Assembly (NCBI GenBank): GCA_964505155.1
Contig: CAZDGL010000001.1
Coordinates: 1,286 to 65,285, forward strand
DNA length: 64,000 nucleotides
Source: an uncultured Candidatus Saccharibacteria bacterium
GTDB taxonomy: Bacteria > Patescibacteriota > Minisyncoccia > Phycocordibacterales > UBA9973
Direction: 5' to 3'
Shown: positions 1 through 64,000 of the stretch, in pieces
Layout: every line of letters begins with the position of its first letter
Numbering within the stretch: position 1 is the first letter of the stretch
The notes under the pieces: model-generated
The model's database searches: none
What the model was told of the DNA's origin: nothing
What the model saw: only the letters and a program-made list of their open reading frames with translations
Position numbers and translations under genes: made by a program

Positions 1-368
1 TTAAATCAAAAATAGGTAGATCAGGTACCTCATTGTTCATTACCTGAATCATATAGGCCATGTCCTGCTCATCGAGCACACCTGCAACAGTTTGCCAAAA
101 TCCAGACATGTGTGGACTATTCAGAGTTGCAAAAGTATCTACACCATAACGTGTGTGCATTCCGTCCTTGAATACACCGAACTTCACTTTCCAAGCTGAT
201 CGATCTTTCCAGATAACCTGATATGCTTTACCCGGAACCATCACTGGAGTACCATCAGAATTTCGCTGATGATTCCAGTATTCGATTTCATAAGATGAGA
301 CCAGATAATACGGAGCATTTTTCTGGTGTTTCTTCAACCACTTATCTGTGAACTCGGCTTCACTCATC
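1..368 (-). CDS. hypothetical protein, partial (runs off window start)
   Basis: ATG at 366..368 (minus) opens a frame that stays open to base 1 (MSEAEFTDKWLKKHQ...); it is absent from the ORF track only because no stop lies inside the window. Confidence 0.4.
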
Positions 369-516
369 AATAATCGTTCCCATTTCGCTTATCCCTCAGC
401 TTTATTATTCGTTCATGTTCTTTCATTCGTTTAACATCCAGATACGCTATCCAACCAGCGAATGTGAAAACTGCAACATAAAGAGGGTAAACAATATACC
501 ATGGTGCTAGCATTTG

Positions 517-906
517 TCAACCCCACATTTGAAACACAGGAGTAATCCATTCTGGTGCTTTGGTTCTAGCAAAAAGAACCACACCCATAATATCCTTGAA
601 TGGAACCTTCTGTTTAACCAAGTGAACCCTAGCTTCTTCCATAGAATATCCGGTAGTCAATACGTCGTCTACCAGCAAGAACTTCTTGCCTGTATAATGC
701 TTATACGGCTTTAGAGTCTCGGCTATTTTAGTTCCACCAGAAGGGACTCCATATACATCATAGAATTCCTCCATATTATTGAGAATCAACATAGCAAAAG
801 TATCGATCTCTTCGTCTGTCAGATTGTCGCATTCGATTTTGAACCCAGAAGGTTCACCTGAATGCATGACAAACTGTTTCCGTTGCAACCAATCACTCAT
901 CGTCAT
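517..906 (-). CDS. phosphoribosyltransferase-domain protein (type I PRTase fold)
   Basis: PRPP-binding-like motif FLLVDDVLTTGYSM in a 129 aa ORF. Confidence 0.55.
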   Translation of the reverse strand: MTMSDWLQRKQFVMHSGEPSGFKIECDNLTDEEIDTFAMLILNNMEEFYDVYGVPSGGTKIAETLKPYKHYTGKKFLLVDDVLTTGYSMEEARVHLVKQKVPFKDIMGVVLFARTKAPEWITPVFQMWG

Positions 907-1087
907 TGACCCACATAGTAAAAATTCTGTCTCTAGGAATGATGCATATAGTCTTCATTCCCGAGGACATCGGTCCCATACTGTTGCGAAAATGAAAACA
1001 CTTCGATGTTTCATTATACCAGTAATCATCACATAGAATCGGTAAGTTACTTTTCCAGTCATCAGCAAGAGTTACGGTAATTCTCAT
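893..1087 (-). CDS. small hypothetical protein
   Basis: 64 aa ORF whose start overlaps the gp43 stop, suggesting translational coupling. Confidence 0.3.
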   Translation of the reverse strand: MRITVTLADDWKSNLPILCDDYWYNETSKCFHFRNSMGPMSSGMKTICIIPRDRIFTMWVNDDE

Positions 1088-3636
1088 TCAAATAGATCCT
1101 CTAATGTATCCACATGTACTGTGTTCCAACCCACTGCGTTAGCAATGATTTGAACAGGTTCTCGATATCCCTTATCGAATTGCGTATGATAATCTATAAG
1201 CTTCTCGATATTCAATTCCTTCGGTAGTTCATCAATAAATCCAATAATATTGGATCGAAGTATATTAGGTTCTTTAAGCCACAGATACTTGATCTTATCG
1301 GATTCCACAATCAATGGGTAGTCTTTGTCAAATCCATTGGACTTGATATAGTTGTTATAGACTATAGCCGCACGAACATGTGCTGGACATCCTGATCTAT
1401 ACAACGTTTTAGAATCCGAATACTTCTCAATATTGTTGCATTGCTTGACGAGTGCTATTTCTTTATAGGAAACATCCTGTTTTGTGATACGAAAGGCTTC
1501 GTCCACACATGCAACAAGCTCTTCCTTCGTACCGGACACCATAATCTCGATAGCCTTCTTCATAGGAGGCTTATAGACTTCTGGTGTAGATCCCTTCTGA
1601 ATCTCCAATCCCATGATTTTCAACTTGGGAGTCTTGTATCGGACACCTTCGTCGTCATATGAATTGATGATGTAGCGCTTCTTCTTCGTCCAGATACCTA
1701 TATCCGCAAGAGATTCTCGCTTCATGTGAAGTGCGCTCTTATAGGAATTCAGATATTCTGCGAGATCGTCGCACGAATCGTCAATGACCTTCTGGAGCTT
1801 TTCCTTACATACCTTATCCATGAAATCGATAATCTTCTGGATATCGGTATCAGGCTTCATCACCTTATCGATCAGAGGCTTCAACGTGATATAGCATGAA
1901 TCGGTGTCTAGGTAAAGAACAAACTTCACGTCCTTCGTTCCGCAGACCTTGTTGAGATATTCGTTGATGACCTTCTCAACCCACAAAATTGAAAGCTTTC
2001 CAGTCACAGTAATTCCTGTTGCCTGTCGGACATCATAGTGACGGAAGTGTTCGTTTCCTGTGGCTCCGTAGGCCGAATTAAGGGATACTTTCAGAGCATT
2101 CTGCAGATTCGAATAGGTGGATGCTTCGTTCTTGAGTTGTTCAATCAACTCAATTGCTGTGGTTTCGTTCAGCTTCTTTTTAGCATCCGACATCATTCCC
2201 TTGAACTTCTTACGGTTTGCATACATTTCTTCCATGATCACCGAAAGAAAGCTCTGCTTGTCACGTCTGAATAAGTGACCGTTAGCTGCTAGAGCCAGAT
2301 TGTACTTTTTGAGAATTGAAGTATCAATCTTTTTGTTGAGAAGATTATCTACAGTGATATCATTGAAAGCCATCCACTCGCGGATCTCTTGTGGATAATC
2401 TGCTGGATCCAGAATGGTATCTGGACCAATATTTGAAAGAATGATTAGGTGTGGATATAGGGAGTCAAAGTCAAAGGACACGATATATTCGTGCTTTCCG
2501 GTAATCGGTTCTTTGACATAGGCACCTTCATACTTTTCCTTCTTCTCTCGGTCCTTCTGAGGTGGAACTACGATGTTGTCGCGCTTCAGACGATTGAAGA
2601 TGATAGCATCCCACATTGTAACCTGCTGGAAAGCGTCCTCGAAATTCACCTTTGCCTGATATGCCAGAGTGAAAACCAGCGACAGCACGTTCAGCTTGGC
2701 ATCCATCCGATCAATCAGACGAACGTCCTGAATGTTGTACTCAATGAATTTCTGGGGATTAGTTAGATGGAGCTTTCGGATACCACCTTCTTCTGTGATT
2801 GGAATCTTTCGTTCGTTTAATTCGATAAAAGCAATCGTGTCCAGCTTGTGATTTGGCTTGGATACTCCACCGGGAACGAACTTCTTATACATATCCAGAT
2901 AGTCGAGAATTGCAATTCCAATTATCTTCTTTGTGTGATAAGATTTGTCAATGGTGATGTGAACTTCTTTTTCGTAAACAATTCCCCATGGTGATAGTGA
3001 GTCAGCTTTCTCCTTACCGAAGAGCTTCTCAATTCTAGCATGTAGGTAGGGAACGTCGAAGCCTGCGATATACCAACCTGTGAGCACATCCGGGTAATCG
3101 GATGTCCATAGATTGAGGAAACGGAGGATTAGATCTGCTTCATCCCGACACTTGTAGTAGATGACATCATCGAACTTGTTTTCGTATTCAACGCACGAGA
3201 ATACATGATATTGTTCGTTCAACTGCAGCGTGATAGCTGTGATTGCTTCACGGGGATTTGCTGCCTTAGGGAATCCATAGACGGATTCTGTTTCAATATC
3301 GATCTTGGCAATCAGGAGCTTCTTGATATCGTACTCGACGTGTTCCTGTGGGAATTGCTCCGATATGAAGGCATATTCGTGCCTCGTATTGCCGAACCAA
3401 TGGAAGTTATCGATCTTCGAATATTCGTCCACGAACTGCTTACAGTCATAGATTGAATCAAAGTGGATTGGTTCGACGGAGCGACCATCAATCGTTTTGA
3501 ATCTAGTTTCTTTATCCGACAAAAGATAAAGGGTAGGAGCGAATCCTACCCTTTCTGAAATCCGTTCTCCATCTTCAATACCTCGATAGAGAATTTTGCC
3601 TTTGTGTAATTGTACGTTGGTGTAAAAATCTGTCAT
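1084..3636 (-). CDS. 43: DNA polymerase, family B (T4 gp43-like)
   Basis: 850 aa; exonuclease motif IAKIDIETE; polymerase motif LYLDTDSCY (YGDTDS-type); collinear with T4 gp43. Confidence 0.95.
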   Translation of the reverse strand: MTDFYTNVQLHKGKILYRGIEDGERISERVGFAPTLYLLSDKETRFKTIDGRSVEPIHFDSIYDCKQFVDEYSKIDNFHWFGNTRHEYAFISEQFPQEHVEYDIKKLLIAKIDIETESVYGFPKAANPREAITAITLQLNEQYHVFSCVEYENKFDDVIYYKCRDEADLILRFLNLWTSDYPDVLTGWYIAGFDVPYLHARIEKLFGKEKADSLSPWGIVYEKEVHITIDKSYHTKKIIGIAILDYLDMYKKFVPGGVSKPNHKLDTIAFIELNERKIPITEEGGIRKLHLTNPQKFIEYNIQDVRLIDRMDAKLNVLSLVFTLAYQAKVNFEDAFQQVTMWDAIIFNRLKRDNIVVPPQKDREKKEKYEGAYVKEPITGKHEYIVSFDFDSLYPHLIILSNIGPDTILDPADYPQEIREWMAFNDITVDNLLNKKIDTSILKKYNLALAANGHLFRRDKQSFLSVIMEEMYANRKKFKGMMSDAKKKLNETTAIELIEQLKNEASTYSNLQNALKVSLNSAYGATGNEHFRHYDVRQATGITVTGKLSILWVEKVINEYLNKVCGTKDVKFVLYLDTDSCYITLKPLIDKVMKPDTDIQKIIDFMDKVCKEKLQKVIDDSCDDLAEYLNSYKSALHMKRESLADIGIWTKKKRYIINSYDDEGVRYKTPKLKIMGLEIQKGSTPEVYKPPMKKAIEIMVSGTKEELVACVDEAFRITKQDVSYKEIALVKQCNNIEKYSDSKTLYRSGCPAHVRAAIVYNNYIKSNGFDKDYPLIVESDKIKYLWLKEPNILRSNIIGFIDELPKELNIEKLIDYHTQFDKGYREPVQIIANAVGWNTVHVDTLEDLFE

Positions 3637-3965
3637 TAGACCCTTAGGTTTACGATTGGTTGGGTAGGCATCAGGATGGAAGAATGCCGCTCCTTGTAGT
3701 TCTTCACCAATTCAGGAGACACTTCTTCGAACTTGAATGCAATAGAGTTGTCACTGATGTCAATGCTGACATTCTTCCCATCCTTAGCATACGGAAGGAA
3801 ATCCAGCAAGACAATTCCGAGCCCAGTCTGAGTTGGTTGAAGGATAATTCGGTCGGGATTTCGAACCGTCACTCGACCATTGTAAAGTACGGTCTTTTCA
3901 TCAACTTCACCGATGATCTCTTCACCTGTGTTCAGCTTGATCATCATAACCTTAGTTTCGCTCAT
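3636..3965 (-). CDS. hypothetical protein
   Basis: 109 aa ORF, start overlapping the upstream gene stop. Confidence 0.4.
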   Translation of the reverse strand: MSETKVMMIKLNTGEEIIGEVDEKTVLYNGRVTVRNPDRIILQPTQTGLGIVLLDFLPYAKDGKNVSIDISDNSIAFKFEEVSPELVKNYKERHSSILMPTQPIVNLRV

Positions 3966-4240
3966 TTGGACTCCTTAATGATTTTTCGTAGATCTGGACG
4001 AGTTTCCGAAACATCAATCACGATCCACCGATATGCTGGTAGCGTGACCTTCTGTTTGGTTTCGTGGTGATTGTAGTAATAGAAATTTTCGGGATCAGGA
4101 AACTTACCGATAAGCTCCCATAGACCATCATATGCTCGCTTTTTGGCAGCGAATTCCAATGCGTCAGAACGCGTCATTATCAATTCCAATGTTATTGAAG
4201 GGAAATGACAGGTGTTTAACGTGCTGATCCTGTCAAGCAT
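3962..4240 (-). CDS. hypothetical protein
   Basis: 92 aa ORF. Confidence 0.35.
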   Translation of the reverse strand: MLDRISTLNTCHFPSITLELIMTRSDALEFAAKKRAYDGLWELIGKFPDPENFYYYNHHETKQKVTLPAYRWIVIDVSETRPDLRKIIKESK

Positions 4241-4271
4241 CGAAATGGTCTGCGTGGGAGGATTTGACTCC

Positions 4272-4772
4272 TCACACTAAAGAGTGGTCTGGACAGCAGG
4301 GATCGAACCTGCGATCTGAAGTTTCCAAAACTCCCGGATTACCCCTTTCCCATGCCCAGATATATTCATCTATAATAGGTTGAATTTCTTGTTTATATCG
4401 ACTGTGAACATATTGATGATGTGTTGGACACAATGGCACTAAGTTTTCTGGTCGATTGTCACTATGGTCTTCGTTAACGTGATGTGCGGCAACGATCTTT
4501 TCTTCACCGCATATCAAACACTTTTTTCCATGATAAAAGAAACATGTTGATTGATAACTATCTTGCTTCCAATTACCATGTTTGTCTCCTGTTCGAAAAT
4601 ATGTATTTGAACAAGAATAACTACAAGTTACTGATTCACTTGTAAATTCTTTTGAACAAACAGGACATTTTTTAATTCCTTGACATGCTAACAAATGTCT
4701 GTTTAAAGAATTATTAGCAACTAATTTTCTACATTTCTGGCATTCTATTTTTGGATATTTTCTTGGTGACAT
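4272..4772 (-). CDS. HNH endonuclease (putative homing endonuclease) with N-terminal Cys-rich region
   Basis: HNH motif CLICGEEKIVAAHHVNEDHSDNRPENLVPLCPTHH; the C-terminal 29 codons read through tRNA-Pro; a CATAAATA motif plus an SD-containing hairpin lie upstream (4775..4798). Confidence 0.7.
   Translation of the reverse strand: MSPRKYPKIECQKCRKLVANNSLNRHLLACQGIKKCPVCSKEFTSESVTCSYSCSNTYFRTGDKHGNWKQDSYQSTCFFYHGKKCLICGEEKIVAAHHVNEDHSDNRPENLVPLCPTHHQYVHSRYKQEIQPIIDEYIWAWERGNPGVLETSDRRFDPCCPDHSLV
4285..4359 (-). tRNA. tRNA-Pro (anticodon UGG)
   Basis: Manual cloverleaf: acceptor CTGGGCA/TGTCCAG (one G.U), anticodon stem GGAGT/ACTTC, loop TTTGGAA, T-arm GCAGG-TTCGATC-CCTGC, CCA encoded. Confidence 0.7.
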
Positions 4773-5140
4773 TTAGATCCTCTTCGGATCTATTTATGTT
4801 ACCAGTTTGAAATATACTCCAAATCAGGTAGGGACGGCCAGACTCCCCTACACACAGTTATTCTAAAAGCAATATGGAGGTTTTTATGATGGGATAACCT
4901 CCAACCCCAATATATCCAATTTTATTCCAATCTAATCAACAAAGCCTCTCAGTCTTAGCTGAGATTGGATAGGCTATTGTAGCCATTTACGCGCTTCGCG
5001 TTGCGATCTACATGATAGTCTCCATATCTTGATCAAAACCCCCATCCTCTAGTCCGCGTGGGGAGTCGCTTTGGATATGATTATATTTAGCTCCCTTTAG
5101 AGGAGAATGCAAGGGATTTTTTCGATCCCTTGCAGATTTT

Positions 5141-5716
5141 TTAGTCGTGCTCGAATTCCTCGACGTTGATACCTTCACGCGTGACATAAACGGCAACGTG
5201 ATTACCGAACATTGCTTGATAGACATCTTCTGGAATATCCTCAAGCGTCTTCACAAATTCCGAGACCAGATCAATCTCGTCCCGAACTTCCTGTGGAAGA
5301 GCTTCGTATAAAGAAACCTGTTCTTCATACCAAATCAGCCTGTCGCGATTTGCAAAAGCATAGTCCGATGGCTTTCGCATATTGTGTTCGATTGCATCGT
5401 CCTCAAAGATATATGGACGAGGATGGTCACCATACTCTTCGTGCTCTTCGGAATTAACATAGGAATCCCGAACCGCATAGATCCCATTGCGACTAAAATA
5501 GCATTCATCACCGTCATTAAAGTATGGAGTATACTGAGTCCATGTCAGCATATGTAGGTGGGGTGCATACTTGAAGATGTTCTGGAACATATCATGAGCA
5601 GACTTCTGGAATTCTTCCATCAAAGCCTTCTGGGCTTCCTTGAATGAATCCACAAGCTTCTTATGCTCGACACTTACCTTATTCACGATATTGCGTACTT
5701 CACTACTATCAGTCAT
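5141..5716 (-). CDS. hypothetical protein
   Basis: 191 aa ORF; a GC-hairpin with a T tract lies downstream (5100..5140). Confidence 0.4.
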   Translation of the reverse strand: MTDSSEVRNIVNKVSVEHKKLVDSFKEAQKALMEEFQKSAHDMFQNIFKYAPHLHMLTWTQYTPYFNDGDECYFSRNGIYAVRDSYVNSEEHEEYGDHPRPYIFEDDAIEHNMRKPSDYAFANRDRLIWYEEQVSLYEALPQEVRDEIDLVSEFVKTLEDIPEDVYQAMFGNHVAVYVTREGINVEEFEHD

Positions 5717-6122
5717 TTAGTTCTCCATTGAATGTCATAACTTGTTTGAGTTTTTGTTCTCGCTTCGCTTCAGAACCAAGCATCCACGGTTCTATCTGCA
5801 TGGTGCGGAACCATTTTTCCATGGAAGGGATCTCTCCCATGTCTTCCATTACGTGCTGTTCACCCACATCACGTACGGAAACCTTCTTCCCATCGGAATT
5901 GGTGATTACCGTACCGAACACTCGTTCGGCAACAAAGATGCCGAATGCCGAATGAAGGATTGCTCGATGTCGAACGTCGGCAATCACCTGTTTGGTAGAA
6001 TCGAAGAAATCATGAATAGGAAGATAATCTTCAGGGATTCCACCAAATCGTTTTGCTGAACTGCGTGCATGAATGTATGGTTTAATTGTCGTATCTCCTA
6101 TATAATAAGAAAGGGAAACCAC
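5709..6122 (-). CDS. hypothetical protein
   Basis: 137 aa ORF. Confidence 0.4.
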   Translation of the reverse strand: MVSLSYYIGDTTIKPYIHARSSAKRFGGIPEDYLPIHDFFDSTKQVIADVRHRAILHSAFGIFVAERVFGTVITNSDGKKVSVRDVGEQHVMEDMGEIPSMEKWFRTMQIEPWMLGSEAKREQKLKQVMTFNGELND

Positions 6123-6703
6123 TAATGTTTTATACAGTATATAAGATCACCAATAGAGTCAATCAAAAAACATACATAGGAATGCACAAAACTAGTATCA
6201 TCAACGATGATTACATGGGTTCTGGTGAACTTATAAAAAACGCTATTAAGAAATATGGTATAGACAATTTTATCAAAGATGTTCTTTTCATTTATGATAA
6301 TAAAGAAGACATGAAAAATAAAGAAATTGAACTGGTAAACGATGAATACTTAAATAGTGGAATGACTTACAACCTATGTTATGGTGGTCATGGTGGTTCT
6401 AGAAGAAAAGGTGTTATTTTAACTGAAGAGTTAAAAACTAAGATTTCAAAATCCGTAAAGATAGCTATGAACAACCCTACATTAAAAGCTCATCTTTCTA
6501 AAAAAAGACTGGGAAAGAAAGCCAGTATGAAAACTCGACAAAAATCATCTAAGAGTCACAAAACTCTTAGATGGATCTCTGATATTGAAAATCAAAAATC
6601 CATCTTTGTTCATTTTCACGAAGCAGAAAAATTAATCTCTACTGGAAAGTGGATTCAAGGAAGAAAATATGGATTTGATCCAAGACATGGAAAGGATTCA
6701 TGA
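6086..6703 (+). CDS. GIY-YIG homing endonuclease (Seg-like) with NUMOD3 repeats
   Basis: N-terminus MFYTVYKITNRVNQKTYIGMHKT...YMGSG (GIY-YIG); C-terminal NUMOD3-like repeats TEELKTKISKSVK / HLSKKRLGKKASMK. Confidence 0.75.
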   Translation: MSYLLYNKKGKPLMFYTVYKITNRVNQKTYIGMHKTSIINDDYMGSGELIKNAIKKYGIDNFIKDVLFIYDNKEDMKNKEIELVNDEYLNSGMTYNLCYGGHGGSRRKGVILTEELKTKISKSVKIAMNNPTLKAHLSKKRLGKKASMKTRQKSSKSHKTLRWISDIENQKSIFVHFHEAEKLISTGKWIQGRKYGFDPRHGKDS

Positions 6704-6717
6704 TCCGTACTTTCCCA

Positions 6718-6951
6718 TCACATAAAAGAAGCCAACGAAGGCAACACAGCAGCAAAAGAATTCATTTCGTTCTCATTATCAAACTGATAGAGGATCTCTC
6801 GTTGAAAGTTCTCAATACCATGTTTAGCAATAGCACGTTGAAGATGTTTTCCTGAACCCAAGTATCCGTCGTCTAGAATTTCAGTCTGGTGCTTTCCTCG
6901 ATAAACTTTCCTATCTATTAAGTTAGTGGTCTGGTATACAATGTAATGCAT
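6718..6951 (-). pseudogene. truncated GIY-YIG endonuclease (catalytic domain only, 77 aa)
   Basis: The first 60 aa match the 211 and 218 aa paralogs almost exactly (MHYIVYQTTNL...YLGSG...ENFQREILYQFDNE) and then diverge and stop; a convergent GIY-YIG gene lies immediately downstream. Confidence 0.6.
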
Positions 6952-6958
6952 TAAAAAG

Positions 6959-7003
6959 AAATCCCTAGAATCCGTTTACTATTATTTAGGATTCTAGGGA
7001 TTT
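6959..7003 (-). promoter_or_regulatory. 15-bp-stem hairpin with conserved loop CTAAATAATAGTAAAC (late-promoter-like) sequestering the SD
   Basis: aaatccctagaatcc / ggattctagggattt stems; the loop is identical to the 40081..40095 loop; the stem sequence covaries with the paralogous hairpins. Confidence 0.6.
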
Positions 7004-7008
7004 CAATG

Positions 7009-7093
7009 CGGAAGGTTAGGGAGTCGAACCCTAGCTACCTTGCGGTAGGCTTCAGCTTTCCAAGCTGGCACATTACCACTCTGTCAACCTTCC
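7009..7093 (-). tRNA. tRNA-Ser (anticodon GGA), type II
   Basis: Acceptor GGAAGGT/ACCTTCC, 3-bp D-stem, anticodon loop TTGGAAA, long variable arm CTACC-GCAA-GGTAG, T-loop TTCGACT; 27:43 C.A mismatch. Confidence 0.6.
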
Positions 7094-7098
7094 AAAAA

Positions 7099-7186
7099 TG
7101 GAGGAGCATTCGGGGATCGAACCCGCGCTACCTTTCGGTAGACCTTCGCTTAGCAAGCGAGTACATTACCACTCTGTCAATACTCC
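7099..7186 (-). tRNA. tRNA-Ser (anticodon GCU), type II
   Basis: Acceptor GGAGTAT/ATGCTCC, anticodon stem CTCGC/GCGAG, loop TTGCTAA, long variable arm, T-arm GCGGG-TTCGATC-CCCGC, CCA encoded. Confidence 0.7.
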
Positions 7187-7197
7187 AGTGAAGATAT

Positions 7198-7599
7198 TTA
7201 TGCTCCTTCAGCAACCAACAGCGAAGTTTCTGGATTCAGAATCATTCGGGAAAGCTGAACCACAGTAGTCTGACTCTCAGTTGCGAATCCATAGAGTGCA
7301 AGAACTTCCATGAGTGCGGTTGCGAAAGCCTCCGTCGTGGCATCAAAGGCATCGGTGACCAGCTTCGAATCCGGATCCGAATTGCGGATTTCGTCACCAT
7401 CGTAATCCAGCGTCGACAGCTTGTTGAAGACGATAGCATTGCGGATCTGAGTATTCAGATCGCTATCTGGATTGATAATATCCAGAAGGAAGTTGGTATA
7501 AATTCGATCCAGTAGGATGTTCGCACCCTTCTTCACAGTTTCGTGCTGCTCAACCGGAAGGTTTTCGGTCAGTGCTGCAATCAAAGTTTCACGGCTCAT
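7198..7599 (-). CDS. hypothetical protein
   Basis: 133 aa ORF. Confidence 0.4.
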   Translation of the reverse strand: MSRETLIAALTENLPVEQHETVKKGANILLDRIYTNFLLDIINPDSDLNTQIRNAIVFNKLSTLDYDGDEIRNSDPDSKLVTDAFDATTEAFATALMEVLALYGFATESQTTVVQLSRMILNPETSLLVAEGA

Positions 7600-7916
7600 A
7601 TAATCTCTCCATAAACGTTGGTTAGGTGTTTCAAGTGGTGTTTCCCCACCGAAACTGATTCGGTAGGACTTAGACGTCCCTGCAGAATAGGAGCGTCATC
7701 CCATTCCCTGTAGTAGTTGGGAGTGAACAATTCATATCCCGATTTCTCGAAGTCTGCAAATGGTTTGATAGCATCCGCAACACGCAAGAATTGCATGTGA
7801 CTTTCACGCAACATACCGACAAGCTCATAGAGGACGACCTTCTTAGTATCGTCCCCTACATCATGAATAATCGATTCCACGAAATCGGCAAACAGAGGGA
7901 GCTTATTCACATTCAT
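7596..7916 (-). CDS. hypothetical protein
   Basis: 106 aa ORF overlapping the previous stop. Confidence 0.4.
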   Translation of the reverse strand: MNVNKLPLFADFVESIIHDVGDDTKKVVLYELVGMLRESHMQFLRVADAIKPFADFEKSGYELFTPNYYREWDDAPILQGRLSPTESVSVGKHHLKHLTNVYGEII

Positions 7917-8058
7917 GCATCGACGTCCTTGATTGAGGGATTAAACGGAACTTCCATAAGCTCGTTTAGAATCTCTCTATCAAGCTTTCTCAATTAATAG
8001 TCGATCTGTCTGCGAAGATCAAGCAGGAAATCAATAAGCTCGGATCTTTCTTTGTCGT

Positions 8059-8457
8059 TCACTCGTCACTCTCCAAAAAGTATATGAAGTTCTTGTCTGC
8101 GGTGAAATTCGTAATGACGATGTTATAATACCCTTCGTCGGGTACGTCAAACGAAATCTCCTGCACACATCCCTTTTCTAAGGCACCTGCAATAGGTTCA
8201 CTCTCGTCTTCCTCGGTGGACGGATCGTCCATAGGAGCAACAAAAATTCCGAAATTTACTTCATCTTTTGCTTCACAATCTGGTGAAACTAGCGTAAGTG
8301 TGCTATGACTGGAAGGATCGAACTTGTTCAGGAATACAAGAGAAGAATTGGCAAACAACTTCCCACTGACGAACATCGGATATCCCTGCGGTGCAGCGAA
8401 TGCACCGACAGTCAACATACCAACGATAGCTGAACTTAGAACCAGATTTTTAAGCAT
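8059..8457 (-). CDS. secreted or periplasmic protein with signal peptide
   Basis: An internal Met gives MLKNLVLSSAIVGMLTVGAFA (signal-peptide-like) then an acidic mature region; the track ORF extends to 8511. Confidence 0.45.
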   Translation of the reverse strand: MLKNLVLSSAIVGMLTVGAFAAPQGYPMFVSGKLFANSSLVFLNKFDPSSHSTLTLVSPDCEAKDEVNFGIFVAPMDDPSTEEDESEPIAGALEKGCVQEISFDVPDEGYYNIVITNFTADKNFIYFLESDE

Positions 8458-8462
8458 TGTAG

Positions 8463-8657
8463 TCACTCCTTTTTGTTGTAGAACAATTCCGCTCCTGCGA
8501 CAAGCATACATCCGCTTGCTGAGCCAACGATAATAACTGCGAGAATGAATTGGAGGATAGTTTCCATATTTTCCATTACTCCTGATGCGAACGAGGCAAG
8601 ACCAAGCGAAGCAGTAGCAAAGATGAAAGCACGCATAACAAAAAACCTCTCGTTCAT
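8463..8657 (-). CDS. small hydrophobic membrane protein
   Basis: 64 aa ORF with two hydrophobic segments. Confidence 0.3.
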   Translation of the reverse strand: MNERFFVMRAFIFATASLGLASFASGVMENMETILQFILAVIIVGSASGCMLVAGAELFYNKKE

Positions 8658-8791
8658 TTCTGAAGAGAGGTTAGCTCATTTCTACAAAAGAGTCAAGTGG
8701 TTTTTAAAAGAAAAGTGGTGCTTCTAGAAGAAATCGAATCTTCGACTATCCCTTACCAAAGGATTATTTTACCATTAGAACTATAGAAGCA

Positions 8792-8867
8792 TGGTGCTTT
8801 CAATCAGGTTCGAACTGATGGCCTTTGCCGTGTCGAGGCAACGCTCTCCCAACTGAGCTATGAAAGC
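8792..8867 (-). tRNA. tRNA-Val (anticodon GAC)
   Basis: Acceptor GCTTTCA/TGAAAGC, D-arm GCTC-AGTTGGGA-GAGC, anticodon stem TTGCC/GGCAA, loop TCGACAC (C33), T-arm ATCAG-TTCGAAC-CTGAT, CCA encoded. Confidence 0.55.
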
Positions 8868-9214
8868 AAATTTAAGTGATCGGTAACCCCAATAAATTCA
8901 TCCCGATAATCTGGACCGATTGCTGCGCAGGTTAGAGTCGGTACACCATCGAATACGGTTCGACCTTCGTCCACAATAATAGCGGTAATCAATCCACGGT
9001 ACTTTGCTACATCAACAACCTGAAGCAACTCTTCCTCAGATTTGACTTCCAACACTACCTTAGTGAAGGAATCATTATAAAGCCACTCTAAAACGCGAGT
9101 ATCATCCATATTTTCGACGGTTGCCTTCAGTGAAGCATGTGCTCCCTGAGAAACCATCTTTCCTGCTCCCATACCAATATCAGTACGCATCAGGATAATC
9201 TGCTTTAGGTCCAT
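8858..9214 (-). CDS. peptidyl-tRNA hydrolase, PTH2 family
   Basis: IILMRTDIGMGAGKMVSQGAHASLKA matches the PTH2 signature (R.DL.MGKGK..AQ..HA); ATG at 9212..9214 with a GGAAGG SD; the track uses an upstream TTG. Confidence 0.75.
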   Translation of the reverse strand: MDLKQIILMRTDIGMGAGKMVSQGAHASLKATVENMDDTRVLEWLYNDSFTKVVLEVKSEEELLQVVDVAKYRGLITAIIVDEGRTVFDGVPTLTCAAIGPDYRDEFIGVTDHLNLLS

Positions 9215-9231
9215 GACCAACCTTCCAAAAA

Positions 9232-9305
9232 TGGTACCCAGTGAGGGAATCGAACCCCCGATGTCGCGGTGTAAACGCGATGCTTTCCCATTTAGCTAAC
9301 CGGGC
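9232..9305 (-). tRNA. tRNA-Val (anticodon UAC)
   Basis: Acceptor GCCCGGT/ACTGGGT (two G.U), anticodon stem TCGCG/CGCGA, loop TTTACAC, T-arm GGGGG-TTCGATT-CCCTC, CCA encoded. Confidence 0.65.
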
Positions 9306-9444
9306 ATAATAAAATCCGCTGCAGTGAAATAAGGCCGGTGCTTATTCCATACTATAACGAGTATGTCTGTTTAGCGACCGTGTCAAGGCATCGTTATATA
9401 CCAAGGATCCAAACGGCACAGAACTACAACTATCTGGTGGAGCT

Positions 9445-10080
9445 TCATCCCTTTCGGAACGAAACCCCTAACTTTCGACCTTTATACCATCCTTCTGGTA
9501 TCTGGTCAAGCTTTTTTATCTTACGATTCTCTGTTCCATTAGTGATCCACATAGATCCGAACTGAGAATTTTTCTCACCTTGTTGGTGAAGGGAATTAGC
9601 TTCACCTATTTTACGCTTATGATCATCTGAAAGATGTGACCCTGTAGAATCATATCCTAAATTTTTTTTAGCCCTATCAGCTAAAGCTTGTCTATGTGCA
9701 GAATTTGATTGTACTTTTAGTTTTGTGGCAATAATACTCTTGGCACGTTCTTCTTCAGTAAATCCAAATCTACGAGGTGTTAAATTATTTTGGTTGATAT
9801 ACCCAAATCCACCTTTACCACCGGGACAAATATTATAAGTGTTTGATAAATTACAAAAATCTTCAGTTACCAATTCAGCTTCCTTAGAGATCATATCGGC
9901 TTCATTATCGAATTGGTAGAGAATCTCTCGCTGGAAGTTCTCAATACCATATTTTTTAATAGCACGTCTGATCTGATTCCCAGACCCTAAGTACCTATCA
10001 TTCAGATCAGAAGTCTGATGCTTACCACGATAGATTTTACCATTAATCAGGTTTGTAGTCTGGTAGACGATATAATGCAT
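9445..10080 (-). CDS. GIY-YIG homing endonuclease (Seg-like), paralog family member
   Basis: MHYIVYQTTNLINGKIYRGKHQT...YLGSG motif; 211 aa; about 70% identical at the N-terminus to 39404..40060 and 6718..6951. Confidence 0.8.
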   Translation of the reverse strand: MHYIVYQTTNLINGKIYRGKHQTSDLNDRYLGSGNQIRRAIKKYGIENFQREILYQFDNEADMISKEAELVTEDFCNLSNTYNICPGGKGGFGYINQNNLTPRRFGFTEEERAKSIIATKLKVQSNSAHRQALADRAKKNLGYDSTGSHLSDDHKRKIGEANSLHQQGEKNSQFGSMWITNGTENRKIKKLDQIPEGWYKGRKLGVSFRKG

Positions 10081-10085
10081 AAAAG

Positions 10086-10132
10086 GGAAACTCCAGAACG
10101 CTTTTGCTATTATTTAGCGTTCTGGAGTTTCC
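10086..10132 (-). promoter_or_regulatory. 16-bp-stem hairpin with CTAAATAATAGCAAAA loop upstream of the GIY-YIG gene
   Basis: ggaaactccagaacgc / gcgttctggagtttcc; loop TTTTGCTATTATTTA; the SD lies in the 3' stem half. Confidence 0.6.
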
Positions 10133-10136
10133 GAAG

Positions 10137-10208
10137 TGGACTGATGGGGGATCGAACCCCAACTACCGCATTGCAAGTGCAGTGTGCTCCCATTATCACT
10201 ATCAGCCC
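10137..10208 (-). tRNA. tRNA-Ala (anticodon UGC)
   Basis: Acceptor GGGCTGA/TCAGTCC (G3.U70), anticodon stem CTGCA/TGCGG, loop CTTGCAA, T-arm TGGGG-TTCGATC-CCCCA; CCA not encoded. Confidence 0.7.
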
Positions 10209-10223
10209 AATAACTAACGAATT

Positions 10224-10297
10224 TGGTACCTGAGCCGCGAATCGAACGCGAGTGGACGGTTCCACAGACCGTCGCTTTACCACTAAGCTACTCAGGC
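10224..10297 (-). tRNA. tRNA-His (anticodon GUG), alphaproteobacterial type (no G-1, G1:U72, A73)
   Basis: Acceptor GCCTGAG/CTCAGGT with G1.U72, discriminator A, position -1 is U; anticodon stem ACGGT/ACCGT, loop CTGTGGA; T-arm TCGCG-TTCGATT-CGCGG; CCA encoded. Confidence 0.7.
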
Positions 10298-10327
10298 ATA
10301 ATCTCTATTACTTATATATGACACTTT

Positions 10328-10582
10328 TCACTCAGTGTCAACGGAAATCTTTTCGAGTGTGGATTTTCTTTTCACTTTGAAGAGTGGGGTAAGTTTGTAG
10401 ACGTAAACCTCATCCTCTTCAAGAAAATCGTCAAGATCGATATTGACGGGATCCTTCACGTCAAAAACGTACATATCCATATTTGATCCATCAGATCCAT
10501 CCAGATCAACCAGAGGATCGATGCCGGTCATTACCACATAGAAATCCTTGATTGAAGGACTTGGTTTCTTCTTAGCTGCCAT
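10328..10582 (-). CDS. hypothetical acidic protein
   Basis: Internal start MAAKKKPSPS with an AAGGA SD; the track's upstream start would lie inside the terminator hairpin. Confidence 0.4.
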   Translation of the reverse strand: MAAKKKPSPSIKDFYVVMTGIDPLVDLDGSDGSNMDMYVFDVKDPVNIDLDDFLEEDEVYVYKLTPLFKVKRKSTLEKISVDTE

Positions 10583-10593
10583 TTCTTTTTCCT

Positions 10594-10625
10594 TTGAAAA
10601 ATGGAGGAGCATTGTCTGCTCCTCC
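10594..10625 (-). terminator. rho-independent terminator (minus strand)
   Basis: GGAGGAGCA-gacaa-TGCTCCTCC followed by ATTTTTC, directly after the SPFH gene stop. Confidence 0.6.
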
Positions 10626-10642
10626 ATGTTTATAGTTTTATC

Positions 10643-11533
10643 TCACTGAGGAGTAGGTGTCAGATTCAGAAATGGTACTGCTGAACCCGGAATCATTTGT
10701 GCAGGAAGCTTTCCGTCCCACCGCTCAGCTTGCGTGAGTCGGATTAGATCCGGACTCTGCTTGAGAGCATCACCCTTGGCACGAATAGCATCAGCGTCTG
10801 CTTCACCTCGGATCCGAACAGCTTCTGCTGAGGCTTTGGCTTCAGCTAGTTGTGAGTCAGCACGTGCGTTTGCTTGCGTCACGGCAATCTCAGCATTGAT
10901 CTTTTCACGTTCGGCATTCTGACGGATCTTCTGAACTTCAACCTCGGCCATCATTCGGGCTTCGATAGACTGCTCATACTCGTCAGAAAAGTCGATATTC
11001 TCAATCTGAACCGAGATAATACTAACTGGACCTTCAACTGCAGCAATGATTGCTTGTTCAATATCAGTATTCAACTTAGCTCGATCCTGAACAATCGTTA
11101 CCGCATTATATCGACCGAACACGTTCTTGGTCTCTTCGTAAACCTTTGGATCAACCAAACGAAGGATCATATTGGATTCAGACCCATACTGTCGATAAAC
11201 CTCGTCTACAAAATCCGGTGCGATAACATAGTTCAATGAAAGTCGGACAGTTGCAGTCTGCTGGTCCTTAGAATATGCTGCAAGTCCACCAGTATACGTT
11301 CCGTCAGAATTCTGTGTTGCGTATGTTCGCACATTATCCCGAACCGAGATATCAACCACGTCATCTAGGAATGGAAGCTTGAATCCCAACCCCGGATTTG
11401 CTACACCCTGAAAAGCACCATTTCGAAGAATAACACCTCGATCACCCTCGTTTACTGTATAGAAACTTCCAAAAAACGTTGAAAGTCCTACGAGAGCAAC
11501 AATAAGAGCTAGTACACCTATTACATATTTCAC
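10643..11533 (-). CDS. SPFH / band-7 (HflK/C, prohibitin-like) membrane protein
   Basis: N-terminal TM then YTVNEGDRGVILRNGAFQGVANPGLGFKLPF...VRDNVRTYATQ (SPFH core) and an Ala/Glu-rich coiled-coil C-terminus; GTG start overlaps the upstream micro-ORF stop. Confidence 0.75.
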   Translation of the reverse strand: MKYVIGVLALIVALVGLSTFFGSFYTVNEGDRGVILRNGAFQGVANPGLGFKLPFLDDVVDISVRDNVRTYATQNSDGTYTGGLAAYSKDQQTATVRLSLNYVIAPDFVDEVYRQYGSESNMILRLVDPKVYEETKNVFGRYNAVTIVQDRAKLNTDIEQAIIAAVEGPVSIISVQIENIDFSDEYEQSIEARMMAEVEVQKIRQNAEREKINAEIAVTQANARADSQLAEAKASAEAVRIRGEADADAIRAKGDALKQSPDLIRLTQAERWDGKLPAQMIPGSAVPFLNLTPTPQ

Positions 11534-11646
11534 TTAGTTTCTCCTTTAGAAGTCTTGAAACGAATATTATCAATACACCACCATATTCCCATCCACAAGA
11601 CGAATGCGATTACGATGATGCCTACTGCTAGAAATAGCTTAGTCAT
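11530..11646 (-). CDS. small membrane protein (38 aa), translationally coupled
   Basis: MTKLFLAVGIIVIAFVLWMGIWWCIDNIRFKTSKGETK; ATGA and GTGA overlaps with the neighbouring genes. Confidence 0.3.
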   Translation of the reverse strand: MTKLFLAVGIIVIAFVLWMGIWWCIDNIRFKTSKGETK

Positions 11647-11725
11647 CTTTTGCGTCCCTTCCACACTGAAGAATAATCCAAATCATTGTTCCAATCAAAG
11701 CCACTGAGGCAAGAAAATAAAGCAT
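11639..11725 (-). CDS. small membrane protein (28 aa), translationally coupled
   Basis: MLYFLASVALIGTMIWIILQCGRDAKDD; its start overlaps the phosphatase stop (TAATG). Confidence 0.3.
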   Translation of the reverse strand: MLYFLASVALIGTMIWIILQCGRDAKDD

Positions 11726-12444
11726 TATGCCATCCACTCCGCATTTGTTTTAAATTTATCCATGAAGTTAAACTTCGAATCAATCTGTACAGTATTGTAC
11801 ATCATCAACTCAAACTCTTCATCTATCACAAGTGCGGACAATAGTCCACCGAAAACGCATGACGTATCGAGATTGATACGATTCTTTCTCCATGTGATAT
11901 CATCCTGTGGAGTATGTCCATGAACAACCTTTTTATCAAATGGATGAGTGTAGTCTAAAAACTTATCGCGGATCCAAAGTGAATCATTCCAGTTCTGGTC
12001 ATTCAGGGAATACGAAGGATTGACTCCAGCATGAACGAAGAAGTGCTTTCTGGTTTCATAATACTGACGAGTATTAGTCAGAAACTTCCAATGTCCTGCA
12101 GGAAGATAATCATACCCTATTGTGGTATAATCAAACCCATAAGACTTGTAGCACTCGGGATAATACTGATAATGACCAATAGATCCTTCGCGCATGGCTT
12201 CCATAAACATATCTTCGTGATTACCACGTAGGAAAACGCATTCTTGACGCATACCATACGCAATAAGTTTATCGATCACTCCCTTGGAATCAGGACCACG
12301 ATCAATGTAATCACCCAAAAAGATGCGGACGTGTTCTGGAAATTGCTTATCCAGAGCATCCAGCATTTCGTTCAGTTCGTTCAGACATCCGTGAATGTCT
12401 CCGATAGCGATATATTTACTCACTAGATTTCTCCGCACATGCAA
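11725..12444 (-). CDS. Ser/Thr protein phosphatase, PPP / metallophosphoesterase family (lambda-PPase-like)
   Basis: GDIHGC, GDYIDRGPDS and GNHE motifs in order. Confidence 0.85.
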   Translation of the reverse strand: MHVRRNLVSKYIAIGDIHGCLNELNEMLDALDKQFPEHVRIFLGDYIDRGPDSKGVIDKLIAYGMRQECVFLRGNHEDMFMEAMREGSIGHYQYYPECYKSYGFDYTTIGYDYLPAGHWKFLTNTRQYYETRKHFFVHAGVNPSYSLNDQNWNDSLWIRDKFLDYTHPFDKKVVHGHTPQDDITWRKNRINLDTSCVFGGLLSALVIDEEFELMMYNTVQIDSKFNFMDKFKTNAEWMA

Positions 12445-12486
12445 AAATATTAAAAAGATAAATAGCTCTATAAGGAGCTATCAAAA

Positions 12487-13131
12487 ATGTACTGTACATA
12501 TCTTACCATTTATTCAGGAAACTTATTGCCACCATTTTATATCGGGTATACTTCTATTTCAAGAATAGAATCTGGGTATAACGGAACAGTAACTTCACAA
12601 CGTTACGGAACAATATGGAAATCAGAACGAAAAGTCAATAAACATCTGTTCAAAACCATCATATTAAAACAATTCCATAACAGAAAAGAAGCATTATTAG
12701 CAGAATGTCAATTACATGAAAAATTAAAAGTTGATAAAAATCCTTTATATATCAACCAATCTTGTCAAAAATCAGACGGATTTACTTGTATAGGACACTC
12801 AAAGGAATCACGTAAAAGAATGTCAGAAACCAGAAAAGGTCGTAAAGGTCCAAATCTCGGTCGAGTATTAACTGAAGAATGGAAAGAAAATATCTCCAAA
12901 GGAAATAAAGGAAAACCAAAATCTGAAACTACAAAGAAAAAAATGTCGGAATCATTTAAAACTAGAAGATGGTGGACTAACGGTATTATTGATAAATTTA
13001 CGTCAGAATACCTCGGTGAAGGATGGAGACGTGGCATGAGAAAAAATCCTAATAGAAAAGGATTTCTTCCCGGTAATCAATATCGATTCAATCCAAAAAA
13101 CCATGATATTCCTGCCAAGCATGATAACTGA
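12487..13131 (+). CDS. GIY-YIG homing endonuclease (Seg-like) with NUMOD3 repeats
   Basis: YCTYLTIYSGNLLPPFYIGYT...; repeats SKESRKRMSETRKGRKG / TEEWKENISKGNKGK; preceded by GATAAATAG plus an SD-containing hairpin. Confidence 0.7.
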   Translation: MYCTYLTIYSGNLLPPFYIGYTSISRIESGYNGTVTSQRYGTIWKSERKVNKHLFKTIILKQFHNRKEALLAECQLHEKLKVDKNPLYINQSCQKSDGFTCIGHSKESRKRMSETRKGRKGPNLGRVLTEEWKENISKGNKGKPKSETTKKKMSESFKTRRWWTNGIIDKFTSEYLGEGWRRGMRKNPNRKGFLPGNQYRFNPKNHDIPAKHDN

Positions 13132-13936
13132 TGTATTCAACAACTCTATGTTTGTCCATTGCGTATAATCCTGCGCAGGCCAGTGAGTTAAGTTCTACGA
13201 TTTTTGGACCGTTCTCCGTCAATGCGACATCGCAGATATAGACAGAATCCGGTTGCCAGATATGGTTAGCCATCTTCCATGCCATATCCATACAGTCCTT
13301 ATCCCAATCATGTCGGATGTCAAGGACATTATCCCATCGGTATTCGGATCCATCGACCACTTCACGATTGACAATCAAAAACCGAAATTCGGCTTTGATG
13401 TTCTTTGCTGAGGAAATCAGGCATAGAGTCTCATCCTGAACACTGGTCAATTGCATGGAGGACGATAGCTCGTCTGCCACATTATCAATAGTGATAACAA
13501 ATCCAGTGAAAGTCTTGAACCCGGATACCGGACGAATGAACACGCAATCTGATTTGAAAATATCAAATACTCGAAGTGGATTATCTCTCACTTCTTTGAA
13601 AGGAAGAATGATGTAGTCCGCATTGAGTAGAGAATTCTTAGGAAGATTTGGGTAATAGAAATTGCAATTCATGTTCTGACCGATGCCGTAGGCACCCGGT
13701 GTGAAACCCATCTTGCATTTGGATACGTATCCATGTGTGCCATAAAGCACAACAATGTCTGCAGAAGTATATGGACCGTAATCCTGAACCTCTGCAAACG
13801 GAATGTATTTAGTTTCATGAAGGGAGCATCCGTGAGCTTTGATAGCTCCTAGAAGATCTCCTACCGTGGATCTAGAATCCAGAATATGAGTGTCAACTGC
13901 CCACGCTACTTGGTTTGGTGTATACCGCATTTTCAT
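13088..13936 (-). CDS. ATP-grasp-fold protein (putative peptide or amine ligase)
   Basis: C-terminal VYICDVALTENGPKIVELNSLACAG resembles the ATP-grasp E.N..PG signature; 282 aa. Confidence 0.45.
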   Translation of the reverse strand: MKMRYTPNQVAWAVDTHILDSRSTVGDLLGAIKAHGCSLHETKYIPFAEVQDYGPYTSADIVVLYGTHGYVSKCKMGFTPGAYGIGQNMNCNFYYPNLPKNSLLNADYIILPFKEVRDNPLRVFDIFKSDCVFIRPVSGFKTFTGFVITIDNVADELSSSMQLTSVQDETLCLISSAKNIKAEFRFLIVNREVVDGSEYRWDNVLDIRHDWDKDCMDMAWKMANHIWQPDSVYICDVALTENGPKIVELNSLACAGLYAMDKHRVVEYISYHAWQEYHGFLD

Positions 13937-14192
13937 ATTCTTCCATAGCTAATCTGGCTTCGTATGCACTAACGTGTACGTCAATTTCCATTTCTAGATC
14001 GAGTCCACATCGGTATCCTGTTTCATAATGGTTCCATACCAACCACGATCCTACGAATTTTCGGACTTGTTCTTTTCTCAAAACAAATCCGAAAATCTTC
14101 CACTCAGGAATCCGAAAGGTGACCAGTTTATCTCGATAAGCTCTGGTTCTATCTGCATCGAGATCTAGATAATGAACATCGATTAGTTCCAT
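13893..14192 (-). CDS. hypothetical protein
   Basis: 99 aa ORF. Confidence 0.35.
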   Translation of the reverse strand: MELIDVHYLDLDADRTRAYRDKLVTFRIPEWKIFGFVLRKEQVRKFVGSWLVWNHYETGYRCGLDLEMEIDVHVSAYEARLAMEEYENAVYTKPSSVGS

Positions 14193-14686
14193 TAGAAATC
14201 ACCATGATAGATGAGAGTATCTACCCGAACCGACTCAAGTGAGTCAAAGTATCCTACCCATGCACCACAGTAGATGGTCTGACCATCGAAATCGAAAGAC
14301 CACTTATCGATGTCCTGCTTCATGGAACGATAGCGAGTCTCGATCTCCGTCTTGAGACGATAGGCATTTTCAAGATTATCAAAGACCATGATAAACTCAG
14401 GGTTCCCGGTAGAATGACCGAAAGAGTCACCCGTCGAATAAGTCAACCACACAAGAATGTATGGCTTCCCAACTTCGAGATCGATATTCTTGTGGGTAGC
14501 TACCAGAGTACCACCTCTTCCAGAAGTGATGTATTCGAGATCCACCGTTCCGTGGTCGGATCTCCATTCACCCCACTCTTCACCAGAGTGCCAATATGAA
14601 CCACCATGAAGGTGATACTTCACATAATAGAGCTTCTCGTCTGGCTTCTGAATCTTCTTCTTGCCCATCAGATTCTCACTTCTCAA
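14192..14686 (-). CDS. hypothetical protein
   Basis: 164 aa ORF. Confidence 0.35.
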   Translation of the reverse strand: MRSENLMGKKKIQKPDEKLYYVKYHLHGGSYWHSGEEWGEWRSDHGTVDLEYITSGRGGTLVATHKNIDLEVGKPYILVWLTYSTGDSFGHSTGNPEFIMVFDNLENAYRLKTEIETRYRSMKQDIDKWSFDFDGQTIYCGAWVGYFDSLESVRVDTLIYHGDF

Positions 14687-15050
14687 ACTTGGATTTCAGC
14701 TTCAGATACGTTGCATACTCTTCCTGCTTCTGTTTGTCAAGACGAGCCTTATCTTCTTTCTTCTTTTGTTTTCGAGCCTCAGCATCCCGGTTCGATTCAA
14801 TAGCTATCCGAAGCTCATACTCATAATCGTTCTCTAAACGATATCCTTCCAGATAGCATTTAAGCTCTGCTGGATCATCATAATATCCAGTTTCAACATC
14901 AGCAGCAAAAATCATATCTTCAGTATGAATGTCCCATTCTGTAGATTTTGATTGAATGAGATCGATTAGCTCGGACGCATTGAGATAGACACATCCTGTC
15001 TTACCAAGGTCGTGCCTAAAATGCTTGTTTTCTCTTTTTTGATTTACCAT
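14676..15050 (-). CDS. hypothetical protein with basic, charged C-terminal tail
   Basis: 124 aa ORF. Confidence 0.35.
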   Translation of the reverse strand: MVNQKRENKHFRHDLGKTGCVYLNASELIDLIQSKSTEWDIHTEDMIFAADVETGYYDDPAELKCYLEGYRLENDYEYELRIAIESNRDAEARKQKKKEDKARLDKQKQEEYATYLKLKSKFEK

Positions 15051-15075
15051 TTGAGATCATCATAAATGAGGAGAA

Positions 15076-15151
15076 TGGTGCCCCTAGCAGGCTTCGAACC
15101 CACGACCTTCTACTTACAAGGTAGCTGCTCTACCAACTGAGCTATAGAGGC
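15076..15151 (-). tRNA. tRNA-Thr (anticodon UGU)
   Basis: Acceptor GCCTCTA/TAGGGGC, D-arm GCTC-AGTTGGTA-GAGC, anticodon loop CTTGTAA (27:43 G.A mismatch), T-loop TTCGAAG, CCA encoded. Confidence 0.7.
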
Positions 15152-15161
15152 ATTATTTGGT

Positions 15162-15425
15162 TTAAACGTATACCGTGATTGTCTTTGAAACAGGAAAGAC
15201 TTCCTTGACTTCAATTTCATCCGGTTCATGTTCGAAAGGTTGTTCGTCTTGATATTCCGTAGCACCCACCGAATAGGTAGTCTTATAGAATTTGCCTTCA
15301 TGTTCGAAAACAACTTCATGCTTGACAGACCACCGATCAGTATCGATAATCTCGTCTGAGATCAACTCAAGATCCACGTCACCCCAACAGACTAATTCCT
15401 GTAGATCATTCTTTTTGAATAACAT
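15162..15425 (-). CDS. hypothetical protein
   Basis: 87 aa ORF. Confidence 0.35.
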   Translation of the reverse strand: MLFKKNDLQELVCWGDVDLELISDEIIDTDRWSVKHEVVFEHEGKFYKTTYSVGATEYQDEQPFEHEPDEIEVKEVFPVSKTITVYV

Positions 15426-15450
15426 TCAATTACCTTTCATAATATGAAAA

Positions 15451-15526
15451 TGGAGGAAGCGGTGGGAATCGAACCCACTTAGCGACTGTTTTGCAGACAG
15501 CGACGTATCCAACCCGTCCCGCAACC
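15451..15526 (-). tRNA. tRNA-Cys (anticodon GCA), acceptor stem with two U.U mismatches
   Basis: Anticodon stem GCTGT/ACAGT, loop CTGCAAA, T-arm GTGGG-TTCGATT-CCCAC, discriminator U plus CCA; acceptor GGTTGCG/CGCTTCC pairs 5 of 7. Confidence 0.55.
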
Positions 15527-15658
15527 TTAAAACTTTATGCAAATGCCGGTGCACATCCTGCTAGGATGAGAAAAGCAATCACGACAGCAAGAACAGCGAT
15601 AATCCGGTCCTTGTTATCGAAGCTAGACCAAGTCGTCTTGGCCCAATTAATTAGTCCA

Positions 15659-15889
15659 TCAAACATCAGAATATCCTTTTTCAAATTCCATTATGTGGTC
15701 TATGATATTTTCATAGGGAGTCTCGGACATCTTGCGAGCAAGTTTAACCAGAGGTTCCCTAGAATGCATTTTCACTCGAATAAAATCTGGTGGTGTATAA
15801 AGGATTTCTCCAGTCTCCAGATATTGAATAACGAGACGCTTATTGTATTTCTTCACAATCGCTGTGACATACAGTCTCGGCCATTCCAT
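15659..15889 (-). CDS. hypothetical protein
   Basis: 76 aa ORF. Confidence 0.35.
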   Translation of the reverse strand: MEWPRLYVTAIVKKYNKRLVIQYLETGEILYTPPDFIRVKMHSREPLVKLARKMSETPYENIIDHIMEFEKGYSDV

Positions 15890-15908
15890 AACAAACGTCC
15901 TTTAAAAA

Positions 15909-15991
15909 TGGAGAGTGCAGAGGGATTCGAACCCACCTTTTCAATTCCGACTACGGATAACTGCTTAGAAGGCAGAACCGATTATGCACCC
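15909..15991 (-). ncRNA. aberrant tRNA-like RNA (canonical acceptor and T-arm plus CCA, non-canonical middle); anticodon-like loop CTTCTAA (UCU)
   Basis: Acceptor GGGTGCA/TGCACTC and T-arm GTGGG-TTCGAAT-CCCTC plus CCA are canonical, but the 46 nt between them cannot form both a D-arm and an anticodon arm of standard size. Confidence 0.4.
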
Positions 15992-16026
15992 ATATGATCT
16001 ATTTATAACCCATTCCATTCCACAAG

Positions 16027-16470
16027 TCAATTATTTTTTTCGGGAACTTCGTATTCAGGAATTTCCAGATCGACCGTAGCGGATTCACCTTCTTGCATTT
16101 GAATCATCAGATCAGGTTCCTGACCTTCGCTTGATTCTTCCAACTGCTTATGTCTGGACAGAATAAGCTTTTCAGCTAGATCGTCCGTATACGGAGTGTG
16201 GCAATAGATTGGCTTTACAGAATTCAACCAAAGATAAATGACTGGTTCATCAAGCTTGAATTCCAAAATCTCACGTCTGATTGATAGATCACATTCCACA
16301 CTCTGACCAGCAGTCATTTTGGACAAATGTAGAATTAATGGTGCTGCGGCAATCATGAAGAACACCGCAAAGACCTTTACCAAGCTTCTGGCATCAGACC
16401 ACAGAATGATGCCAGCAAGCGCGCAGACAACCAGAGTCAGTACAATCCATCCGATATAAAATTCGATCAT
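16027..16470 (-). CDS. membrane protein (2 TM) with acidic C-terminus
   Basis: Hydrophobic segments IGWIVLTLVVCALAGIILW and VFAVFFMIAAAPLILHL. Confidence 0.45.
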   Translation of the reverse strand: MIEFYIGWIVLTLVVCALAGIILWSDARSLVKVFAVFFMIAAAPLILHLSKMTAGQSVECDLSIRREILEFKLDEPVIYLWLNSVKPIYCHTPYTDDLAEKLILSRHKQLEESSEGQEPDLMIQMQEGESATVDLEIPEYEVPEKNN

Positions 16471-16471
16471 T

Positions 16472-17026
16472 TCACTGACCCTTCTTGATTAGAATGTCAA
16501 CCGGAATATCGAGAAACTCACCGAGTTTTCCGTTCTCATCAATACTGAAATTCCACAATGTCACCTGATCCATTGGATTAAGGATGACTTCTTTTTCACC
16601 AACCGATACGACACCACCATTCACCCGCATTTCCAGCTTGGCAGTTACTGGAACCGGATCCAAGCACCTGTAGCAATGCAGATTGATGGCATAATCACCC
16701 TCAGGCTTACCGCGCGAGAATGCATTTTCGTAATTTAAAGGAAGGACATCACCATAGACACCAGTATCGTCTCGGAGCAAATTCCAAACGCTACCAGATT
16801 TTCTGGAAAATCCGATTGCCATATCTCTGGGAGACTTGAGCCACAGATCGACGTCATTGTTTCCTTCTGGCCACATGACAGTAACGATCAAGTCACCGTT
16901 CATGGTATTGCGGTTTTCTTCTGCTATCGGCACAATAGCTGCCACAGCATACATGAAAAACGCAAAAATAACAGCAATTGTACAATATAGAACGTCTCTA
17001 AAAAGAGTCTGTACTGCGTCCTTCAT
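16472..17026 (-). CDS. single-pass membrane protein, possible ExbD/TolR-like partner
   Basis: N-terminal TM (LYCTIAVIFAFFMYAVAAIV) with a preceding Asp, then a soluble domain; adjacent to a MotA/TolQ-like gene. Confidence 0.3.
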   Translation of the reverse strand: MKDAVQTLFRDVLYCTIAVIFAFFMYAVAAIVPIAEENRNTMNGDLIVTVMWPEGNNDVDLWLKSPRDMAIGFSRKSGSVWNLLRDDTGVYGDVLPLNYENAFSRGKPEGDYAINLHCYRCLDPVPVTAKLEMRVNGGVVSVGEKEVILNPMDQVTLWNFSIDENGKLGEFLDIPVDILIKKGQ

Positions 17027-17027
17027 G

Positions 17028-17495
17028 TCATTCTGCCAATTCGATTTGAGTCAATACTATACGATAGTTTACGACGTGCCAAAGCAGGGACGATGCACCC
17101 AGAATTGTACAATAGGAAAGCGTCTTTAGACCACCAGACATTGCTTCACCCATGGCACCCATTTTCTCAGGATCACCGAGTGCCGATAGATCCACACCCT
17201 GAACCATATGCAGGATACCGATGGAGGTACCGATTAGGCCAAGCGTCACCAAATATGAACCGATATCTCCCACATATTGGAACTTAATCTTTATATCGTC
17301 CATTGTAAGATTCCACGCGAAGTAGAAAATGGAAGCCAAACCGAAGAGGAATGTGCTAGCAATGAGATATGATACGTGCGAAGAATCGTCTAGAAATGCA
17401 GGGAGAAGAACCCCAACCTTATAAAGAAAGAATGTGAGACATGCCAAGGCAAAATTCCACACAGTGAGCTTGGCAATCAAAAAATTATGCTGCAT
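17028..17495 (-). CDS. MotA/TolQ/ExbB-family-like 3-TM proton-channel protein
   Basis: TM2 LVTLGLIGTSIGILHMV and TM3 ...ILGASSLLWHVVNYR resemble the conserved G(L/I)xGTxxG and ...YN segments of TolQ/ExbB. Confidence 0.45.
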   Translation of the reverse strand: MQHNFLIAKLTVWNFALACLTFFLYKVGVLLPAFLDDSSHVSYLIASTFLFGLASIFYFAWNLTMDDIKIKFQYVGDIGSYLVTLGLIGTSIGILHMVQGVDLSALGDPEKMGAMGEAMSGGLKTLSYCTILGASSLLWHVVNYRIVLTQIELAE

Positions 17496-17505
17496 AATCT
17501 GTCCT

Positions 17506-17973
17506 TTAAGTTTCGTTGGTCTGATGGTGGGTATACTTGAATGAACGATCCCATTTTGTATATGCTTGGGATAGAATGTAGTTCTCGTCCAGATCGTATT
17601 CGAAATACATCTTGTTGAGAATTCCTAGAACGTCTCCCAACTCAATTTCTAGGAGACGTCGATTTGTGGTCTGTCTTGGATCATCAGGATGATAGGATTC
17701 GTATCCGTGTCGCTTGATCTTCTGAGCAATCATAATTACTTCAGACAATTCTTCCACAAGCATATCGAGCCGCTCTGTTTCAGCAGGAGTCAATCCGTTG
17801 AAGTGGACTTGTGATTCAGCTTCCAAGGCTCGTTCTTTCCAATATTCTGCATCCGTGTTTTCTTTGAACGGATAAAATCTTCCAGCACCATCGGCAATCT
17901 TCACGCTAGCTACTGAAGCCGTGTTCCTAGAAGCCACTTCAGCAGCACCTCTCAATCCAGCATTATCCAACAT
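17506..17973 (-). CDS. MazG-like all-alpha NTP pyrophosphohydrolase (T4 dCTPase gp56-like?)
   Basis: EExxE-type helix LVEELSEVIMIAQKIKRHG and E...LGDVL motifs. Confidence 0.5.
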   Translation of the reverse strand: MLDNAGLRGAAEVASRNTASVASVKIADGAGRFYPFKENTDAEYWKERALEAESQVHFNGLTPAETERLDMLVEELSEVIMIAQKIKRHGYESYHPDDPRQTTNRRLLEIELGDVLGILNKMYFEYDLDENYILSQAYTKWDRSFKYTHHQTNET

Positions 17974-18947
17974 TATAATATTTCCAAACAGTGGTTGATT
18001 GAATCGTTCAAATTATACTTAGGTCTCCATCGCAGGATGGATTCAGCACATCGGGTATCCGGTATTCGAGTCTTCACGTCGTTCGGATATTCCTTGACGG
18101 TTTCAAACTCCAGATCCACACCACGGAAATCAATCAGACCCTTCAGGTATGCCAGATCCGCAATCGTCTGCGCGAGCCTGCGCATGGTGACTGCCTCGGT
18201 GGATCCAAGATTGTAAACCGTGTTGTAGGTCTCCACATCAAACGATAGATTAGCAATCGCTAATGAGGTATCTCGAATATCTGTGAAGCATCTAATCTGG
18301 AACCCATTTCCAATGATAGGAAGCTTCTTGTTCTTCAGGACTACGATCTGGTGGATATAATCAGCAAAGACGTGTGAACTACCGATTTCATACTCGGCAG
18401 TCTCATACGGTGTGATGATATTGAACGGTCTCCAGATTGTATACGGAAGCTGGTATTGCTCCCAGTATGCTTTGGATAGACGTTCACCCACATACTTCGA
18501 AAGACCATAATCCGTCTTGTGGACACGTGAGGTTTCGGTCATCCACTCTTCAGCAGTCTCCAGATTCTCATAGACCATGGAAGAAGAAATGTAAACTACT
18601 CTTTTGACGGTTTCGATGTTATAAGCAGACCGCAGGATGTTGCTGTGCAGCGTGATATCATTTCCGAGAATATCTGCAGGATGAGACGAAAATCCACCGA
18701 CTCCGAAAATCGTGGCAGCACCCTGAATCACATAATCAGGTTGGACTTCACGAAACAAAATGTCTACCACATTCGGATGGATCAAATCCAACTTATGAAA
18801 ATCATACTTGACATTTGCGATATTTCGACGTTGCTTATATCTGGAAAGATTGTCTACACCAACCACATCATGTCCATTGTTTACAAGATGTGGGATAACG
18901 GATTGCATGAGAGATCCTTCGGATCCCGTTACTAAAACTCTGCTCAT
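17973..18947 (-). CDS. NAD-dependent sugar epimerase/dehydratase (extended SDR)
   Basis: N-terminal VLVTGSEGSLM Rossmann motif and catalytic YGLSK (YxxxK). Confidence 0.7.
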   Translation of the reverse strand: MSRVLVTGSEGSLMQSVIPHLVNNGHDVVGVDNLSRYKQRRNIANVKYDFHKLDLIHPNVVDILFREVQPDYVIQGAATIFGVGGFSSHPADILGNDITLHSNILRSAYNIETVKRVVYISSSMVYENLETAEEWMTETSRVHKTDYGLSKYVGERLSKAYWEQYQLPYTIWRPFNIITPYETAEYEIGSSHVFADYIHQIVVLKNKKLPIIGNGFQIRCFTDIRDTSLAIANLSFDVETYNTVYNLGSTEAVTMRRLAQTIADLAYLKGLIDFRGVDLEFETVKEYPNDVKTRIPDTRCAESILRWRPKYNLNDSINHCLEIL

Positions 18948-19100
18948 GTGATTACTTCTTCCGAATAAAAGTGCTAATAATGCCTACTGCTAATATGAAT
19001 AGAAAAATCCAAAGAAATGGAAAGACCAACGGATAATGATGAGCCAACTGTTCACCAAATCTAGCACCCAAACATACTGTTGATAGGTTGCAGGGATCCA

Positions 19101-20492
19101 TCAAAGTATCTCAATTCCATTTAGACTGTTTGGTGTGAATTTTGAAGTGATATCCACTAGGATAACACCCTTCTTGAAGAATCGCTTCCACAACGATTTC
19201 TTATCAGCAAAAACCTTATGTGGAGTCATGACAATAATCATATCGTATTCACCGAAGTTCGGTAGCTTGGAATATTTAGCCACGTAAGGATCGTAGATAT
19301 CGTAGACGATTCCATTGCGCTTCAGAATCTTTGCCATTCTAAATGACAAGGAATTTCGGGTATCATCCGACTCTGGTTTAAATGCGGCACCAAGGATTAG
19401 AACCTTCTGTGGTCGAGGATAAACCTGAAGCTCATTCCACAGATAGTCCACGATGTTTTCATTAATCGTGAAGCTACCACGGATCAGTTCCGAATACGGA
19501 ATCTTACTCAGCAAGAAGTGGCCATCCTTATAGAGGCACGGACCAGCAGCAAATCCCGGCTTATCCATATTCATTCGAGGATAATCGAAATTTGCCAGAT
19601 TGATGATCTTGGTCGCATCGACACCATGCTCGCGACAAATGATATAGAATTCATTCGCAAGTGCGAAGTTCACATACCGATACATGTTGGTGATCAGCTT
19701 CGCTAGTTCGGCTTCTTCCCATGACACGAATCCATAACTGAATTCATCCTGAATAGATTGTTTGGGGAAAAGTCTTTGAACTTTAGCCAAAACATCAGAC
19801 TGGAATTGTCGTGAATAATCGATGGTCATGTCGTATCTCTTATTCGGTGCATCCGAATTCCACTCGTATCCGATGATTTGTGGAAGCTCCTTGAATTCAG
19901 TCAATCCATGTCCCTGTGATACTCGTTCAGGAGCAAAAAACATGAAGTAGTCGATACCATGGACATAACCATAATTAGCTAGCTTCTGGGAAATAGCTCT
20001 GGTGGTACCCGGAATAACCGTAGACCGAAGGACGAAGATGTGTCCCTTGATTTCTCCAATTGAATGGAGATATTCAAAGTAGTTGAAAATATCGTCCACT
20101 GACGGATTGCCGTTCTCATCAATTGGTGTACCGATCATAATGCAGATCATTCTAGCTCTGCGTACGGCTTCTGGATCCGTGGTGAATTCAACCATCCGAT
20201 GATAAAGCTTGGAGCTTAGAAGTGACTCGGCATCGTCCTCTAGATATGGAACGATGCCCATATTGAGCTTATCGACTACTTCCTGATTTTTATCGATGCC
20301 GATTACCTTACGGTAAGACTGAGCAATGGACAAACTGAACGGAAGTCCCACGTGGCCAGCGGCACCAATCACTGCCACGTAATCGTCTCTATCATCTTTT
20401 GTTTGAAGTGATACTCCACCAACATATCGTGAAGAGGTTTGTACTGCCATTTCCATTAATATCTTTCTTCGGTGTTCAGGAAGGTTTCCCAC
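19101..20492 (-). CDS. nucleotide-sugar dehydrogenase (UDP-glucose/GDP-mannose dehydrogenase family)
   Basis: VIGAAGHVGLP (GxGxxG) and catalytic-Cys motif GFAAGPCLYKD; 463 aa. Confidence 0.75.
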   Translation of the reverse strand: MGNLPEHRRKILMEMAVQTSSRYVGGVSLQTKDDRDDYVAVIGAAGHVGLPFSLSIAQSYRKVIGIDKNQEVVDKLNMGIVPYLEDDAESLLSSKLYHRMVEFTTDPEAVRRARMICIMIGTPIDENGNPSVDDIFNYFEYLHSIGEIKGHIFVLRSTVIPGTTRAISQKLANYGYVHGIDYFMFFAPERVSQGHGLTEFKELPQIIGYEWNSDAPNKRYDMTIDYSRQFQSDVLAKVQRLFPKQSIQDEFSYGFVSWEEAELAKLITNMYRYVNFALANEFYIICREHGVDATKIINLANFDYPRMNMDKPGFAAGPCLYKDGHFLLSKIPYSELIRGSFTINENIVDYLWNELQVYPRPQKVLILGAAFKPESDDTRNSLSFRMAKILKRNGIVYDIYDPYVAKYSKLPNFGEYDMIIVMTPHKVFADKKSLWKRFFKKGVILVDITSKFTPNSLNGIEIL

Positions 20493-20683
20493 GTCTGGAT
20501 ATCAGCTATAACATAGGCTTCTGGTGTTTGTTCTGCTTTGTCTTTATAATCTTCCAGATAATCCTGATAGAATTCAGGAGCCATCCCAACAGCATAATCA
20601 CGCTCGTTCTCACCCATGCGATCAGTCATTTCATTAATAAACCGACTTTTGAATTCCATCAGAGTCAACTTTTTGCGTTTCAT
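20456..20683 (-). CDS. hypothetical protein
   Basis: 75 aa ORF. Confidence 0.3.
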   Translation of the reverse strand: MKRKKLTLMEFKSRFINEMTDRMGENERDYAVGMAPEFYQDYLEDYKDKAEQTPEAYVIADIQTWETFLNTEERY

Positions 20684-21217
20684 TTAATTCACAAACTTTC
20701 TAACTTGCCAAGCCCAATCGGTGCAAATACCGTAGCAATCCAATTCTTTGGTTGCGTTGAGGTTGGCTTCCAAACTAATATCTGGATTCCAGTTTTCTGG
20801 AAGCACAGCAATCGAATTCTTATAGACTGGTTGACCGGGATAAGTCCAGATCTTTCCATCGGTCGTCATCACACCAGCGTCCTTATCATGAAAGAACAGA
20901 TATGGAACACATCGAAGATGGAGTAGGTGATTCAGGACCGTGAGATCCTTGCAATGGAAGTAAGTATACGGAGCAATATCGATCACATAGTCAAGAGTTA
21001 CTGGATAATAACATCCACCTTCATGTCCTATAACGAAATCGTGCTTTTCTCCTGCTGCCGAAGATTCAGTATCAATCGTCCATCCAGTAAATGCTAGAGT
21101 GTTGATATCTACCTCAACCATAAATCCAGCATTGATAGCTTGTTCGATAGCTTCCGGTGAGTTTTCGGTTTGGTCGTTTGGACCTTGCATAAGGCCACGG
21201 TGGGCAATGACGATCAT
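20684..21217 (-). CDS. glycerophosphodiester phosphodiesterase (GDPD)-like
   Basis: Internal start MIVIAHRG...ENSPEAIEQAINAGFMVEVDI (HRG...EN...E.D); AGGA SD upstream; the track ORF extends to 21328. Confidence 0.55.
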   Translation of the reverse strand: MIVIAHRGLMQGPNDQTENSPEAIEQAINAGFMVEVDINTLAFTGWTIDTESSAAGEKHDFVIGHEGGCYYPVTLDYVIDIAPYTYFHCKDLTVLNHLLHLRCVPYLFFHDKDAGVMTTDGKIWTYPGQPVYKNSIAVLPENWNPDISLEANLNATKELDCYGICTDWAWQVRKFVN

Positions 21218-21296
21218 TATAGGAGTCCTAGATACATTGATAGAAAGAATACGAACACCAAAAATGCTGAATAGATGGAAATAGCAATAACATACT

Positions 21297-22040
21297 TCAT
21301 TCAGACTTCCAGTCTTTGTACTGCCCATTTGGTGTGTGCTGAAGCTGTTTAGGAATGTTTACTTCCACATGCTCAGACCTAGATTCGATCAAATCCTTCA
21401 CGAAGATGTGAGGACAGAACCTATTATATTTAAGCGTCAATCGTGTCAATTCCTTGATATTAGACATGCTCCACGTCAAATCTTCGATCTTTCTTCGAGT
21501 TGACATGAAAAACATATCCCCGGTTCCCTGACCAGTATGATTGCGGTGAAAGAGAGTATAGAATTTCGTAGGATCCGCGTTTGCAATCACATCAACGATT
21601 TCTGGTCCGACTACCAGATCAGGACGCATTCGGATGACTAGATCATAATCTCGGGATATTCCACCATTTCGGTAAAAGTTGTTCATCCCTTCGTTCATGA
21701 GCCAGAATTGGGATAGTGTATTAACTGGACGGATTTCCTGACAATAAGGCTCGAAGATTTTGGCTTCAGCTATAAAACTCGGTTCATAGAGCTTGAAGCT
21801 CTGAACATCAATATGTTCTGCACCGTAAGTATTTTTAACAGCGTGCCAGTTTATCTTTGGACTTTCTGGATTGATACCCTTCTTTGTAGTATCAGCTTCA
21901 GGAGAAATCCAATATCCCTCATCATCCCATGTAGTTATATAGACCGAAGGTTGAAATGGTTCTAGGATATACTGGTAGGTGTTGATGAAAACCTGTTGCC
22001 AGCACCGCATATGACCAGTCAATACTAGAGCTATTTTCAT
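21297..22040 (-). CDS. putative glycosyltransferase-like protein (paralog of 24767..25492)
   Basis: MKIALVLTGHMR... versus ...KIALCLSGQPR...; family not assigned. Confidence 0.3.
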   Translation of the reverse strand: MKIALVLTGHMRCWQQVFINTYQYILEPFQPSVYITTWDDEGYWISPEADTTKKGINPESPKINWHAVKNTYGAEHIDVQSFKLYEPSFIAEAKIFEPYCQEIRPVNTLSQFWLMNEGMNNFYRNGGISRDYDLVIRMRPDLVVGPEIVDVIANADPTKFYTLFHRNHTGQGTGDMFFMSTRRKIEDLTWSMSNIKELTRLTLKYNRFCPHIFVKDLIESRSEHVEVNIPKQLQHTPNGQYKDWKSE

Positions 22041-22270
22041 TAGATTACTAAGCTCGTTTCACCTTGATGTTTAACCAAGTGCCATGATTTCAAACACTTG
22101 TGACAATACAACGTAGTTCTATAGTAATTCGGATCTTCTATATGATATTCACCTTGCTTATCATAATAATGAAACGAACCCATACACGTACTTGAAGTAC
22201 CTTGATCTTCAATAGTGCAATCATCCCGTTCACACTCAGAAGTTATTTTTATAACATGATGACTTCTCAT
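22040..22270 (-). CDS. Cys-rich small protein
   Basis: 76 aa, multiple CxxC-like spacings. Confidence 0.3.
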   Translation of the reverse strand: MRSHHVIKITSECERDDCTIEDQGTSSTCMGSFHYYDKQGEYHIEDPNYYRTTLYCHKCLKSWHLVKHQGETSLVI

Positions 22271-22442
22271 TCTTCCAAATCCTTCAATCGATATAGTTCT
22301 TCAGCGATTTGATCAGGAATACACGAATATCGGATCCACCGAAGCGGTCCAGTTTCCAGTTTACATTCTGGTCGATCACACATTCCATTGCCAGTCCGCT
22401 TCATGCAAAACTGGTCAAGCCAATCAATCATTTGATCAAAAT

Positions 22443-22883
22443 TTACCACCACCAATGGATCCAGATTTGTTCGTCGTCACCGATACCCTGCTCGCGCAGA
22501 TATTGCACGATAGCATCCACCATCAATGGACCTTCTTCCCACTTATGGGTTTCATCATTCCATCGATCAACTGTGGTACCTTCTTCTACAGTGTCTAGAA
22601 GATTGTTGATTGACGTCTTGAAAATATAGTTGTCGTTTCCAAGCTCACATAATCTCCAAATATCCTGAACTTGAGTTTCTACCTCAACCGGACAATCGGA
22701 CCACTGGGCATCCAGAATATACTGCTTTCGGACAGCTTTGCGATGATTAGGTTCTAGTGGCTTTGACTGCCAATCATCAAACTTGTGATTATATGAGGAT
22801 GTTCTTCCAGACCATTCAACCATTATGATTCTCCAAAAAGTACTTGAGATCTTCTGGGGTTCCAGTTCCCCACATACCCTCAA
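22443..22883 (-). CDS. hypothetical protein
   Basis: 146 aa ORF. Confidence 0.35.
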   Translation of the reverse strand: MRVCGELEPQKISSTFWRIIMVEWSGRTSSYNHKFDDWQSKPLEPNHRKAVRKQYILDAQWSDCPVEVETQVQDIWRLCELGNDNYIFKTSINNLLDTVEEGTTVDRWNDETHKWEEGPLMVDAIVQYLREQGIGDDEQIWIHWWW

Positions 22884-24186
22884 TCTGCTTCACTCTAAAT
22901 TTCTTGCCTTCGGCAATCAGGTAATTGATTGTCGGTGCCACATAGAATTCACCATTGGTGCGATCATCCGCAGTGATCATTTGTTCTACGGAACGACAAT
23001 AATCAGAGCCGCGAGACCAAAAGTAAACACCAACAGTAGCGTTATCAGATATCGGGTTCTTCTCGGCAATGCGCTCCACAAACCCATCGTCTGATAGCTT
23101 TGCAAAGCTCCATTTAGGATGAGTAGATTTGAAGGTGACAATTCCACCGTCGATGCCGTCTGCGGCAAACGCGTACATGACTTCATTTGAATTCCAATCC
23201 AGATACTGATCTGAATTAGCTATCACAAGAGGCTCGTCATTGTCAATGTATTTCCGAGCCAACATTGTGGTACATGCAGCACCTTCGGTTAGACCGTCAA
23301 CCTGAACTACCGTGCATCCCGGTTTGATGAGAGAAAGCATTTGACCGAGATTGTACTTCTCGTAATGCTCCTTCTGGACAATGAAAATATAATTTGCATC
23401 AATATTGAGGTTCTCGACCACCATTTGAATCATAGGCTTTCCCCGAACCTCGATCAGAGGTTTAGGAAAGGTGTAACCTGCAGCAGCAAAGCGCGAACCT
23501 GCACCTGCCATCGGAATGAGTACGTTCATCTTTTTATTAATCCATGGAATCTTAGGAGTGAATTGAGGTAGATCCGAAAAATTCTGTCGGACGAAATCTA
23601 GAGTGAATCCATCCACATTCTCAACCGGAACCAGTCTGGCACCAGAGGCTATTGCACCCTGACGACCGATATGTGAATCTTCTACGATAATGGTAGTCGA
23701 CGGAACCGCGTCCATTGCCATCATACACTGGAAATACATATCCACAGCAGGCTTAGGACGCTTGACATCCTCGTTGGAAATATAGTAATCGATCCACGGC
23801 ATAATTCCCATGAATAGAAGTGCCTGCTTCAACGTCGACCGAACAGAATTCGATGCCACGGCAATATGATAGCCTAACTGCTTAAGCTCCAGAATGATGT
23901 CGATGTTCTTCTGGTTCACATCAATCATGGCATACTCTAGAAGAGTATATTCCTGCTTTGCCTTCCAAATAGCATCATGCAATCCAGCAGGTAATCCCTT
24001 TTTATTAGAAAGCATTTGGAGCTTCTTAGTAGTCGGAAGTCCATCGTAAATAGACAAATGCTCCTCACGAGAAATTACCGCTGATGGGTAATAGTCATGA
24101 AGAGCATTATTGAGAGAATTGTAGTGTATCTCTCTGGAATCTAAAAGAACACCATCGAGATCTAGAATCACTAGTTTATTTGTCAT
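22816..24186 (-). CDS. bifunctional HAD-like hydrolase / sugar-phosphate nucleotidyltransferase
   Basis: N-terminal LVILDLDGVLLDS (HAD motif I) and IVEDSHIGRQGA (motif IV); C-terminal VLIPMAGAGSRF...PKPLIEV nucleotidyltransferase signature. Confidence 0.65.
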   Translation of the reverse strand: MTNKLVILDLDGVLLDSREIHYNSLNNALHDYYPSAVISREEHLSIYDGLPTTKKLQMLSNKKGLPAGLHDAIWKAKQEYTLLEYAMIDVNQKNIDIILELKQLGYHIAVASNSVRSTLKQALLFMGIMPWIDYYISNEDVKRPKPAVDMYFQCMMAMDAVPSTTIIVEDSHIGRQGAIASGARLVPVENVDGFTLDFVRQNFSDLPQFTPKIPWINKKMNVLIPMAGAGSRFAAAGYTFPKPLIEVRGKPMIQMVVENLNIDANYIFIVQKEHYEKYNLGQMLSLIKPGCTVVQVDGLTEGAACTTMLARKYIDNDEPLVIANSDQYLDWNSNEVMYAFAADGIDGGIVTFKSTHPKWSFAKLSDDGFVERIAEKNPISDNATVGVYFWSRGSDYCRSVEQMITADDRTNGEFYVAPTINYLIAEGKKFRVKQIEGMWGTGTPEDLKYFLENHNG

Positions 24187-24371
24187 TTCTTATAGTCTTT
24201 TCTACCCTGTATCTTGTGTGCTTCATCTTTTGTAGGGACTCGATCCCACACGGATCGTTTTAGATACCCTGCTCCATCACACTCGTCACATTCCTTGTCC
24301 CCATAGAAATCCATTCCAAAGGGACCATAGTCTGCAACCTTACCATATCCATCACAATTCGGGCATCTCAT
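24183..24371 (-). CDS. small DnaJ-type zinc-finger protein
   Basis: CPNCDGYGKV and CDECDGAGYL (CxxCxGxG repeats), 62 aa. Confidence 0.4.
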   Translation of the reverse strand: MRCPNCDGYGKVADYGPFGMDFYGDKECDECDGAGYLKRSVWDRVPTKDEAHKIQGRKDYKK

Positions 24372-24498
24372 TTATCATTCCACCACCAATAGGTTTTATA
24401 GATACTCATTATCAACCCAAAGGCAAATAATGCACCGATAGTACCACCTACAATAACACCTAAAAATATTTGAAAATATATGAATATCTCGGCAAGCA

Positions 24499-24801
24499 TT
24501 ATTTGCCGTAATTTCTCACGTATTCCTTGGCTTTCTCCTTGGAAACGTATTCACCATCCCAATCGAGATAGATCGTCACGGCATCGATCACATCAATCAG
24601 TTCACAAATTGCTTCTTTCTGCTCAGGAGTATCATGCTGAGCCATTGCGCTCATTGACACTGGAGCACTAAAATACTTCTCCAGAGCAGCTTTGCTAGCT
24701 TCAGTCGTGATATTCCACGACTTCAGAGTACCCCATTTCAGACCCAGACTTTCAGTTCCCATTTTCTCACCTATAGCTGTTCCATGTTGAAAAATCATCA
24801 C
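24499..24801 (-). CDS. hypothetical protein
   Basis: 100 aa ORF. Confidence 0.3.
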   Translation of the reverse strand: MMIFQHGTAIGEKMGTESLGLKWGTLKSWNITTEASKAALEKYFSAPVSMSAMAQHDTPEQKEAICELIDVIDAVTIYLDWDGEYVSKEKAKEYVRNYGK

Positions 24802-25492
24802 GAAGGATTGCGTGCCAGTTTCCGTTGTACTTACCCGGTGGAAATGGATTGCACATGTCCACGTACACCATATTCACACCTACCAGATTGGACATGTATA
24901 GCTGATTACTCAGCATGTCCTCACCGTTCATTGTCATTCCGAAGGAATAGAAATAGTCGATATTCGTAAACGTATTAGAGTAGCAATCCATGACATTCGG
25001 ACGACCGTACGCGAACATATCCGAACAAAAGTCGTGTGCTGGTGTCATGCGATCCTGAGGCACGTATAGCGTATGGTTCTCTATGGAGTCAAGTTCTAAT
25101 TCTCGATTCAAAGCATAATCAAACCGGGAACGAACGACTACATCATACTCCACACCCTTGCGCAGAGTATGCAGTTTTCGTAGCTGGTTGGCTTCAAATA
25201 CCGAATACCACATGGAATAGGTATTGAATGCCGGGAATTGGGGATTAGCTACCTTGGTATACTTTGAATTGATGTAGGTAGCATTGAGAGACGTATCTAG
25301 TTTAAGACCAGTTGGCTTATATAGAGTCTCAATATCATATAGGAAAGAATCTTTCCAAGTATGAATAAAGACGTCTACGTCATGTTTATCAAGCAAGTTC
25401 TTCTTGTGATATTCATAACCCGCAACATAGCTTCTAGGTTGTCCTGATAGACAGAGAGCTATCTTAAGTTCTTTTTTTGGTGAATCTGTCAA
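24767..25492 (-). CDS. putative glycosyltransferase-like protein (paralog of 21297..22040)
   Basis: Shared N-terminal KIALxLxGxxR block and similar length. Confidence 0.3.
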   Translation of the reverse strand: MTDSPKKELKIALCLSGQPRSYVAGYEYHKKNLLDKHDVDVFIHTWKDSFLYDIETLYKPTGLKLDTSLNATYINSKYTKVANPQFPAFNTYSMWYSVFEANQLRKLHTLRKGVEYDVVVRSRFDYALNRELELDSIENHTLYVPQDRMTPAHDFCSDMFAYGRPNVMDCYSNTFTNIDYFYSFGMTMNGEDMLSNQLYMSNLVGVNMVYVDMCNPFPPGKYNGNWHAILRDDFSTWNSYR

Positions 25493-25688
25493 GGTTTACC
25501 GTCCTATGTGATTTTCGTTCATACACTACTTCATCCTCAAGAATATCTAAATGCTCTTCTAGTATCCGCATCACTTCATCTATAGGATAGACGTCCTGAC
25601 ATCTATTTATAGCGTGTTCCAGAAAGATTAATGCTTGAGTCTGTTCGTAGTATTCTTTGGAATCTCGTTCAATCTGCTTTAGCGACAT
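25464..25688 (-). CDS. hypothetical protein
   Basis: 74 aa ORF. Confidence 0.3.
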   Translation of the reverse strand: MSLKQIERDSKEYYEQTQALIFLEHAINRCQDVYPIDEVMRILEEHLDILEDEVVYERKSHRTVNLDRFTKKRT

Positions 25689-26563
25689 TGTGGAATTACA
25701 CTTCTTTCAAACCAGTTTAGGAATCTCTTTCGAGTCGTCTCCACAATATTCTCATCATCTAGTAGACTTGTACCGCGTATCTTATCGTATAGATCGTCGC
25801 GAGTATCCAGATACTTGATAAATTCTACCACCTCATCGAATGAATCGTAATCATGGCAATTGATGAAGGCATCCGTATTGAAGTCAACCGCAACGGTAGG
25901 GGATCCCCAATAGATAGGTACCGACAATCCGATATAGGCATCCAGAATTTTTTCGGAAACATAACCCGGATAGCTTGAGTTTTCAAAACATATGGTGTAC
26001 TTGTAATTGGATAGGAACCGAATCTTCTGACGGACACCGTCCTCACCGCGAGGGAGAACCCAACCATTCATGTTGTTTAAGTGTGGTCCAGCAGAGTCTA
26101 CCGGACGATACGCGTTCAACTTATGAAAGATCTCGTTGCGTTCTTTGCAGTGTGGATTAGCTACCACGAACGCTGCAAAACGATCATTGTTTCCCCAGAT
26201 ATCTGGCTTACGGTAATCTACGGCATCGTCGTATGAATCGTCTACCAGAATTCCCATCTTATGATAGTGCCATATATTGAGAATATAGAGTGGCAGACGG
26301 AACATGTTCGGATGGATGTTGTGCTCAAACGACAACGCGAAATTACACTTGTAATCCCATGGACGCTGGTTCTCACCTGTATAAAATACCTTCACGCATT
26401 TATCATATTTTGCGTGCTGGTTCTTGTACCCGAAATTGGTATCACCAAAGAACAGGATGTCTGGTTCGATATCATCACGAACGACATCAAAGCGTCCACT
26501 CAACCATTCCATGAAGAATGTGGGAACCGGATCAAAGGTGTCTACGAATCCAATCTTAATCAT
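25679..26563 (-). CDS. GT10-family alpha-1,3-fucosyltransferase-like glycosyltransferase
   Basis: YKYTICFENSSYPGYVSEKILDAY matches the FucT signature (Y/F)x(L/I)xFENSxxxxYxTEK. Confidence 0.75.
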   Translation of the reverse strand: MIKIGFVDTFDPVPTFFMEWLSGRFDVVRDDIEPDILFFGDTNFGYKNQHAKYDKCVKVFYTGENQRPWDYKCNFALSFEHNIHPNMFRLPLYILNIWHYHKMGILVDDSYDDAVDYRKPDIWGNNDRFAAFVVANPHCKERNEIFHKLNAYRPVDSAGPHLNNMNGWVLPRGEDGVRQKIRFLSNYKYTICFENSSYPGYVSEKILDAYIGLSVPIYWGSPTVAVDFNTDAFINCHDYDSFDEVVEFIKYLDTRDDLYDKIRGTSLLDDENIVETTRKRFLNWFERSVIPQCR

Positions 26564-26814
26564 CCGTCAAAATCCATTTCTATCTTCAAACCATCACCAA
26601 TCTTGACAGTTCTTCTGCTCATTCCGACATTCAAAGCTCTAGAGATTTCACGTCCATTGAAACCCATCTCTTCCATAACCTTACGAACGGTTGAAGGACA
26701 AACAGGTTGCTTCATAAAATCTACAAACTGATAGAGTCTAGTGTGAGCTAATTCCTCACGTTCAGATATAGGCACAGATAATATCTCCCGGCACCTGACC
26801 GTCCAAAAACTCAA
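26560..26814 (-). CDS. small HTH DNA-binding protein
   Basis: GFNGREISRALNVGMSRRTV resembles sigma-70 region 4 / LuxR-type HTH. Confidence 0.4.
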   Translation of the reverse strand: MSFWTVRCREILSVPISEREELAHTRLYQFVDFMKQPVCPSTVRKVMEEMGFNGREISRALNVGMSRRTVKIGDGLKIEMDFDG

Positions 26815-27916
26815 ACTTATACTCTGGATTGATTTCGGTCAGAAGGCTCATCGCATCAGAATACTGGACATACGACCATTCAGCAGATCCGAATAGACGC
26901 TTGTCATCAATAATGATGGTATGATCGTTTCGCTTGGAAGCCTTGATTGCTTTCAGTTCGTCAAGCAACGGAGAACCACCGGAACGTCCACCTTTCAGAG
27001 GACCAGACGCATGAGCGTCCAACCAAAAAGTAGCACGGAGATTGTCGTTGTCAAGAGTATCAACGACTTCAGGGAACCAGTCTGCGGAATCGCGTTCTGT
27101 GATGATAATTCGCTTATCGTCTGAAAACTTCTGCTTCGCATTGGTCACCATTCCCTCATTGATATCACAGGACCATATCTCTCGGAACGGAAGTGGCTGC
27201 ATCAATTCAATGGTTTCACCGAGATAGGTTCCGGTCTCCACAAAGACATCATGCAATCCGTACTTTCGTACATCATCAGGATTTAGATGCGATCCATTCT
27301 TCTTAGGCTTCATTATGAAAGGAGTCAACGCTGGACCAGACTTTTCTACCGAATTGCTCTTCTTCCACCAGAATCCACCTGCACCAGTCACCACCATCGG
27401 ATCCGTGAACCGCATCTCACGACGAAACTGCTTTACCTCATCAATCCTACGATGATATGACTGTCCGGCAAAGATGCCTCCCACGCGACAAATCTCGAAG
27501 GCTTCGGAGATTGGTGTGTCCCCAGAAAATATAACAACATCAAATTTAATGTTTCCCAGATTCTCCACAGAATATGGGCAAATCACATGTTCCATGGACT
27601 TGACGTTATTGTGATACTGTGAATACCACTCGGACTTTGGATTATTATAATAGAATGAAACCCTCTCACCCAAGGCATCATGCAGATTTCGGAGCATTTC
27701 ACCCTTGTGATCCTCGATATAGATCGTGAGCTTATCACCCAGACGTCGAATTTCTGGAATCAAATCGACGGTAAGCAGCGTGAGATTGTTGACAAACTTG
27801 CGCTCCTTCAATTCGTCGTAGGATAGATCCATATTCATATAATTGACTGGACCTTCCACTACTGGAATATCCACCACAACTTCTTCCTCGTCATCATTCT
27901 TCAAATCAATGCTCAT
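26762..27916 (-). CDS. putative SAM-dependent methyltransferase (two Rossmann-like halves)
   Basis: VFVETGTYLGETIE...SCDIN (motif I/II-like) and ...FDVVIFSGD...ICRVGGIFAGQ. Confidence 0.4.
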   Translation of the reverse strand: MSIDLKNDDEEEVVVDIPVVEGPVNYMNMDLSYDELKERKFVNNLTLLTVDLIPEIRRLGDKLTIYIEDHKGEMLRNLHDALGERVSFYYNNPKSEWYSQYHNNVKSMEHVICPYSVENLGNIKFDVVIFSGDTPISEAFEICRVGGIFAGQSYHRRIDEVKQFRREMRFTDPMVVTGAGGFWWKKSNSVEKSGPALTPFIMKPKKNGSHLNPDDVRKYGLHDVFVETGTYLGETIELMQPLPFREIWSCDINEGMVTNAKQKFSDDKRIIITERDSADWFPEVVDTLDNDNLRATFWLDAHASGPLKGGRSGGSPLLDELKAIKASKRNDHTIIIDDKRLFGSAEWSYVQYSDAMSLLTEINPEYKFEFLDGQVPGDIICAYI

Positions 27917-28782
27917 CCGATTGCGTACCTTTCGTCAACTAATGCTTTCAATTCTGGATTTCTATCATACTGGTGGACAATATAGAATGGCTCACCGTAG
28001 ACGTTTCTAATTGTTCCATCGGAATCCATCTCAATTCCGTTATCGGTTCGAACCTTGGAGAAATCCTTGGACGGATCCATCATGGTTCCAATCTGTGCTG
28101 CCCACGAATGATCATGGTCAAATATCATGGCATTATGTGGATTCAGGGTACGAACCAGCACATTCAAAGCAGACTGATCCGGACCACCTCCACCGGGAAC
28201 AAACGCTGGACGACCCACGCACATTTGGTAGATCGCTAGACTCAAAGCCTTTATGCTCTTATGTGTTCCAGCTAGAACACCAGCATTGAGGATAGGATGA
28301 TCTAGCATATAATGCAATGTGTCATTTCCGAACGACAGCTTCATGTTATTATAAGACCACGGCTCATCCTTATAGGCTATTCCTTCTGAAGAAAAGATTA
28401 GGATATTTGATCCGTTATCATAAAAATGATCCAGATCAATTTCATTGATGAAAAAATCAGACGGATTTCTCTGAAAAATCACATCCCGAACATCGGTTGT
28501 GATAACGTAACGATATTCCAATTCATCGGAAGCTTTAAGAATTAGATGAAGATCTCTGAATCGATCGACGCAGATATTTTGGGAAGGAGAAAATGGAGCA
28601 GGATTTGGATAGTAGTATCGATCACCATTCTGAGTGCAGAAGTTCCACATCTCATCGGATGGTGTATAATCAAACAGTACGATAGAACCCTTATATCCAG
28701 TTGATTTTAGAGAGAACACCCAATTGTGAACGTGGTGTGGTTGATAGTTTTTGATAAACCCAATTACGAGGTCTTCTTCCAT
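27913..28782 (-). CDS. hypothetical protein (island member)
   Basis: 289 aa ORF, start overlapping the upstream stop. Confidence 0.3.
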   Translation of the reverse strand: MEEDLVIGFIKNYQPHHVHNWVFSLKSTGYKGSIVLFDYTPSDEMWNFCTQNGDRYYYPNPAPFSPSQNICVDRFRDLHLILKASDELEYRYVITTDVRDVIFQRNPSDFFINEIDLDHFYDNGSNILIFSSEGIAYKDEPWSYNNMKLSFGNDTLHYMLDHPILNAGVLAGTHKSIKALSLAIYQMCVGRPAFVPGGGGPDQSALNVLVRTLNPHNAMIFDHDHSWAAQIGTMMDPSKDFSKVRTDNGIEMDSDGTIRNVYGEPFYIVHQYDRNPELKALVDERYAIG

Positions 28783-29513
28783 GGCAATTCTCCATTATAA
28801 AAGTCAAGAGTTTTTTGATTGCCGTCCTCAAAAAACTTCTGGTTAACCGAACCCGGATTTCCGTCCAGACGATACCGAACAGTATACCCACACATAGTTA
28901 TCGGACTTAGTCCAGACCATTTTTGAACTAGCTGAAGAAATCTTCGATCTCCACCCCATCCTGAATTCCATAGATGTCCATATCGTTTAAGGAATTCATT
29001 CTTGAAAATAAAGCATGAGGTATCGACTAGATATCCGTTAAGCTCATTGAACATAATAGGCCAATTGCCTAGAGACTCGCAATCGTCGTCCAGAAGGTAT
29101 TCGTTTTTGGGAGATACGATTTTACGGAAAGAATGACCGAAATGGTCGTCTTGTTCTGTGATAGCTTCGACCATTGACCGAACATGATCTGGTTCGTAGA
29201 GATTGTCCTCATCCAGAAATAGAATGTAATCTTCTGGGACAATCTGGGACATTGCGGCATAGATCCGATGTCCATAATAACCGTTGGCACCTGTATTGAA
29301 TGGTAATTCAATAATGCTTACGTTGCGATAATCCGAACAGGTATCCCGAACGTTGACGTCTCGCTGGATACCATCAATCACCACATAATGAGTTAGCTTC
29401 CCCTTGTAATCCTGATTGAATACAGATTCAACAGCATCACAAAGTTTATCGGTGCCGATTGTAGGAGTGACGACACCGACTGTAGGAGGTTCTTTAACTA
29501 TAGAGTATTTCAT
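28764..29513 (-). CDS. GT2-family glycosyltransferase
   Basis: VVTPTIGTDKLCDAVESVFNQDY...YVVIDG and DxD-like ILFLDEDN. Confidence 0.7.
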   Translation of the reverse strand: MKYSIVKEPPTVGVVTPTIGTDKLCDAVESVFNQDYKGKLTHYVVIDGIQRDVNVRDTCSDYRNVSIIELPFNTGANGYYGHRIYAAMSQIVPEDYILFLDEDNLYEPDHVRSMVEAITEQDDHFGHSFRKIVSPKNEYLLDDDCESLGNWPIMFNELNGYLVDTSCFIFKNEFLKRYGHLWNSGWGGDRRFLQLVQKWSGLSPITMCGYTVRYRLDGNPGSVNQKFFEDGNQKTLDFYNGELPWKKTS

Positions 29514-29644
29514 ACACTCTCGCGCGCAACTCTATAGATATCACATCGGGTAATTCCGATGTCAGCTAATTCTCTATCGTTCAAGCTATGAAGCTCTCGG
29601 ATAGTCTGCTTGATCTTACGTCTCTTTTCTAGGTACTTGAACAT
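29510..29644 (-). CDS. DUF1127-family small protein (44 aa)
   Basis: MFKYLEKRRKIKQTIRELHSLNDRELADIGITRCDIYRVARESV carries the L..LSDRELADIG..R.DI core; AAAGAGGA SD; its stop overlaps the GT2 start (ATGA). Confidence 0.6.
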   Translation of the reverse strand: MFKYLEKRRKIKQTIRELHSLNDRELADIGITRCDIYRVARESV

Positions 29645-29654
29645 TTATTCCTCT

Positions 29655-30035
29655 TTAATCTGGATCTCCATACGACAACGGAATGTGATCTTTTTCTGTG
29701 ATGTAAGCTTCCTGAACACCCTTGGACATTAGATGTCGAGCGAAGCTCTGAAGTGTGAGTGCTTTCTTTTTCAGATCGCTATACTTATAACCCGGATTCC
29801 AATAATCAAAAAAGTCATAGCCTGAAAAACTTCCACCATTTGCACGGATCCAACTTTCAGCTTCTTCTCTGGTTTTGATTTCTGGCTTATAAGTGAAAAT
29901 CCACCAAAACGTGGTACGTGGACCAATCAAACTATCAAGAACAGCGATACGCTTTTTTTCTGCCTGATCATCGAACCATTCAATTGCTTTGGTGGCACGA
30001 TTCAGAATGTCTCTGGTTTTTTGCAGTCCCTTCAT
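29655..30035 (-). CDS. hypothetical protein
   Basis: 126 aa ORF. Confidence 0.35.
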   Translation of the reverse strand: MKGLQKTRDILNRATKAIEWFDDQAEKKRIAVLDSLIGPRTTFWWIFTYKPEIKTREEAESWIRANGGSFSGYDFFDYWNPGYKYSDLKKKALTLQSFARHLMSKGVQEAYITEKDHIPLSYGDPD

Positions 30036-30478
30036 TCACACTCCCATATTGCACTGCACAATAGTATTTAGCACATCGTGCAGTCAAAAAGGTATGCTAA
30101 ATCAGCATACCACCTATTAGTTAAAACCAGTTATTGTTGAGGATGGTGACAGCGAGCTTCTCGATACCGGAAGCAATGAGAACCGCAGAGACAAAAAGTA
30201 CGGTTAGTGTAGCAGGTAAGAATGCATACCAGTTTCCATTAAACTGAGTCTTATTCGGCATCCACAGGTTCCTTCTTGTTGTTCTTCAGACGACGCTGAA
30301 TTTCATACTCAGCTGCAGCAGAAGAAAGGGATCCGGACTTGGAAATTTCCACCAACTCGTCGGTGGACTTGGACTTCATAGATTCAGTACGCTTTTTATT
30401 GATAGCCAATTCACTTCTCCATATTGAAAGGTAAACCGTAGGATTAGCCTACGTGGTTTCTGGTGTCAAGCTCTTTTT

Positions 30479-30745
30479 TCAGTTGATTTTTCCAAACAGA
30501 TCGTCACGATCAATGATAACAAAATGCTCGTCTCCGATAGACATCGGGATTTCTTTCTGAGCATTATAAAACACCAGATCTCCTTCATCAAATCCGGCTT
30601 CCTTCACATTCTGTCCGGATGAATAAATCACTCCACGACCTACATGTTGAGGCTTGTCCTGATTGATACGAAGAATACCGTTCTTAACGTAGGTATCCTC
30701 CACCTTCTCCTTGGCAATTACCAAATAATTATCATTCATCTTCAT
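30479..30745 (-). CDS. GroES-like co-chaperonin (T4 gp31-like?)
   Basis: 88 aa from an internal ATG that overlaps the dUTPase stop (ATGA); GroES-like layout ...VKNGILRIN...GVIYSSGQNV...GDLVFY. Confidence 0.4.
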   Translation of the reverse strand: MKMNDNYLVIAKEKVEDTYVKNGILRINQDKPQHVGRGVIYSSGQNVKEAGFDEGDLVFYNAQKEIPMSIGDEHFVIIDRDDLFGKIN

Positions 30746-31263
30746 TTGCCTGTACTCCCTAGACCACCAGTACGATTTCCCTTTTTGGACATTGGCTTCT
30801 TCAGTGGATTCCATTGAATTTCGTCGTTCTTGACGATTTCAATCTGACCGATGCGTTCACCCAACTCGATCTTCTGAGTCAACCCTGTGGCATTATAGAG
30901 GAGCATGTATAGCTCGTCCACATAATCCGAGTCAATGATACCAACCGAATTCGCTACGAGGAATCCACGCTTGAATGCCATGGACGATCTGCTATAAGCA
31001 CGGATGGAATATCCAAACGGAATATCAAAGAACAATCCAGTAGGCACAAGAATTCTGTCGTATGCCGAGAAGATGACGGAGCCATCTTTACCCGGAGCAC
31101 GTTCAAACTTTGAATTCTTATCGGAGTATCCGGTTACTGGTTTGTAACCCTCTAGAGAATTATCCTTCTCAGGAGTATAATATACGTCATAGCAAGCAGA
31201 TCCATCGGTTGCCTGATTCGGAAAAATTCCGAGTCTACTGTAAATTCCCACTTGTTCCGTCAT
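30742..31263 (-). CDS. dUTPase (trimeric dUTP pyrophosphatase)
   Basis: AYSRSS (motif 2), GIIDSDYVDE (motif 3), NRTGGLGSTGK (motif 5). Confidence 0.8.
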   Translation of the reverse strand: MTEQVGIYSRLGIFPNQATDGSACYDVYYTPEKDNSLEGYKPVTGYSDKNSKFERAPGKDGSVIFSAYDRILVPTGLFFDIPFGYSIRAYSRSSMAFKRGFLVANSVGIIDSDYVDELYMLLYNATGLTQKIELGERIGQIEIVKNDEIQWNPLKKPMSKKGNRTGGLGSTGK

Positions 31264-31342
31264 TTTGTGATTTCTTTCCCACTGTGTACTTGCTGATTAA
31301 AATCTGCATTCTTATAAATAAAAAAGAAAGGGATATAAGGAT

Positions 31343-32074
31343 ATGCAGCAATATACACCATACACTTATTTATTAGGATGGTCAACTCCTAAAATATATT
31401 ATTATGGTGTTCGATACTCAAAAAAGAGTAAATGTTTATATTTATCAGGATGTCATCCTGATGATTTATGGAATACTTATTTTACTTCTTCTGAATATGT
31501 AAAAAATACGTATTTATTATACGGAAATCCTGATATAATTCAGATTAGAAAAACTTTCAATACTGCAAAAGAAGCTTTAAATTGGGAAAAGAAAGTTTTA
31601 ACTAGAATGAAATTACATCAGCGACCCGATTTTTTGAATAAATGTGCTGGTGGTAGTATTTTTAATGATGAAGATGTTAGAAGAAAAGTGTCGTTAGCTC
31701 TTAAAGGAAAACCATTTTCTCAAGAACATAAAGATAACATTCGAAAATCAAAACAAAACATTTCTCCTGAAATTCGTGCTAATATGAGCCGAGGACAAAG
31801 ATCCAAATCACCTCCAACAATAGAAACAAGAATAAAAAGATCTAAAAGTATGAAAAAACTTCATTGGTATAATAATGGCAATGAAAGTAAGAGATTACTC
31901 GTATGTCCTGAAGGATGGACCCAAGGTCGACTTACTTTCACTAAAACCACTACTTATATCAAATGTTCAAACTGTGAAAGAAATATATCTAAGTCAAATT
32001 TTCGGAAACATTCGACTTTTTGCCTACGGTATACTTTGACACCAGAAGATAGTCCTTCTTCTCGGAAGCCTTGA
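31343..32074 (+). CDS. GIY-YIG homing endonuclease (Seg-like) with NUMOD3 repeats
   Basis: ...KIYYYGVRYSKKS...; repeats SQEHKDNIRKSKQ / SPEIRANMSRGQRSKS; an exact TATAAATA lies 23 nt upstream (31313..31320). Confidence 0.65.
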   Translation: MQQYTPYTYLLGWSTPKIYYYGVRYSKKSKCLYLSGCHPDDLWNTYFTSSEYVKNTYLLYGNPDIIQIRKTFNTAKEALNWEKKVLTRMKLHQRPDFLNKCAGGSIFNDEDVRRKVSLALKGKPFSQEHKDNIRKSKQNISPEIRANMSRGQRSKSPPTIETRIKRSKSMKKLHWYNNGNESKRLLVCPEGWTQGRLTFTKTTTYIKCSNCERNISKSNFRKHSTFCLRYTLTPEDSPSSRKP

Positions 32075-32402
32075 TTACGGCCAACCCTGAAGCTGGTAGC
32101 TTATCTGCAATCTTCTTCTGATCAATCACCTGTAGCAATCCATAATTTTGGAGATTGTAGGCAATAGTATTTCTGCGCTTACGGTCTTCGTCCGTGAAAT
32201 CCGCGTTCTTTCCATCAAGAAGGAATAGCTCCTTGAAATGAACAATCGCATACTTTCCGCGCTTGTGTAGAATATGACAGGACTGATAAAGCGTCTTCTC
32301 CTTGGTCGACGCGATTCCCATTCTGGTCAATGTCTCTCGTATAATATGGAAGTTTTCTGGCTTATCTAATTCAACCCAAACCAAAGACTCTAAATCAATC
32401 AT
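31989..32402 (-). CDS. regA: translational repressor RegA
   Basis: ETLTRMGIA...LYQSCHIL...IVHFKE collinear with T4 RegA; the ATG overlaps the gp62 stop (TGATG). Confidence 0.85.
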   Translation of the reverse strand: MIDLESLVWVELDKPENFHIIRETLTRMGIASTKEKTLYQSCHILHKRGKYAIVHFKELFLLDGKNADFTDEDRKRRNTIAYNLQNYGLLQVIDQKKIADKLPASGLAVIKASEKKDYLLVSKYTVGKKSNVSENLT

Positions 32403-32806
32403 CACTTACCCTTTTTCTTTTTCTTATCTAATCCACCTGTATCCAATCCCTTTTTCAACTCATCGATCTGATCTTTGGTAAGTATCGTTTGATAATACTT
32501 GGCTTCCGATGCACTGCAATTATAGGCTTTAGAAATGACCGCTAGATCATCATCTTTTTCCTTTTTCATCCACGGTACAAATGGTCGCTTGTACCTTCGA
32601 AGAGAATTATAGAGAAAGTCATAATGAGATTTCTTAGTCACGTTTGGCAATCTATTCATTTCGTTTGCATAGAGAATGCAATCCATATGAAAGGATAATG
32701 CCTTATTGACTACGTACGGAACGTATTCTTTTACGTCCTGTTCGTTATTTAGAATATACTCCTTCTTTACCGTGAGTGACGGTATTACTTCTTTGAATAG
32801 ATCCAT
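32402..32806 (-). CDS. 62: clamp-loader small subunit gp62
   Basis: MDLFKEV..., VNKALSFHMDCILYANEMN and YYQTILTKDQIDELKKGL align with T4 gp62 blocks; located immediately upstream of regA as in T4. Confidence 0.65.
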   Translation of the reverse strand: MDLFKEVIPSLTVKKEYILNNEQDVKEYVPYVVNKALSFHMDCILYANEMNRLPNVTKKSHYDFLYNSLRRYKRPFVPWMKKEKDDDLAVISKAYNCSASEAKYYQTILTKDQIDELKKGLDTGGLDKKKKKGK

Positions 32807-33081
32807 TCATCATCTCTTTAAAAAACCATAGTTTATTAGTTAATCTCTGCTCTGGAGGAATATCCTCCAACTTGATTTTACTAAAGTCTACTCCAGCAAA
32901 GCAATCATCACACATTAGTAATCTGAGCTTTCTACCCACCAATCATGACCACATTGACACTTGTAGTGATAATCTTCGTAGGCTCCATCAGAACTTTCAT
33001 CCAGATAGTATAATATCTCATTCGAGCCACATTTGCGACACTTGAAATTAGGGTTCTCGTCCTTCGTTGACTTCCACGTTA

Positions 33082-33564
33082 TCATACCATACTCCACTCT
33101 GAAGGAGAATGCTCCTTCATCACCATAGCTGCTTCTTTAGGGATATTGCAGAGAAATTTCATGTTTGGTTGGAAGATCGGTACGAGATACATGATCCGAC
33201 CGTCCAACGTTCGCTTCTTCCGGTAGTCCAGAAGAAGCTGTTTCCCTTCAATGATGTAGATCTTATTTTCGGATTTATGTGGCTTCATCCCATTTGGGAT
33301 CGAACAAAACACTACAAGGTCTGCAGCGATGCATTTCGGCCAGTCATTGGACATTCTACCCATTTTGTCGGAATGACGCAAGGTAAAAGCATCCTCAGTC
33401 ACCCATGGTGTCTGGGACTTGACTTCGACGTTTTTGCCACCGATAGTCAAGTCTTTTTCCATATCGAACCAGTCATGAGTAATAACTTTTCTGTCTAGAG
33501 TCTTGAAATACTCAGCTACGAGCTTCTCACCCTCTAGACCTACGACACCACGATCTACGCTCAT
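33082..33564 (-). CDS. hypothetical protein
   Basis: 160 aa ORF between gp44 and gp62. Confidence 0.4.
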   Translation of the reverse strand: MSVDRGVVGLEGEKLVAEYFKTLDRKVITHDWFDMEKDLTIGGKNVEVKSQTPWVTEDAFTLRHSDKMGRMSNDWPKCIAADLVVFCSIPNGMKPHKSENKIYIIEGKQLLLDYRKKRTLDGRIMYLVPIFQPNMKFLCNIPKEAAMVMKEHSPSEWSMV

Positions 33565-33567
33565 TAC

Positions 33568-33780
33568 TCAATCAACAATTTCCCAATCGTCTGAAAGTAT
33601 ATCAGCTTGATTAGCTAACCAACCCGGTTGATATTTACCTTGAGCAGTAAACATTACTATATAAGGTTCGTACTTTTCGTACTCAGTTTCTAAATATAGA
33701 TACATGTTTTTGCCGTTCCATCCAGAACGTCTAACAAAATTTCCATTTTTTAGTTCTTCAATTGCTTGTCCAAAATTCAT
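33568..33780 (-). CDS. hypothetical protein
   Basis: 70 aa; its ATG overlaps the HNH stop (ATGA). Confidence 0.35.
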   Translation of the reverse strand: MNFGQAIEELKNGNFVRRSGWNGKNMYLYLETEYEKYEPYIVMFTAQGKYQPGWLANQADILSDDWEIVD

Positions 33781-34349
33781 TTAAACTCCAACTCTGCCAT
33801 CAATTCGGTTAGACATGCAGCATCAACATGTCCATATTTAATTCTGTTTTCTTTCCACTCTAACATTTGTAAATTATCCTTACTAGCAAGTATTTCAGGT
33901 TGAATAGAATTATTCCATCCATATATAATAGAGATTTTATGATCTAATTGATATCCACCTTCTACACCAGATAATGTTCTAGGATAATTATTAGGATTAA
34001 TTTCATTCATATGTTTAATATATGTTCGTTCTGTCAACACTCTTACTTTTGATAGATAGCTTTTAAATTTACGATTTCTTCTATCTGGATTATAAGATGG
34101 ATGGTTTGAGCCACTTCTATTTTTACCATACCAAGGATTATTTTCACCTTTCCATCTATCTGAAGATATATAATTACCTTGTCGTTTTTGTCCAGTTTGA
34201 GATTTCTGGTATTTTGCTATACTATCATGAGAATCTGCAGTTAATCCTTTATTCCAAGGAGATTTTCCAGTATTATCTGGAAGTATACCTCTAGCAACTC
34301 TTTTTTTAGCAGATTCCGACATTTTGCGTCGGGTTTCGTCTGAAATCAT
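33777..34349 (-). CDS. HNH-family homing endonuclease with N-terminal NUMOD3 repeat; the last 14 codons duplicate the gp44 C-terminus
   Basis: SDETRRKMSESAKKR (NUMOD3); C-terminal LDHKISIIYGWNN...NLQML (HNH-like); ends ...AACLTELMAELEFK, as does gp44. Confidence 0.7.
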   Translation of the reverse strand: MISDETRRKMSESAKKRVARGILPDNTGKSPWNKGLTADSHDSIAKYQKSQTGQKRQGNYISSDRWKGENNPWYGKNRSGSNHPSYNPDRRNRKFKSYLSKVRVLTERTYIKHMNEINPNNYPRTLSGVEGGYQLDHKISIIYGWNNSIQPEILASKDNLQMLEWKENRIKYGHVDAACLTELMAELEFK

Positions 34350-34356
34350 TTAATTT

Positions 34357-34409
34357 CCCTATTCGTCGCAGATTATTGCAGTTATTTATGTTATCTGCGA
34401 CGAATAGGG
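34357..34409 (-). promoter_or_regulatory. 17-bp perfect hairpin with a CATAAATAA-containing loop, sequestering the HNH gene SD
   Basis: ccctattcgtcgcagat / atctgcgacgaataggg; the loop contains (minus strand) CATAAATAACTG; the 3' stem ends in AGGGA 7 nt before the ATG. Confidence 0.6.
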
Positions 34410-34416
34410 AAATATT

Positions 34417-35352
34417 TTATTTAAATTCTAACTCTGCCATTAATTCCGTGAGGCAAGCTGCTAGGCAAAGTTCTTGATCAGCTACAAAAGCTGCCTTATA
34501 CTGATATTCGTTCAGGGTTATGATTGCCTGTGGTTGTGATTCAGGAACAACAAAATCACCAAGTGCATCAGTCAATCCACGGATGATATGAACTGAATCC
34601 CCATCAGAATTATCAGTCACCCACTTACGCATCACCTTGAAATCCTTGGCCTTCAAAGCAGCTAGAAGTTCAGGAAACTGTCGGATGTTCGGAATTGCCG
34701 CAATAGCGCGAGCATCAATAGGTCCAAACTTGGAGATCTTTTCAAGTTCACCAAGGATCCGTCGATAGTCCGGAAAGAACTTCATGATGAACTGGACGAC
34801 GGCTTTTTGTTCGTACTGAACGTCATTGTCCTCAAGAATGACTTTGATGCGTTCCATGAACGCTGCTGCCATAGCAGGCTTTTCCTCCTTGCGCAGATTG
34901 AAATCCACGTTCGGACATCTGGAATGGATAGCCTCAATCAACTTGGCTTTGTAGTTGCAAGTCAGAATGAAGGATACGTTCGATGAAAATTCTTCAATCG
35001 AACCACGAAGTGCTCCTTGAGCATCCGCTGTCAGACCATCAGCTTCATCGATTATCAGAACCTTCTTGCCACCGTCAAGAGAAATCGTGGAGGCATAGTT
35101 TCGCATCTTGGTTCGGATCGTATCAATGCCTCTTTCTTCTGAAGAATTGATCTTCATATAGGAAGCACCAATTTCCTTACATAGAGCCTCAGCTACGGTT
35201 GTCTTTCCAATGCCCGGTCCACCGAAGAATAGCAGATTAGGAAGGTTGCCTTCTTTGACGTAACCCTCGAATACTTTCTTGAGTCTATCAGGAATGATGC
35301 AATCATTGATAGTTTGAGGTCTGTATGCCTCTACCCATAAATTTTCTGCCAT
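34417..35352 (-). CDS. 44: clamp-loader large subunit gp44 (AAA+ ATPase)
   Basis: Walker A GGPGIGKTT, Walker B LIIDEAD, RFC-like layout, 311 aa. Confidence 0.9.
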   Translation of the reverse strand: MAENLWVEAYRPQTINDCIIPDRLKKVFEGYVKEGNLPNLLFFGGPGIGKTTVAEALCKEIGASYMKINSSEERGIDTIRTKMRNYASTISLDGGKKVLIIDEADGLTADAQGALRGSIEEFSSNVSFILTCNYKAKLIEAIHSRCPNVDFNLRKEEKPAMAAAFMERIKVILEDNDVQYEQKAVVQFIMKFFPDYRRILGELEKISKFGPIDARAIAAIPNIRQFPELLAALKAKDFKVMRKWVTDNSDGDSVHIIRGLTDALGDFVVPESQPQAIITLNEYQYKAAFVADQELCLAACLTELMAELEFK

Positions 35353-35639
35353 TAAGAAACCCTATTTGCGAACAACTCGGAGAATACAAACTCGACGTAT
35401 TCTTCCTCTTCTTTCACTTCTGCAAAATTGTCCTTGTGATAGGTACGAGCTAACTTGCGAGCTACCTTTTTCTTGATACCAATCTCATCCTCAATCCGCT
35501 GAAGAATGGACTTGATTAGATCTCGCTCACCACCAATGCGAACTAGAGAATTATCGATCTCTATAATCGCATCGTGGAGCTTCTTCTTGTCTTCGGGATT
35601 TAGGTGAGAAGGTTGCACATCATCATTTTCAATAGTCAT
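35352..35639 (-). CDS. hypothetical protein between gene 45 and gene 44
   Basis: 95 aa ORF with overlapping start and stop. Confidence 0.4.
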   Translation of the reverse strand: MTIENDDVQPSHLNPEDKKKLHDAIIEIDNSLVRIGGERDLIKSILQRIEDEIGIKKKVARKLARTYHKDNFAEVKEEEEYVEFVFSELFANRVS

Positions 35640-35644
35640 AACAA

Positions 35645-36307
35645 TTAATCCTTAGCTTTGGACCGAGCAATAACATAGGAGAGACGTCCATCGGACGATA
35701 CGAACTTTCCGGTTCTCTCATGGATTGACACCGTATAGGCATCTGGGATAAAGCGCATCAGATCGAGCTTGAACGATGCATTGAAATCCTCACCCTCGAA
35801 CTTCTCAGGGAGCGTGAATTCCATTTGATTGGAAGTCTCGTCCTTCGGATCTACACCACGAATGGAGAGTACTTCATCAGATCCTGATATTACCACATCC
35901 TTGAGATTAGTCAAAGCGCAAAGTGATAGGATCTTATTGAAATCGTCCTTCTTTAGAACAAATTCCGTGATGGGTTCAGTGATCTTGATATTCTTATCCT
36001 TAGGAATAGATACCACCAGATCCGGTGCCGCAGCACGATAGACCACCTTGAAGCCACCAGAAGAAATGGTAGCAGCATCCTCATCAAATTCCACATTCAC
36101 GTCCTTGAATTCGGATACGCAACTCAAGAATGTTCCCAGATCATAGATAGCAAAATCTAGAGGGAAATCTTCGTCTAGTTCAACCATGGCAAACGATGAC
36201 TTTTGCTCATCACAGGTTCGCTGGTTCTTTCCCGGTTGAAGCACGATACCCGGATTCAACTGAGTAAAGTTCTTCAGAATTTTAATAGTACGTTCAGATA
36301 GCTTCAT
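35645..36307 (-). CDS. 45: sliding clamp gp45
   Basis: MKLSERTIKILKNF...FAIYDLGTFL collinear with T4 gp45 (MKLSKDTTALLKNF...AIYDLNGFL). Confidence 0.9.
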   Translation of the reverse strand: MKLSERTIKILKNFTQLNPGIVLQPGKNQRTCDEQKSSFAMVELDEDFPLDFAIYDLGTFLSCVSEFKDVNVEFDEDAATISSGGFKVVYRAAAPDLVVSIPKDKNIKITEPITEFVLKKDDFNKILSLCALTNLKDVVISGSDEVLSIRGVDPKDETSNQMEFTLPEKFEGEDFNASFKLDLMRFIPDAYTVSIHERTGKFVSSDGRLSYVIARSKAKD

Positions 36308-36492
36308 TCAAAAATTTTCCTGTTCATTAATAATAAGTTGTCTACCAGTCCAAACATACGTCACAAATGTAGTATCTTTTGGAATTACATTGATTTCTTT
36401 TGTTTGGAATTCATCAAGTTCATCATTATAATCTTGGTGAAGAATAGTGGCAACATGATTTGGTGTAGTTTGTATTGTCACTGTAGTTGTCA

Positions 36493-36747
36493 TCACGCAA
36501 TTTCCTGAATAATGAAACGAGTGTTCTTGTTAGCCACACCACTCCAATCATATTCCGATGGTAGATCACTCACTGCTACATCAAACCATGTATCAATCTT
36601 TGGATCACGTCTCTGTTCAATCAATCTTGCTCTGGTACCCGATGGGACATAAGCATTAATAGTCACTGGCATTGTCTTACCCTTTCTTGTTAATAAATGC
36701 TGGAACAGGGTTAGGATACTTTTCAATAATTTCCTTAGCCTTGGCAT
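36493..36747 (-). CDS. hypothetical protein
   Basis: 84 aa ORF. Confidence 0.3.
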   Translation of the reverse strand: MPRLRKLLKSILTLFQHLLTRKGKTMPVTINAYVPSGTRARLIEQRRDPKIDTWFDVAVSDLPSEYDWSGVANKNTRFIIQEIA

Positions 36748-37507
36748 TCAATTCTTCCATCCATCCATCCCGAACTGCTGGTGGTCTGTCGTCTACCCAA
36801 TTTTCACGAATCATGGAATCCCTAAGCACCGTCAGGGACGCAATAGCTTTTGTGATATGGGAAAGTCCTGAAGCAGGATCGATATCCTGTCCTTCATACC
36901 AATCAGTCAAATGACGCAAGGTTGCATCGTAGTAAACGGAGCCGAGGACACCTACTTCACGGTAATTGTGCCGACCGTACTTGCGAGCACCTTCCATCAT
37001 AGCTAGGCCAACCTCGGCCCACACTACCGCTGACACGGTCGAGAACGGAACCTTGGCAATACCTACCGAATCTTTTGGATTAGACGGTTTGGTATTATGC
37101 GTGATTACCACATCGTTTGGAAAGGTGTCAAGGATAAAATCCTCATCACGTGGCATAATTACGTCACCAGATTTTACCCACGGAGACGGACCACATAACT
37201 GAGCAGAATCAACCGATGCCCATGGTGAACGTAGTAGAGAAGAATCTACTGATGGATAGAAATACTCTTGAGAAGGTAATGGACCAACTGCATCAACAAT
37301 AGGTTCTATATACTTAAGATCACCTTCCCAGATCACTGGTTTATCTGGATCCCACGCATCAATAAATTCATCAACGTCAGTCTTGTCTTCCCATCCGAAC
37401 TTGGATCCCACTTGAGTTTTTGGAATCTGGGTAGTCGGATGAATTTCAGGAAGTACTAATTCACTATGCTTTGTAGTCCAAGGATCATAAGCTTCATCAT
37501 TTCTCAT
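36677..37507 (-). CDS. hypothetical protein
   Basis: 276 aa ORF. Confidence 0.4.
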   Translation of the reverse strand: MRNDEAYDPWTTKHSELVLPEIHPTTQIPKTQVGSKFGWEDKTDVDEFIDAWDPDKPVIWEGDLKYIEPIVDAVGPLPSQEYFYPSVDSSLLRSPWASVDSAQLCGPSPWVKSGDVIMPRDEDFILDTFPNDVVITHNTKPSNPKDSVGIAKVPFSTVSAVVWAEVGLAMMEGARKYGRHNYREVGVLGSVYYDATLRHLTDWYEGQDIDPASGLSHITKAIASLTVLRDSMIRENWVDDRPPAVRDGWMEELNAKAKEIIEKYPNPVPAFINKKG

Positions 37508-37511
37508 TCAA

Positions 37512-38324
37512 TTACAATTCTCCAGTAAGTTGTGCTATCTTAGGTAGGTCACCATTGAATTCATAGGTTCCAATATGTCCTGTACGCATCCACGGACAGA
37601 GCCAAACCTGACCACCTATATTTCTCCAATATTGACAGAACATATAATCTTCCGATAGATACCGATGAGTATCTGGATCGATCACCGTGTCAAAAAAGGC
37701 ATGGATATATCGAGATCCATCAAAATGCGTCTGGCCGACATGGTCTGGCTTATAACGAAGGTGTGGATACTCTTCACGGAACTTATCAAAAACTTCGCGC
37801 TTGATCAACATAAATCCGGTGCCGATCTCAAGAACTTCTAGAGGCTCAAGAATTGAGAAATTAGAAGTACCCGGAACCGGATTGAATACATACTCACCAA
37901 TCATCTTCGATAGTTCACCAGCATCGACTTCTGGATTCTTGGTGATTGCTCGCTTGATGTTATTCCAGTTGATGGACTTCTTTGGATACGGACCACCAAT
38001 GATATCCTTATCCAAAGCAATCAATGCAATCACGTCCATTGGATCAAATCGGATATCCGAGTCGATGAACATTAGATGGGTGCATTCCGAACGTAGGAAT
38101 TCATCCGTCAGGTAATTTCGAGCACGCGTGATTAGGGATTCGTTGAATAGGAAGGAATATCTCACCTCGATTCCATATTGAATGCATAATGCCTGTAGAT
38201 CCAAACATGATTTCAGGAAGAGTCCGTGGTTCATGCCACCATACATCGGTGTGCCGATGAAAAGCTTTTTCTTGCGAAGTTCGTCTAGGTTGATTTGAAG
38301 TTCCATTAAAGGATGCGTCTCCAT
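37512..38324 (-). CDS. putative GT-A-fold glycosyltransferase
   Basis: ...HLMFIDSDIRFDP (DxD-type motif) in a 270 aa ORF. Confidence 0.4.
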   Translation of the reverse strand: METHPLMELQINLDELRKKKLFIGTPMYGGMNHGLFLKSCLDLQALCIQYGIEVRYSFLFNESLITRARNYLTDEFLRSECTHLMFIDSDIRFDPMDVIALIALDKDIIGGPYPKKSINWNNIKRAITKNPEVDAGELSKMIGEYVFNPVPGTSNFSILEPLEVLEIGTGFMLIKREVFDKFREEYPHLRYKPDHVGQTHFDGSRYIHAFFDTVIDPDTHRYLSEDYMFCQYWRNIGGQVWLCPWMRTGHIGTYEFNGDLPKIAQLTGEL

Positions 38325-38395
38325 GCAATAAAGGGAAGGAACATTGATTACCCTTTATTTATCACACCTTTTGGGACTTTTCGAAATTTTCTCCG

Positions 38396-38424
38396 TTGAC
38401 AATTTTTCAAAACTAAGGTAGATT
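38396..38424 (+). promoter_or_regulatory. sigma70-type early promoter TTGACA-N17-TAGATT
   Basis: -35 at 38396..38401, -10 at 38419..38424; the ATG lies 25 nt downstream with a GGAG SD. Confidence 0.65.
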
Positions 38425-38448
38425 GGTTTCAACAAATGGAGAACGAAT

Positions 38449-38652
38449 ATGAACACCTACCGGATTGTGAAGCGAGCCTTCAGCGAATACACCGAGATCG
38501 AAACGGTCGAAGGTTGGGTAAACGCAATGGAGCGTGCCAGCATTCTTGAATTCACTCACAACGACGGTGAATATTTGGTTCTCTCGATGGATGAGCCGAA
38601 TAAGACTGAATCTACGGATCCCTATTTCCAGAGTGGTCTGGATTACCTTTAA
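38449..38652 (+). CDS. small GC-rich early protein (MN... family leader)
   Basis: 67 aa; leader and first codons (caaatggagaacgaatATGAACACC) are paralogous to the 62674 gene leader; GC3 far above the genome background. Confidence 0.5.
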   Translation: MNTYRIVKRAFSEYTEIETVEGWVNAMERASILEFTHNDGEYLVLSMDEPNKTESTDPYFQSGLDYL

Positions 38653-38664
38653 GGAGACCCTTCA

Positions 38665-38871
38665 ATGAACATCCGCTATTGGTTCGAAACCCTCAACGAC
38701 GCTCTGGAGTCTGAAGGACTGGTCGAATACTGGCCACTCGGTCTCAACATCGAATACGACCGAACCGTAGCCTTCGCTGCTAATGGAAAGTGGATCTCGG
38801 TCTATCGCGACAGCAATGGACGCTACGAACGTCCGATCCATTATTCGACAAAAATGCAAAACACCTATTGA
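38665..38871 (+). CDS. small GC-rich protein
   Basis: 68 aa, AAGGAG SD, starts MN. Confidence 0.5.
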   Translation: MNIRYWFETLNDALESEGLVEYWPLGLNIEYDRTVAFAANGKWISVYRDSNGRYERPIHYSTKMQNTY

Positions 38872-38896
38872 CACTTTTCAAAAGTTGAGATAGATT
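38868..38896 (+). promoter_or_regulatory. sigma70-type early promoter TTGACA-N17-TAGATT
   Basis: -35 at 38868..38873, -10 at 38891..38896. Confidence 0.65.
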
Positions 38897-38932
38897 GTTT
38901 TCATCAAATCGAAACCGGGAAAGGACATCCCC

Positions 38933-39127
38933 ATGAACGATTTTTCGAAGAAGACCCTGAAGACCCTCGCGAAGCGCGGGATCACCATCTACGGGATCAC
39001 CTTGATCCCTGACTTCAGCAATCCGATGCCTTTCGCGAATGGGACTCGCGGGTACAAGATCAACGACAACGACTGCGGTCGGATCTGGACCTTTCAGGAA
39101 GTCCTCAACGCAGCGAAGGGAGCCTAA
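38933..39127 (+). CDS. small GC-rich protein
   Basis: 64 aa, starts MN. Confidence 0.5.
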   Translation: MNDFSKKTLKTLAKRGITIYGITLIPDFSNPMPFANGTRGYKINDNDCGRIWTFQEVLNAAKGA

Positions 39128-39128
39128 A

Positions 39129-39326
39129 ATGACCGAAATGGCAACCGCACGGTTTATGCGACACTACCTCGAAATCGGTGATAAACTGAAGAGGATTCAG
39201 GAATTCCATGACAATCACTTCGAGGTGGATCCTGATAATATCAACTGGGGAGATTGTGGTTCGGTAGCTCATATCAATATGATGCTGAGTGAGGTTCTCG
39301 ACTTTATCGAACCTGAGCAGAGATAA
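39129..39326 (+). CDS. small GC-rich protein
   Basis: ATG at 39129 with a GGAG SD; 65 aa; the track's longer 39039 start overlaps the previous gene. Confidence 0.45.
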   Translation: MTEMATARFMRHYLEIGDKLKRIQEFHDNHFEVDPDNINWGDCGSVAHINMMLSEVLDFIEPEQR

Positions 39327-39330
39327 GAAA

Positions 39331-39356
39331 AGGAGCCGAAAGGCTCCTTAATTCTT
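39331..39356 (+). terminator. rho-independent terminator (GNRA tetraloop hairpin)
   Basis: AGGAGCC-GAAA-GGCTCCT then TAATTCTT; near-identical to the hairpin at 40726. Confidence 0.6.
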
Positions 39357-39403
39357 GGTGCGGACTAGCGGTAACGATCCGCTTTCTACTCGTTGGCAAC
39401 GAG

Positions 39404-40060
39404 TCATAATTCCTTTATACGAAGCCCGCTAAATTTTCGACCTTTATACCAACCTTCTGGTATCTGGTCAAGTTTATTTATCTTTCGGTTCCTAGTTCCA
39501 TCAGTTATCCACATAGTTCCGAAAGCAGGATTTTTCTGACCGTTTCTATCAACTTTTTGTTGAGCCTCAGATATTTTTCGTTTAATCTCGTCAGATTGAG
39601 TTTTACCTAGTTGAGAATAAACAAAATTTGATGACGGTATATGTTTGATACCTTTTTCTTTTTTTGCTAAGGCACCTTTAATTCCAAGTTCTCTTAGTTT
39701 TTCTTTTGAAAATTTACCTATAGAACTGTCATATCCTTTACGAACATATTCGTTTTTCAAATTTGACGAATTGATGTATTTAAACCCTCCACCGAACCCA
39801 CCTACACAAATATTGTAGGTGTTTGATAGTCCACACCAATCTTCATCTACTAATTCAGCTTCTTTGAGAAGCATATCTTGTTCGGTATCAAAACGATATA
39901 AGATCTCTTTATTAAAATTTTCACGTCCGTATTTCTTTACGGCATGCTTCAAATGAGTACCAGATCCAAGATATCCATCGTCTAAATTCTTAGTTTGATG
40001 GATGCCTCGATATACTTTATCGTTTAAGAGATTGGTAGTTTGGTAGACGATGTAGTGCAT
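39404..40060 (-). CDS. GIY-YIG homing endonuclease (Seg-like), paralog family member
   Basis: MHYIVYQTTNLLNDKVYRGIHQT...YLGSG; 218 aa. Confidence 0.8.
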   Translation of the reverse strand: MHYIVYQTTNLLNDKVYRGIHQTKNLDDGYLGSGTHLKHAVKKYGRENFNKEILYRFDTEQDMLLKEAELVDEDWCGLSNTYNICVGGFGGGFKYINSSNLKNEYVRKGYDSSIGKFSKEKLRELGIKGALAKKEKGIKHIPSSNFVYSQLGKTQSDEIKRKISEAQQKVDRNGQKNPAFGTMWITDGTRNRKINKLDQIPEGWYKGRKFSGLRIKEL

Positions 40061-40065
40061 TTAAG

Positions 40066-40110
40066 GGAGTCCTGATTACCGTTTACTATTATTTAGGTAA
40101 TCAGGACTCC
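40066..40110 (-). promoter_or_regulatory. 15-bp-stem hairpin with conserved CTAAATAATAGTAAAC loop upstream of the GIY-YIG gene
   Basis: ggagtcctgattacc / ggtaatcaggactcc; the SD AGGA lies in the 3' stem 10 nt from the ATG. Confidence 0.6.
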
Positions 40111-40115
40111 AAGGG

Positions 40116-40190
40116 AGCGTCCAGTCGGATTCGAACCGACACTTACTGGTTGGAAGCCAGTCGTGCTTAGCCGTTAAACACTATAGAAGC
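40116..40190 (-). tRNA. tRNA-Gly (anticodon UCC)
   Basis: Anticodon stem ACTGG/CCAGT, loop CTTCCAA, T-arm GTCGG-TTCGAAT-CCGAC, discriminator U; acceptor with one U.C mismatch; CCA not encoded. Confidence 0.65.
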
Positions 40191-40277
40191 ATATGGCCGC
40201 TGTGCTGCATTACACCATAGGGCATCAGGAAAATTGGCTGCCCCACCCAGAATTGAACTAGATCCTGCGACAAGGAT

Positions 40278-40307
40278 ATTTATATGCATTTTATCACGTG
40301 GTGTCAA
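40278..40307 (-). promoter_or_regulatory. sigma70-type promoter TTGACA-N17-TATAAAT (minus strand) upstream of tRNA-Gly
   Basis: Minus-strand TTGACAccacgtgataaaatgcaTATAAAT; transcription would run through a roughly 90 nt structured leader into tRNA-Gly. Confidence 0.55.
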
Positions 40308-40353
40308 CAAAAAAGAATCTTTCAAAGATTTTTCTTTAAGCCGAAGAATCCCG

Positions 40354-40382
40354 TTGACAAATTCAGAGAAATACGCGATATT
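40354..40382 (+). promoter_or_regulatory. sigma70-type promoter TTGACA-N17-GATATT
   Basis: -35 at 40354..40359; weaker -10. Confidence 0.45.
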
Positions 40383-40428
40383 CAGATTATAGAAATTGAG
40401 CCGAAACAAACAACCGAAGGAGACTAAC

Positions 40429-40716
40429 ATGACTGCTACCGCTACGAAGCTTGGTCGCAAGGACGCTCTCACCAGCAAGGTGAAGGCCCACTACCTCACC
40501 AACCTCGACACCCTGACCAACCGCTACTACGCTGGTCGCTTGATGGACGAGGGTTTCATTTCGCAGGAGAATGTCCCTACCGGAAAGCAGGGACGTCCCC
40601 CGGTTCGCTACATCCTGACGGGTAAGGGTAAGGGTTTCCTGAGCCTTGCCTCGAAGTGGAACAAGCAGAAGGACGAGACGGTCATCGAGATTAACCCTTT
40701 CGAGATCAAGCTCTAG
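40429..40716 (+). CDS. GC-rich small basic protein with a GKQGRPP AT-hook-like motif
   Basis: ATG at 40429 with an AAGGAG SD; 95 aa; GC about 57% versus a genome around 40%; TGKQGRPPVRYILTGKGKG resembles the H-NS/Lsr2-type Q/RGR DNA-binding loop. Confidence 0.5.
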   Translation: MTATATKLGRKDALTSKVKAHYLTNLDTLTNRYYAGRLMDEGFISQENVPTGKQGRPPVRYILTGKGKGFLSLASKWNKQKDETVIEINPFEIKL

Positions 40717-40725
40717 AACGGAAGA

Positions 40726-40750
40726 GGGAGCCGAAAGGCTCCCTTTTTAC
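40726..40750 (+). terminator. rho-independent terminator
   Basis: GGGAGCC-GAAA-GGCTCCC followed by TTTTTAC. Confidence 0.7.
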
Positions 40751-40935
40751 TTTGCATACTCAATCAAGAACTGAGTAGGATTGAGTCCTGCATTTCTGAG
40801 ATAGGATTCCGCATCCTGAGGGTTTCGGAATTCCAGAAGCTTGGTTGCTCCAGACTCAGTATACTCCGACATGCTCTGGAGATATTGTCTTCCTTCAATA
40901 CTGAAAATTACGTACATTAGCGTTTCCTTATTCAA
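40747..40935 (-). CDS. hypothetical protein
   Basis: 62 aa ORF. Confidence 0.3.
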   Translation of the reverse strand: MNKETLMYVIFSIEGRQYLQSMSEYTESGATKLLEFRNPQDAESYLRNAGLNPTQFLIEYAK

Positions 40936-41701
40936 AGTCTAGCTGCTCAACGAGTCGCTCGTTAGCCTTGGTGAAGTATTCAGGATCTGCCTCGATACAA
41001 ACCCATTTGCGGTTCGTCTGTCGGGCAGCTACTGCCGTTGTTCCGGCTCCTGCAGTATTATCTAGGATAACTTCACCTTCGTTGCTGTAGGTTCGAATGA
41101 GATACGCGAACAAATCTACTGGCTTCTGAGTAGGATGAAACCCACTCGAATTAGAATCGAAGCGCAGGATTGAATCGGGATAGCCTTCGTATTCTGGTGT
41201 ATAATCCCTATGCGATGGTCTGGTGCCGATATGGCCACCATACTTGCGGGTTCCGTCCTGAACCTTAGGTCGCAATATTTTCTTCAACCCTTGAGGATTA
41301 TATGTCATTCTGGACGATGTCAAGTGCTCATGATTGGTCGTTGCCTTGGAAAATATGAGCACATTCTCATGTTTCTTCAGAGGCTTATTCTTTGCATGAA
41401 CAAATCCTGTGGGCTTGGTCTTCTCCCAGATCAATTCGTATTTGAAGTATTCAATCTGGGAAACGATGCACGCTGTGGTGAATGGTTGAGACGCAGTCAT
41501 AACCACCGTTCCCGTAGGCTTCAGGAGCCTCCAGTATTCATCCCATAGCTGATTAAATGGAAGAACCGAATCCCATCCACATTCCGTGGTTCCGTATGGC
41601 AAATCGACCAGCACCATATCAATCGAACCGGATGCTAGCTGTGGCATCACGTCGAAGCAATCACCCTGATAGAAAGTGCCATCGGGATATTCCTGTTTCA
41701 T
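40928..41701 (-). CDS. DNA methyltransferase, beta-class amino-MTase (CcrM/HinfI-like N6-adenine type)
   Basis: Motif IV VDLPYGTT precedes motif I DNTAGAGTTAVAA; paralog of 43946..44692; ATGA overlap with the gene 46 stop. Confidence 0.75.
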   Translation of the reverse strand: MKQEYPDGTFYQGDCFDVMPQLASGSIDMVLVDLPYGTTECGWDSVLPFNQLWDEYWRLLKPTGTVVMTASQPFTTACIVSQIEYFKYELIWEKTKPTGFVHAKNKPLKKHENVLIFSKATTNHEHLTSSRMTYNPQGLKKILRPKVQDGTRKYGGHIGTRPSHRDYTPEYEGYPDSILRFDSNSSGFHPTQKPVDLFAYLIRTYSNEGEVILDNTAGAGTTAVAARQTNRKWVCIEADPEYFTKANERLVEQLDFE

Positions 41702-43410
41702 TCGGATCCTTTGATAAACGAATAGTTCTTCTCTTTGATAAATTCAATCACTCTATCAAACTTGGACTGAAGCTGTGGTTTGTGGGAAATAATGATCGTG
41801 TTGGTCTCAGGCAGAAGTTTCTGGATTTGTTCAAACTCGTCCATTCCTTCCTCGTCCATGGAGGAATCCATAACCTCGTCCAAGATCAGGAGATTGGTAT
41901 TGATCGAATTCTTCTGCTTGGCAATATCCCTGAAAGCCCACAGAATGGCAAAATCAATTCGCATGGTCTCACCTGCGGACAGGGAGCCATAGCTGATTTC
42001 ATTGTATCCGAACTTGATGGATTCCTTGAAGGTCTCGTCCAGTTTGAATTCGATATCCATTCCCATTTGAGTGATGTATTTGTTGATTTTTTTGTTCAGG
42101 ATTGGAATGTACTTCTTGATGATTTTGGCCTTGATCCCGGTATCCTTGAGAAGCTCAATTGAGGTCTCTAGATCTTCCTTAGTAATAGAAAGAAGATTCT
42201 TTTTCTGCTTGACAAGAACCAGAGCATCCTTAGAATCTTGGAGACGCTCCTCAGTATCACGCTGTAGATCATCAGTTTTAGAAAGCTTGAGAATGTCATT
42301 GGATAGACGCTTTCGTTCGGACTTCTTTGAATCAATGGTGATCTTCAGCTTGGATATCTCGGCATTATAGCGTGCGACATCCTTCGTTAGTCTTTCAAGC
42401 TCCTCGATATCCTGATCGAGCTTCTTTAGCTCTTGCTCCACTTTGGTGATATTGTCAATCTGATTTTCAATAATTCCATCCAGATTGGATATGATGCTCT
42501 GAGAATGGTCGTGCGATATTCCCTGCAGACACGTTGGACACTTGACATTTTCCGTAAAGAAGCTTCTATCTTCTTTGTTTGTGGTAAGCTTCGTATTCAG
42601 CTTAACTCGAACGTCTTTCAATGCTGACCGTCTGGATGGTGCCTTCGTGTATTTCTCAATTTCCTCGGATAGAACCTCAACAAATCCCTTCAGTTCGATT
42701 TCTCGATCCACGGACGCGATGATAGTCGTATCGATTACCTCGATCTGCTTCTTCAGATCCTCGATCTTATCCTCGTTGTTGGATTGAATAGAGTCAATAG
42801 TCTTTTCCAGATACGAAATACGTTCTACCAGATTATCGTATTCATTGGAATTCTTGACAATATCTTCCTTCAGATCCACAAGTCTCTTCTTAGCAATCAC
42901 ATTCATGATTGAAAAGATACGGATATCCAGCAGATCTTCTACTACAATACGACGTTCTGCTGGTGTTAATTCTAGTAGAGGCTTATGAAGTTTGGCAGAT
43001 ACAATATTGATCTGCTTGAATCCCTTATACGAAGACTTCAGAATCGTCTTTTCTAGAATCTCCTGATAGTCTAGAGTAGAAGCTTCCTTGTTTAAAATCT
43101 CTCCATCGCATATGATATCAAATACTGCAGGCTTAAGTCCGCGTCTAATCATGTAGGACTTGCCTAGAGTATCAAATTCTACTTCAACTAGACAATCCTT
43201 CTTGTTGGTCCAGCTAACCAAATCCGGTTTGTTGATATTTCTATACGGCTTTCCATACAACGCAAAAGTCACGGCATCCATCACTGTGGATTTGCCGTGA
43301 CCGTTTTTACCAATGAACAAAGTATTCCGGTGAGAATCGAGTCTCACTTCGGTCATGACGTTGCCAGTACTTAAAAAGTTCTTCCAGCGAATTACTTTAA
43401 TCTTCAGCAT
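41698..43410 (-). CDS. 46: recombination endonuclease subunit gp46 (Rad50/SbcC-like ATPase)
   Basis: Walker A GKNGHGKST, coiled-coil middle, CPTC zinc hook, C-terminal LILDEVMDS (Walker B); 570 aa. Confidence 0.85.
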   Translation of the reverse strand: MLKIKVIRWKNFLSTGNVMTEVRLDSHRNTLFIGKNGHGKSTVMDAVTFALYGKPYRNINKPDLVSWTNKKDCLVEVEFDTLGKSYMIRRGLKPAVFDIICDGEILNKEASTLDYQEILEKTILKSSYKGFKQINIVSAKLHKPLLELTPAERRIVVEDLLDIRIFSIMNVIAKKRLVDLKEDIVKNSNEYDNLVERISYLEKTIDSIQSNNEDKIEDLKKQIEVIDTTIIASVDREIELKGFVEVLSEEIEKYTKAPSRRSALKDVRVKLNTKLTTNKEDRSFFTENVKCPTCLQGISHDHSQSIISNLDGIIENQIDNITKVEQELKKLDQDIEELERLTKDVARYNAEISKLKITIDSKKSERKRLSNDILKLSKTDDLQRDTEERLQDSKDALVLVKQKKNLLSITKEDLETSIELLKDTGIKAKIIKKYIPILNKKINKYITQMGMDIEFKLDETFKESIKFGYNEISYGSLSAGETMRIDFAILWAFRDIAKQKNSINTNLLILDEVMDSSMDEEGMDEFEQIQKLLPETNTIIISHKPQLQSKFDRVIEFIKEKNYSFIKGSE

Positions 43411-43867
43411 GTGATTTTATATACTCTATAGTTCTTTCCAATATTGTCACATCCTCTTTAGAATGTCCAATCATTGTATTGCAATTCACACACAATAATT
43501 TTCTAATTTTTCCAGTATTGTGATTATGATCTACACCTAATGATAATCCATTTTGCGGTGGATTAGAACAAATGAAGCACAAATTGTTTTGCTTTTCTAC
43601 CATTTCTTCGTATTCATCTATTGAAATACCAAATAAATGACGAAGTTTATAGTTCTTTCTTCCTCGAAAACCAAGTTTATCATGTCTTACTTTTCGAGTA
43701 TTCTGTCTTTCTTCTATGGAAAGAGAATGATATTCATTTTTACTCTTTTGAATTTCACACGCTTTACATTTAGGCTTATAAATGAATTCTACCTTTTTAC
43801 CTTTTCGCTGAACATAAAACTCCGAAACTGGTTTAGTAAGCTTACATTTAGTACAGGTTTTTTCCAT
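43397..43867 (-). CDS. HNH endonuclease
   Basis: VDHNHNTGKIRKLLCVNCNTMIGH; CTAAATA plus a hairpin upstream. Confidence 0.75.
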   Translation of the reverse strand: MEKTCTKCKLTKPVSEFYVQRKGKKVEFIYKPKCKACEIQKSKNEYHSLSIEERQNTRKVRHDKLGFRGRKNYKLRHLFGISIDEYEEMVEKQNNLCFICSNPPQNGLSLGVDHNHNTGKIRKLLCVNCNTMIGHSKEDVTILERTIEYIKSHAED

Positions 43868-43945
43868 TCAATACTCCTAGTGGAAATGTTTCTAAGAGTA
43901 TTTAGTTTTTCCATTCTTCCAGCGTACAGTCTTTATTTTCAACAA

Positions 43946-44692
43946 TTAATCAAATTCCAGATAGAGATCAAGCTTGTCGACTGCCTGATTATAATACTTC
44001 GGATCCATTTCCATACAGATCCACTTCCGATTTGTCTGCCGAGCAGCAAATGCCGTTGTACCAGATCCTGCGGTATTGTCCAGCACCAATTCACCCTCAT
44101 TCGTGTAGGTTCGAATGAGATATGCAAACAAATCGATAGGCTTCTGGGTAGGATGCTCCGTATCCGTCACTGATGTAAATTCCAGAACCGAATGCGGATA
44201 GTTGGTGTATTCCTGAATGAATTCTTCACCCGGTTTGATACCCATCTTTCCGTAGTTTGGAGTCTGGTTCTTTCCACCAATGCAGACCTTATTGATCTTC
44301 TTCACACCCTGAGGATTGTAAGTGGGCAGATTTTTGTAGAAAATCAGGACGTTTTCGTGTGATTTCATCGGCATCTTCTTAGCATTCAAGAAGCCGGTCT
44401 TTCGGGATTTGTACCAGATCCATTCATACTTCAGATATTGGATCTGGGACATACCGAGAGTCTTGTCAAATGGTGTCTGTGCGGTAAGCACAATCACACC
44501 ATTTGGCTTCAGGACTCTCCAATACGCTGGCCACAATTCCTCGTATGGAATGATGTTATCCCATGGGTTCTCGGTCGTGCCGTATGGAAGATCCGCTAGA
44601 ATCATATCCACCGATCCCTCAGGAAGCAGTGGGAATACTTTCAAGCAATCATCATTATAGAATGTGCCGTCAGGGAATTCCTTCTTAATCAT
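43946..44692 (-). CDS. DNA methyltransferase, beta-class (CcrM-like), paralog of 40928..41701
   Basis: ADLPYGTT ... DNTAGSGTTAFAA; about 55-60% identical to the other copy over conserved blocks. Confidence 0.75.
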   Translation of the reverse strand: MIKKEFPDGTFYNDDCLKVFPLLPEGSVDMILADLPYGTTENPWDNIIPYEELWPAYWRVLKPNGVIVLTAQTPFDKTLGMSQIQYLKYEWIWYKSRKTGFLNAKKMPMKSHENVLIFYKNLPTYNPQGVKKINKVCIGGKNQTPNYGKMGIKPGEEFIQEYTNYPHSVLEFTSVTDTEHPTQKPIDLFAYLIRTYTNEGELVLDNTAGSGTTAFAARQTNRKWICMEMDPKYYNQAVDKLDLYLEFD

Positions 44693-45047
44693 TATGTTGT
44701 GGAACTTCTCTATATACAGTCACAGGAATTTCATTGAAAGTGACCACAGGTTCCAATATGTAAGGAACACCATTCTTGAACCTATATCCCCAAATTTCTC
44801 CTCTATTATCACCTTCTGCAGACATGAATACGACATCACCATTGACGGAAGGATCATTCAAGGCATCAAGTGCCCAATCTTCCCACAAAAAGTCCTTATG
44901 CTCCATAGCATCGTAGTCGAATTCAAGTCCATACGTTTCGGAATAGCTGATGCTCTGATAGTTTTCTTGAGCAGCTTCAACAAGCTTATCAGCTACGTCC
45001 ATGGACATCTTAAGTGTATTTGTTTTAATTCCAATATTCCAACCCAT
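44685..45047 (-). CDS. hypothetical protein
   Basis: 120 aa ORF. Confidence 0.35.
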   Translation of the reverse strand: MGWNIGIKTNTLKMSMDVADKLVEAAQENYQSISYSETYGLEFDYDAMEHKDFLWEDWALDALNDPSVNGDVVFMSAEGDNRGEIWGYRFKNGVPYILEPVVTFNEIPVTVYREVPQHND

Positions 45048-46140
45048 TCACTCTCCTATTTTTTCAAGTTCTAATGCTTCTCTGTAAATAGAATCCATGA
45101 CACGAATTACCGCGTCCGATCTATTTCCTAAATTCATTCCTTTGATATGTGTAGTTATGTGCTTCGAAGTAGTATCGTTTTCAACAGCTACTACCTCTTC
45201 ATCACCTTCTACTACCACATCTTCCGTCAAATCATCGAATGTCAGCTTCAGAGGCTTAGATGCTTTGATTGCGTCTACCAATGAATTGTAGAGATACGGA
45301 TTTTGCTTGTTCTTTATTATCAATTGGACATAGACATCATTGTAGGATATCCGTCCATCCCGAATTCCCTTGACATCATCGAAGATCCGTTCTTCGGACT
45401 CCTGATTCAAATCATCGTAGACGTATCTACGGAAAACATTAAACGGATTTTCAACAAATTGTAGATCACTAGGATAATCCGTGTCCATGATATGAAAACC
45501 GCGTGGAGTGCCAAAATCTGCCCACGTATAGGCTCCTGTGGCTCCCAGATAGGTTATCGAACCGGACGACGATGGTGTGTGAAAATGGCCAGAAAGCGTC
45601 AAATCAAACTTCTTGAATTTCGCTGGATCCAGACCGTGCTCACACGACAATCCTGAATCCATTTTGAATCCATTGATTTCAAGATGGCCGAAACACATAG
45701 TAGAATGAGTCTCGGCCATCTTCTGCATGGACGCATGATAATTCTCTTCGTTAATCCAAGGCAACAAGAAAGTCTGTATACCACCGACCAAAATATCCTG
45801 TGCTTCGGTGTATATCTTTGCTTCCTTGTGCAGGAGTAACTCTAGAGCATTTAGAGCATTCGTATCCTTGTAGTATACGTCGTGATTCCCGGTTATGATT
45901 GAAAAATCAAATTCCTCAATCGGCTCCAGAAAGTGTGAGTATAGCACCTGCAAAGTCCGAAAGTCAATGTATTTTCGTGAGTCGACCAGATCACCCAAAT
46001 GCCAAACAGAAGAGATACCTTCTTCCTTTAGCTTTGGGAAGAAGGTTCTTCTGAAGAATTTTTCGGATGCTAGGTGAAAAGCTGTGTTATCGTTTCGGAT
46101 CCCAAAAGTGAGTGTCAGTTAGAATAGCAATTTTAGCCAT
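45048..46140 (-). CDS. 47: recombination nuclease subunit gp47 (Mre11/SbcD-like), interrupted by a +1 frameshift at the T4 run 46104..46107
   Basis: Main frame carries motifs II-V (WHLGDLVD, GNHD, GHLE, GHFH). A 17-codon frame from an ATG at 46138 with an AAGGAG SD encodes motif I (LTDTHF) in the +1 frame. Confidence 0.7.
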
Positions 46141-46333
46141 TTACCGACTCTCCTTTCATATTTTGTGTTGATTTATACAAAAGTGTATGTCCCTTGTGTT
46201 GTTTGTTTTTTCCTCTAGAAACTTGAATCACGTTCTAGTATATGCAGTTCTTTCATTCACTGATTCCTTCTTAGGTAGTGCTCTATCAATATAGTCTCTA
46301 ACATCCCGCAATCGCTTTACTAGGACTCCGTAC

Positions 46334-46969
46334 TCATTCGAATTCTTGCTCAAAGAATTCAGCTTCGTTACCAAATCCTGAATCATCACTGGGATCAACA
46401 TCTCTTGGTTCTTCATTACTTACTCCAACTTCTTCCATCTTCAGTTTTTTCTTGGCCTTACGCTCAGTGCGTCTACGCTCCATTTTCTTCTCAAACTTGT
46501 GGATGAATTCATTCAGGTTATCATAAGTCCCATCTTGATTCAAGGAAATGTTTTCCTCTTTTAGATGTTCTTCCAGATCCCAATTATCCACCACGTGATT
46601 GTGATAAGATTTGTACTTGATATAGGAAGTCTTTTCCTCCTCTTCAATTCTTCTCAGGAATGCGTACCACGAAATCGTGGTGAAGTATGCATGAGGGTTC
46701 TTATACTTTTCGATATCGAAATTATCGAAGTAGAGAATGCAGTTCTCGACCGCATCCGACTCCATTTCTTCCTTGAAAGAATAACCTATAAACTTACGAT
46801 TGTAGGTTAGACCCTTGGCAATCTTCAGGATGCATAGGCCACAGAAATCCGGTATTCGTGGTTTAGGATCGTCCTGATCCTCGGCTTCCCGAACCTTGGC
46901 CTTGTATTTCTTGATACTCTCTAGGAACTTTTCGTTATCAACGTAGTAGTTCTTTGGCAATTTTGACAT
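46334..46969 (-). CDS. 55: late-transcription sigma factor gp55
   Basis: KYKNPHAYFTTISWYAF collinear with T4 gp55 KYKNPHAYITQACFNAF. Confidence 0.8.
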   Translation of the reverse strand: MSKLPKNYYVDNEKFLESIKKYKAKVREAEDQDDPKPRIPDFCGLCILKIAKGLTYNRKFIGYSFKEEMESDAVENCILYFDNFDIEKYKNPHAYFTTISWYAFLRRIEEEEKTSYIKYKSYHNHVVDNWDLEEHLKEENISLNQDGTYDNLNEFIHKFEKKMERRRTERKAKKKLKMEEVGVSNEEPRDVDPSDDSGFGNEAEFFEQEFE

Positions 46970-47415
46970 TAATGAAGGTGTTTCTGTTTCGATGCTTCTA
47001 TCTGTGCTTCTTCACGTTCTTCATTTTCAATCATTCCACTGACATACGTCAAATAGGTATACTTCATATGGTCAGGTATAGTTGCATGGGTTAAAATTTT
47101 GTCATCCTTGATAGGGATAATCTGGGTTCCTAGAATATCCGCAGCAATCCATGGTTCAAATATCAAAGCATTCTCACCGTCTACTACAAGATGACCAAGC
47201 TTTAGTGGAAACTGAACCATATAGGTAGCATGAGGATTAGCAATGTCCTTGTTGACAATCGAGGATATTACCATTCCGAAGATCTCGTCTCCGGTTACTA
47301 GCTTCATGTACCGAGCAGTTCCCTTGATGGTTTTTGTATTCTTGACGTCCTTCTGGATTTGCTGCTCTTCTACGGATTCTTCTTCAGGTTCAGGTTTTGC
47401 TTTTCGTGGCATCAT
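46969..47415 (-). CDS. hypothetical protein
   Basis: 148 aa ORF. Confidence 0.4.
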   Translation of the reverse strand: MMPRKAKPEPEEESVEEQQIQKDVKNTKTIKGTARYMKLVTGDEIFGMVISSIVNKDIANPHATYMVQFPLKLGHLVVDGENALIFEPWIAADILGTQIIPIKDDKILTHATIPDHMKYTYLTYVSGMIENEEREEAQIEASKQKHLH

Positions 47416-48952
47416 TTGGTCCTTTTAATTGAATGCTATATGTGCGGACCTTAAATTTCTCCTCTGCATAGATTTCCCGTCGAGCCTCATAATGCTTGAC
47501 CGAATAATTAGGATCCGAACCTAGTTGTAGATCATCGGCAATATCGAACAAAGTTGCCTTGTCCTTAGATTTATGTGGTCTAAGGACTCGACCGATAGAC
47601 TGGAGATTTCTTATACGCTTTTTAGAAAATGAAGCGAAGATAGCATTGTGAAGATTGCGAATGTTTGTACCCATTCGGAGTACACCAAAAGAAGCGATAA
47701 CGATTGAGTTGTCTTCCATCTCAAGTCGTTTTCGAACATACTCACGGTATTCTGTAGATGCGTTGCCGTCGATGTAGTATACATTTCTTCCCTCTGGAGC
47801 ATTGGATTTGATGAGATCAAATAATCCCTTTCCATGTTTCTCAACTAGATGGAATAATATAAGGGTATTACCTTCTAGAGACAAGGCCAAGTTCTTAATG
47901 AAATTATTCCTATTCTGGTTCCCTACTAGAAAGTCTACTTCATCATTATAGTTGAAGGTCTTCTCATTTTTCTTTTTACCATCGTTTCGAAGCTTACGAA
48001 GCCTCTTGCAGGTTTCGGCATCATACTTCAGGATTAGAAACTTGATTTCCAGATCCGCTAGAACACCTCTTTCCATCAATTCGTGAGTCCGAACCAGTTG
48101 TGAGACCGGACCAAATAATCCCACAATCGTGCTGGTAGATGAATCCAGACCATCGAGCGTACCCGTGGCAGATATACGGACGCGAGCATTCACCAGATTT
48201 GACATGATACCGATGAGTGACTTTGCTTGGAATGTGTGAGCCTCGTCACCGATCACGAAATCGAATTGCTTCAGGAATTCCTCGTCCATGTTCTGTAGGG
48301 TTTGCCACGTCGTGATCATCAACTTCTTAGGTGATCGCTTCTCTTTTCCAGAATAAACCTTGTAGCAATAGTCCTCGGAATTCCATGAATCCTCTACGGC
48401 ATAATCATCGAAATCTCCAAACATCTGCTCGACCAGTGCCGTGGTTGGCACGATGAGGACTCCCTTCTTGTATCCATTTGCAAGAAGCCATCGGATAATG
48501 AGATAAATGATAAACGATTTGCCGGATCCAGTGGGAGACAGGAAAGTAAGCCGGTGTTTCCGAATTGCCTTGGTGAAATACTTAATCTGGTAATCTCTTG
48601 CATCAGGACCAAAATCCCACATATGTTGAGGAATATTCAGAGACTTGACAAATTCGAAAGCCTCTTTATAAGAGAATTCGGTGTCGGCATCTCCAGTGAG
48701 ATCCTCGACCGAATATGCGTTATTGCGAGCGAATGCAAGGACTTCGTCCTTCAGACCTCGATAGATCTCACCGTTATATGCCTTGAAATTTCGGATCTTA
48801 CCGTCCCACACTCGTTGCTTGAAAAGCGGAGCAAACTGATAGTTGGGAGCGAAGAAGGTGAAATGCTCACTTAGTTCATTTGATACTGATGGTGATGCGA
48901 TGAGCCGTAGATACGATTCATTGATAGGAAGAATTACGATGTCTGCAGTCAT
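47390..48952 (-). CDS. uvsW: UvsW-like SF2 DNA helicase
   Basis: Motif I SPTGSGKSF and motif II VIGDEAHTF with the helicase C-terminal block. Confidence 0.8.
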   Translation of the reverse strand: MTADIVILPINESYLRLIASPSVSNELSEHFTFFAPNYQFAPLFKQRVWDGKIRNFKAYNGEIYRGLKDEVLAFARNNAYSVEDLTGDADTEFSYKEAFEFVKSLNIPQHMWDFGPDARDYQIKYFTKAIRKHRLTFLSPTGSGKSFIIYLIIRWLLANGYKKGVLIVPTTALVEQMFGDFDDYAVEDSWNSEDYCYKVYSGKEKRSPKKLMITTWQTLQNMDEEFLKQFDFVIGDEAHTFQAKSLIGIMSNLVNARVRISATGTLDGLDSSTSTIVGLFGPVSQLVRTHELMERGVLADLEIKFLILKYDAETCKRLRKLRNDGKKKNEKTFNYNDEVDFLVGNQNRNNFIKNLALSLEGNTLILFHLVEKHGKGLFDLIKSNAPEGRNVYYIDGNASTEYREYVRKRLEMEDNSIVIASFGVLRMGTNIRNLHNAIFASFSKKRIRNLQSIGRVLRPHKSKDKATLFDIADDLQLGSDPNYSVKHYEARREIYAEEKFKVRTYSIQLKGPNDATKSKT

Positions 48953-49398
48953 TAACCTCCGCTTTGGAATTTATTCCAGTCGATCATGGACTTGATTTGC
49001 CACGTTCGATTATTCAATTCCTTAAGCACGAATTTACAAAATTCAACGATCTCATCATGAAAAACCTTCTTCAGTAGGATCTTGATCAAATCCTCATCCG
49101 TCTCCAGATACAAGGCAATATCGGTTTTTAGAATCTTCTTGCGCAGTGGTGGTAGGCCATGTTTTTCCAATTCATCACGGCTCACGATATCCCCACAATA
49201 GTATTCATATTTGACGCGCTTCTTGCGCTTCCATTCTGCTTCGATTGCCTTGGCAATTTTTGAATGGTTGGTCAGAATGCCAGTATATTTGGAATGTAGT
49301 TTCCCGGTCTTGGCATTCGAGGAATTCAGATCAAATTGATCAATTTCCGAATCCTCAGTCCACATACGGACAAGCTCGTCCGAATCCTTTATAATCAT
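48952..49398 (-). CDS. uvsY: UvsY-like recombination mediator
   Basis: LHSKYTGILTNHSKIAKAIEAEWKRKKRVKYEYYCG parallels T4 UvsY LYSKWLNKHSSIKKEMLRIEAQKKVALKARLDYYSG. Confidence 0.55.
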   Translation of the reverse strand: MIIKDSDELVRMWTEDSEIDQFDLNSSNAKTGKLHSKYTGILTNHSKIAKAIEAEWKRKKRVKYEYYCGDIVSRDELEKHGLPPLRKKILKTDIALYLETDEDLIKILLKKVFHDEIVEFCKFVLKELNNRTWQIKSMIDWNKFQSGG

Positions 49399-49447
49399 TA
49401 GCTACTCCACGACGAGTTATCATTATAGCAAGCTAGATATATGCGAG

Positions 49448-49957
49448 TCAAGCACCATTTTCAATAATTTCAAAATAATCATACTGTAGAGTGAGACTGG
49501 ATTTCAGAATTGTATTATCGGGAGTTGACGTATCCATTTCAATCCGGGATAGAGCTATCGGATGACAATTGATGAATTTGATTGCCAGAGAGTCGGTCCA
49601 CGAATTGCTGTAAAGATTCATGAACCCTTCGAAGTACTTACCCTTGGCAGCTTGACGAGCATAATCGGCACGCGTCTTCGCTGGTGCCAGACCGTTCATC
49701 CACTTGAAGGTCTTTAGCCAAACTTTCAATTCTTTGTCCACCGTGAAGGTGATATTCAATTGCTCGAATTCCAACTTGTCACCATGAAAATATATGGTAG
49801 ACAACGGTGATTCTCTCTGTGCTGGTGGTAAACTTACACCGGGAATTGGAATGCCTGTTCCAAAATACTTCAGTTCTGGAATTCCTACAATACCGAACTC
49901 CCACTTGTTCCCTTGTAGCGGATTCATGTTGATATTAGAACTCAATTCTTTGTTCAT
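49448..49957 (-). CDS. hypothetical (possibly structural) protein
   Basis: 169 aa ORF adjacent to the structural region. Confidence 0.3.
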   Translation of the reverse strand: MNKELSSNINMNPLQGNKWEFGIVGIPELKYFGTGIPIPGVSLPPAQRESPLSTIYFHGDKLEFEQLNITFTVDKELKVWLKTFKWMNGLAPAKTRADYARQAAKGKYFEGFMNLYSNSWTDSLAIKFINCHPIALSRIEMDTSTPDNTILKSSLTLQYDYFEIIENGA

Positions 49958-50179
49958 TAAGATCCTTGGATTCGTGTTGCTTTCTTACATGGATCATGCA
50001 GATTTCTCTTGACATGGCCATTTTATGCTGGTAGCGCTACGCGCGTGCGCTGTAATAACTGTTTACTCTTGTTAAGAACAAGATGATTTCTAGTTATTTA
50101 TCTTGTCAACAACAGTTCCTATGCCTTCAGGCATTCGCGTCGATAGACGCGATTATAGAGTACTGTAAGGATTTTTCTA

Positions 50180-50203
50180 CGAAAAATGGCTCCTAGCGGA
50201 GCC
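50180..50203 (-). terminator. rho-independent terminator (minus strand)
   Basis: GGCTCC-gcta-GGAGCC followed by ATTTTTC, downstream of the HNH gene stop. Confidence 0.6.
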
Positions 50204-50232
50204 ACCATCTTGATAGGATTTTGTTGAGAGGT

Positions 50233-50784
50233 TTATTTACAAAGATAAGATATTGCTCTCTTCAAGTATTCTACATTATCTTTAAAATGTCCTAATCCAT
50301 GATTACAATTCTGACATAATAATCCACGAAATCTACCCGTTTCATGACAATGATCAATTGATAATTCTTGTGATGATGGTGAATTACAATCACAAATCGA
50401 ACAAGTTTGTTGAACTTCTAATAAATGAAGAATATATTCTTCATTTTCAACTAATCCTAAAGATCTAATTTTTCGTTTTCTTAAAATAATTTTCTGTTTC
50501 TCTGGGTTATCTTGTTCCCATTTTCTTCTATGATATTCACGACGTTGTTTTTGTTCTTCAGTGGCATTAGCATTACGATATCGTTGGTTTGCAGCTTCAC
50601 ATTCACGACACGTGGATCTTGGTCGTGGAATTTTTCTAGTTCTAATTCTAAAATCATCAACAGGTTTTTTTGTCAAACATTTGACGCAAGTTTTTGTAGT
50701 TTCATTGTATCCGTAGTTACATGAACGACATTTTAGGGAGCGGGAATCTTTTAGGTTCCCACACCCACACAAATCTTTTGGCAT
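50233..50784 (-). CDS. HNH endonuclease
   Basis: IDHCHETGRFRGLLCQNCNHGLGH; CTAAATA at 50816..50822 plus a hairpin upstream. Confidence 0.75.
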   Translation of the reverse strand: MPKDLCGCGNLKDSRSLKCRSCNYGYNETTKTCVKCLTKKPVDDFRIRTRKIPRPRSTCRECEAANQRYRNANATEEQKQRREYHRRKWEQDNPEKQKIILRKRKIRSLGLVENEEYILHLLEVQQTCSICDCNSPSSQELSIDHCHETGRFRGLLCQNCNHGLGHFKDNVEYLKRAISYLCK

Positions 50785-50834
50785 TAATCCTCATAAGAGT
50801 GGGTTTCTTCACTCTTATTTAGTACATTGAGGAT

Positions 50835-51257
50835 CTATACCTTTTTAGCACACTCTGGTCCAATACCACTTGCGAGAGAGGTCGGTGTGGTAAGAAGTCT
50901 GTTGCACCGACCGCATTTACCGCTGTGGGAAATGTTGAGGTTCTCGCGAATCTTACCTTCCTTCAACCCATCCATCATGTAGTTGAAAGCGCGAACCGGG
51001 ATCGACTCCGCAGTCATTTTCGACTTCTTCGTCAGGACCAGAGTCTCGTTGGCACCCATGATCCCGATGTAGGTGTAGTCCGTCTCATTCGAGGGACCAG
51101 TCAGGACCGAGACGAAGGCAATATCCTTGTCCTTCGGACGCTTCACCCGGAAGGTGAAGTGCTTGGCAGTCTTGGTCGACTCCAGCGTGATCGTGGAATT
51201 CCCTGCGAGGAGGAAGGTCTTGGCATCAATCGCGTTGTCAAACATGGGTAGCTCCAT
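50835..51257 (-). CDS. hypothetical protein with C-terminal Zn-ribbon-like CxxC...CxxC
   Basis: 140 aa ORF. Confidence 0.35.
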   Translation of the reverse strand: MELPMFDNAIDAKTFLLAGNSTITLESTKTAKHFTFRVKRPKDKDIAFVSVLTGPSNETDYTYIGIMGANETLVLTKKSKMTAESIPVRAFNYMMDGLKEGKIRENLNISHSGKCGRCNRLLTTPTSLASGIGPECAKKV

Positions 51258-51293
51258 TTGATGAACCTACCATACTTCATTTCTGAAAACTTG

Positions 51294-51959
51294 TCAATAG
51301 AGAATTTGAAAATAACCCGAAGCGAGCCAATTATCGTTCCCAGAATCGGACATGGAAACTGAATAGTTTAACGGTGGGAAAGTGCTAAAGCACCGATATT
51401 TTGCATATAGCTTGGTGTTTACAGATACCACTTCACCATCTTCCGTAATAGACATGGATCTCCCTGATACCGCATTATCAGCACCAAAGATGCCGAATGC
51501 GACAAGAGCAGTTCTGAGTGTCGATATCGATACGTTCTGAGTGGTAGGAGTAGCATTCGTTCCTTGGGACTGAAACGATTGGTTGATGCCAAGAATCTTG
51601 AAGTTTGGTCGAAAGACCATCATGAATTTGTCGTCTTCAAGTCCTGAGATATTATGAAGACCAGTGAAGGTTTGACCAGCTTCGGTTCCGGTTGCCAATA
51701 GATAAGAAAGTTTGGCACGGTGTGAATCACCACCTGTTTCATTGATGATGTTGGTGAATTCTGGAATAGCAGTATCATTGACATCAAAAACCGAACCGTT
51801 TGATTGCTCGATGAGTACCACAAGATCATTATATCGAAGATCTGTTGGTGCCGTGATTTGTTCGGCATTAACGATTGTGCTGGTCACGTACCGCATTTTG
51901 AATACAGAATCAGGATTCGCTTGCGATAAAATTCCTAGATTTTGACCGACTACTGGCAT
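51294..51959 (-). CDS. hypothetical (possibly structural) protein
   Basis: 221 aa ORF. Confidence 0.35.
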   Translation of the reverse strand: MPVVGQNLGILSQANPDSVFKMRYVTSTIVNAEQITAPTDLRYNDLVVLIEQSNGSVFDVNDTAIPEFTNIINETGGDSHRAKLSYLLATGTEAGQTFTGLHNISGLEDDKFMMVFRPNFKILGINQSFQSQGTNATPTTQNVSISTLRTALVAFGIFGADNAVSGRSMSITEDGEVVSVNTKLYAKYRCFSTFPPLNYSVSMSDSGNDNWLASGYFQILY

Positions 51960-53398
51960 ATGATCGATCCAGAAAACAGGAAGTTACCGTTGCCTTCGTC
52001 GTCCATATCAATGGAAGCGTTCGCGGTTGCGGTGTTTGCTGTATGCCATACAACGTATTCGGACGTAGATGCTCGGTGTTCACCATTTGATGTCAAATTG
52101 AATGTTCTAGGAGATACTGCACCAGAAGAACGATATGCGGCAAAAATGATACCCGGAGGAACGACGTTCGCTAGCTGGACACCCTGATCCGCATCGGTTG
52201 CAGCAACGTTATTCAGAGCACCGATATAGACGTTAGAGAACGGTACATTTCCTCGAAAAATGACAATGATGTGTCGATTAGTCGTATCGGCATCAAATCC
52301 GTTCAGGATTGTACCACCTTCGTTTCCTTCAGCAATTTTCATTGACAGTGAAAGTCTGGATGTGGTAGAGTAAGCTCTCGATACAATCGGAATGAAATTG
52401 GTCTGAGCAGCATTGTTTGGAATAGATGCTGCGTTTGCACCGAAGTCATAGAATAAGATCAGATCACCAAACTGAACGTTGGTTGGAACACCTACGGTTC
52501 CGGTTTGGGAGTTTGAAGCATTTACCTGACGGATATCAGACACAGCAACGCGGTTTGTAGGCCCATACGCGTGCCACACGTTCGCTTTCTGCATATGTAG
52601 GCCAGAAGCTACGTATTGTCCAGAAAATTCTAGAGTTGCGTGATAATTTCCGTTTAATAGAACACCATTTGCTGTCGTAATTCTGGTATTGACATTTCCC
52701 CACTTGGCCACATCGATTCGGGTTCCGTTATTGAAAGCAACCTGACCGAAGTTTGGAATCTGGACGTTCGCATTCGCACCTGATACGATGACGTTAGAAG
52801 CTACGAGCTTACCTTTGTCGGTAAGAACTAGTGTATAGTTATTGACGGTTTGTTCATTGATGGTCTGGATCGTGTTATCGATACCGGATACCGAAGCATT
52901 CGTCCAACCATTCGCTGCTGCACCGATAGATACAGCAACGGAATTAGCGATGTTTGCTGCGGAGTTTGCATATCCAAGAGCAAACGAAATCGTAGCATAT
53001 GGACCTAGAGCCGTGGTTAATTCGGAAGAAGTGATGTAGTCATCCAGATCAGTCGTCGTCACATAGTCTGCTAGTTCTGCGGATAGTTCGGCATCTGTGA
53101 CGTAGTCAGCTAGATCCGCAGTGAGGACCAGATCATTGTAGTCGATTCCGGTGGATTTGATTTTGGTGCCATCGGTGGATGCATAAACGGTAAGAACGTT
53201 TACGGTCGTGCCACCATGCGAAGTGACATTACCGGAAGCATTTCCAGAAGGTCCATTGGAAGACGCAGCAACGACGCTCAAATTTATGTATCGGTCACGG
53301 GAACCCTCAGGTTCGTCCATGAGCAACACGTAAATTCGAGCGTTATCTGCGATATCAGATAGTTCGGGGATCGTAGGATCCGAAAGCTTTTTTGACAT
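51950..53398 (-). CDS. fibrous protein with tandem ~13-aa repeats (fibritin/whisker or decoration-like)
   Basis: Repeats TADLADYVTDAEL / SAELADYVTTTDL / DDYITSSEL followed by a Gly/Asn/Thr-rich beta-rich region; 482 aa. Confidence 0.4.
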   Translation of the reverse strand: MSKKLSDPTIPELSDIADNARIYVLLMDEPEGSRDRYINLSVVAASSNGPSGNASGNVTSHGGTTVNVLTVYASTDGTKIKSTGIDYNDLVLTADLADYVTDAELSAELADYVTTTDLDDYITSSELTTALGPYATISFALGYANSAANIANSVAVSIGAAANGWTNASVSGIDNTIQTINEQTVNNYTLVLTDKGKLVASNVIVSGANANVQIPNFGQVAFNNGTRIDVAKWGNVNTRITTANGVLLNGNYHATLEFSGQYVASGLHMQKANVWHAYGPTNRVAVSDIRQVNASNSQTGTVGVPTNVQFGDLILFYDFGANAASIPNNAAQTNFIPIVSRAYSTTSRLSLSMKIAEGNEGGTILNGFDADTTNRHIIVIFRGNVPFSNVYIGALNNVAATDADQGVQLANVVPPGIIFAAYRSSGAVSPRTFNLTSNGEHRASTSEYVVWHTANTATANASIDMDDEGNGNFLFSGSIICQ

Positions 53399-53418
53399 TT
53401 AATCCCTGTGTTCAGGGA

Positions 53419-53895
53419 TTATTTATTCTTTCTGGACAGCTTTTTGTGAAAACGATCCGTGTAAGACATGTCTCCATTGTTGGAATAAGTCTTTCGAATA
53501 TCCTTGATAACGTATGATGGAATCCGAAACCACTTCAGGGTTCGGTACATCCAGTATGGAATATTCCCTCGTTCGTTATTGCATTGCGAACACATCATCA
53601 CGCAATTCTTGAGACCATTCGCTCGCGTCTGAGACGCTGGAATGACATGGTCGAATGTAGCGCGATTGTGTGCTCGCGCATCGTTCTTGAGCTTGCTGTT
53701 GTGCTCTGGGATAAAGCAGAATTTCTTGCAAACAATACAAAATCCCTTCTGTTCGGCATATCGAACCAAAAGGGATCTCGCTCGTTGTCGTCCAAACCTG
53801 CTCTTGCTTTGGTTAAAGGTACCAGCAGAATTGTTGAGCGATTGGATATAGATCTGGACTTCTGACAGTCCAGACCAGTTTGGCTTTTTAAACAT
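53419..53895 (-). CDS. HNH endonuclease
   Basis: FDHVIPASQTRANGLKNCVMMCSQCNNERGN. Confidence 0.7.
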   Translation of the reverse strand: MFKKPNWSGLSEVQIYIQSLNNSAGTFNQSKSRFGRQRARSLLVRYAEQKGFCIVCKKFCFIPEHNSKLKNDARAHNRATFDHVIPASQTRANGLKNCVMMCSQCNNERGNIPYWMYRTLKWFRIPSYVIKDIRKTYSNNGDMSYTDRFHKKLSRKNK

Positions 53896-54677
53896 CGCTT
53901 ACCACGACCCTGTCGTTTACGAAATCATAATGAGTCTTAGCTTGGTTCGCGAAAGACGTGATGTCGAAGACTATCTCATTGGGGTTCAGTTCGACCACTC
54001 GAAAAGCGAAAGAATGCTCGTCATCGAACCCTTCGTCCTGCAGACGATGGACGAAATCCTGAACATCCTGCTCCGTCTCAAACAGAGCCAGATTTTCCGT
54101 ATGACGCTTCTTCATGTGAACCACGAACATGTTTAGATTTCCTTCTCTACCGGAGTCAGGGAGACTCGCTCACCAGTCATGTCTTCCATCATTTCGATGA
54201 TGTGGGTGCAGGAATTGAATTCACCCTGACCCTCACCATAAGGATAGTTCCAAATCCATTTCCCGGTCATTTCGCAGTAGTAGAAAGAACCCCGGTCGAA
54301 TTTGGTGGAGGTTGTCTGGGCTTTGAAGATTTTCATGTCCAACTCCAATTTTCTAAAACCAATCTATCATAGAGATTCTGACAAGTCAACGGTTGACTTC
54401 TGAATTTCGGTACGATATGGTGGTCGAAATCAATGGAGATTGTTATGATCCGGTTGAACAAAGAAGAGCTTGCCACCATCAAAAAGTATGGTGAGAAAGA
54501 AGCTCGTAGGTGGGTTTCCGCTAAGAGCTACATCTTCAAGATCGGTGAACGATATAATATCGATAATGGTCTCGAAAAAACCTCGATCAATAATGTAGAC
54601 AAAAAAAATGGGGATCCGAAGACCCCCATTAGTTGACTTGGTTGGTTCCAAGTTCTTTTTTGCTTAGGTAAGATTTC

Positions 54678-55298
54678 TTAAACTTGATTTAAGATGTAAC
54701 CTTTATGATGTTTGATTCTCTTTTTTGTTAATTCACAAGTATTGTAAAGGTTTTTTCTAGTAACACCTAATTGACGACAGGTTTCGGGAAGATTTGAAGT
54801 GAAAATAACTTCATTCGTATGAATATTCGTTATCTTCCAATTTTTACGATTAGCTTTAGCTGCTTGTTCTTTTTGATAATCAGTTTGTTTTCTACCAAGA
54901 TTTGATTGACGCATACGTTCAATATGTTCATTTATATGAGATTGTTTTTCTTCTTCAGTCTTTTTATTCCATTGAAGTTTCTTAGTTTGACTTATCTTTT
55001 CTTTGATTTCATCTGTCATAGCATTATGAAAAGCTAATTGATTATATCCATTAGGCCAAACACTGTTGTATTGTTCGATATAGAATGATTCTCTATTGGA
55101 TAGGTCATTAGTTTCTTCTAAAACCTCATAATCGAACGCGTCCCAACCATGTTTTCGAATTGAACGATGAAAATAATAGTCTGAATTTCGCACTTCTGCT
55201 TCATGTTTGTGATTACGTTTACGTTGTTCAGGATGAATTGTTTGTCCGATATAGTGTTTACCAGTATTTCGATTAGTGTATTTGTAAATAATACCCAT
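54678..55298 (-). CDS. GIY-YIG homing endonuclease
   Basis: MGIIYKYTNRNTGKHYIGQT...R..HK canonical GIY-YIG; inserted directly downstream of gene 23. Confidence 0.8.
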   Translation of the reverse strand: MGIIYKYTNRNTGKHYIGQTIHPEQRKRNHKHEAEVRNSDYYFHRSIRKHGWDAFDYEVLEETNDLSNRESFYIEQYNSVWPNGYNQLAFHNAMTDEIKEKISQTKKLQWNKKTEEEKQSHINEHIERMRQSNLGRKQTDYQKEQAAKANRKNWKITNIHTNEVIFTSNLPETCRQLGVTRKNLYNTCELTKKRIKHHKGYILNQV

Positions 55299-55404
55299 TA
55301 TTAAGGATCCTTGTTAGTAATTATACCTGATATATAGGTAAAAGAAAGGGGAACCTTTCGATCCCCCTTTAAATTGCTTAGGTATACCTAAGTCATTGTT
55401 TTTA

Positions 55405-56724
55405 CTATGTTAAGTTGCGAACTCTGAAGATACGGTAGTAGATGTTTGCTTGGTTTGCCGTATTACGGTCACCAACAACACCGTCACCTGCTGCGGTTGC
55501 GAATGGGTTAGCGACCATACCGTATCTGGTCATAAACCCGATACGTGGCTGGAAGCTATCTTCTGCAATCGCACGAACCATCTGGAGAGGTACGTATGGG
55601 CAGTAGAATAGTCCTGCGTCATAAGGAGATGAACCCTTATAACCGACAGTTGCTAGTTCGTCACCGTTAGAGGTACCACCGAAGTATGGATCGATGTAAA
55701 CCTTGACAAGTCCACCGTGCATGGTACCAGCAAAGGTATTGCCAGTGTCGTCAACGGTTAGGTCGACCTTCAGCGCAGGAGTGTAGTCAAGGACGGATGC
55801 CATTGAAAGTGCAGAAGCAATGTCTGCAGAAACAATGATGATATTACCCTTACCACGTCTGGTTGACTTCGCAATCTGGTTAGCTTCACGTTCGATCTGG
55901 AAGATTAGACCCTTGAACTTTTCAACTGACCAACGACCACCGGAGTCGGTGTCAAGGTCGTAGGTACCAGCGGTTGTTACACCATTCTGTGCACCAATAG
56001 TTGCAGTCTTATAGATCGTACGAACTGCTTCACGATTGATTTCTGCCAGAATTTCGGTAGAAAGAATGTTAGCTAGTTCGGTTTCCGCGTCGAGATTGTG
56101 GATAGCCTTCAGATCCTGCGCAATTTCCATTGAGTAGGATGCCTTCAACTTACGGCTTCGTGCAGTGACGGTAACCTTATCGATGCTGAATGCCATTTCC
56201 GCAAATGCGTTGTTACCCGCATCACCAAGTGCTTCACCGGATGCAGTTGACATACCATTTGCGGTAGTATATGCACCAGAGTTTAGAAGGTTAGCGACTG
56301 GGTTCGTACCTACGTGCGTGCCGACACCAGCGGTGTTCTGACCAGCGTTAGTAGATGAGAACAAAGTGTCTGCTTCGTTGAAGAGTGCTTCGGTACCAGA
56401 CATGTTCACATAGCGAGACTTCATTGCGAAAATGAGTCCTGCTGGTCCGGTCATTGGCTGAACACCCATGATATCGAAGGACATCAGGTTTGGAACTGCA
56501 CGACGGAGCAAGGAGATCATAATCGGATCGTAGTTCTGAACACCACCAGCAGATACCGAGTTGGTAGGTGCCGCTTCGTTCAACTGACGATTCTGTTCAC
56601 GCTGGTCTCTTTCCTGATTTTCAAGAAGAGCAGCAGTGACTGCCTTACGATATGGATCGCGAATCTTTGGGAGGTCTGGATGATCGAGAACCGGAGCCCA
56701 CTTTTCTAGTAGATTATAAGACAT
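55405..56724 (-). CDS. 23: major capsid protein gp23
   Basis: LLRRAVPNLMSFDIMGVQPMTGPAGLIFAM, KASYSMEIAQDLKAIHNLDAE and GFMTRYGMVANPF collinear with T4 gp23. Confidence 0.92.
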   Translation of the reverse strand: MSYNLLEKWAPVLDHPDLPKIRDPYRKAVTAALLENQERDQREQNRQLNEAAPTNSVSAGGVQNYDPIMISLLRRAVPNLMSFDIMGVQPMTGPAGLIFAMKSRYVNMSGTEALFNEADTLFSSTNAGQNTAGVGTHVGTNPVANLLNSGAYTTANGMSTASGEALGDAGNNAFAEMAFSIDKVTVTARSRKLKASYSMEIAQDLKAIHNLDAETELANILSTEILAEINREAVRTIYKTATIGAQNGVTTAGTYDLDTDSGGRWSVEKFKGLIFQIEREANQIAKSTRRGKGNIIIVSADIASALSMASVLDYTPALKVDLTVDDTGNTFAGTMHGGLVKVYIDPYFGGTSNGDELATVGYKGSSPYDAGLFYCPYVPLQMVRAIAEDSFQPRIGFMTRYGMVANPFATAAGDGVVGDRNTANQANIYYRIFRVRNLT

Positions 56725-56753
56725 TATTGTTTTCCCTTATTTTGTCTTTTTGT

Positions 56754-58037
56754 TTACTTACGAATGCCGCGCGAAATAGCGCTAACATAGTTATTCATTG
56801 GTCCGGTAGTCTCTACAACTCCGCTTTGCTCATTATCTGAAAGTGAATCTTCATTCAAATTGGTAGTCTTTACTGGTGTCTTCTTGAAATAGGTTTCGAA
56901 GACTGTCTCTAGCTTAGCATCGAAATCGTCGTCGTTCTTGTATTCAAGTTCTTCCACCAGCTTGATATATTCTGAAGCCGCTACATCAGTCATTCTAGAT
57001 TCAAGAATCTTGGAAGTGACTAGGGACTTCTTTCGCTCTTCCTTGAGAGCGTTAGTAAGCTGAATATTGGTGTCAGCAACTGCGTTGTACTGATCAACAA
57101 CTTCTTCATACTTACTATATAGATCTTCGTAGATTTCTAGACGCTCTTCTGGAACTTCGATATAGTGCTCGATGAAGAGATTACGTAGACCGACAATAAA
57201 GTCCTCGGTCAATTCGTTACGGATAGAACGTTCCACAACTTCTACATTCTCAGAGAGCCATTCCTCAGCAACGTGGTTCATGTAGGACTCAACCTGTTCG
57301 TTTAGGTTGGTCTGCATTTCTTCCACTGCTTCGTTAAATGCCTTATCGAATGCTTCGGTTAGGGTTTCCGCAAGTGTATTATACTTCGCTTCAACTGCTG
57401 CTTCGAAGATTGTTGCTACGTTGGTCTTGAACTCTTCGGATAGATCCGTGCCTTCAAATAGATTGCCAAGTTCAACTGAGAAATCGACTAGATCTTCGTT
57501 AGTAACTTCGGTCTCTACTTCTTCCTTAGCTAGCTTGTCTGATGCCTTAGAAATTCCCTTGACTCTCTTATCGTCTCTTTTCTTCAATGAAGAAGGTAGA
57601 TCATTTCTATCTGTTATACTAGAAGATGCCTTCTTTACATATGAAGAAAGAGTCTTCTTTGACAATTCCTCAAGGTTCTCTTCCTTGACGTCGACTTCGT
57701 CCTTATCCTTGGACGGCTTCTTCTTGTCACCATCGTCATCACCACCAGAAGAATCGTCGTCATCGTCCTTCTTGTCGTCTTCTTCCTCGGCTTCGGAAAC
57801 TGACTTTAGACCCTTACGTGGATCCTGTGGAGAATCCTTGTCTGCAGGACGCTTGGCAATCTTTGAAATCTTCTTAGCAGGATCGAGATCAGGATACTGA
57901 TTAGCCTTAGATCCGTCCTCACCACCAAGATCGTCAAAAGACGCTCCATCTAGCTTCTGCATTGGATCAGCGTGAGCATTTGCCTTAGACTTGTTAAGGA
58001 TATCTGCTGCTGACTCTTGTAATGACTTGATACCCAT
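56754..58037 (-). CDS. 22: prohead scaffold protein gp22-like (acidic)
   Basis: ATG at 58035..58037 with a GGAG SD; CTAAATAA sits 30 nt upstream; highly acidic coiled-coil; contains LEELSKKTLSSYVKKAS module. Confidence 0.6.
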   Translation of the reverse strand: MGIKSLQESAADILNKSKANAHADPMQKLDGASFDDLGGEDGSKANQYPDLDPAKKISKIAKRPADKDSPQDPRKGLKSVSEAEEEDDKKDDDDDSSGGDDDGDKKKPSKDKDEVDVKEENLEELSKKTLSSYVKKASSSITDRNDLPSSLKKRDDKRVKGISKASDKLAKEEVETEVTNEDLVDFSVELGNLFEGTDLSEEFKTNVATIFEAAVEAKYNTLAETLTEAFDKAFNEAVEEMQTNLNEQVESYMNHVAEEWLSENVEVVERSIRNELTEDFIVGLRNLFIEHYIEVPEERLEIYEDLYSKYEEVVDQYNAVADTNIQLTNALKEERKKSLVTSKILESRMTDVAASEYIKLVEELEYKNDDDFDAKLETVFETYFKKTPVKTTNLNEDSLSDNEQSGVVETTGPMNNYVSAISRGIRK

Positions 58038-58088
58038 TATAGGTTTCTCCAATTTTTTAATTTCGTAGTTATTTAGTAATTTGTAGTT

Positions 58089-58745
58089 TTAGACTAGTTT
58101 AGAAAGATATCGCTTGAACAATGCGATGCCATGAGATTCGATTTCTGTTCTTCGAGCCTCGGTTAGTATCTTCTTTGCTCTATCGTATTCACCCTCGGTC
58201 CACATACCATCAGAAAATACCCATTCCTTGCCTTCCATGATACCCTGAACAAAAGCATCAGGAGCAGACGGATCCGCTACGATATCAATCGTCTTCAGAC
58301 TGAAATCATTGTTGACAAAATCTTCGTTGTTCTGCTTCCGTACGGTTCCTACACCACGCGTCGAGACACCTAACTGAGCACCACCATCCATCAGGTTCTT
58401 TGCAATCTTACCAAATGGAGTATCGAGAATTTCTGCCCGACCAATGAAATCGTTATTGGCCTGAGTCATTTCTCGAATGATGTGGGATACGCGATCCAGA
58501 TTGATTGCTGGACCAGCAGGATGTCCTAGCTCACCTAGAGCACGGTTTGGCTTGATATAGTTTTCATTAAAGCTGTTAGCTTCACGTTCCAGAAGTGAAC
58601 GAGGATAGACGCGTCCGTTGCGGTTCTTCACCTCGGACTGCATAAATTTCCCTTGAATGAAGTATCTCTTTGGTTTAGAATTTGATGCTTCTACGATGAG
58701 GTTTTCGACGTCGTGTACTTCGTCTTCTACGATAAGGATACCCAT
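58089..58745 (-). CDS. 21: prohead protease gp21
   Basis: YFIQGKFMQSEVKNRNGRVYPRSLLE...LGELGHPAG collinear with T4 gp21. Confidence 0.85.
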   Translation of the reverse strand: MGILIVEDEVHDVENLIVEASNSKPKRYFIQGKFMQSEVKNRNGRVYPRSLLEREANSFNENYIKPNRALGELGHPAGPAINLDRVSHIIREMTQANNDFIGRAEILDTPFGKIAKNLMDGGAQLGVSTRGVGTVRKQNNEDFVNNDFSLKTIDIVADPSAPDAFVQGIMEGKEWVFSDGMWTEGEYDRAKKILTEARRTEIESHGIALFKRYLSKLV

Positions 58746-59398
58746 TATAGTCCTATTGCTTTTCTCTTGCGATCAGATCGCTTACGCTTCAGACGTGCTG
58801 AAGTCATTTTTGCCTTGCGCTTGATTTTTCCGAGCTTCTGACCACGCTTACGGTTTCGACGCTCAGTTGGAGACATCCGAACCAATTCGTGGTTCTTGAG
58901 TGAATTTCTGAAAGTATATCCAGCGGTATTAGTCACTCTACGATTACGCTGGACGTTTCCTTTACGGACGCGTGCTCGCACAATCTTCCATCGCTTACCA
59001 GACTTTGATAGCTTGGTTCCGGTTACTCTAGCTTCGTCTAGATCTTCATCTTCCTTAGCAAGTCTTTTTGCTGCTAAGGATATGCCTTGACCACGATTGC
59101 TCAACTTTTTAAACGCTTTGGATTTATCACTTGAATTTCTTGCTACTCTACCTTTAAAAAGCAAATCTGTAGTATCTCCAGAAGCTTTATTTACATATCT
59201 ACCGAGAGTATCTTTAGAAAGTTCGTTGACGTCTTCGTCTTCTTCTACAAGCTCGTATTCCTCGTCCAATCCATATAGATTGAATGCTACCTGTTGCTTG
59301 ATTTCCACTAGCTTTCGTGCTAGAAGTTCTTGAATTCTAGTATTAGCTTCTTCATTGAAGCCTAGAACATCGTTGTTCAAAATCTTACTGACTAGCAT
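58745..59398 (-). CDS. prohead core protein (gp67/68/IP-like), basic C-terminus
   Basis: Contains VNELSKDTLGRYVNKASGD module shared with gp22 and 59603..60265. Confidence 0.45.
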   Translation of the reverse strand: MLVSKILNNDVLGFNEEANTRIQELLARKLVEIKQQVAFNLYGLDEEYELVEEDEDVNELSKDTLGRYVNKASGDTTDLLFKGRVARNSSDKSKAFKKLSNRGQGISLAAKRLAKEDEDLDEARVTGTKLSKSGKRWKIVRARVRKGNVQRNRRVTNTAGYTFRNSLKNHELVRMSPTERRNRKRGQKLGKIKRKAKMTSARLKRKRSDRKRKAIGL

Positions 59399-59606
59399 TC
59401 TCTGCCGAACCTGTCTCTGTTATAGTAACCGTGAAATACTTCTTTAGTGAATCTGAATAGTAGAGTCCCACCGTGATGTTATCCGGGTATTGACGCACCG
59501 ATTTACGCTTTAAAGCTAGTAAAGCAGGTAGTCCGTTTACCGTATCGTTGGTCTTAGTAGAGGTAGCTTCCTTAAGCTCTTCTACTTTTTGTAGGAAACG
59601 ACTCAT
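59385..59606 (-). CDS. small prohead core protein (gp67-like?)
   Basis: 73 aa, position between portal and protease. Confidence 0.35.
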   Translation of the reverse strand: MSRFLQKVEELKEATSTKTNDTVNGLPALLALKRKSVRQYPDNITVGLYYSDSLKKYFTVTITETGSAENASQ

Positions 59607-60265
59607 TTAGTCAGCTTATCGGTTGCCTTGGAAATACCCTTAACTCTCGAACGAGCCTTGCCTGCAGCTTTCACAGACATTTCTACACCCTTTAGTGGTT
59701 CACCACGGGACAATCTAGCTGAATTGCCACCATCTATTCTTCCAGCTTTATAGTCATGCTCCTTTGCATCAGCAGAAGCTTTCTTAATGTAGGAGCCGAG
59801 TGTTTTCTTAGAAAGCTCGTTGACTTCTAAATCTTCTTCCTCGTTAGTTTCATTTCCGTGACGATCTAGATCACTTCTCTTCTTACCATCACGCTTTTCT
59901 AGTTCAGAACCAGCTTTGGTAATTCCAACAAGTCTATTCTTTACTTTCCGCTCACCAGAAGCAGTAGCTACATCCTTGCTTGCCTTACCCAAATAAGAAG
60001 TCAATTTTTTATCAGAAAGCTCGTTGACGTCTTCTTCGTCCACGGTCTCTTCCTTCTTGATCTTCTGTGTTTTTAATTCTTTAGCAACACGAAAAGGTCC
60101 AGTTTGATGCCACTTTCTTTCGTTAACTACTTCTTCCGAGAAAAGCTTTGATCCGATAAGCTTACGCATCTCTCCGACAATGCCGTCGATACGAGCCGTG
60201 ATTATCTTGTTAGATTCTTCAGTGAATGCCTTGACGTCTCTTCTGACAGCGCTATCGACGAACAT
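59603..60265 (-). CDS. prohead core protein with two copies of the NELS(K/D)K(K/T)L.SY..KAS module
   Basis: VNELSDKKLTSYLGKASKD and VNELSKKTLGSYIKKASAD. Confidence 0.45.
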   Translation of the reverse strand: MFVDSAVRRDVKAFTEESNKIITARIDGIVGEMRKLIGSKLFSEEVVNERKWHQTGPFRVAKELKTQKIKKEETVDEEDVNELSDKKLTSYLGKASKDVATASGERKVKNRLVGITKAGSELEKRDGKKRSDLDRHGNETNEEEDLEVNELSKKTLGSYIKKASADAKEHDYKAGRIDGGNSARLSRGEPLKGVEMSVKAAGKARSRVKGISKATDKLTK

Positions 60266-60297
60266 TATTGTTTCCCTTTTTAGATCTTTGGTATTAT

Positions 60298-61953
60298 TTA
60301 TTTTTTTGAAGATTTCTTGTCTTTAGCTGCTGGTGCTGCAGGAGGTTCTGGTGGAGCCGCAGCTACCTGAGCCGATGCCGTTCCATATGCTAGCTTGGAC
60401 TGTTGGTCGATTGAACTATCAGTTGGAACCGCACCCATAATCTTCATATTGGTATCGATATCGTCGTCCATTTCACCTGACGTCTTTTCCTTATCAATCT
60501 GCTTGTCCATTTCCTCGATCTCCTCATCGGTGAATCGTAGGATCTTCTTTCGAATCCATTCCTTCGGTACAAGCTGACCACGAAACTGCATGAATGCACC
60601 CGCTAGAGTCACTCGTTCGTTCCACATTTCCATTTCTTTCAATTCGTCGTAGTAGTTGTCGACGCGGAATTCGTAGGCCACGTCGTGACGCATTTCTTCC
60701 CAGTCTTCTTCGGAACAAACACCCTTGAGGACTAGTTGGATTTTTAGAGCAGCATCAAAGATATCCGAGAATCTCTTCTGGAGACGCTTAATCATCTTTG
60801 AGAACTTGATTTCGTCGCGGTTGATTTCATTGGCACGACCCAGTGAAAATCCCTGCGAAGCTTCCAAACGAGTTAGAGGTACACCAAGAGATTTGAATAG
60901 TTTGCGCTCGAAATAGATGACGTCTTCGATATTACCTAGATTTTCTGCACCCGGTAGAGTATCGATTTCTGTGGAATTACTACCTTCACGACGTGGCAAC
61001 CAGAAATCTTCCGTCATTGCCATAAATTTACGGTCGTTTCGGATTTCACCTGTTTCGGCATCTAAGACAATCTTATCCCGATACATATCCTTGACTGCCT
61101 GAAGATGCTTCATCGCGGTCTTGGTAGGAAGATTTCCTACGTCGATATAGAAGGCACGACGTTCTGGTGCTCTGGCCAAACGATAGATGACCAGAGAATC
61201 TTCTACCATTCGTAGAGAATTTAGAGGCTTGATTGATCTATGGAGATTTGATAGAAGGACTCTTCGGTCTACGTCCATCAAACCAGAAGTTGAACTAATA
61301 ATGGAATCGACTGAGATACGGACACCCAGATTGGAGTATGCCGCACCAATCATTCCCATTTCGTTGTAGAGATAGTACTCGTTGATCTTCTTGATGATAT
61401 CGATACCGGAAATTCTATCCTTCTCGCGGATGATTTCACGGATCTTGCGAAGCTTGCGTGGATCGATGTATCGAAGCTCCTTTATACCATCCTTAGGCTT
61501 TTCCTTATCAATGACAGCATGGAAGAAAATTCGACCATCCACATACCAGCGCTTGAACAACTCGTATCCCTGATTAGAGAAGTTGAGCATTCTGAGGATG
61601 TACTTGAATTCTTCATCAATCTTCTTCTTGACTGAATCTGCCCACTCAAGATTGTCTAGATTAACGGAAACGCAGAGACCAGTTTCGTCTGGAACCACGG
61701 CATCATTGATGATTTCATCAATTGCCGTTTCCATTTCTGGTTGGATTGACATCTTACGATATTTGTTGATAAGATCAATTTCATTCTTGTATGTCGCTTC
61801 CATATTCAAGTGAGTGCCATAGTAGGCACCACGCTGAATTACTAGCGCACCATCATCATTATCTGGTGGGGTAAATGTTTTTTGACGTTCTTGCTCTGCG
61901 TCTTCGGATTTGCGTTTGATTTCAAATCCGAAGAGGTTCCAACCTTCAGCCAT
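60298..61953 (-). CDS. 20: portal vertex protein gp20
   Basis: 551 aa; position between gp19 and the core/protease genes; Ala/Pro-rich basic tail. Confidence 0.8.
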   Translation of the reverse strand: MAEGWNLFGFEIKRKSEDAEQERQKTFTPPDNDDGALVIQRGAYYGTHLNMEATYKNEIDLINKYRKMSIQPEMETAIDEIINDAVVPDETGLCVSVNLDNLEWADSVKKKIDEEFKYILRMLNFSNQGYELFKRWYVDGRIFFHAVIDKEKPKDGIKELRYIDPRKLRKIREIIREKDRISGIDIIKKINEYYLYNEMGMIGAAYSNLGVRISVDSIISSTSGLMDVDRRVLLSNLHRSIKPLNSLRMVEDSLVIYRLARAPERRAFYIDVGNLPTKTAMKHLQAVKDMYRDKIVLDAETGEIRNDRKFMAMTEDFWLPRREGSNSTEIDTLPGAENLGNIEDVIYFERKLFKSLGVPLTRLEASQGFSLGRANEINRDEIKFSKMIKRLQKRFSDIFDAALKIQLVLKGVCSEEDWEEMRHDVAYEFRVDNYYDELKEMEMWNERVTLAGAFMQFRGQLVPKEWIRKKILRFTDEEIEEMDKQIDKEKTSGEMDDDIDTNMKIMGAVPTDSSIDQQSKLAYGTASAQVAAAPPEPPAAPAAKDKKSSKK

Positions 61954-61975
61954 AATTAGTGTCCTTTATGGATTC

Positions 61976-62542
61976 TTAGGATACGAGATCTGCAGTTTCC
62001 CAGAGGTCCATTTCAAAGGTAACAGTAAAGTCCATGACTCTATCGTTATCACCCCAATCGAGAGGAATCTGTTCAACTAGTGCTGGCCATGCAGCTAACA
62101 TACGGTAGGATCTATTAGGTGAACCATCAAACTTTGAAAGCTGATGGACTATTGCGTCTGAAGTATAGTCATATGATGGTGAACCACCTGAGCCACCAAT
62201 ACCCTGAAGTCTAAGATTAGATCGGTGGGTATTAATGGAATTATTCCATGCTTCAAAAGCCTTACGCATTGAGAAGTCTTCGTCGTTGTAAACCGTGACG
62301 GTCCATGTTTCGAAGGTTCTGTTTCCTGCTAGCTTGACGTCTCGACCCTGATATGCTACAGGAGTCGTTCCTAGAGCCTGACCGGGAATCGCTGCTGCAC
62401 GACACATGGTAATGAATTTACGGTTGAAGCCCGGTGACAAATTCTGGACGGAAGTAGGGATATTCAATTCCACTTCGAACAGGTTTGGTCTTGCACCGTC
62501 TTGTGCCATCATGGAACGAAAGTCTGTGATATCTAGTGGCAT
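61976..62542 (-). CDS. 19: tail tube protein gp19
   Basis: ARPNLFEVELN...GNRTFETWTVTVYNDE collinear with T4 gp19; CATAAATAA at 62591..62599 lies about 50 nt upstream. Confidence 0.85.
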   Translation of the reverse strand: MPLDITDFRSMMAQDGARPNLFEVELNIPTSVQNLSPGFNRKFITMCRAAAIPGQALGTTPVAYQGRDVKLAGNRTFETWTVTVYNDEDFSMRKAFEAWNNSINTHRSNLRLQGIGGSGGSPSYDYTSDAIVHQLSKFDGSPNRSYRMLAAWPALVEQIPLDWGDNDRVMDFTVTFEMDLWETADLVS

Positions 62543-62617
62543 ATTGGATCTCCCTACGGATTCTTTCTTGTTGTTTTTAAGGAATTCGGTTTATTTATGT
62601 TTCTGTGAAAAATCCCA

Positions 62618-62646
62618 TTGACAAAATTTGAAAAATGAAGTAGATT
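62618..62646 (+). promoter_or_regulatory. sigma70-type early promoter TTGACA-N17-TAGATT
   Basis: -35 at 62618..62623, -10 at 62641..62646; divergent from the gp19 late motif. Confidence 0.65.
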
Positions 62647-62673
62647 GTGAAAATCAAATCAATGGAGACGGAC

Positions 62674-62910
62674 ATGAACACCGAGACCCTTCATCAGCCT
62701 TCTACCTTCTTCTCGATTGACACTTGCCGCAGCTATTCGACCGAAGCGAACTTGATCAAGGGACTGAACAAGCTTTTCAACAAGGAAGAGATTTATCGCG
62801 CAATGGTGGTCAAGAACCGCGAAGGTCGCTTCACCGCAATCTTCCCAGTGAGTGCCGCTGACGGATACCTTGGTCGCTTCGCTCAGCATGGTTTCATGAC
62901 GATAGGTTGA
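62674..62910 (+). CDS. small GC-rich early protein (MN... family leader)
   Basis: ATG at 62674 (caatggagacggacATGAACACC) paralogous to the 38449 leader; the track starts at a GTG at 62647. Confidence 0.5.
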   Translation: MNTETLHQPSTFFSIDTCRSYSTEANLIKGLNKLFNKEEIYRAMVVKNREGRFTAIFPVSAADGYLGRFAQHGFMTIG

Positions 62911-62922
62911 AGGAGAAAGAAA

Positions 62923-63135
62923 ATGAATCATGACGATTTCTTCAAGCAAGCGGATAACGAAATGAAGTGGTTTGGACGAATCTTCTGGTTCGTGTTCGCT
63001 GTCGCTGCTATAATAATTGTGGGGACTTGGTCCTTCTATGGATTTGTAGCATACAAGGTGATTAGTGATCCTGCGGTAATTGGTCGGACTGCTGGTCAGA
63101 TTATGCAGGGTTTCATAGACGAAACGGAGAAGTGA
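62923..63135 (+). CDS. small membrane protein
   Basis: 70 aa with one long hydrophobic segment FGRIFWFVFAVAAIIIVGTWSFYGFVAY. Confidence 0.45.
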   Translation: MNHDDFFKQADNEMKWFGRIFWFVFAVAAIIIVGTWSFYGFVAYKVISDPAVIGRTAGQIMQGFIDETEK

Positions 63136-63136
63136 A

Positions 63137-63328
63137 ATGTACTTATTGTTTGCTGGATATTCTTACTATCCGAGAGGTGGTATGCATGATATGGTAGGTA
63201 AGTACCCCTCATTAGAGGAAGCAGTTAAAGCATGGGAAGATGATACTGATAGATATGAGAGGTGGGATTGGGGACATGTTTATTGCATAGAAAGTGATTG
63301 CACTATTCGTATGGAAAAGTCTAAGTGA
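63137..63328 (+). CDS. small hypothetical protein
   Basis: 63 aa ORF. Confidence 0.35.
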   Translation: MYLLFAGYSYYPRGGMHDMVGKYPSLEEAVKAWEDDTDRYERWDWGHVYCIESDCTIRMEKSK

Positions 63329-63519
63329 CTTGGTTCGATCTCTGCATACCCTGTAAGATAGGGACTGTGCCTGCATTGGTTAGAGTTGACAAACGTCAAC
63401 CAATCAAGATGTGAAGATTCCTTCGAATTCAGGAGCAGGAGAACGGAAAGTGGGAAAACGTTCTTGTCACTTATGTGGATGACTCTGGATACTTCAGAGC
63501 CGATAGAATGTAATAAAAA

Positions 63520-63537
63520 GGGAGGCATTTGCCTCCC
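63520..63537. terminator. bidirectional hairpin terminator
   Basis: GGGAGGC-attt-GCCTCCC flanked by AATAAAAA upstream and TTTATTGG downstream; serves gp18 (minus) and the cassette (plus). Confidence 0.6.
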
Positions 63538-63552
63538 TTTATTGGTTGTTGA

Positions 63553-64000
63553 TTAGAAGTTGTTTCGAGATCCCACCGCTTCATCGAAGGTGACACCGAG
63601 GTTCACCGCAATGAAGTTCAACTTGATATAGTTGATTGAGTATGCAGGCTTAATGTAAATATCTGCCACAAACTCGTTACGCTGGATGACTGCAGGAGTA
63701 TTGTTGCTTTCATCGCAGACGATTCGGTAGTCGGTTAGACCGCGACGACCCTTGACATCTCTCAAGAATGGTTCTACCAATGCCACGAACTGGCTTCTGG
63801 TGAATCTATCGTTGATCTCGAATAGAGAGTAACGTGCTGCCTTGGAGATAGACTTTCTGAGAACAATGAACAGTCTTCGAACATTGATTCTGTCGAAAGC
63901 AGAAGGCTTAACCAACATGGTCTTGTCACCATATAGGACCGTGCCTTCACCCGGAAATGTTACTACCGGATTGACACCCTTCTTATAAAGCTCGTCACGT
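63553..64000 (-). CDS. 18: tail sheath protein gp18, C-terminal part (continues beyond window end)
   Basis: TRSQFVALVEPFLRDVKGRRGLTDYRIVCDESNNTP collinear with T4 gp18 TRSQFVRLVNPVLEDIRRRRGLYDFRVVCDTSNNTP. Confidence 0.8.
   Translation of the reverse strand, partial: RDELYKKGVNPVVTFPGEGTVLYGDKTMLVKPSAFDRINVRRLFIVLRKSISKAARYSLFEINDRFTRSQFVALVEPFLRDVKGRRGLTDYRIVCDESNNTPAVIQRNEFVADIYIKPAYSINYIKLNFIAVNLGVTFDEAVGSRNNF

Follow-up and report, generated by a model that had tools for sequence, protein, structure and literature searches.

Orphan DNA methylases of phages, those without a cognate restriction enzyme, are usually explained by anti-restriction. Beta-class enzymes, for example CcrM, M.MboIIA and M.BceJIV, act as dimers. 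The methylase partner of the nuclease R.Hpy99I is a C5-cytosine methylase, of a family other than that of the methylases described here. Nucleases of the DHHRN family have been defined and divided into an 'endonuclease clade' with the motif at the C-terminus and resolvases with the motif at the N-terminus (PMC6083498). One-sided illegitimate double-strand-break repair has been documented for T4, and ectopic acquisition with junctions at microhomology has been documented as well (PMC2988022).

The window analysed here, a stretch of 64,000 nucleotides in all, contains two stand-alone methylase genes that bracket the Rad50-like gene gp46 of a T4-like aquatic phage or myovirus. The locus is an example of ordinary phage genome mosaicism. 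It is likely, in our judgement, that two functionally separate things are found here: two orphan anti-restriction methylases and an independent homing endonuclease.

Methylase genes in the gp47-gp46 block

Four ORFs, MT1, gp46, a nuclease ORF and MT2, are located on the minus strand at the positions given in the preliminary description. MT1 (40928-41701, 257 aa) and MT2 (43946-44692, 248 aa) matched Pfam PF01555 (N6_N4_Mtase) end to end with E-values of 1.9e-26 and 6.4e-26, and MT1 matched PHROG 67 (E 5e-70). As that description had proposed, they are paralogous methyltransferases of the beta class, with motif IV (DLPY, residues 33-36 of MT1) in front of motif I (AG[AS]GTT, residues ∼217-222). 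The conserved blocks it quoted are all present, the first one reading [YF]PDGTFY. Both genes are intact: among the 67 family columns with at least 90% conservation, MT1 keeps 62, including D-L-P-Y and HPTQKP, and MT2 keeps 63. The AF2 model of MT1 (pLDDT 91.5) has a beta-class fold. GC3 is 0.50 in MT1 and 0.53 in MT2. No restriction-type partner was found in the gene block, and the nearest homologues of MT1 and MT2 occupy unrelated phage contexts. The two are orphan methylases, and the base they modify is probably N6-adenine. In the window GANTC occurs 306 times where 389 would be expected (z −4.7), a mild deficit without an evident interpretation.

The gene bracketed by the methylases, gp46 (41698-43410), encodes a 570-aa Rad50/SbcC-like recombination ATPase with AAA_23, SMC_N and AAA_29 matches; its identity is 74% at the amino acid level to gp46 of L004, a related metagenome contig, and ∼40% to cyanophage (cyanomyovirus) gp46. 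The co-oriented block starts with gp47 (45048-46140, minus strand), which is Mre11/SbcD-like and is broken by a 1-nt frameshift near 46105, with MAKIAILTDTHF in one frame and FGIRNDN... in the next. Between gp47 and MT2 lies ORF120 (44685-45047, minus strand), a small conserved protein. A second related contig, L005, carries a homologous ORF120 C-terminus upstream of MT2. The ORF120 family comprises 149 clusters, and longer members have BRCT (5), WGR (2) or ligase domains. ORF120 is probably a DNA-repair accessory and not a methylase partner. The relatives examined have the order gp55-gp47-(small ORF)-gp46 without methylases, indicating that the insertions are lineage-specific.

The gp46 stop and the MT1 start overlap as ATGA, as noted before, a 14-nt overlap (ATGCTGAAGATTAA) connects the nuclease ORF with the gp46 start, and the overlap of the MT2 start with the ORF120 stop is ATGATTAA. 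Gene overlaps in the block are 4, 8, 14 and 8 nt, and no terminator-like site was found on the minus strand between 40000 and 46500. The methylases lie at gene borders of the conserved gp47-gp46 recombination module, to which overlapping stop and start codons link them. This suggests that MT1 and MT2 are produced alongside the proteins of replication and recombination, presumably by co-transcription with gp47 and gp46, and methylate new phage DNA. Their role is probably anti-restriction, and modification of two motifs would give broader protection against host restriction.

Purifying selection on MT2 is very strong in the relatives L004 and L005, where the ortholog is 96% identical at the amino acid level and 85% at the nucleotide level (dN/dS 0.016 at dS ∼1.3, against L004). 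This conservation exceeds that of gp46 (74%) and of the visibly more diverged ORF120 tail. Together with the translational coupling of the methylase genes embedded in gp47/gp46, it would suit an alternative that we regard as unlikely, in which anti-restriction is not the main role of the methylases and their marks on phage DNA serve the phage itself, for instance in controlling replication or recombination, in packaging, or in telling self from non-self while host DNA is degraded. MT1 and MT2 might then act as a heterodimer, with which the concentration of their common rare residues in the terminal thirds is consistent. However, the methylase family was linked to gp46/47 in none of 56 other family loci and in none of the relatives examined, and full catalytic motifs are found in MT1 and MT2, so neither resembles a dead partner. 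Anti-restriction by two separate orphan methylases is the reading we prefer.

A nuclease cassette flanked by two copies of the gp46 5′ end

The nuclease ORF (43397-43867, minus strand, 156 aa) had been described as an HNH endonuclease overlapping the gp46 start. The overlap stands, but the HNH label does not: residues 75-151 matched Pfam PF02945 Endonuclease_7 (E 6e-22), and the DHHRN signature is complete. The C-terminal nuclease residues are C97, C100, D113, H114, H116, R122, C126, C129 and N130, and a zinc ribbon is formed at the N-terminus by C5, C8, C34 and C37. Full-length alignment was obtained with F-CphI of phage S-PM2 (34% identity, E 3e-27). Its best PDB match is R.Hpy99I (E 1.4e-8), zinc-ribbon region included. 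No intron was found at the nuclease ORF. Its GC is 0.30 and its GC3 0.20, against a backbone GC3 of 0.43-0.50. From these features we predict a free-standing selfish homing endonuclease of the F-CphI type, with the Endo VII motif, which is unrelated to the methylases and was probably inserted later. The window holds a second, paralogous DHHRN ORF at 50233-50784, which no methylase adjoins, and at least three GIY-YIG/NUMOD3 ORFs elsewhere.

In L004 and L005 MT2 is joined directly to gp46. Both contigs aligned by blastn to 44693-43914 and then straight to 43392 onwards, so the AT-rich nuclease cassette (43393-43913, minus strand) is present in the window and absent from both. The cassette is bounded by an imperfect 31-nt repeat of 71% identity with a spacing of 535 bp, and this repeat is the duplicated 5′ end of gp46. 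The copy R2 (43379-43409, minus strand), at the downstream edge, is the functional 5′ end (codons 1-11, MLKIKVIRWKN), and the current ATG start of gp46 falls within the 3′ end of the cassette. R1 (43914-43944, minus strand) follows directly after the MT2 stop and is a remnant of the old 5′ end, with a TTG start and the residues LLKIKTVRWKN; it now opens just a 17-codon ORF. The R1 position is where gp46 starts in L004 and L005. By base count, R1 is 75% and R2 62.5% identical to the L004 allele.

We propose that repair of a double-strand break placed the endonuclease element within the first 11 gp46 codons, one junction being homologous and the other illegitimate. The insertion would have left R1 as a decayed old start and brought R2 as a new gp46 start, whose translation is now coupled to that of the endonuclease. 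The opposite polarity could also apply, with precise R1-R2 recombination deleting the cassette in the L004/L005 lineage. The position of the nuclease beside MT2 is probably incidental.

A restriction-modification-like or methylation-gated unit had also been suggested. Here the nuclease would cut unmethylated DNA of the host or a competitor phage and MT2 would protect the phage's own DNA, and the pair would serve as a selfish addiction unit or initiate host-DNA breakdown, which gp46/47 would complete. The R.Hpy99I match points in this direction, since that is a type II enzyme. So do the adjoining methylase of most such proteins in Helicobacter (PMC6083498), the same order of a methylase and an Endo VII-type ORF in Klebsiella phage KpV2811, and the location inside the gp47-gp46 exonuclease operon. 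However, MT2 is kept in L004 and L005 without the nuclease, the nuclease has the composition and borders of a separate cassette, and no DHHRN gene was found within 8 kb of the methylase in any of the 56 family loci. The paralogue at 50233-50784 likewise has no methylase neighbour, and the full-length similarity is to a homing enzyme. A functional MT2-nuclease pair is quite improbable, and only the selfish or homing part of the suggestion is retained.

Still less probable is a phage Holliday-junction resolvase, a functional gp49/Endo VII grouped with the recombination genes. PHROG 'endonuclease VII' was matched besides the Pfam family, and Endo VII-type ORFs adjoin gp47 in S-SRM01 and RHph_I1_18. 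The motif nevertheless lies at the C-terminus and a zinc ribbon at the N-terminus, the layout of the 'endonuclease clade' (PMC6083498), a PDB search at E ≤ 0.01 yielded Hpy99I and not T4 Endo VII, and the ORF is foreign in composition and missing from close relatives.

Relationship of MT1 and MT2

MT1 and MT2 are 53% identical (BLASTP E 2e-102), far beyond chance, and their synonymous sites are saturated (pS 0.78). They belong to different, well-populated subfamilies. The diagnostic linker of MT1 has 16 residues ('long-linker' subfamily), a length found in 105 of its 119 nearest relatives, and that of MT2 has 6 ('short-linker' subfamily), found in 119 of 120. Apart from the MT2-ortholog cluster P0038, a single protein (P0073) appears in both of their top-120 homologue lists. 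The L004 and L005 contigs (2.0 and 1.05 kb) stop short of the MT1 position. In neighbour-joining trees of the top matches of each query, the full-length proteins were sisters in 5 of 100 bootstraps, the N- and C-terminal thirds together in 48, which is weak support, and the central 125 residues in none. No other pair has as many rare states in common as MT1 and MT2, which share 15, among them a near-unique C-terminal tail. Divergence is greatest in the central/TRD part which, with the different subfamilies, suggests two specificities, one of the options in the preliminary description; MT1 and MT2 probably modify two different short motifs.

The previously suggested duplication mediated by the nuclease element, taken as a recent event in this phage that ectopic repair of an induced break would have driven, is scarcely credible: the identity, the common rare states and the grouping of the ends would agree with it, but the saturated synonymous sites, the central segment, the linker lengths, flanks without evident similarity in their translations, a nuclease much younger by composition than both methylases, and relatives with MT2 and gp46 adjacent and no cassette all contradict it. 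Separate acquisition or a very ancient duplication is the origin these sequences indicate. Only the terminal thirds look specifically related, a pattern consistent with partial gene conversion long ago or with exchange of the central segment.

Comparison with known systems

MT1 and MT2 resemble orphan phage N6_N4 methylases (PF01555, PHROG 67) such as gp10 of Burkholderia phage Bcep781, which is ∼250 aa long, has the same motif order and is 50% identical, with D-[LP]-P-Y motif IV, HPTQKP and GSGTT blocks in common. Those are also solitary genes, and several phages or viral contigs have two or three copies. Unlike them, two subfamilies bracket gp46 here and are coupled to gp47/gp46, an arrangement seen in 0 relatives or family loci examined, and the termini look partly homogenised.

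The preliminary description had called the methylases CcrM-like and considered mimicry of GANTC methylation. The beta-class fold is shared with Caulobacter CcrM (GANTC; PDB 6PBD; Foldseek E 3.8e-19, TM 0.70), and its C-terminal AdoMet-binding part can be aligned. However, identity is ∼21%, the C-terminal domain that extends the 366-residue CcrM chain is lacking, and scores against the NCBIfam CcrM equivalog were 71 (MT1) and 63 (MT2) bits, with a cut-off of 830. The AF2 model lies as near to M.MboIIA, M.BceJIV, M.RsrI and M1.HpyAVI, which have other specificities, as to CcrM, with 19–25% identity throughout. These comparisons do not bear out the GANTC assignment.

As in the type II system R.Hpy99I/M.Hpy99I (PDB 3FC3), a methylase gene adjoins the nuclease; unlike there, the two do not co-occur in relatives. 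Over its full length the nuclease resembles F-CphI of cyanophage S-PM2, the founding DHHRN homing endonuclease (PMC6083498). D, H, R and N are spaced identically, the zinc ligands and the N-terminal CxxC...CxxC ribbon are common, and both are free-standing in T4-like marine-type myoviruses. F-CphI cuts psbA and lies next to the group I intron of that gene, whereas the nuclease ORF is in the intron-free MT2-gp46 junction and is flanked by the duplicated gp46 5′ end. Like the T4 seg and mob endonucleases (PMC2988022), it is an AT-rich gene between conserved T4-type genes and variably present in relatives. It differs from them in its catalytic family, which is DHHRN and not GIY-YIG or HNH, and in an insertion inside the first 11 target codons that was apparently rescued by a carried-in replacement start.

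The gp47-gp46 gene block

The window is part of a 151,180-bp NCBI contig, and its source is a divergent aquatic T4-like myovirus. The T4-type genes gp23, gp20, gp43, gp44, gp62, RegA, gp45, UvsW and UvsY are encoded. The gp23 product is about 63% identical to those of Methylophilales phage Melnitz, Pelagibacter phage Mosig and cyanophage S-SKS1, and gp46 shares about 40% identity with its cyanomyovirus counterparts. Neither a megablast search of this region in 50,697 phage records nor look-ups of the exact MT1 and MT2 products gave a match.

On the minus strand, the following genes are arranged in the order of transcription: gp47 (Mre11/SbcD-like, 45048 to about 46140), the small ORF120 (44685-45047), the methyltransferase gene MT2 (43946-44692), a nuclease ORF of 156 aa (43397-43867), gp46 (Rad50/SbcC-like, 41698-43410), the second methyltransferase gene MT1 (40928-41701) and ORF62, a 62-aa ORF (40747-40935). 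Overlaps were found between ORF120 and MT2 (ATGATTAA), the nuclease ORF and gp46 (ATGCTGAAGATTAA), gp46 and MT1 (ATGA), and MT1 and ORF62 (TTGAATAA). Because of these overlaps, and because no terminator-like site was found on the minus strand between 40000 and 46500, we infer that the block from gp47 to ORF62 is co-transcribed and largely translationally coupled. MT1 and MT2 would be expressed together with gp47 and gp46. Promoter and terminator scans returned nothing exceeding shuffled sequences.

Four relatives were compared, namely cyanophages S-CAM9 and S-SRM01, Rhizobium phage RHph_I1_18 and metagenome contig L007. All four have the backbone UvsY-UvsW-x-gp55-...-gp47-(small ORF)-gp46 without any methylase; therefore MT1 and MT2 are lineage-specific additions at gene boundaries of the conserved gp47-gp46 module. 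Their GC3 values (0.50 for MT1 and 0.53 for MT2; 0.43-0.50 for core genes) are backbone-like in codon composition, and both genes are long-term residents.

Two other features of the block were observed. ORF120 (44685-45047, minus strand; L005:1-96) belongs to an unannotated family of proteins of about 110 aa (149 clusters at 50% identity), the longer members of which carry a fused BRCT, WGR or ATP-dependent ligase domain, and it is probably an uncharacterised DNA-repair module. It was rejected as the ancestral cyanophage gp47-gp46 small ORF, since the S-CAM9 and S-SRM01 ORFs show no resemblance to it. The gp47 gene is split by a 1-nt frameshift near 46105 (46087-46140, minus strand), with MAKIAILTDTHF in one frame and FGIRNDN... 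carrying on in the next. The frameshift is caused by an apparent extra T within the run CACTTTTGGG; a sequencing error in the homopolymer, true pseudogenisation or a +1 slip on U-UUU could each account for it.

Identity of the two methyltransferases

As the preliminary description stated, a pair of methyltransferases surrounds gp46; both are intact, and the gp46 product carries the SMC/AAA_23 signature expected of it. MT1 and MT2 match PF01555 (N6_N4_Mtase) end to end and are 53% identical to each other (E 2e-102). Family membership was judged by a whole-protein score above the Pfam gathering threshold together with end-to-end coverage of the model; MT1 scored 93.8 bits and MT2 92.1 bits against a cut-off of 26.7, and both covered profile positions 1-220 of 221. 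Motif IV (DLPY, residues 33-36) is N-terminal to motif I (AG(A/S)GTT, about 217-222), which is the permuted beta-class order. In an alignment of 239 family members, D and P of motif IV were present in all 239 and Y in 238, while position 2 was L in 87% and P in 13%; MT1 and MT2 have L. Of the 67 alignment columns with conservation of 90% or more, the two proteins retain 62-63, D-L-P-Y, HPTQKP and GSGTT among them.

The AF2 model of MT1 (pLDDT 91.5) has the beta-class fold. Its top Foldseek matches were CcrM, M.MboIIA, M.BceJIV, M.RsrI and M1.HpyAVI (E 1e-15 to 1e-19); by sequence, the best solved relative is M.MboIIA. The Asp in motif IV and the N6-adenine enzymes as nearest structures suggest, by analogy, that the modified base is m6A. 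The model is about equally close to all five beta-class N6-adenine enzymes (19-25% identity), which have five different motifs, so specificity is not inferable from the solved structures.

The earlier label "CcrM-like" holds at the level of fold only. Matches to the NCBIfam CcrM equivalog NF050803 reached 71.3 and 62.6 bits against a cut-off of 830 and were confined to the C-terminal 65-70 residues of MT1 and MT2, and CcrM itself aligned confidently only in the C-terminal part, plus a weak N-terminal stretch. CcrM has about 360 residues (366 in the 6PBD chain) versus 257 in MT1 and 248 in MT2. The C-terminal extension is absent, the last Pfam-matched residue being 247 of 257 in MT1 and 238 of 248 in MT2. 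GANTC specificity of MT1 and MT2 thus has no support. Under a first-order Markov model of the whole window, GANTC was mildly rarer than expected (306 vs 389, z -4.7). In the same count CATG was also rarer than expected (239 vs 302, z -3.5), and GAATTC was commoner (61 vs 38, z +3.8).

The nearest homologues of MT1 and MT2 (54-60% identity) lie on unrelated phage-like contigs with no adjoining restriction gene, which fits orphan phage methylases. A literature search for phages with paired beta-class methylases found nothing specific. MT1 and MT2 are read as orphan beta-class methylases of different subfamilies, which probably target different motifs and probably serve anti-restriction.

Two further loci of the window were noted. 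A 276-aa ORF (36677-37507, minus strand) has the PF18909 dATP/dGTP diphosphohydrolase N-terminal domain (E 9e-22; PHROG 2252 and 801), known from the MazZ/DatZ-type enzymes that modified-base phages encode; the scanned ORFs included nothing PurZ-like. A sugar-nucleotide/glycosyltransferase cluster (17973-29513, minus strand) encodes an NAD-dependent epimerase/dehydratase, a UDP-glucose/GDP-mannose dehydrogenase, a HAD plus nucleotidyltransferase fusion, a GT10 fucosyltransferase-like gene and a GT2 gene; it may act on the host surface or on phage DNA.

A DHHRN endonuclease cassette at the gp46 5' end

The nuclease ORF, first taken as HNH, matched PF02945 (Endonuclease_7) at 77.7 bits against a cut-off of 23.6, with the domain at residues 75-151 of 156. 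An N-terminal CxxC...CxxC ribbon precedes the catalytic domain. The DHHRN signature is complete (D113, H114, H116, R122, N130), and the zinc ligands C97, C100, C126 and C129 form the flanking CX2-4C and CX2C pairs. Conserved D, H, H, R and N with such zinc ligands define the DHHRN homing-endonuclease family, of which F-CphI of cyanophage S-PM2 is the experimentally characterised founder (PMC6083498). Residues 3-153 of the nuclease align to residues 10-141 of F-CphI with 34% identity (E 3e-27). The motif is N-terminal in the resolvase clade and C-terminal in the endonuclease clade, and the latter contains F-CphI, intron-encoded enzymes and R.Hpy99I (PMC6083498). The nuclease has the endonuclease-clade architecture, and among solved structures Hpy99I is its best relative. 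With GC 0.30 and GC3 0.20 it is foreign in composition. It is a predicted independent F-CphI-type homing endonuclease at the gp46 5' end.

Two other identities were considered. A Holliday-junction resolvase like T4 Endo VII (gp49) is very unlikely; the catalytic domain here is C-terminal after the zinc ribbon, not N-terminal with a C-terminal dimerisation region behind it, and T4 Endo VII was not among the PDB matches at E <= 0.01. An intron-associated endonuclease was rejected, as Rfam detected only tRNAs and no group I intron.

MT2 orthologs were found on two Logan metagenome contigs, L004 (SRR22000166) and L005 (SRR22000211). Both align to 44693-43914, through MT2, and resume at 43392 in gp46. 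Window positions 43393-43913, the cassette holding the nuclease ORF, are missing from them, and MT2 and gp46 are adjacent there. This presence/absence at an otherwise conserved locus is the footprint expected of a mobile element. Directly after the MT2 stop the window carries TTGTTGAAAATAAAGACTGTACGCTGGAAGAA (LLKIKTVRWKN), and the real gp46 start lies 535 bp downstream as ATGCTGAAGATTAAAGTAATTCGCTGGAAGAA (MLKIKVIRWKN). The repeat search gave a direct repeat of 31 nt, 71% identical at a spacing of 535 bp, which bounds the cassette. The upstream copy sits exactly at the gp46 start position of L004/L005, with the same TTG start, and a base count by hand placed it nearer their allele than the downstream copy (24/32 vs 20/32 positions). 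No flanking repeats were found at the other homing-endonuclease genes checked.

We infer that gp46 was broken near codon 11 and repaired from a donor with the endonuclease gene just upstream of gp46, giving a homologous junction towards gp46 and an illegitimate one at the opposite end; such one-sided illegitimate repair is documented for T4 intron acquisition (PMC2988022). Insertion within the first 11 codons of this essential-type gene would have been tolerated because a replacement start was carried in with the endonuclease, the upstream copy being left as a "scar". Just as well, recombination between the two repeat copies may have removed the cassette from the L004/L005 lineage, which would reverse the polarity of the indel.

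MT2 and its ortholog (43946-44692 vs L004:19-765) share 96% protein and 85% DNA identity, with dS about 1.3, dN 0.021 and dN/dS 0.016. The gp46 of L004 is 74% identical to that of the window, and the ORF120 tail is more diverged than gp46 (about 55% in a rough count). Synonymous divergence is similarly deep, yet MT2 is far better conserved than these neighbours. MT2 is among the most constrained genes of the block, and constraint this strong, read from sequence divergence, shows a gene that should be functional and important to the phage. Searches for longer relatives (gp46, MT1 and MT2 in IMG/VR; MT2 in metagenome contigs) returned only family members at <=60% identity.

The nuclease adjoins MT2 (MT2 stop 43946, nuclease start 43867), and the preliminary description likened the two to a restriction-modification unit. 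The resemblance to Hpy99I favours such a pair, as does the gene order in a group of Klebsiella phages, where an Endo VII-type ORF comes after a methylase. We nevertheless consider it very unlikely and an over-reading: MT2 persists alone under strong selection in L004/L005, and among 56 IMG/VR loci of the methylase family (623 kb) none had a DHHRN nuclease, gp46 or gp47 within 8 kb. In addition, the window is rich in homing-endonuclease genes, including a second DHHRN ORF that has no methylase neighbour.

This second DHHRN/Endo VII-motif ORF (50233-50784, minus strand, 183 aa, likewise of foreign composition with GC3 0.15) is 32% identical to the nuclease beside MT2, with Hpy99I again the best PDB match, and lies upstream of the UvsY-UvsW genes without a flanking repeat. 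GIY-YIG/NUMOD3-like ORFs are located at 39404-40060(-), 9445-10080(-), 6086-6703(+), about 6763-6951(-), 12487-13131(+) and 33777-34349(-). The set comprises many ORFs and one fragment, all AT-rich (GC3 of the ORFs 0.26-0.28), and several are interspersed with the 12 tRNA genes. The one at 39404-40060 is placed between two tRNA-Gly genes and overlaps tRNA-Gly(GCC) (39356-39429) by 26 nt, an arrangement that resembles segB in the T4 tRNA region.

Endo VII-motif ORFs were also observed elsewhere. One follows directly after a C-specific methylase in the Klebsiella phages (KpV2811, L014 1519-2956). Others lie directly upstream of gp47 in S-SRM01 (L012 3935-4390) and RHph_I1_18 (L013 3866-4408), which suggests that Endo VII-type elements land repeatedly in the recombination module.

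Origin of the two methylase copies

Segment-wise trees and a linker indel told more about the duplication than the full-length phylogeny. In full-length neighbour-joining, MT1 and MT2 were sisters in 5/100 bootstraps and the tree was star-like. Each has many database relatives closer than its partner, and their top-120 lists share one protein (P0073) besides cluster P0038, the MT2-ortholog cluster, which ranks within the MT1 list. Synonymous differences between the two genes are saturated (pS 0.78). The linker from HENVLIF to TYNPQG has 16 residues in MT1 and 105/119 of its nearest relatives, and 6 residues in MT2 and 119/120 of its relatives; this indel is diagnostic and separates two subfamilies. 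These results speak against a duplication that is recent and lineage-specific, and the proposal that an HNH element had driven the duplication read too much into the arrangement.

Other results point to some relatedness that is specific to the pair. MT1 and MT2 have 15 rare residues in common, more than MT1 shares with any other sequence; the shared rare states include E40, A199 and a C-terminal tail found in only four sequences. Segments were analysed by neighbour-joining on a sample made up of each query's top hits. The terminal thirds (121 columns) placed MT1 and MT2 as sisters in the point estimate and in 48/100 bootstraps; no tree of the central 107 columns (motifs V-VIII plus TRD) did so. 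By segment, pS was 0.55-0.67 at the ends and 0.8-1.0 in the middle. These results are suggestive, not proof, of ends partly homogenised long ago in members of two subfamilies, or of an old duplicate with its centre replaced. Recent gene conversion was rejected, since pS is 0.62 even where the two genes are most alike (codons 193-232).

It is highly improbable that MT1 and MT2 are a co-evolving pair instead of two anti-restriction genes independent of each other. In such a pair, possibly a heterodimer, gene conversion or a shared interface would keep the ends alike, with central target-recognition parts of different subfamilies. Their placement around gp46 would then reflect a functional link in which methylation marks phage DNA as self, and gp46/47, with the DHHRN enzyme and other phage endonucleases priming it, would attack only host or competitor DNA that is unmethylated.

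With MT1 and MT2 read as orphan methylases and the nuclease as a homing endonuclease, current understanding is left unchanged, and the over-readings as CcrM/GANTC enzymes, an HNH-driven duplication and a restriction-modification pair are corrected. The MT2-gp46 junction of the L004 type offers a candidate target for this enzyme, which would be the second of the recently defined DHHRN family to be characterised. The conserved gp47-gp46 repair module took in two methylases and then, probably, a homing endonuclease, and the region neatly illustrates, from a natural genome, how accessory genes enter T4-type genomes at core-gene boundaries.

Follow-up and report, generated by a model that had tools for sequence, protein, structure and literature searches.

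A predicted phage gp47 (SbcD/Mre11-type) gene broken by one extra T: probable consensus error or very recent mutation rather than programmed frameshifting

In phage T4, gp47 is the product of a core gene required for recombination-dependent replication. Described cases in which a protein is obtained from a coding sequence spread over two frames are of several kinds. UUU_U is a weak site for +1 frameshifting, which a minority of species have in their RF2 genes in place of CUU_U, with much lower efficiency (PMC5009743). The PA-X protein of influenza virus arises by a +1 shift at UCC_UUU_CGU that takes place at a low level and without stimulators (PMC3498833; PMC5009743), and the product is a functional protein (PMC5009743). 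Slippage of the polymerase, in turn, has been described for tracts of 7-9 or more identical bases or for composites such as T5C5 (PMC5009743), while the "savior" indels of the herpes simplex virus (HSV) thymidine kinase (TK) gene illustrate a leaky compensation through slippage on the mutated run itself (Atkins et al., 2016, PMC5009743).

The locus analyzed here lies in a stretch of 64,000 nucleotides (hereafter the window) and is read from the minus strand. Its features, in window coordinates, are the following:

46150..46155, minus strand: Shine-Dalgarno sequence (SD) AAGGAG of gp47, 9 nt before the ATG (direct read)
46087..46140, minus strand: 0-frame ORF MAKIAILTDTHFWDPKR plus TAA, 17 codons, of which codons 1-12 encode the true gp47 N-terminus
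46104..46107, minus strand: TTTT run with the extra T, where relatives have TTT or TTC (Phe12) followed by GGG or GGT (Gly13) in DNA and codon alignments
45048..46103, minus strand: gp47 body, G13 to E363 plus stop, in the +1 frame; residues 12-347 of the gp47 of Pelagibacter phage HTVC008M align with 46103..45063
45996..45998, minus strand: TTG, the first start of the downstream frame by ORF listing, opening a 316-aa ORF
45995..45990, minus strand: motif II, G49-D50
45945..45947, minus strand: GTG start of the 299-aa product recorded at NCBI (P0002, MLYSHF...), its position deduced from the length, with no SD before it
45890..45879, minus strand: motif III, GNHD
45686..45684, minus strand: motif IV, H152
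45590..45579, minus strand: motif V, GHFH

Direct reading of the minus strand gives AAGGAG at 46155..46150, a spacer of nine nucleotides and ATG at 46140..46138, which bears out both the start signals and the 17-codon frame that the sequence-only reading had placed there. This 0 frame, which holds the motif I residues D9 and H11, ends at the TAA 46089..46087. The gp47 (+1) frame is closed on its 5′ side by the TAA 46121..46119 and stays open from 46118 to the stop at 45048..45050; the two overlap by 29 nt, with the TTTT inside the overlap. Across 46090..46115 the minus strand reads CACTTTTGGG, and once one T of the run is removed the junction becomes ...ILTDTHFGIRNDN..., giving a repaired gp47 of 363 aa that begins MAKIAILTDTHFGIRNDN... 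and contains all five phosphoesterase motifs. The fusion of the overlapping frames by the dropping of one T and the return of a D-x-H-x-G motif, both proposed earlier, are thus confirmed, since D9, H11 and G13 are all present. In the record as deposited, the whole catalytic domain does not occupy a single uninterrupted frame: motif I is split, with D9 and H11 in the 0 frame and everything from G13 onward in the +1 frame. The ORF tracked in that reading does begin at TTG 45998 and, over its 316 aa, is devoid of motif I (D9 and H11 are missing); the SD-like run nearest to this TTG, AAGGAAGAAGG, stands about 20 nt upstream and is too distant. A start of the gp47 frame at CTG 46118 was also considered and discarded, as it gives TLTF in place of TDTHF and does not restore motif I.

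Several layers of evidence bear on the identity of the gene. Repaired gp47 scores 31.3 bits with PF00149 Metallophos (cut-off 21.5) and 32.5 bits with PF12850 Metallophos_2 (cut-off 27), and the 316-aa ORF from the TTG remains below the Pfam threshold at 17 bits. By tblastn against GenBank phages there are 2,516 matching records, which bear the annotation gp47, recombination endonuclease or SbcD-like subunit; among them HTVC008M and marine cyanophages, at 33-35% identity, match best and cover the repaired protein without a break from residues 1-3 to about 358. In an alignment of 34 sequences H11, G13, G49, D50, G84-N85-H86-D87, H152, G184, H185 and H187 are invariant and D9 is nearly so. The profile made from this alignment matches SbcD in the PDB (7dog_A at 3.8e-10, E. 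coli SbcD 6s6v_A at 2.1e-08) and archaeal Mre11 (4tug/3auz/3av0 at about 2e-4), and the single gp47 sequence used as query has no PDB match. Because Pfam, phage tblastn, alignment, PDB profile, the gp46 partner and the gene order all agree, the gene can be assigned, as the earlier reading had done from the letters, to the gp47/Mre11/SbcD-type nuclease subunits, with a predicted motif I that sits astride a one-nucleotide frame break in TTTT.

The partner gene is located downstream, beyond three intervening genes (window 43397-45047, minus strand):

44685-45047, minus strand: orphan, 120 aa
43946-44692, minus strand: N6_N4 DNA methylase, PF01555
43397-43867, minus strand: endonuclease VII-like protein, PF02945
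41698..43410, minus strand: gp46 (Rad50/SbcC-like partner ATPase), 570 aa, intact

This gp46 is recognized by PHROG 77 at 1.4e-136 and by Pfam AAA_23 and SMC_N, and it matches HTVC008M gp46 over its full length. At the same position between gp47 and gp46, HTVC008M has a single 2OG-Fe(II) oxygenase gene, and the interval looks like a variable or mobile insertion slot. On the other side of gp47, a 62-aa ORF with an ATG start (46228-46416, minus strand) shares 83 nt with the 3′ end of gp55 (46334-46969) and takes up some of the 190 nt that separate gp55 from gp47; neither Pfam nor PHROG gives a match to it. In the relatives found among Logan contigs a different, non-homologous gene directly abuts gp47. 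A second frameshift hidden in the gp55-gp47 spacer was considered and rejected, the upstream regions of the window and of these relatives not being homologous. The minus-strand TATAAAT at 46171-46177, 31 nt before the gp47 ATG, resembles the T4-type late promoter TATAAATA, which in the Logan contigs L082 and L083 immediately abuts the TTG start codon of gp47.

The window also carries 12 tRNA genes on its minus strand, at 4285-15526 and 39356-40190, specific for Pro, Ser (two), Thr (two), Val (two), Ala, His, Cys, Gly-GCC and Gly-UCC; neither tRNA-Phe nor tRNA-Trp is among them. The tRNA-Gly(GCC) gene (39356-39429) overlaps the 3′ end of the ORF 39404-40060 by 26 nt. Around it, from 38400 to 40750, there are no convincing minus-strand ORFs, and what is seen are short open frames on both strands together with the two tRNA-Gly genes, the plus-strand ones being 38449-38652, 38665-38871, 38933-39127, 39039-39326 and 40396-40716.

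The comparison with gene 47 of related phages that had been proposed as a check was carried out, and none of the close relatives shows the same split. The window's own product at NCBI, P0002, which comes from a contig of 151,180 bp, has 299 aa and starts at GTG 45947. Two intact proteins lie closest to it: P0121 (362 aa, 91% identity), which shares a 90% cluster with P0002 and is present on Logan contigs L082 and L083, and P0001 (365 aa, 82% identity), on Logan contig L081. Their N-termini read MKIAILTDTHFGIRNDNTAFHLASEKFF..., exactly as the repair predicts. The 11 residues that the window encodes ahead of the T-run (KIAILTDTHF), like those that follow it, agree fully with the N-terminus of both intact proteins, which is far beyond chance. 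Together with the one-piece matches to HTVC008M and cyanophage gp47, this upholds the earlier statement that the repair recovers the gp47 N-terminus. At the site itself the codons are CAC TTC GGG in L082, CAC TTT GGG in L083, CAC TTC GGT in L081 and CAC TTT T GGG in the window; L083, at 91% amino acid identity, reads CAC TTT GGG ATC CGA where the window reads CAC TTT T GGG ATC CGA. In the DNA alignment with the close relatives the only gap falls exactly in the T-run. The best 80 IMG/VR loci and nearly all of the best 120 database proteins are in one frame from query residue 1-3, and more than 200 distant relatives pass through the site in one frame. Neither the shift site nor the two-frame layout is conserved among orthologues, be it in the three Logan contigs, in IMG/VR or among the proteins: the TTTT slippery tetranucleotide is not maintained because the Phe codon wobbles between TTC and TTT and, since the relatives are all in one frame, the split is unique to the window record.

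Matches to repaired gp47 in the named-phage and IMG/VR collections reach no more than 33-41% identity, and the phage lineage is therefore itself new; it is also poorly sampled. Megablast of the locus and the surrounding 24 kb against GenBank phages retrieved no close relative, its sole matches being short segments of the major capsid gene with 72-78% identity to cyanophages; with respect to HTVC008M, the major capsid protein is 62% identical and gp47 33%. Relatives above 80% identity come from only three short Logan contigs (SRR22000166, SRR22000184 and SRR29782965). Exact and degenerate DNA patterns of the site, and a conserved downstream block, had no match in IMG/VR, JGI metagenomes or GTDB genomes, and a protein-based scan of the GTDB genomes gave relatives at 38% identity or less only. 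Exact-protein look-up with P0002, the 120-aa ORF, gp55, the methylase and gp46 gave no entry, and neither reads nor an independent assembly of the same phage came to light.

The pattern of selection informs on the age of the lesion. The dN/dS of repaired gp47 is 0.081 against L083, 0.076 against L082 and 0.079 against L081, and between the intact L083 and L081 it is 0.094. With L081 as outgroup, the branch leading to the window accumulated 11 nonsynonymous and 31 synonymous changes, as against 6 and 25 on the sister branch (Fisher p = 0.58). The 12 codons before the break differ only synonymously, except for the start codon, which is ATG in the window and TTG in the relatives, and for an extra Ala2; purifying selection is strong on both sides of the extra T. 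No second stop or indel occurs in the 351 downstream codons, and a perfect SD and ATG still precede the 17-codon ORF; neither the relaxed selection nor the further disabling lesions of an established pseudogene are found. Selection thus acted on gp47 as a single reading frame right to the tip of the window's branch. Given selection like that on intact genes and the lack of a second lesion, the extra T either has arisen extremely recently or is absent from the DNA.

The quality of the assembly was appraised by comparing all HTVC008M ORFs with the window by tblastn. Sixteen other conserved core genes (DNA polymerase, RegA, gp62, gp44, gp45, gp46, gp55, UvsW, UvsY, gp3, gp23, gp22, gp21, gp20, gp19 and the C-terminus of gp18) each give a single HSP in one frame, most of them essentially end to end. 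These add up to 14.3 kb aligned, including 91 homopolymer runs of 4 or more and 449 of 3, and only the gp47 match begins late, with HTVC008M query residue 12 at window position 46103. PHROG scans of other suspect overlapping ORF pairs in the window disclosed no further split genes, the members of these pairs belonging to separate and complete families. A generally indel-ridden assembly was accordingly rejected, and in this clean context the frame break in gp47 is a lone event. The sequence GGATCC, which holds GATC, lies directly 3′ of TTTT, at 46097-46102; a methylation-linked base-calling error there is conceivable if the record derives from nanopore reads, because the phage encodes its own DNA methylase and methylated motifs give rise to systematic errors of base-calling.

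Three causes had been left open by the sequence-only reading: a homopolymer error, a programmed +1 shift or slippage, and pseudogenization with reinitiation at the TTG. The homopolymer error stands and the other two are not supported. As the closest relatives are without the extra T and recoding signals are lacking, sequence error or a very recent mutation is to be preferred to a programmed event, and we would describe the lesion as an unprogrammed one-nucleotide insertion, probably with no evolutionary history, in an otherwise ordinary, selectively maintained gp47. Programmed +1 frameshifting at CAC_UUU_UGG would yield full-length gp47 and a 17-aa peptide in a fixed proportion, the P-site tRNA-Phe moving from UUU to the overlapping UUU and GGG being read next. 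The tetranucleotide does allow tRNA-Phe to re-pair with an identical UUU in the +1 frame; UUU_U is a bona fide weak +1 site (PMC5009743) and PA-X is a precedent (PMC3498833; PMC5009743), the overlap is short, and the conserved sequence is restored exactly. We nevertheless judge this very improbable, given three close and more than 200 distant relatives that stay in one frame with a variable Phe codon. The A-site UGG is neither a stop nor a slow, rare codon (11.1 per 1000 codons in the window's long ORFs), the 0-frame stop comes 5 codons after it, and GGG, the +1 codon, is used less than any other Gly codon of the window (1.7 per 1000), a rarity that disfavours the shift. There is no SD-like element 5′ of the site, where ACUGACACUCAC is without SD complementarity; 106 nt around and after it show no unusual RNA structure (z = -0.79, 38 of 200 shuffles folding equally well), and an Rfam scan of the site has no matches at E <= 1. 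Furthermore, ordinary long genes of the window, 5,933 codons in all, contain two in-frame TTT_TGG, the 17-aa product is without conceivable function, and no report of recoding in gp47/SbcD genes was found in the literature. That the RNA polymerase drops one U in a fraction of the mRNAs, thus restoring the frame, would fit a break located in a homopolymer; with a run of only 4 T, far from the roughly 7-9 or more of known tracts, and not conserved, such transcriptional slippage is scarcely credible. A settled pseudogene, or a deliberately truncated, nuclease-dead gp47 made from TTG 45998 or GTG 45947 and serving only as a structural partner of gp46, could appeal to the existence of the 316-aa ORF and to the 299-aa GTG product carried by the NCBI record. 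It is highly improbable, since neither start has a properly spaced SD, D9 and H11 are missing (G49-D50 as well in the GTG product) with scores below the Pfam threshold, the region before these starts is under the same purifying selection with synonymous changes only, dN/dS is 0.08 with no added lesions, and no relative is truncated likewise.

Consensus error and fresh mutation, on the other hand, cannot be separated by the sequence alone. In our judgement, a single homopolymer indel in a core gene of a deposited phage genome more often turns out to be an error than to reflect biology. We give a probability of about one half to an error in the deposited consensus, produced by base-calling or assembly at a short homopolymer; we infer that the extra base is most likely in the record and not in the virion DNA. 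The phage would then make a normal gp47 of 363 aa, translated from the ATG at 46140 behind its SD, and the truncated ORFs of 299 and 316 aa would be artefacts of the gene callers. At a run of only 3-4 T a lone consensus error would be unusual, and the absence of other detected frameshifts lowers the prior for a random one, making a real mutation nearly as likely. This second reading, a very recent frameshift in the sequenced genome or clone, is possible, if somewhat less likely: the T might belong to a defective or attenuated variant, to a mutation of a laboratory stock, to a minor natural variant taken by the assembler or to an escape mutation. Most ribosomes that start at ATG 46140 would end after 17 codons, and any gp47 still made would be owed solely to a low-level +1 slippage, not programmed, of tRNA-Phe on UUU_U. 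The otherwise frameshift-free assembly speaks for it, as do selection data that fit a mutation too young for decay to follow and a UUU_U that permits perfect +1 re-pairing, the leaky compensation of indels being documented for HSV TK (PMC5009743). Against it, no relative carries the extra T, and by analogy with T4 a knock-out of this gene should be strongly counter-selected and would not be expected as the consensus of a population. It is a long shot that TTTT is present in virion DNA and that a few per cent of +1 slippage on UUU_U, with no stimulator, gives enough catalytic gp47 to work with gp46. If true, it would represent a freshly arisen "corrective" frameshifting through which a marine T4-like phage copes with an indel in one of its core recombination genes; the indel could be tolerated or even favoured, for instance as an escape from a host defence that senses the nuclease.

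In practical terms, the annotation of the gene as a 299-aa hypothetical protein without catalytic motifs should give way to gp47 (SbcD/Mre11-like), with a frameshift or possible sequencing error marked at 46104..46107, and genome-wide recoding screens should leave out the TTTT site of gp47. Nothing in the sequence currently argues for a real insertion in a viable phage; should the insertion be real and the phage viable, the locus would offer a small natural test of the minimal need for an Mre11-type nuclease in a T4-like phage.

Set beside the known systems, the site shares with the CUU_UGA_C of RF2 (prfB) the Y-UU_U that allows P-site re-pairing, and its UUU_UGG is one base away from UUU_UGA; RF2, in contrast to the window site, has a stop in the A site, an SD-like stimulator 3 nt upstream, conservation among orthologues and a regulatory logic. 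In the PA-X case of influenza A, tRNA-Phe on UUU slips +1 at low efficiency and without a structural stimulator, and UUU is likewise found here; at the PA-X site the codon in the A site is rare and decoded slowly, whereas the window has an ordinary UGG and its site is unique to one record. The HSV TK indels lie in runs of 7-8 G, against the 4 T of the window, where the indel has no known selective benefit; as in TK, if the T were real, any gp47 would stem from low-level slippage on the mutated homopolymer itself. With HTVC008M the window has in common the gene order gp55 - gp47 - (insert) - gp46, and repaired gp47 aligns end to end with its counterpart (residues 3-359, 33% identity). All the phosphoesterase motifs of T4 and HTVC008M gp47 are also in the repaired protein and, unlike in these two, a single additional T interrupts the window ORF between H11 and G13.
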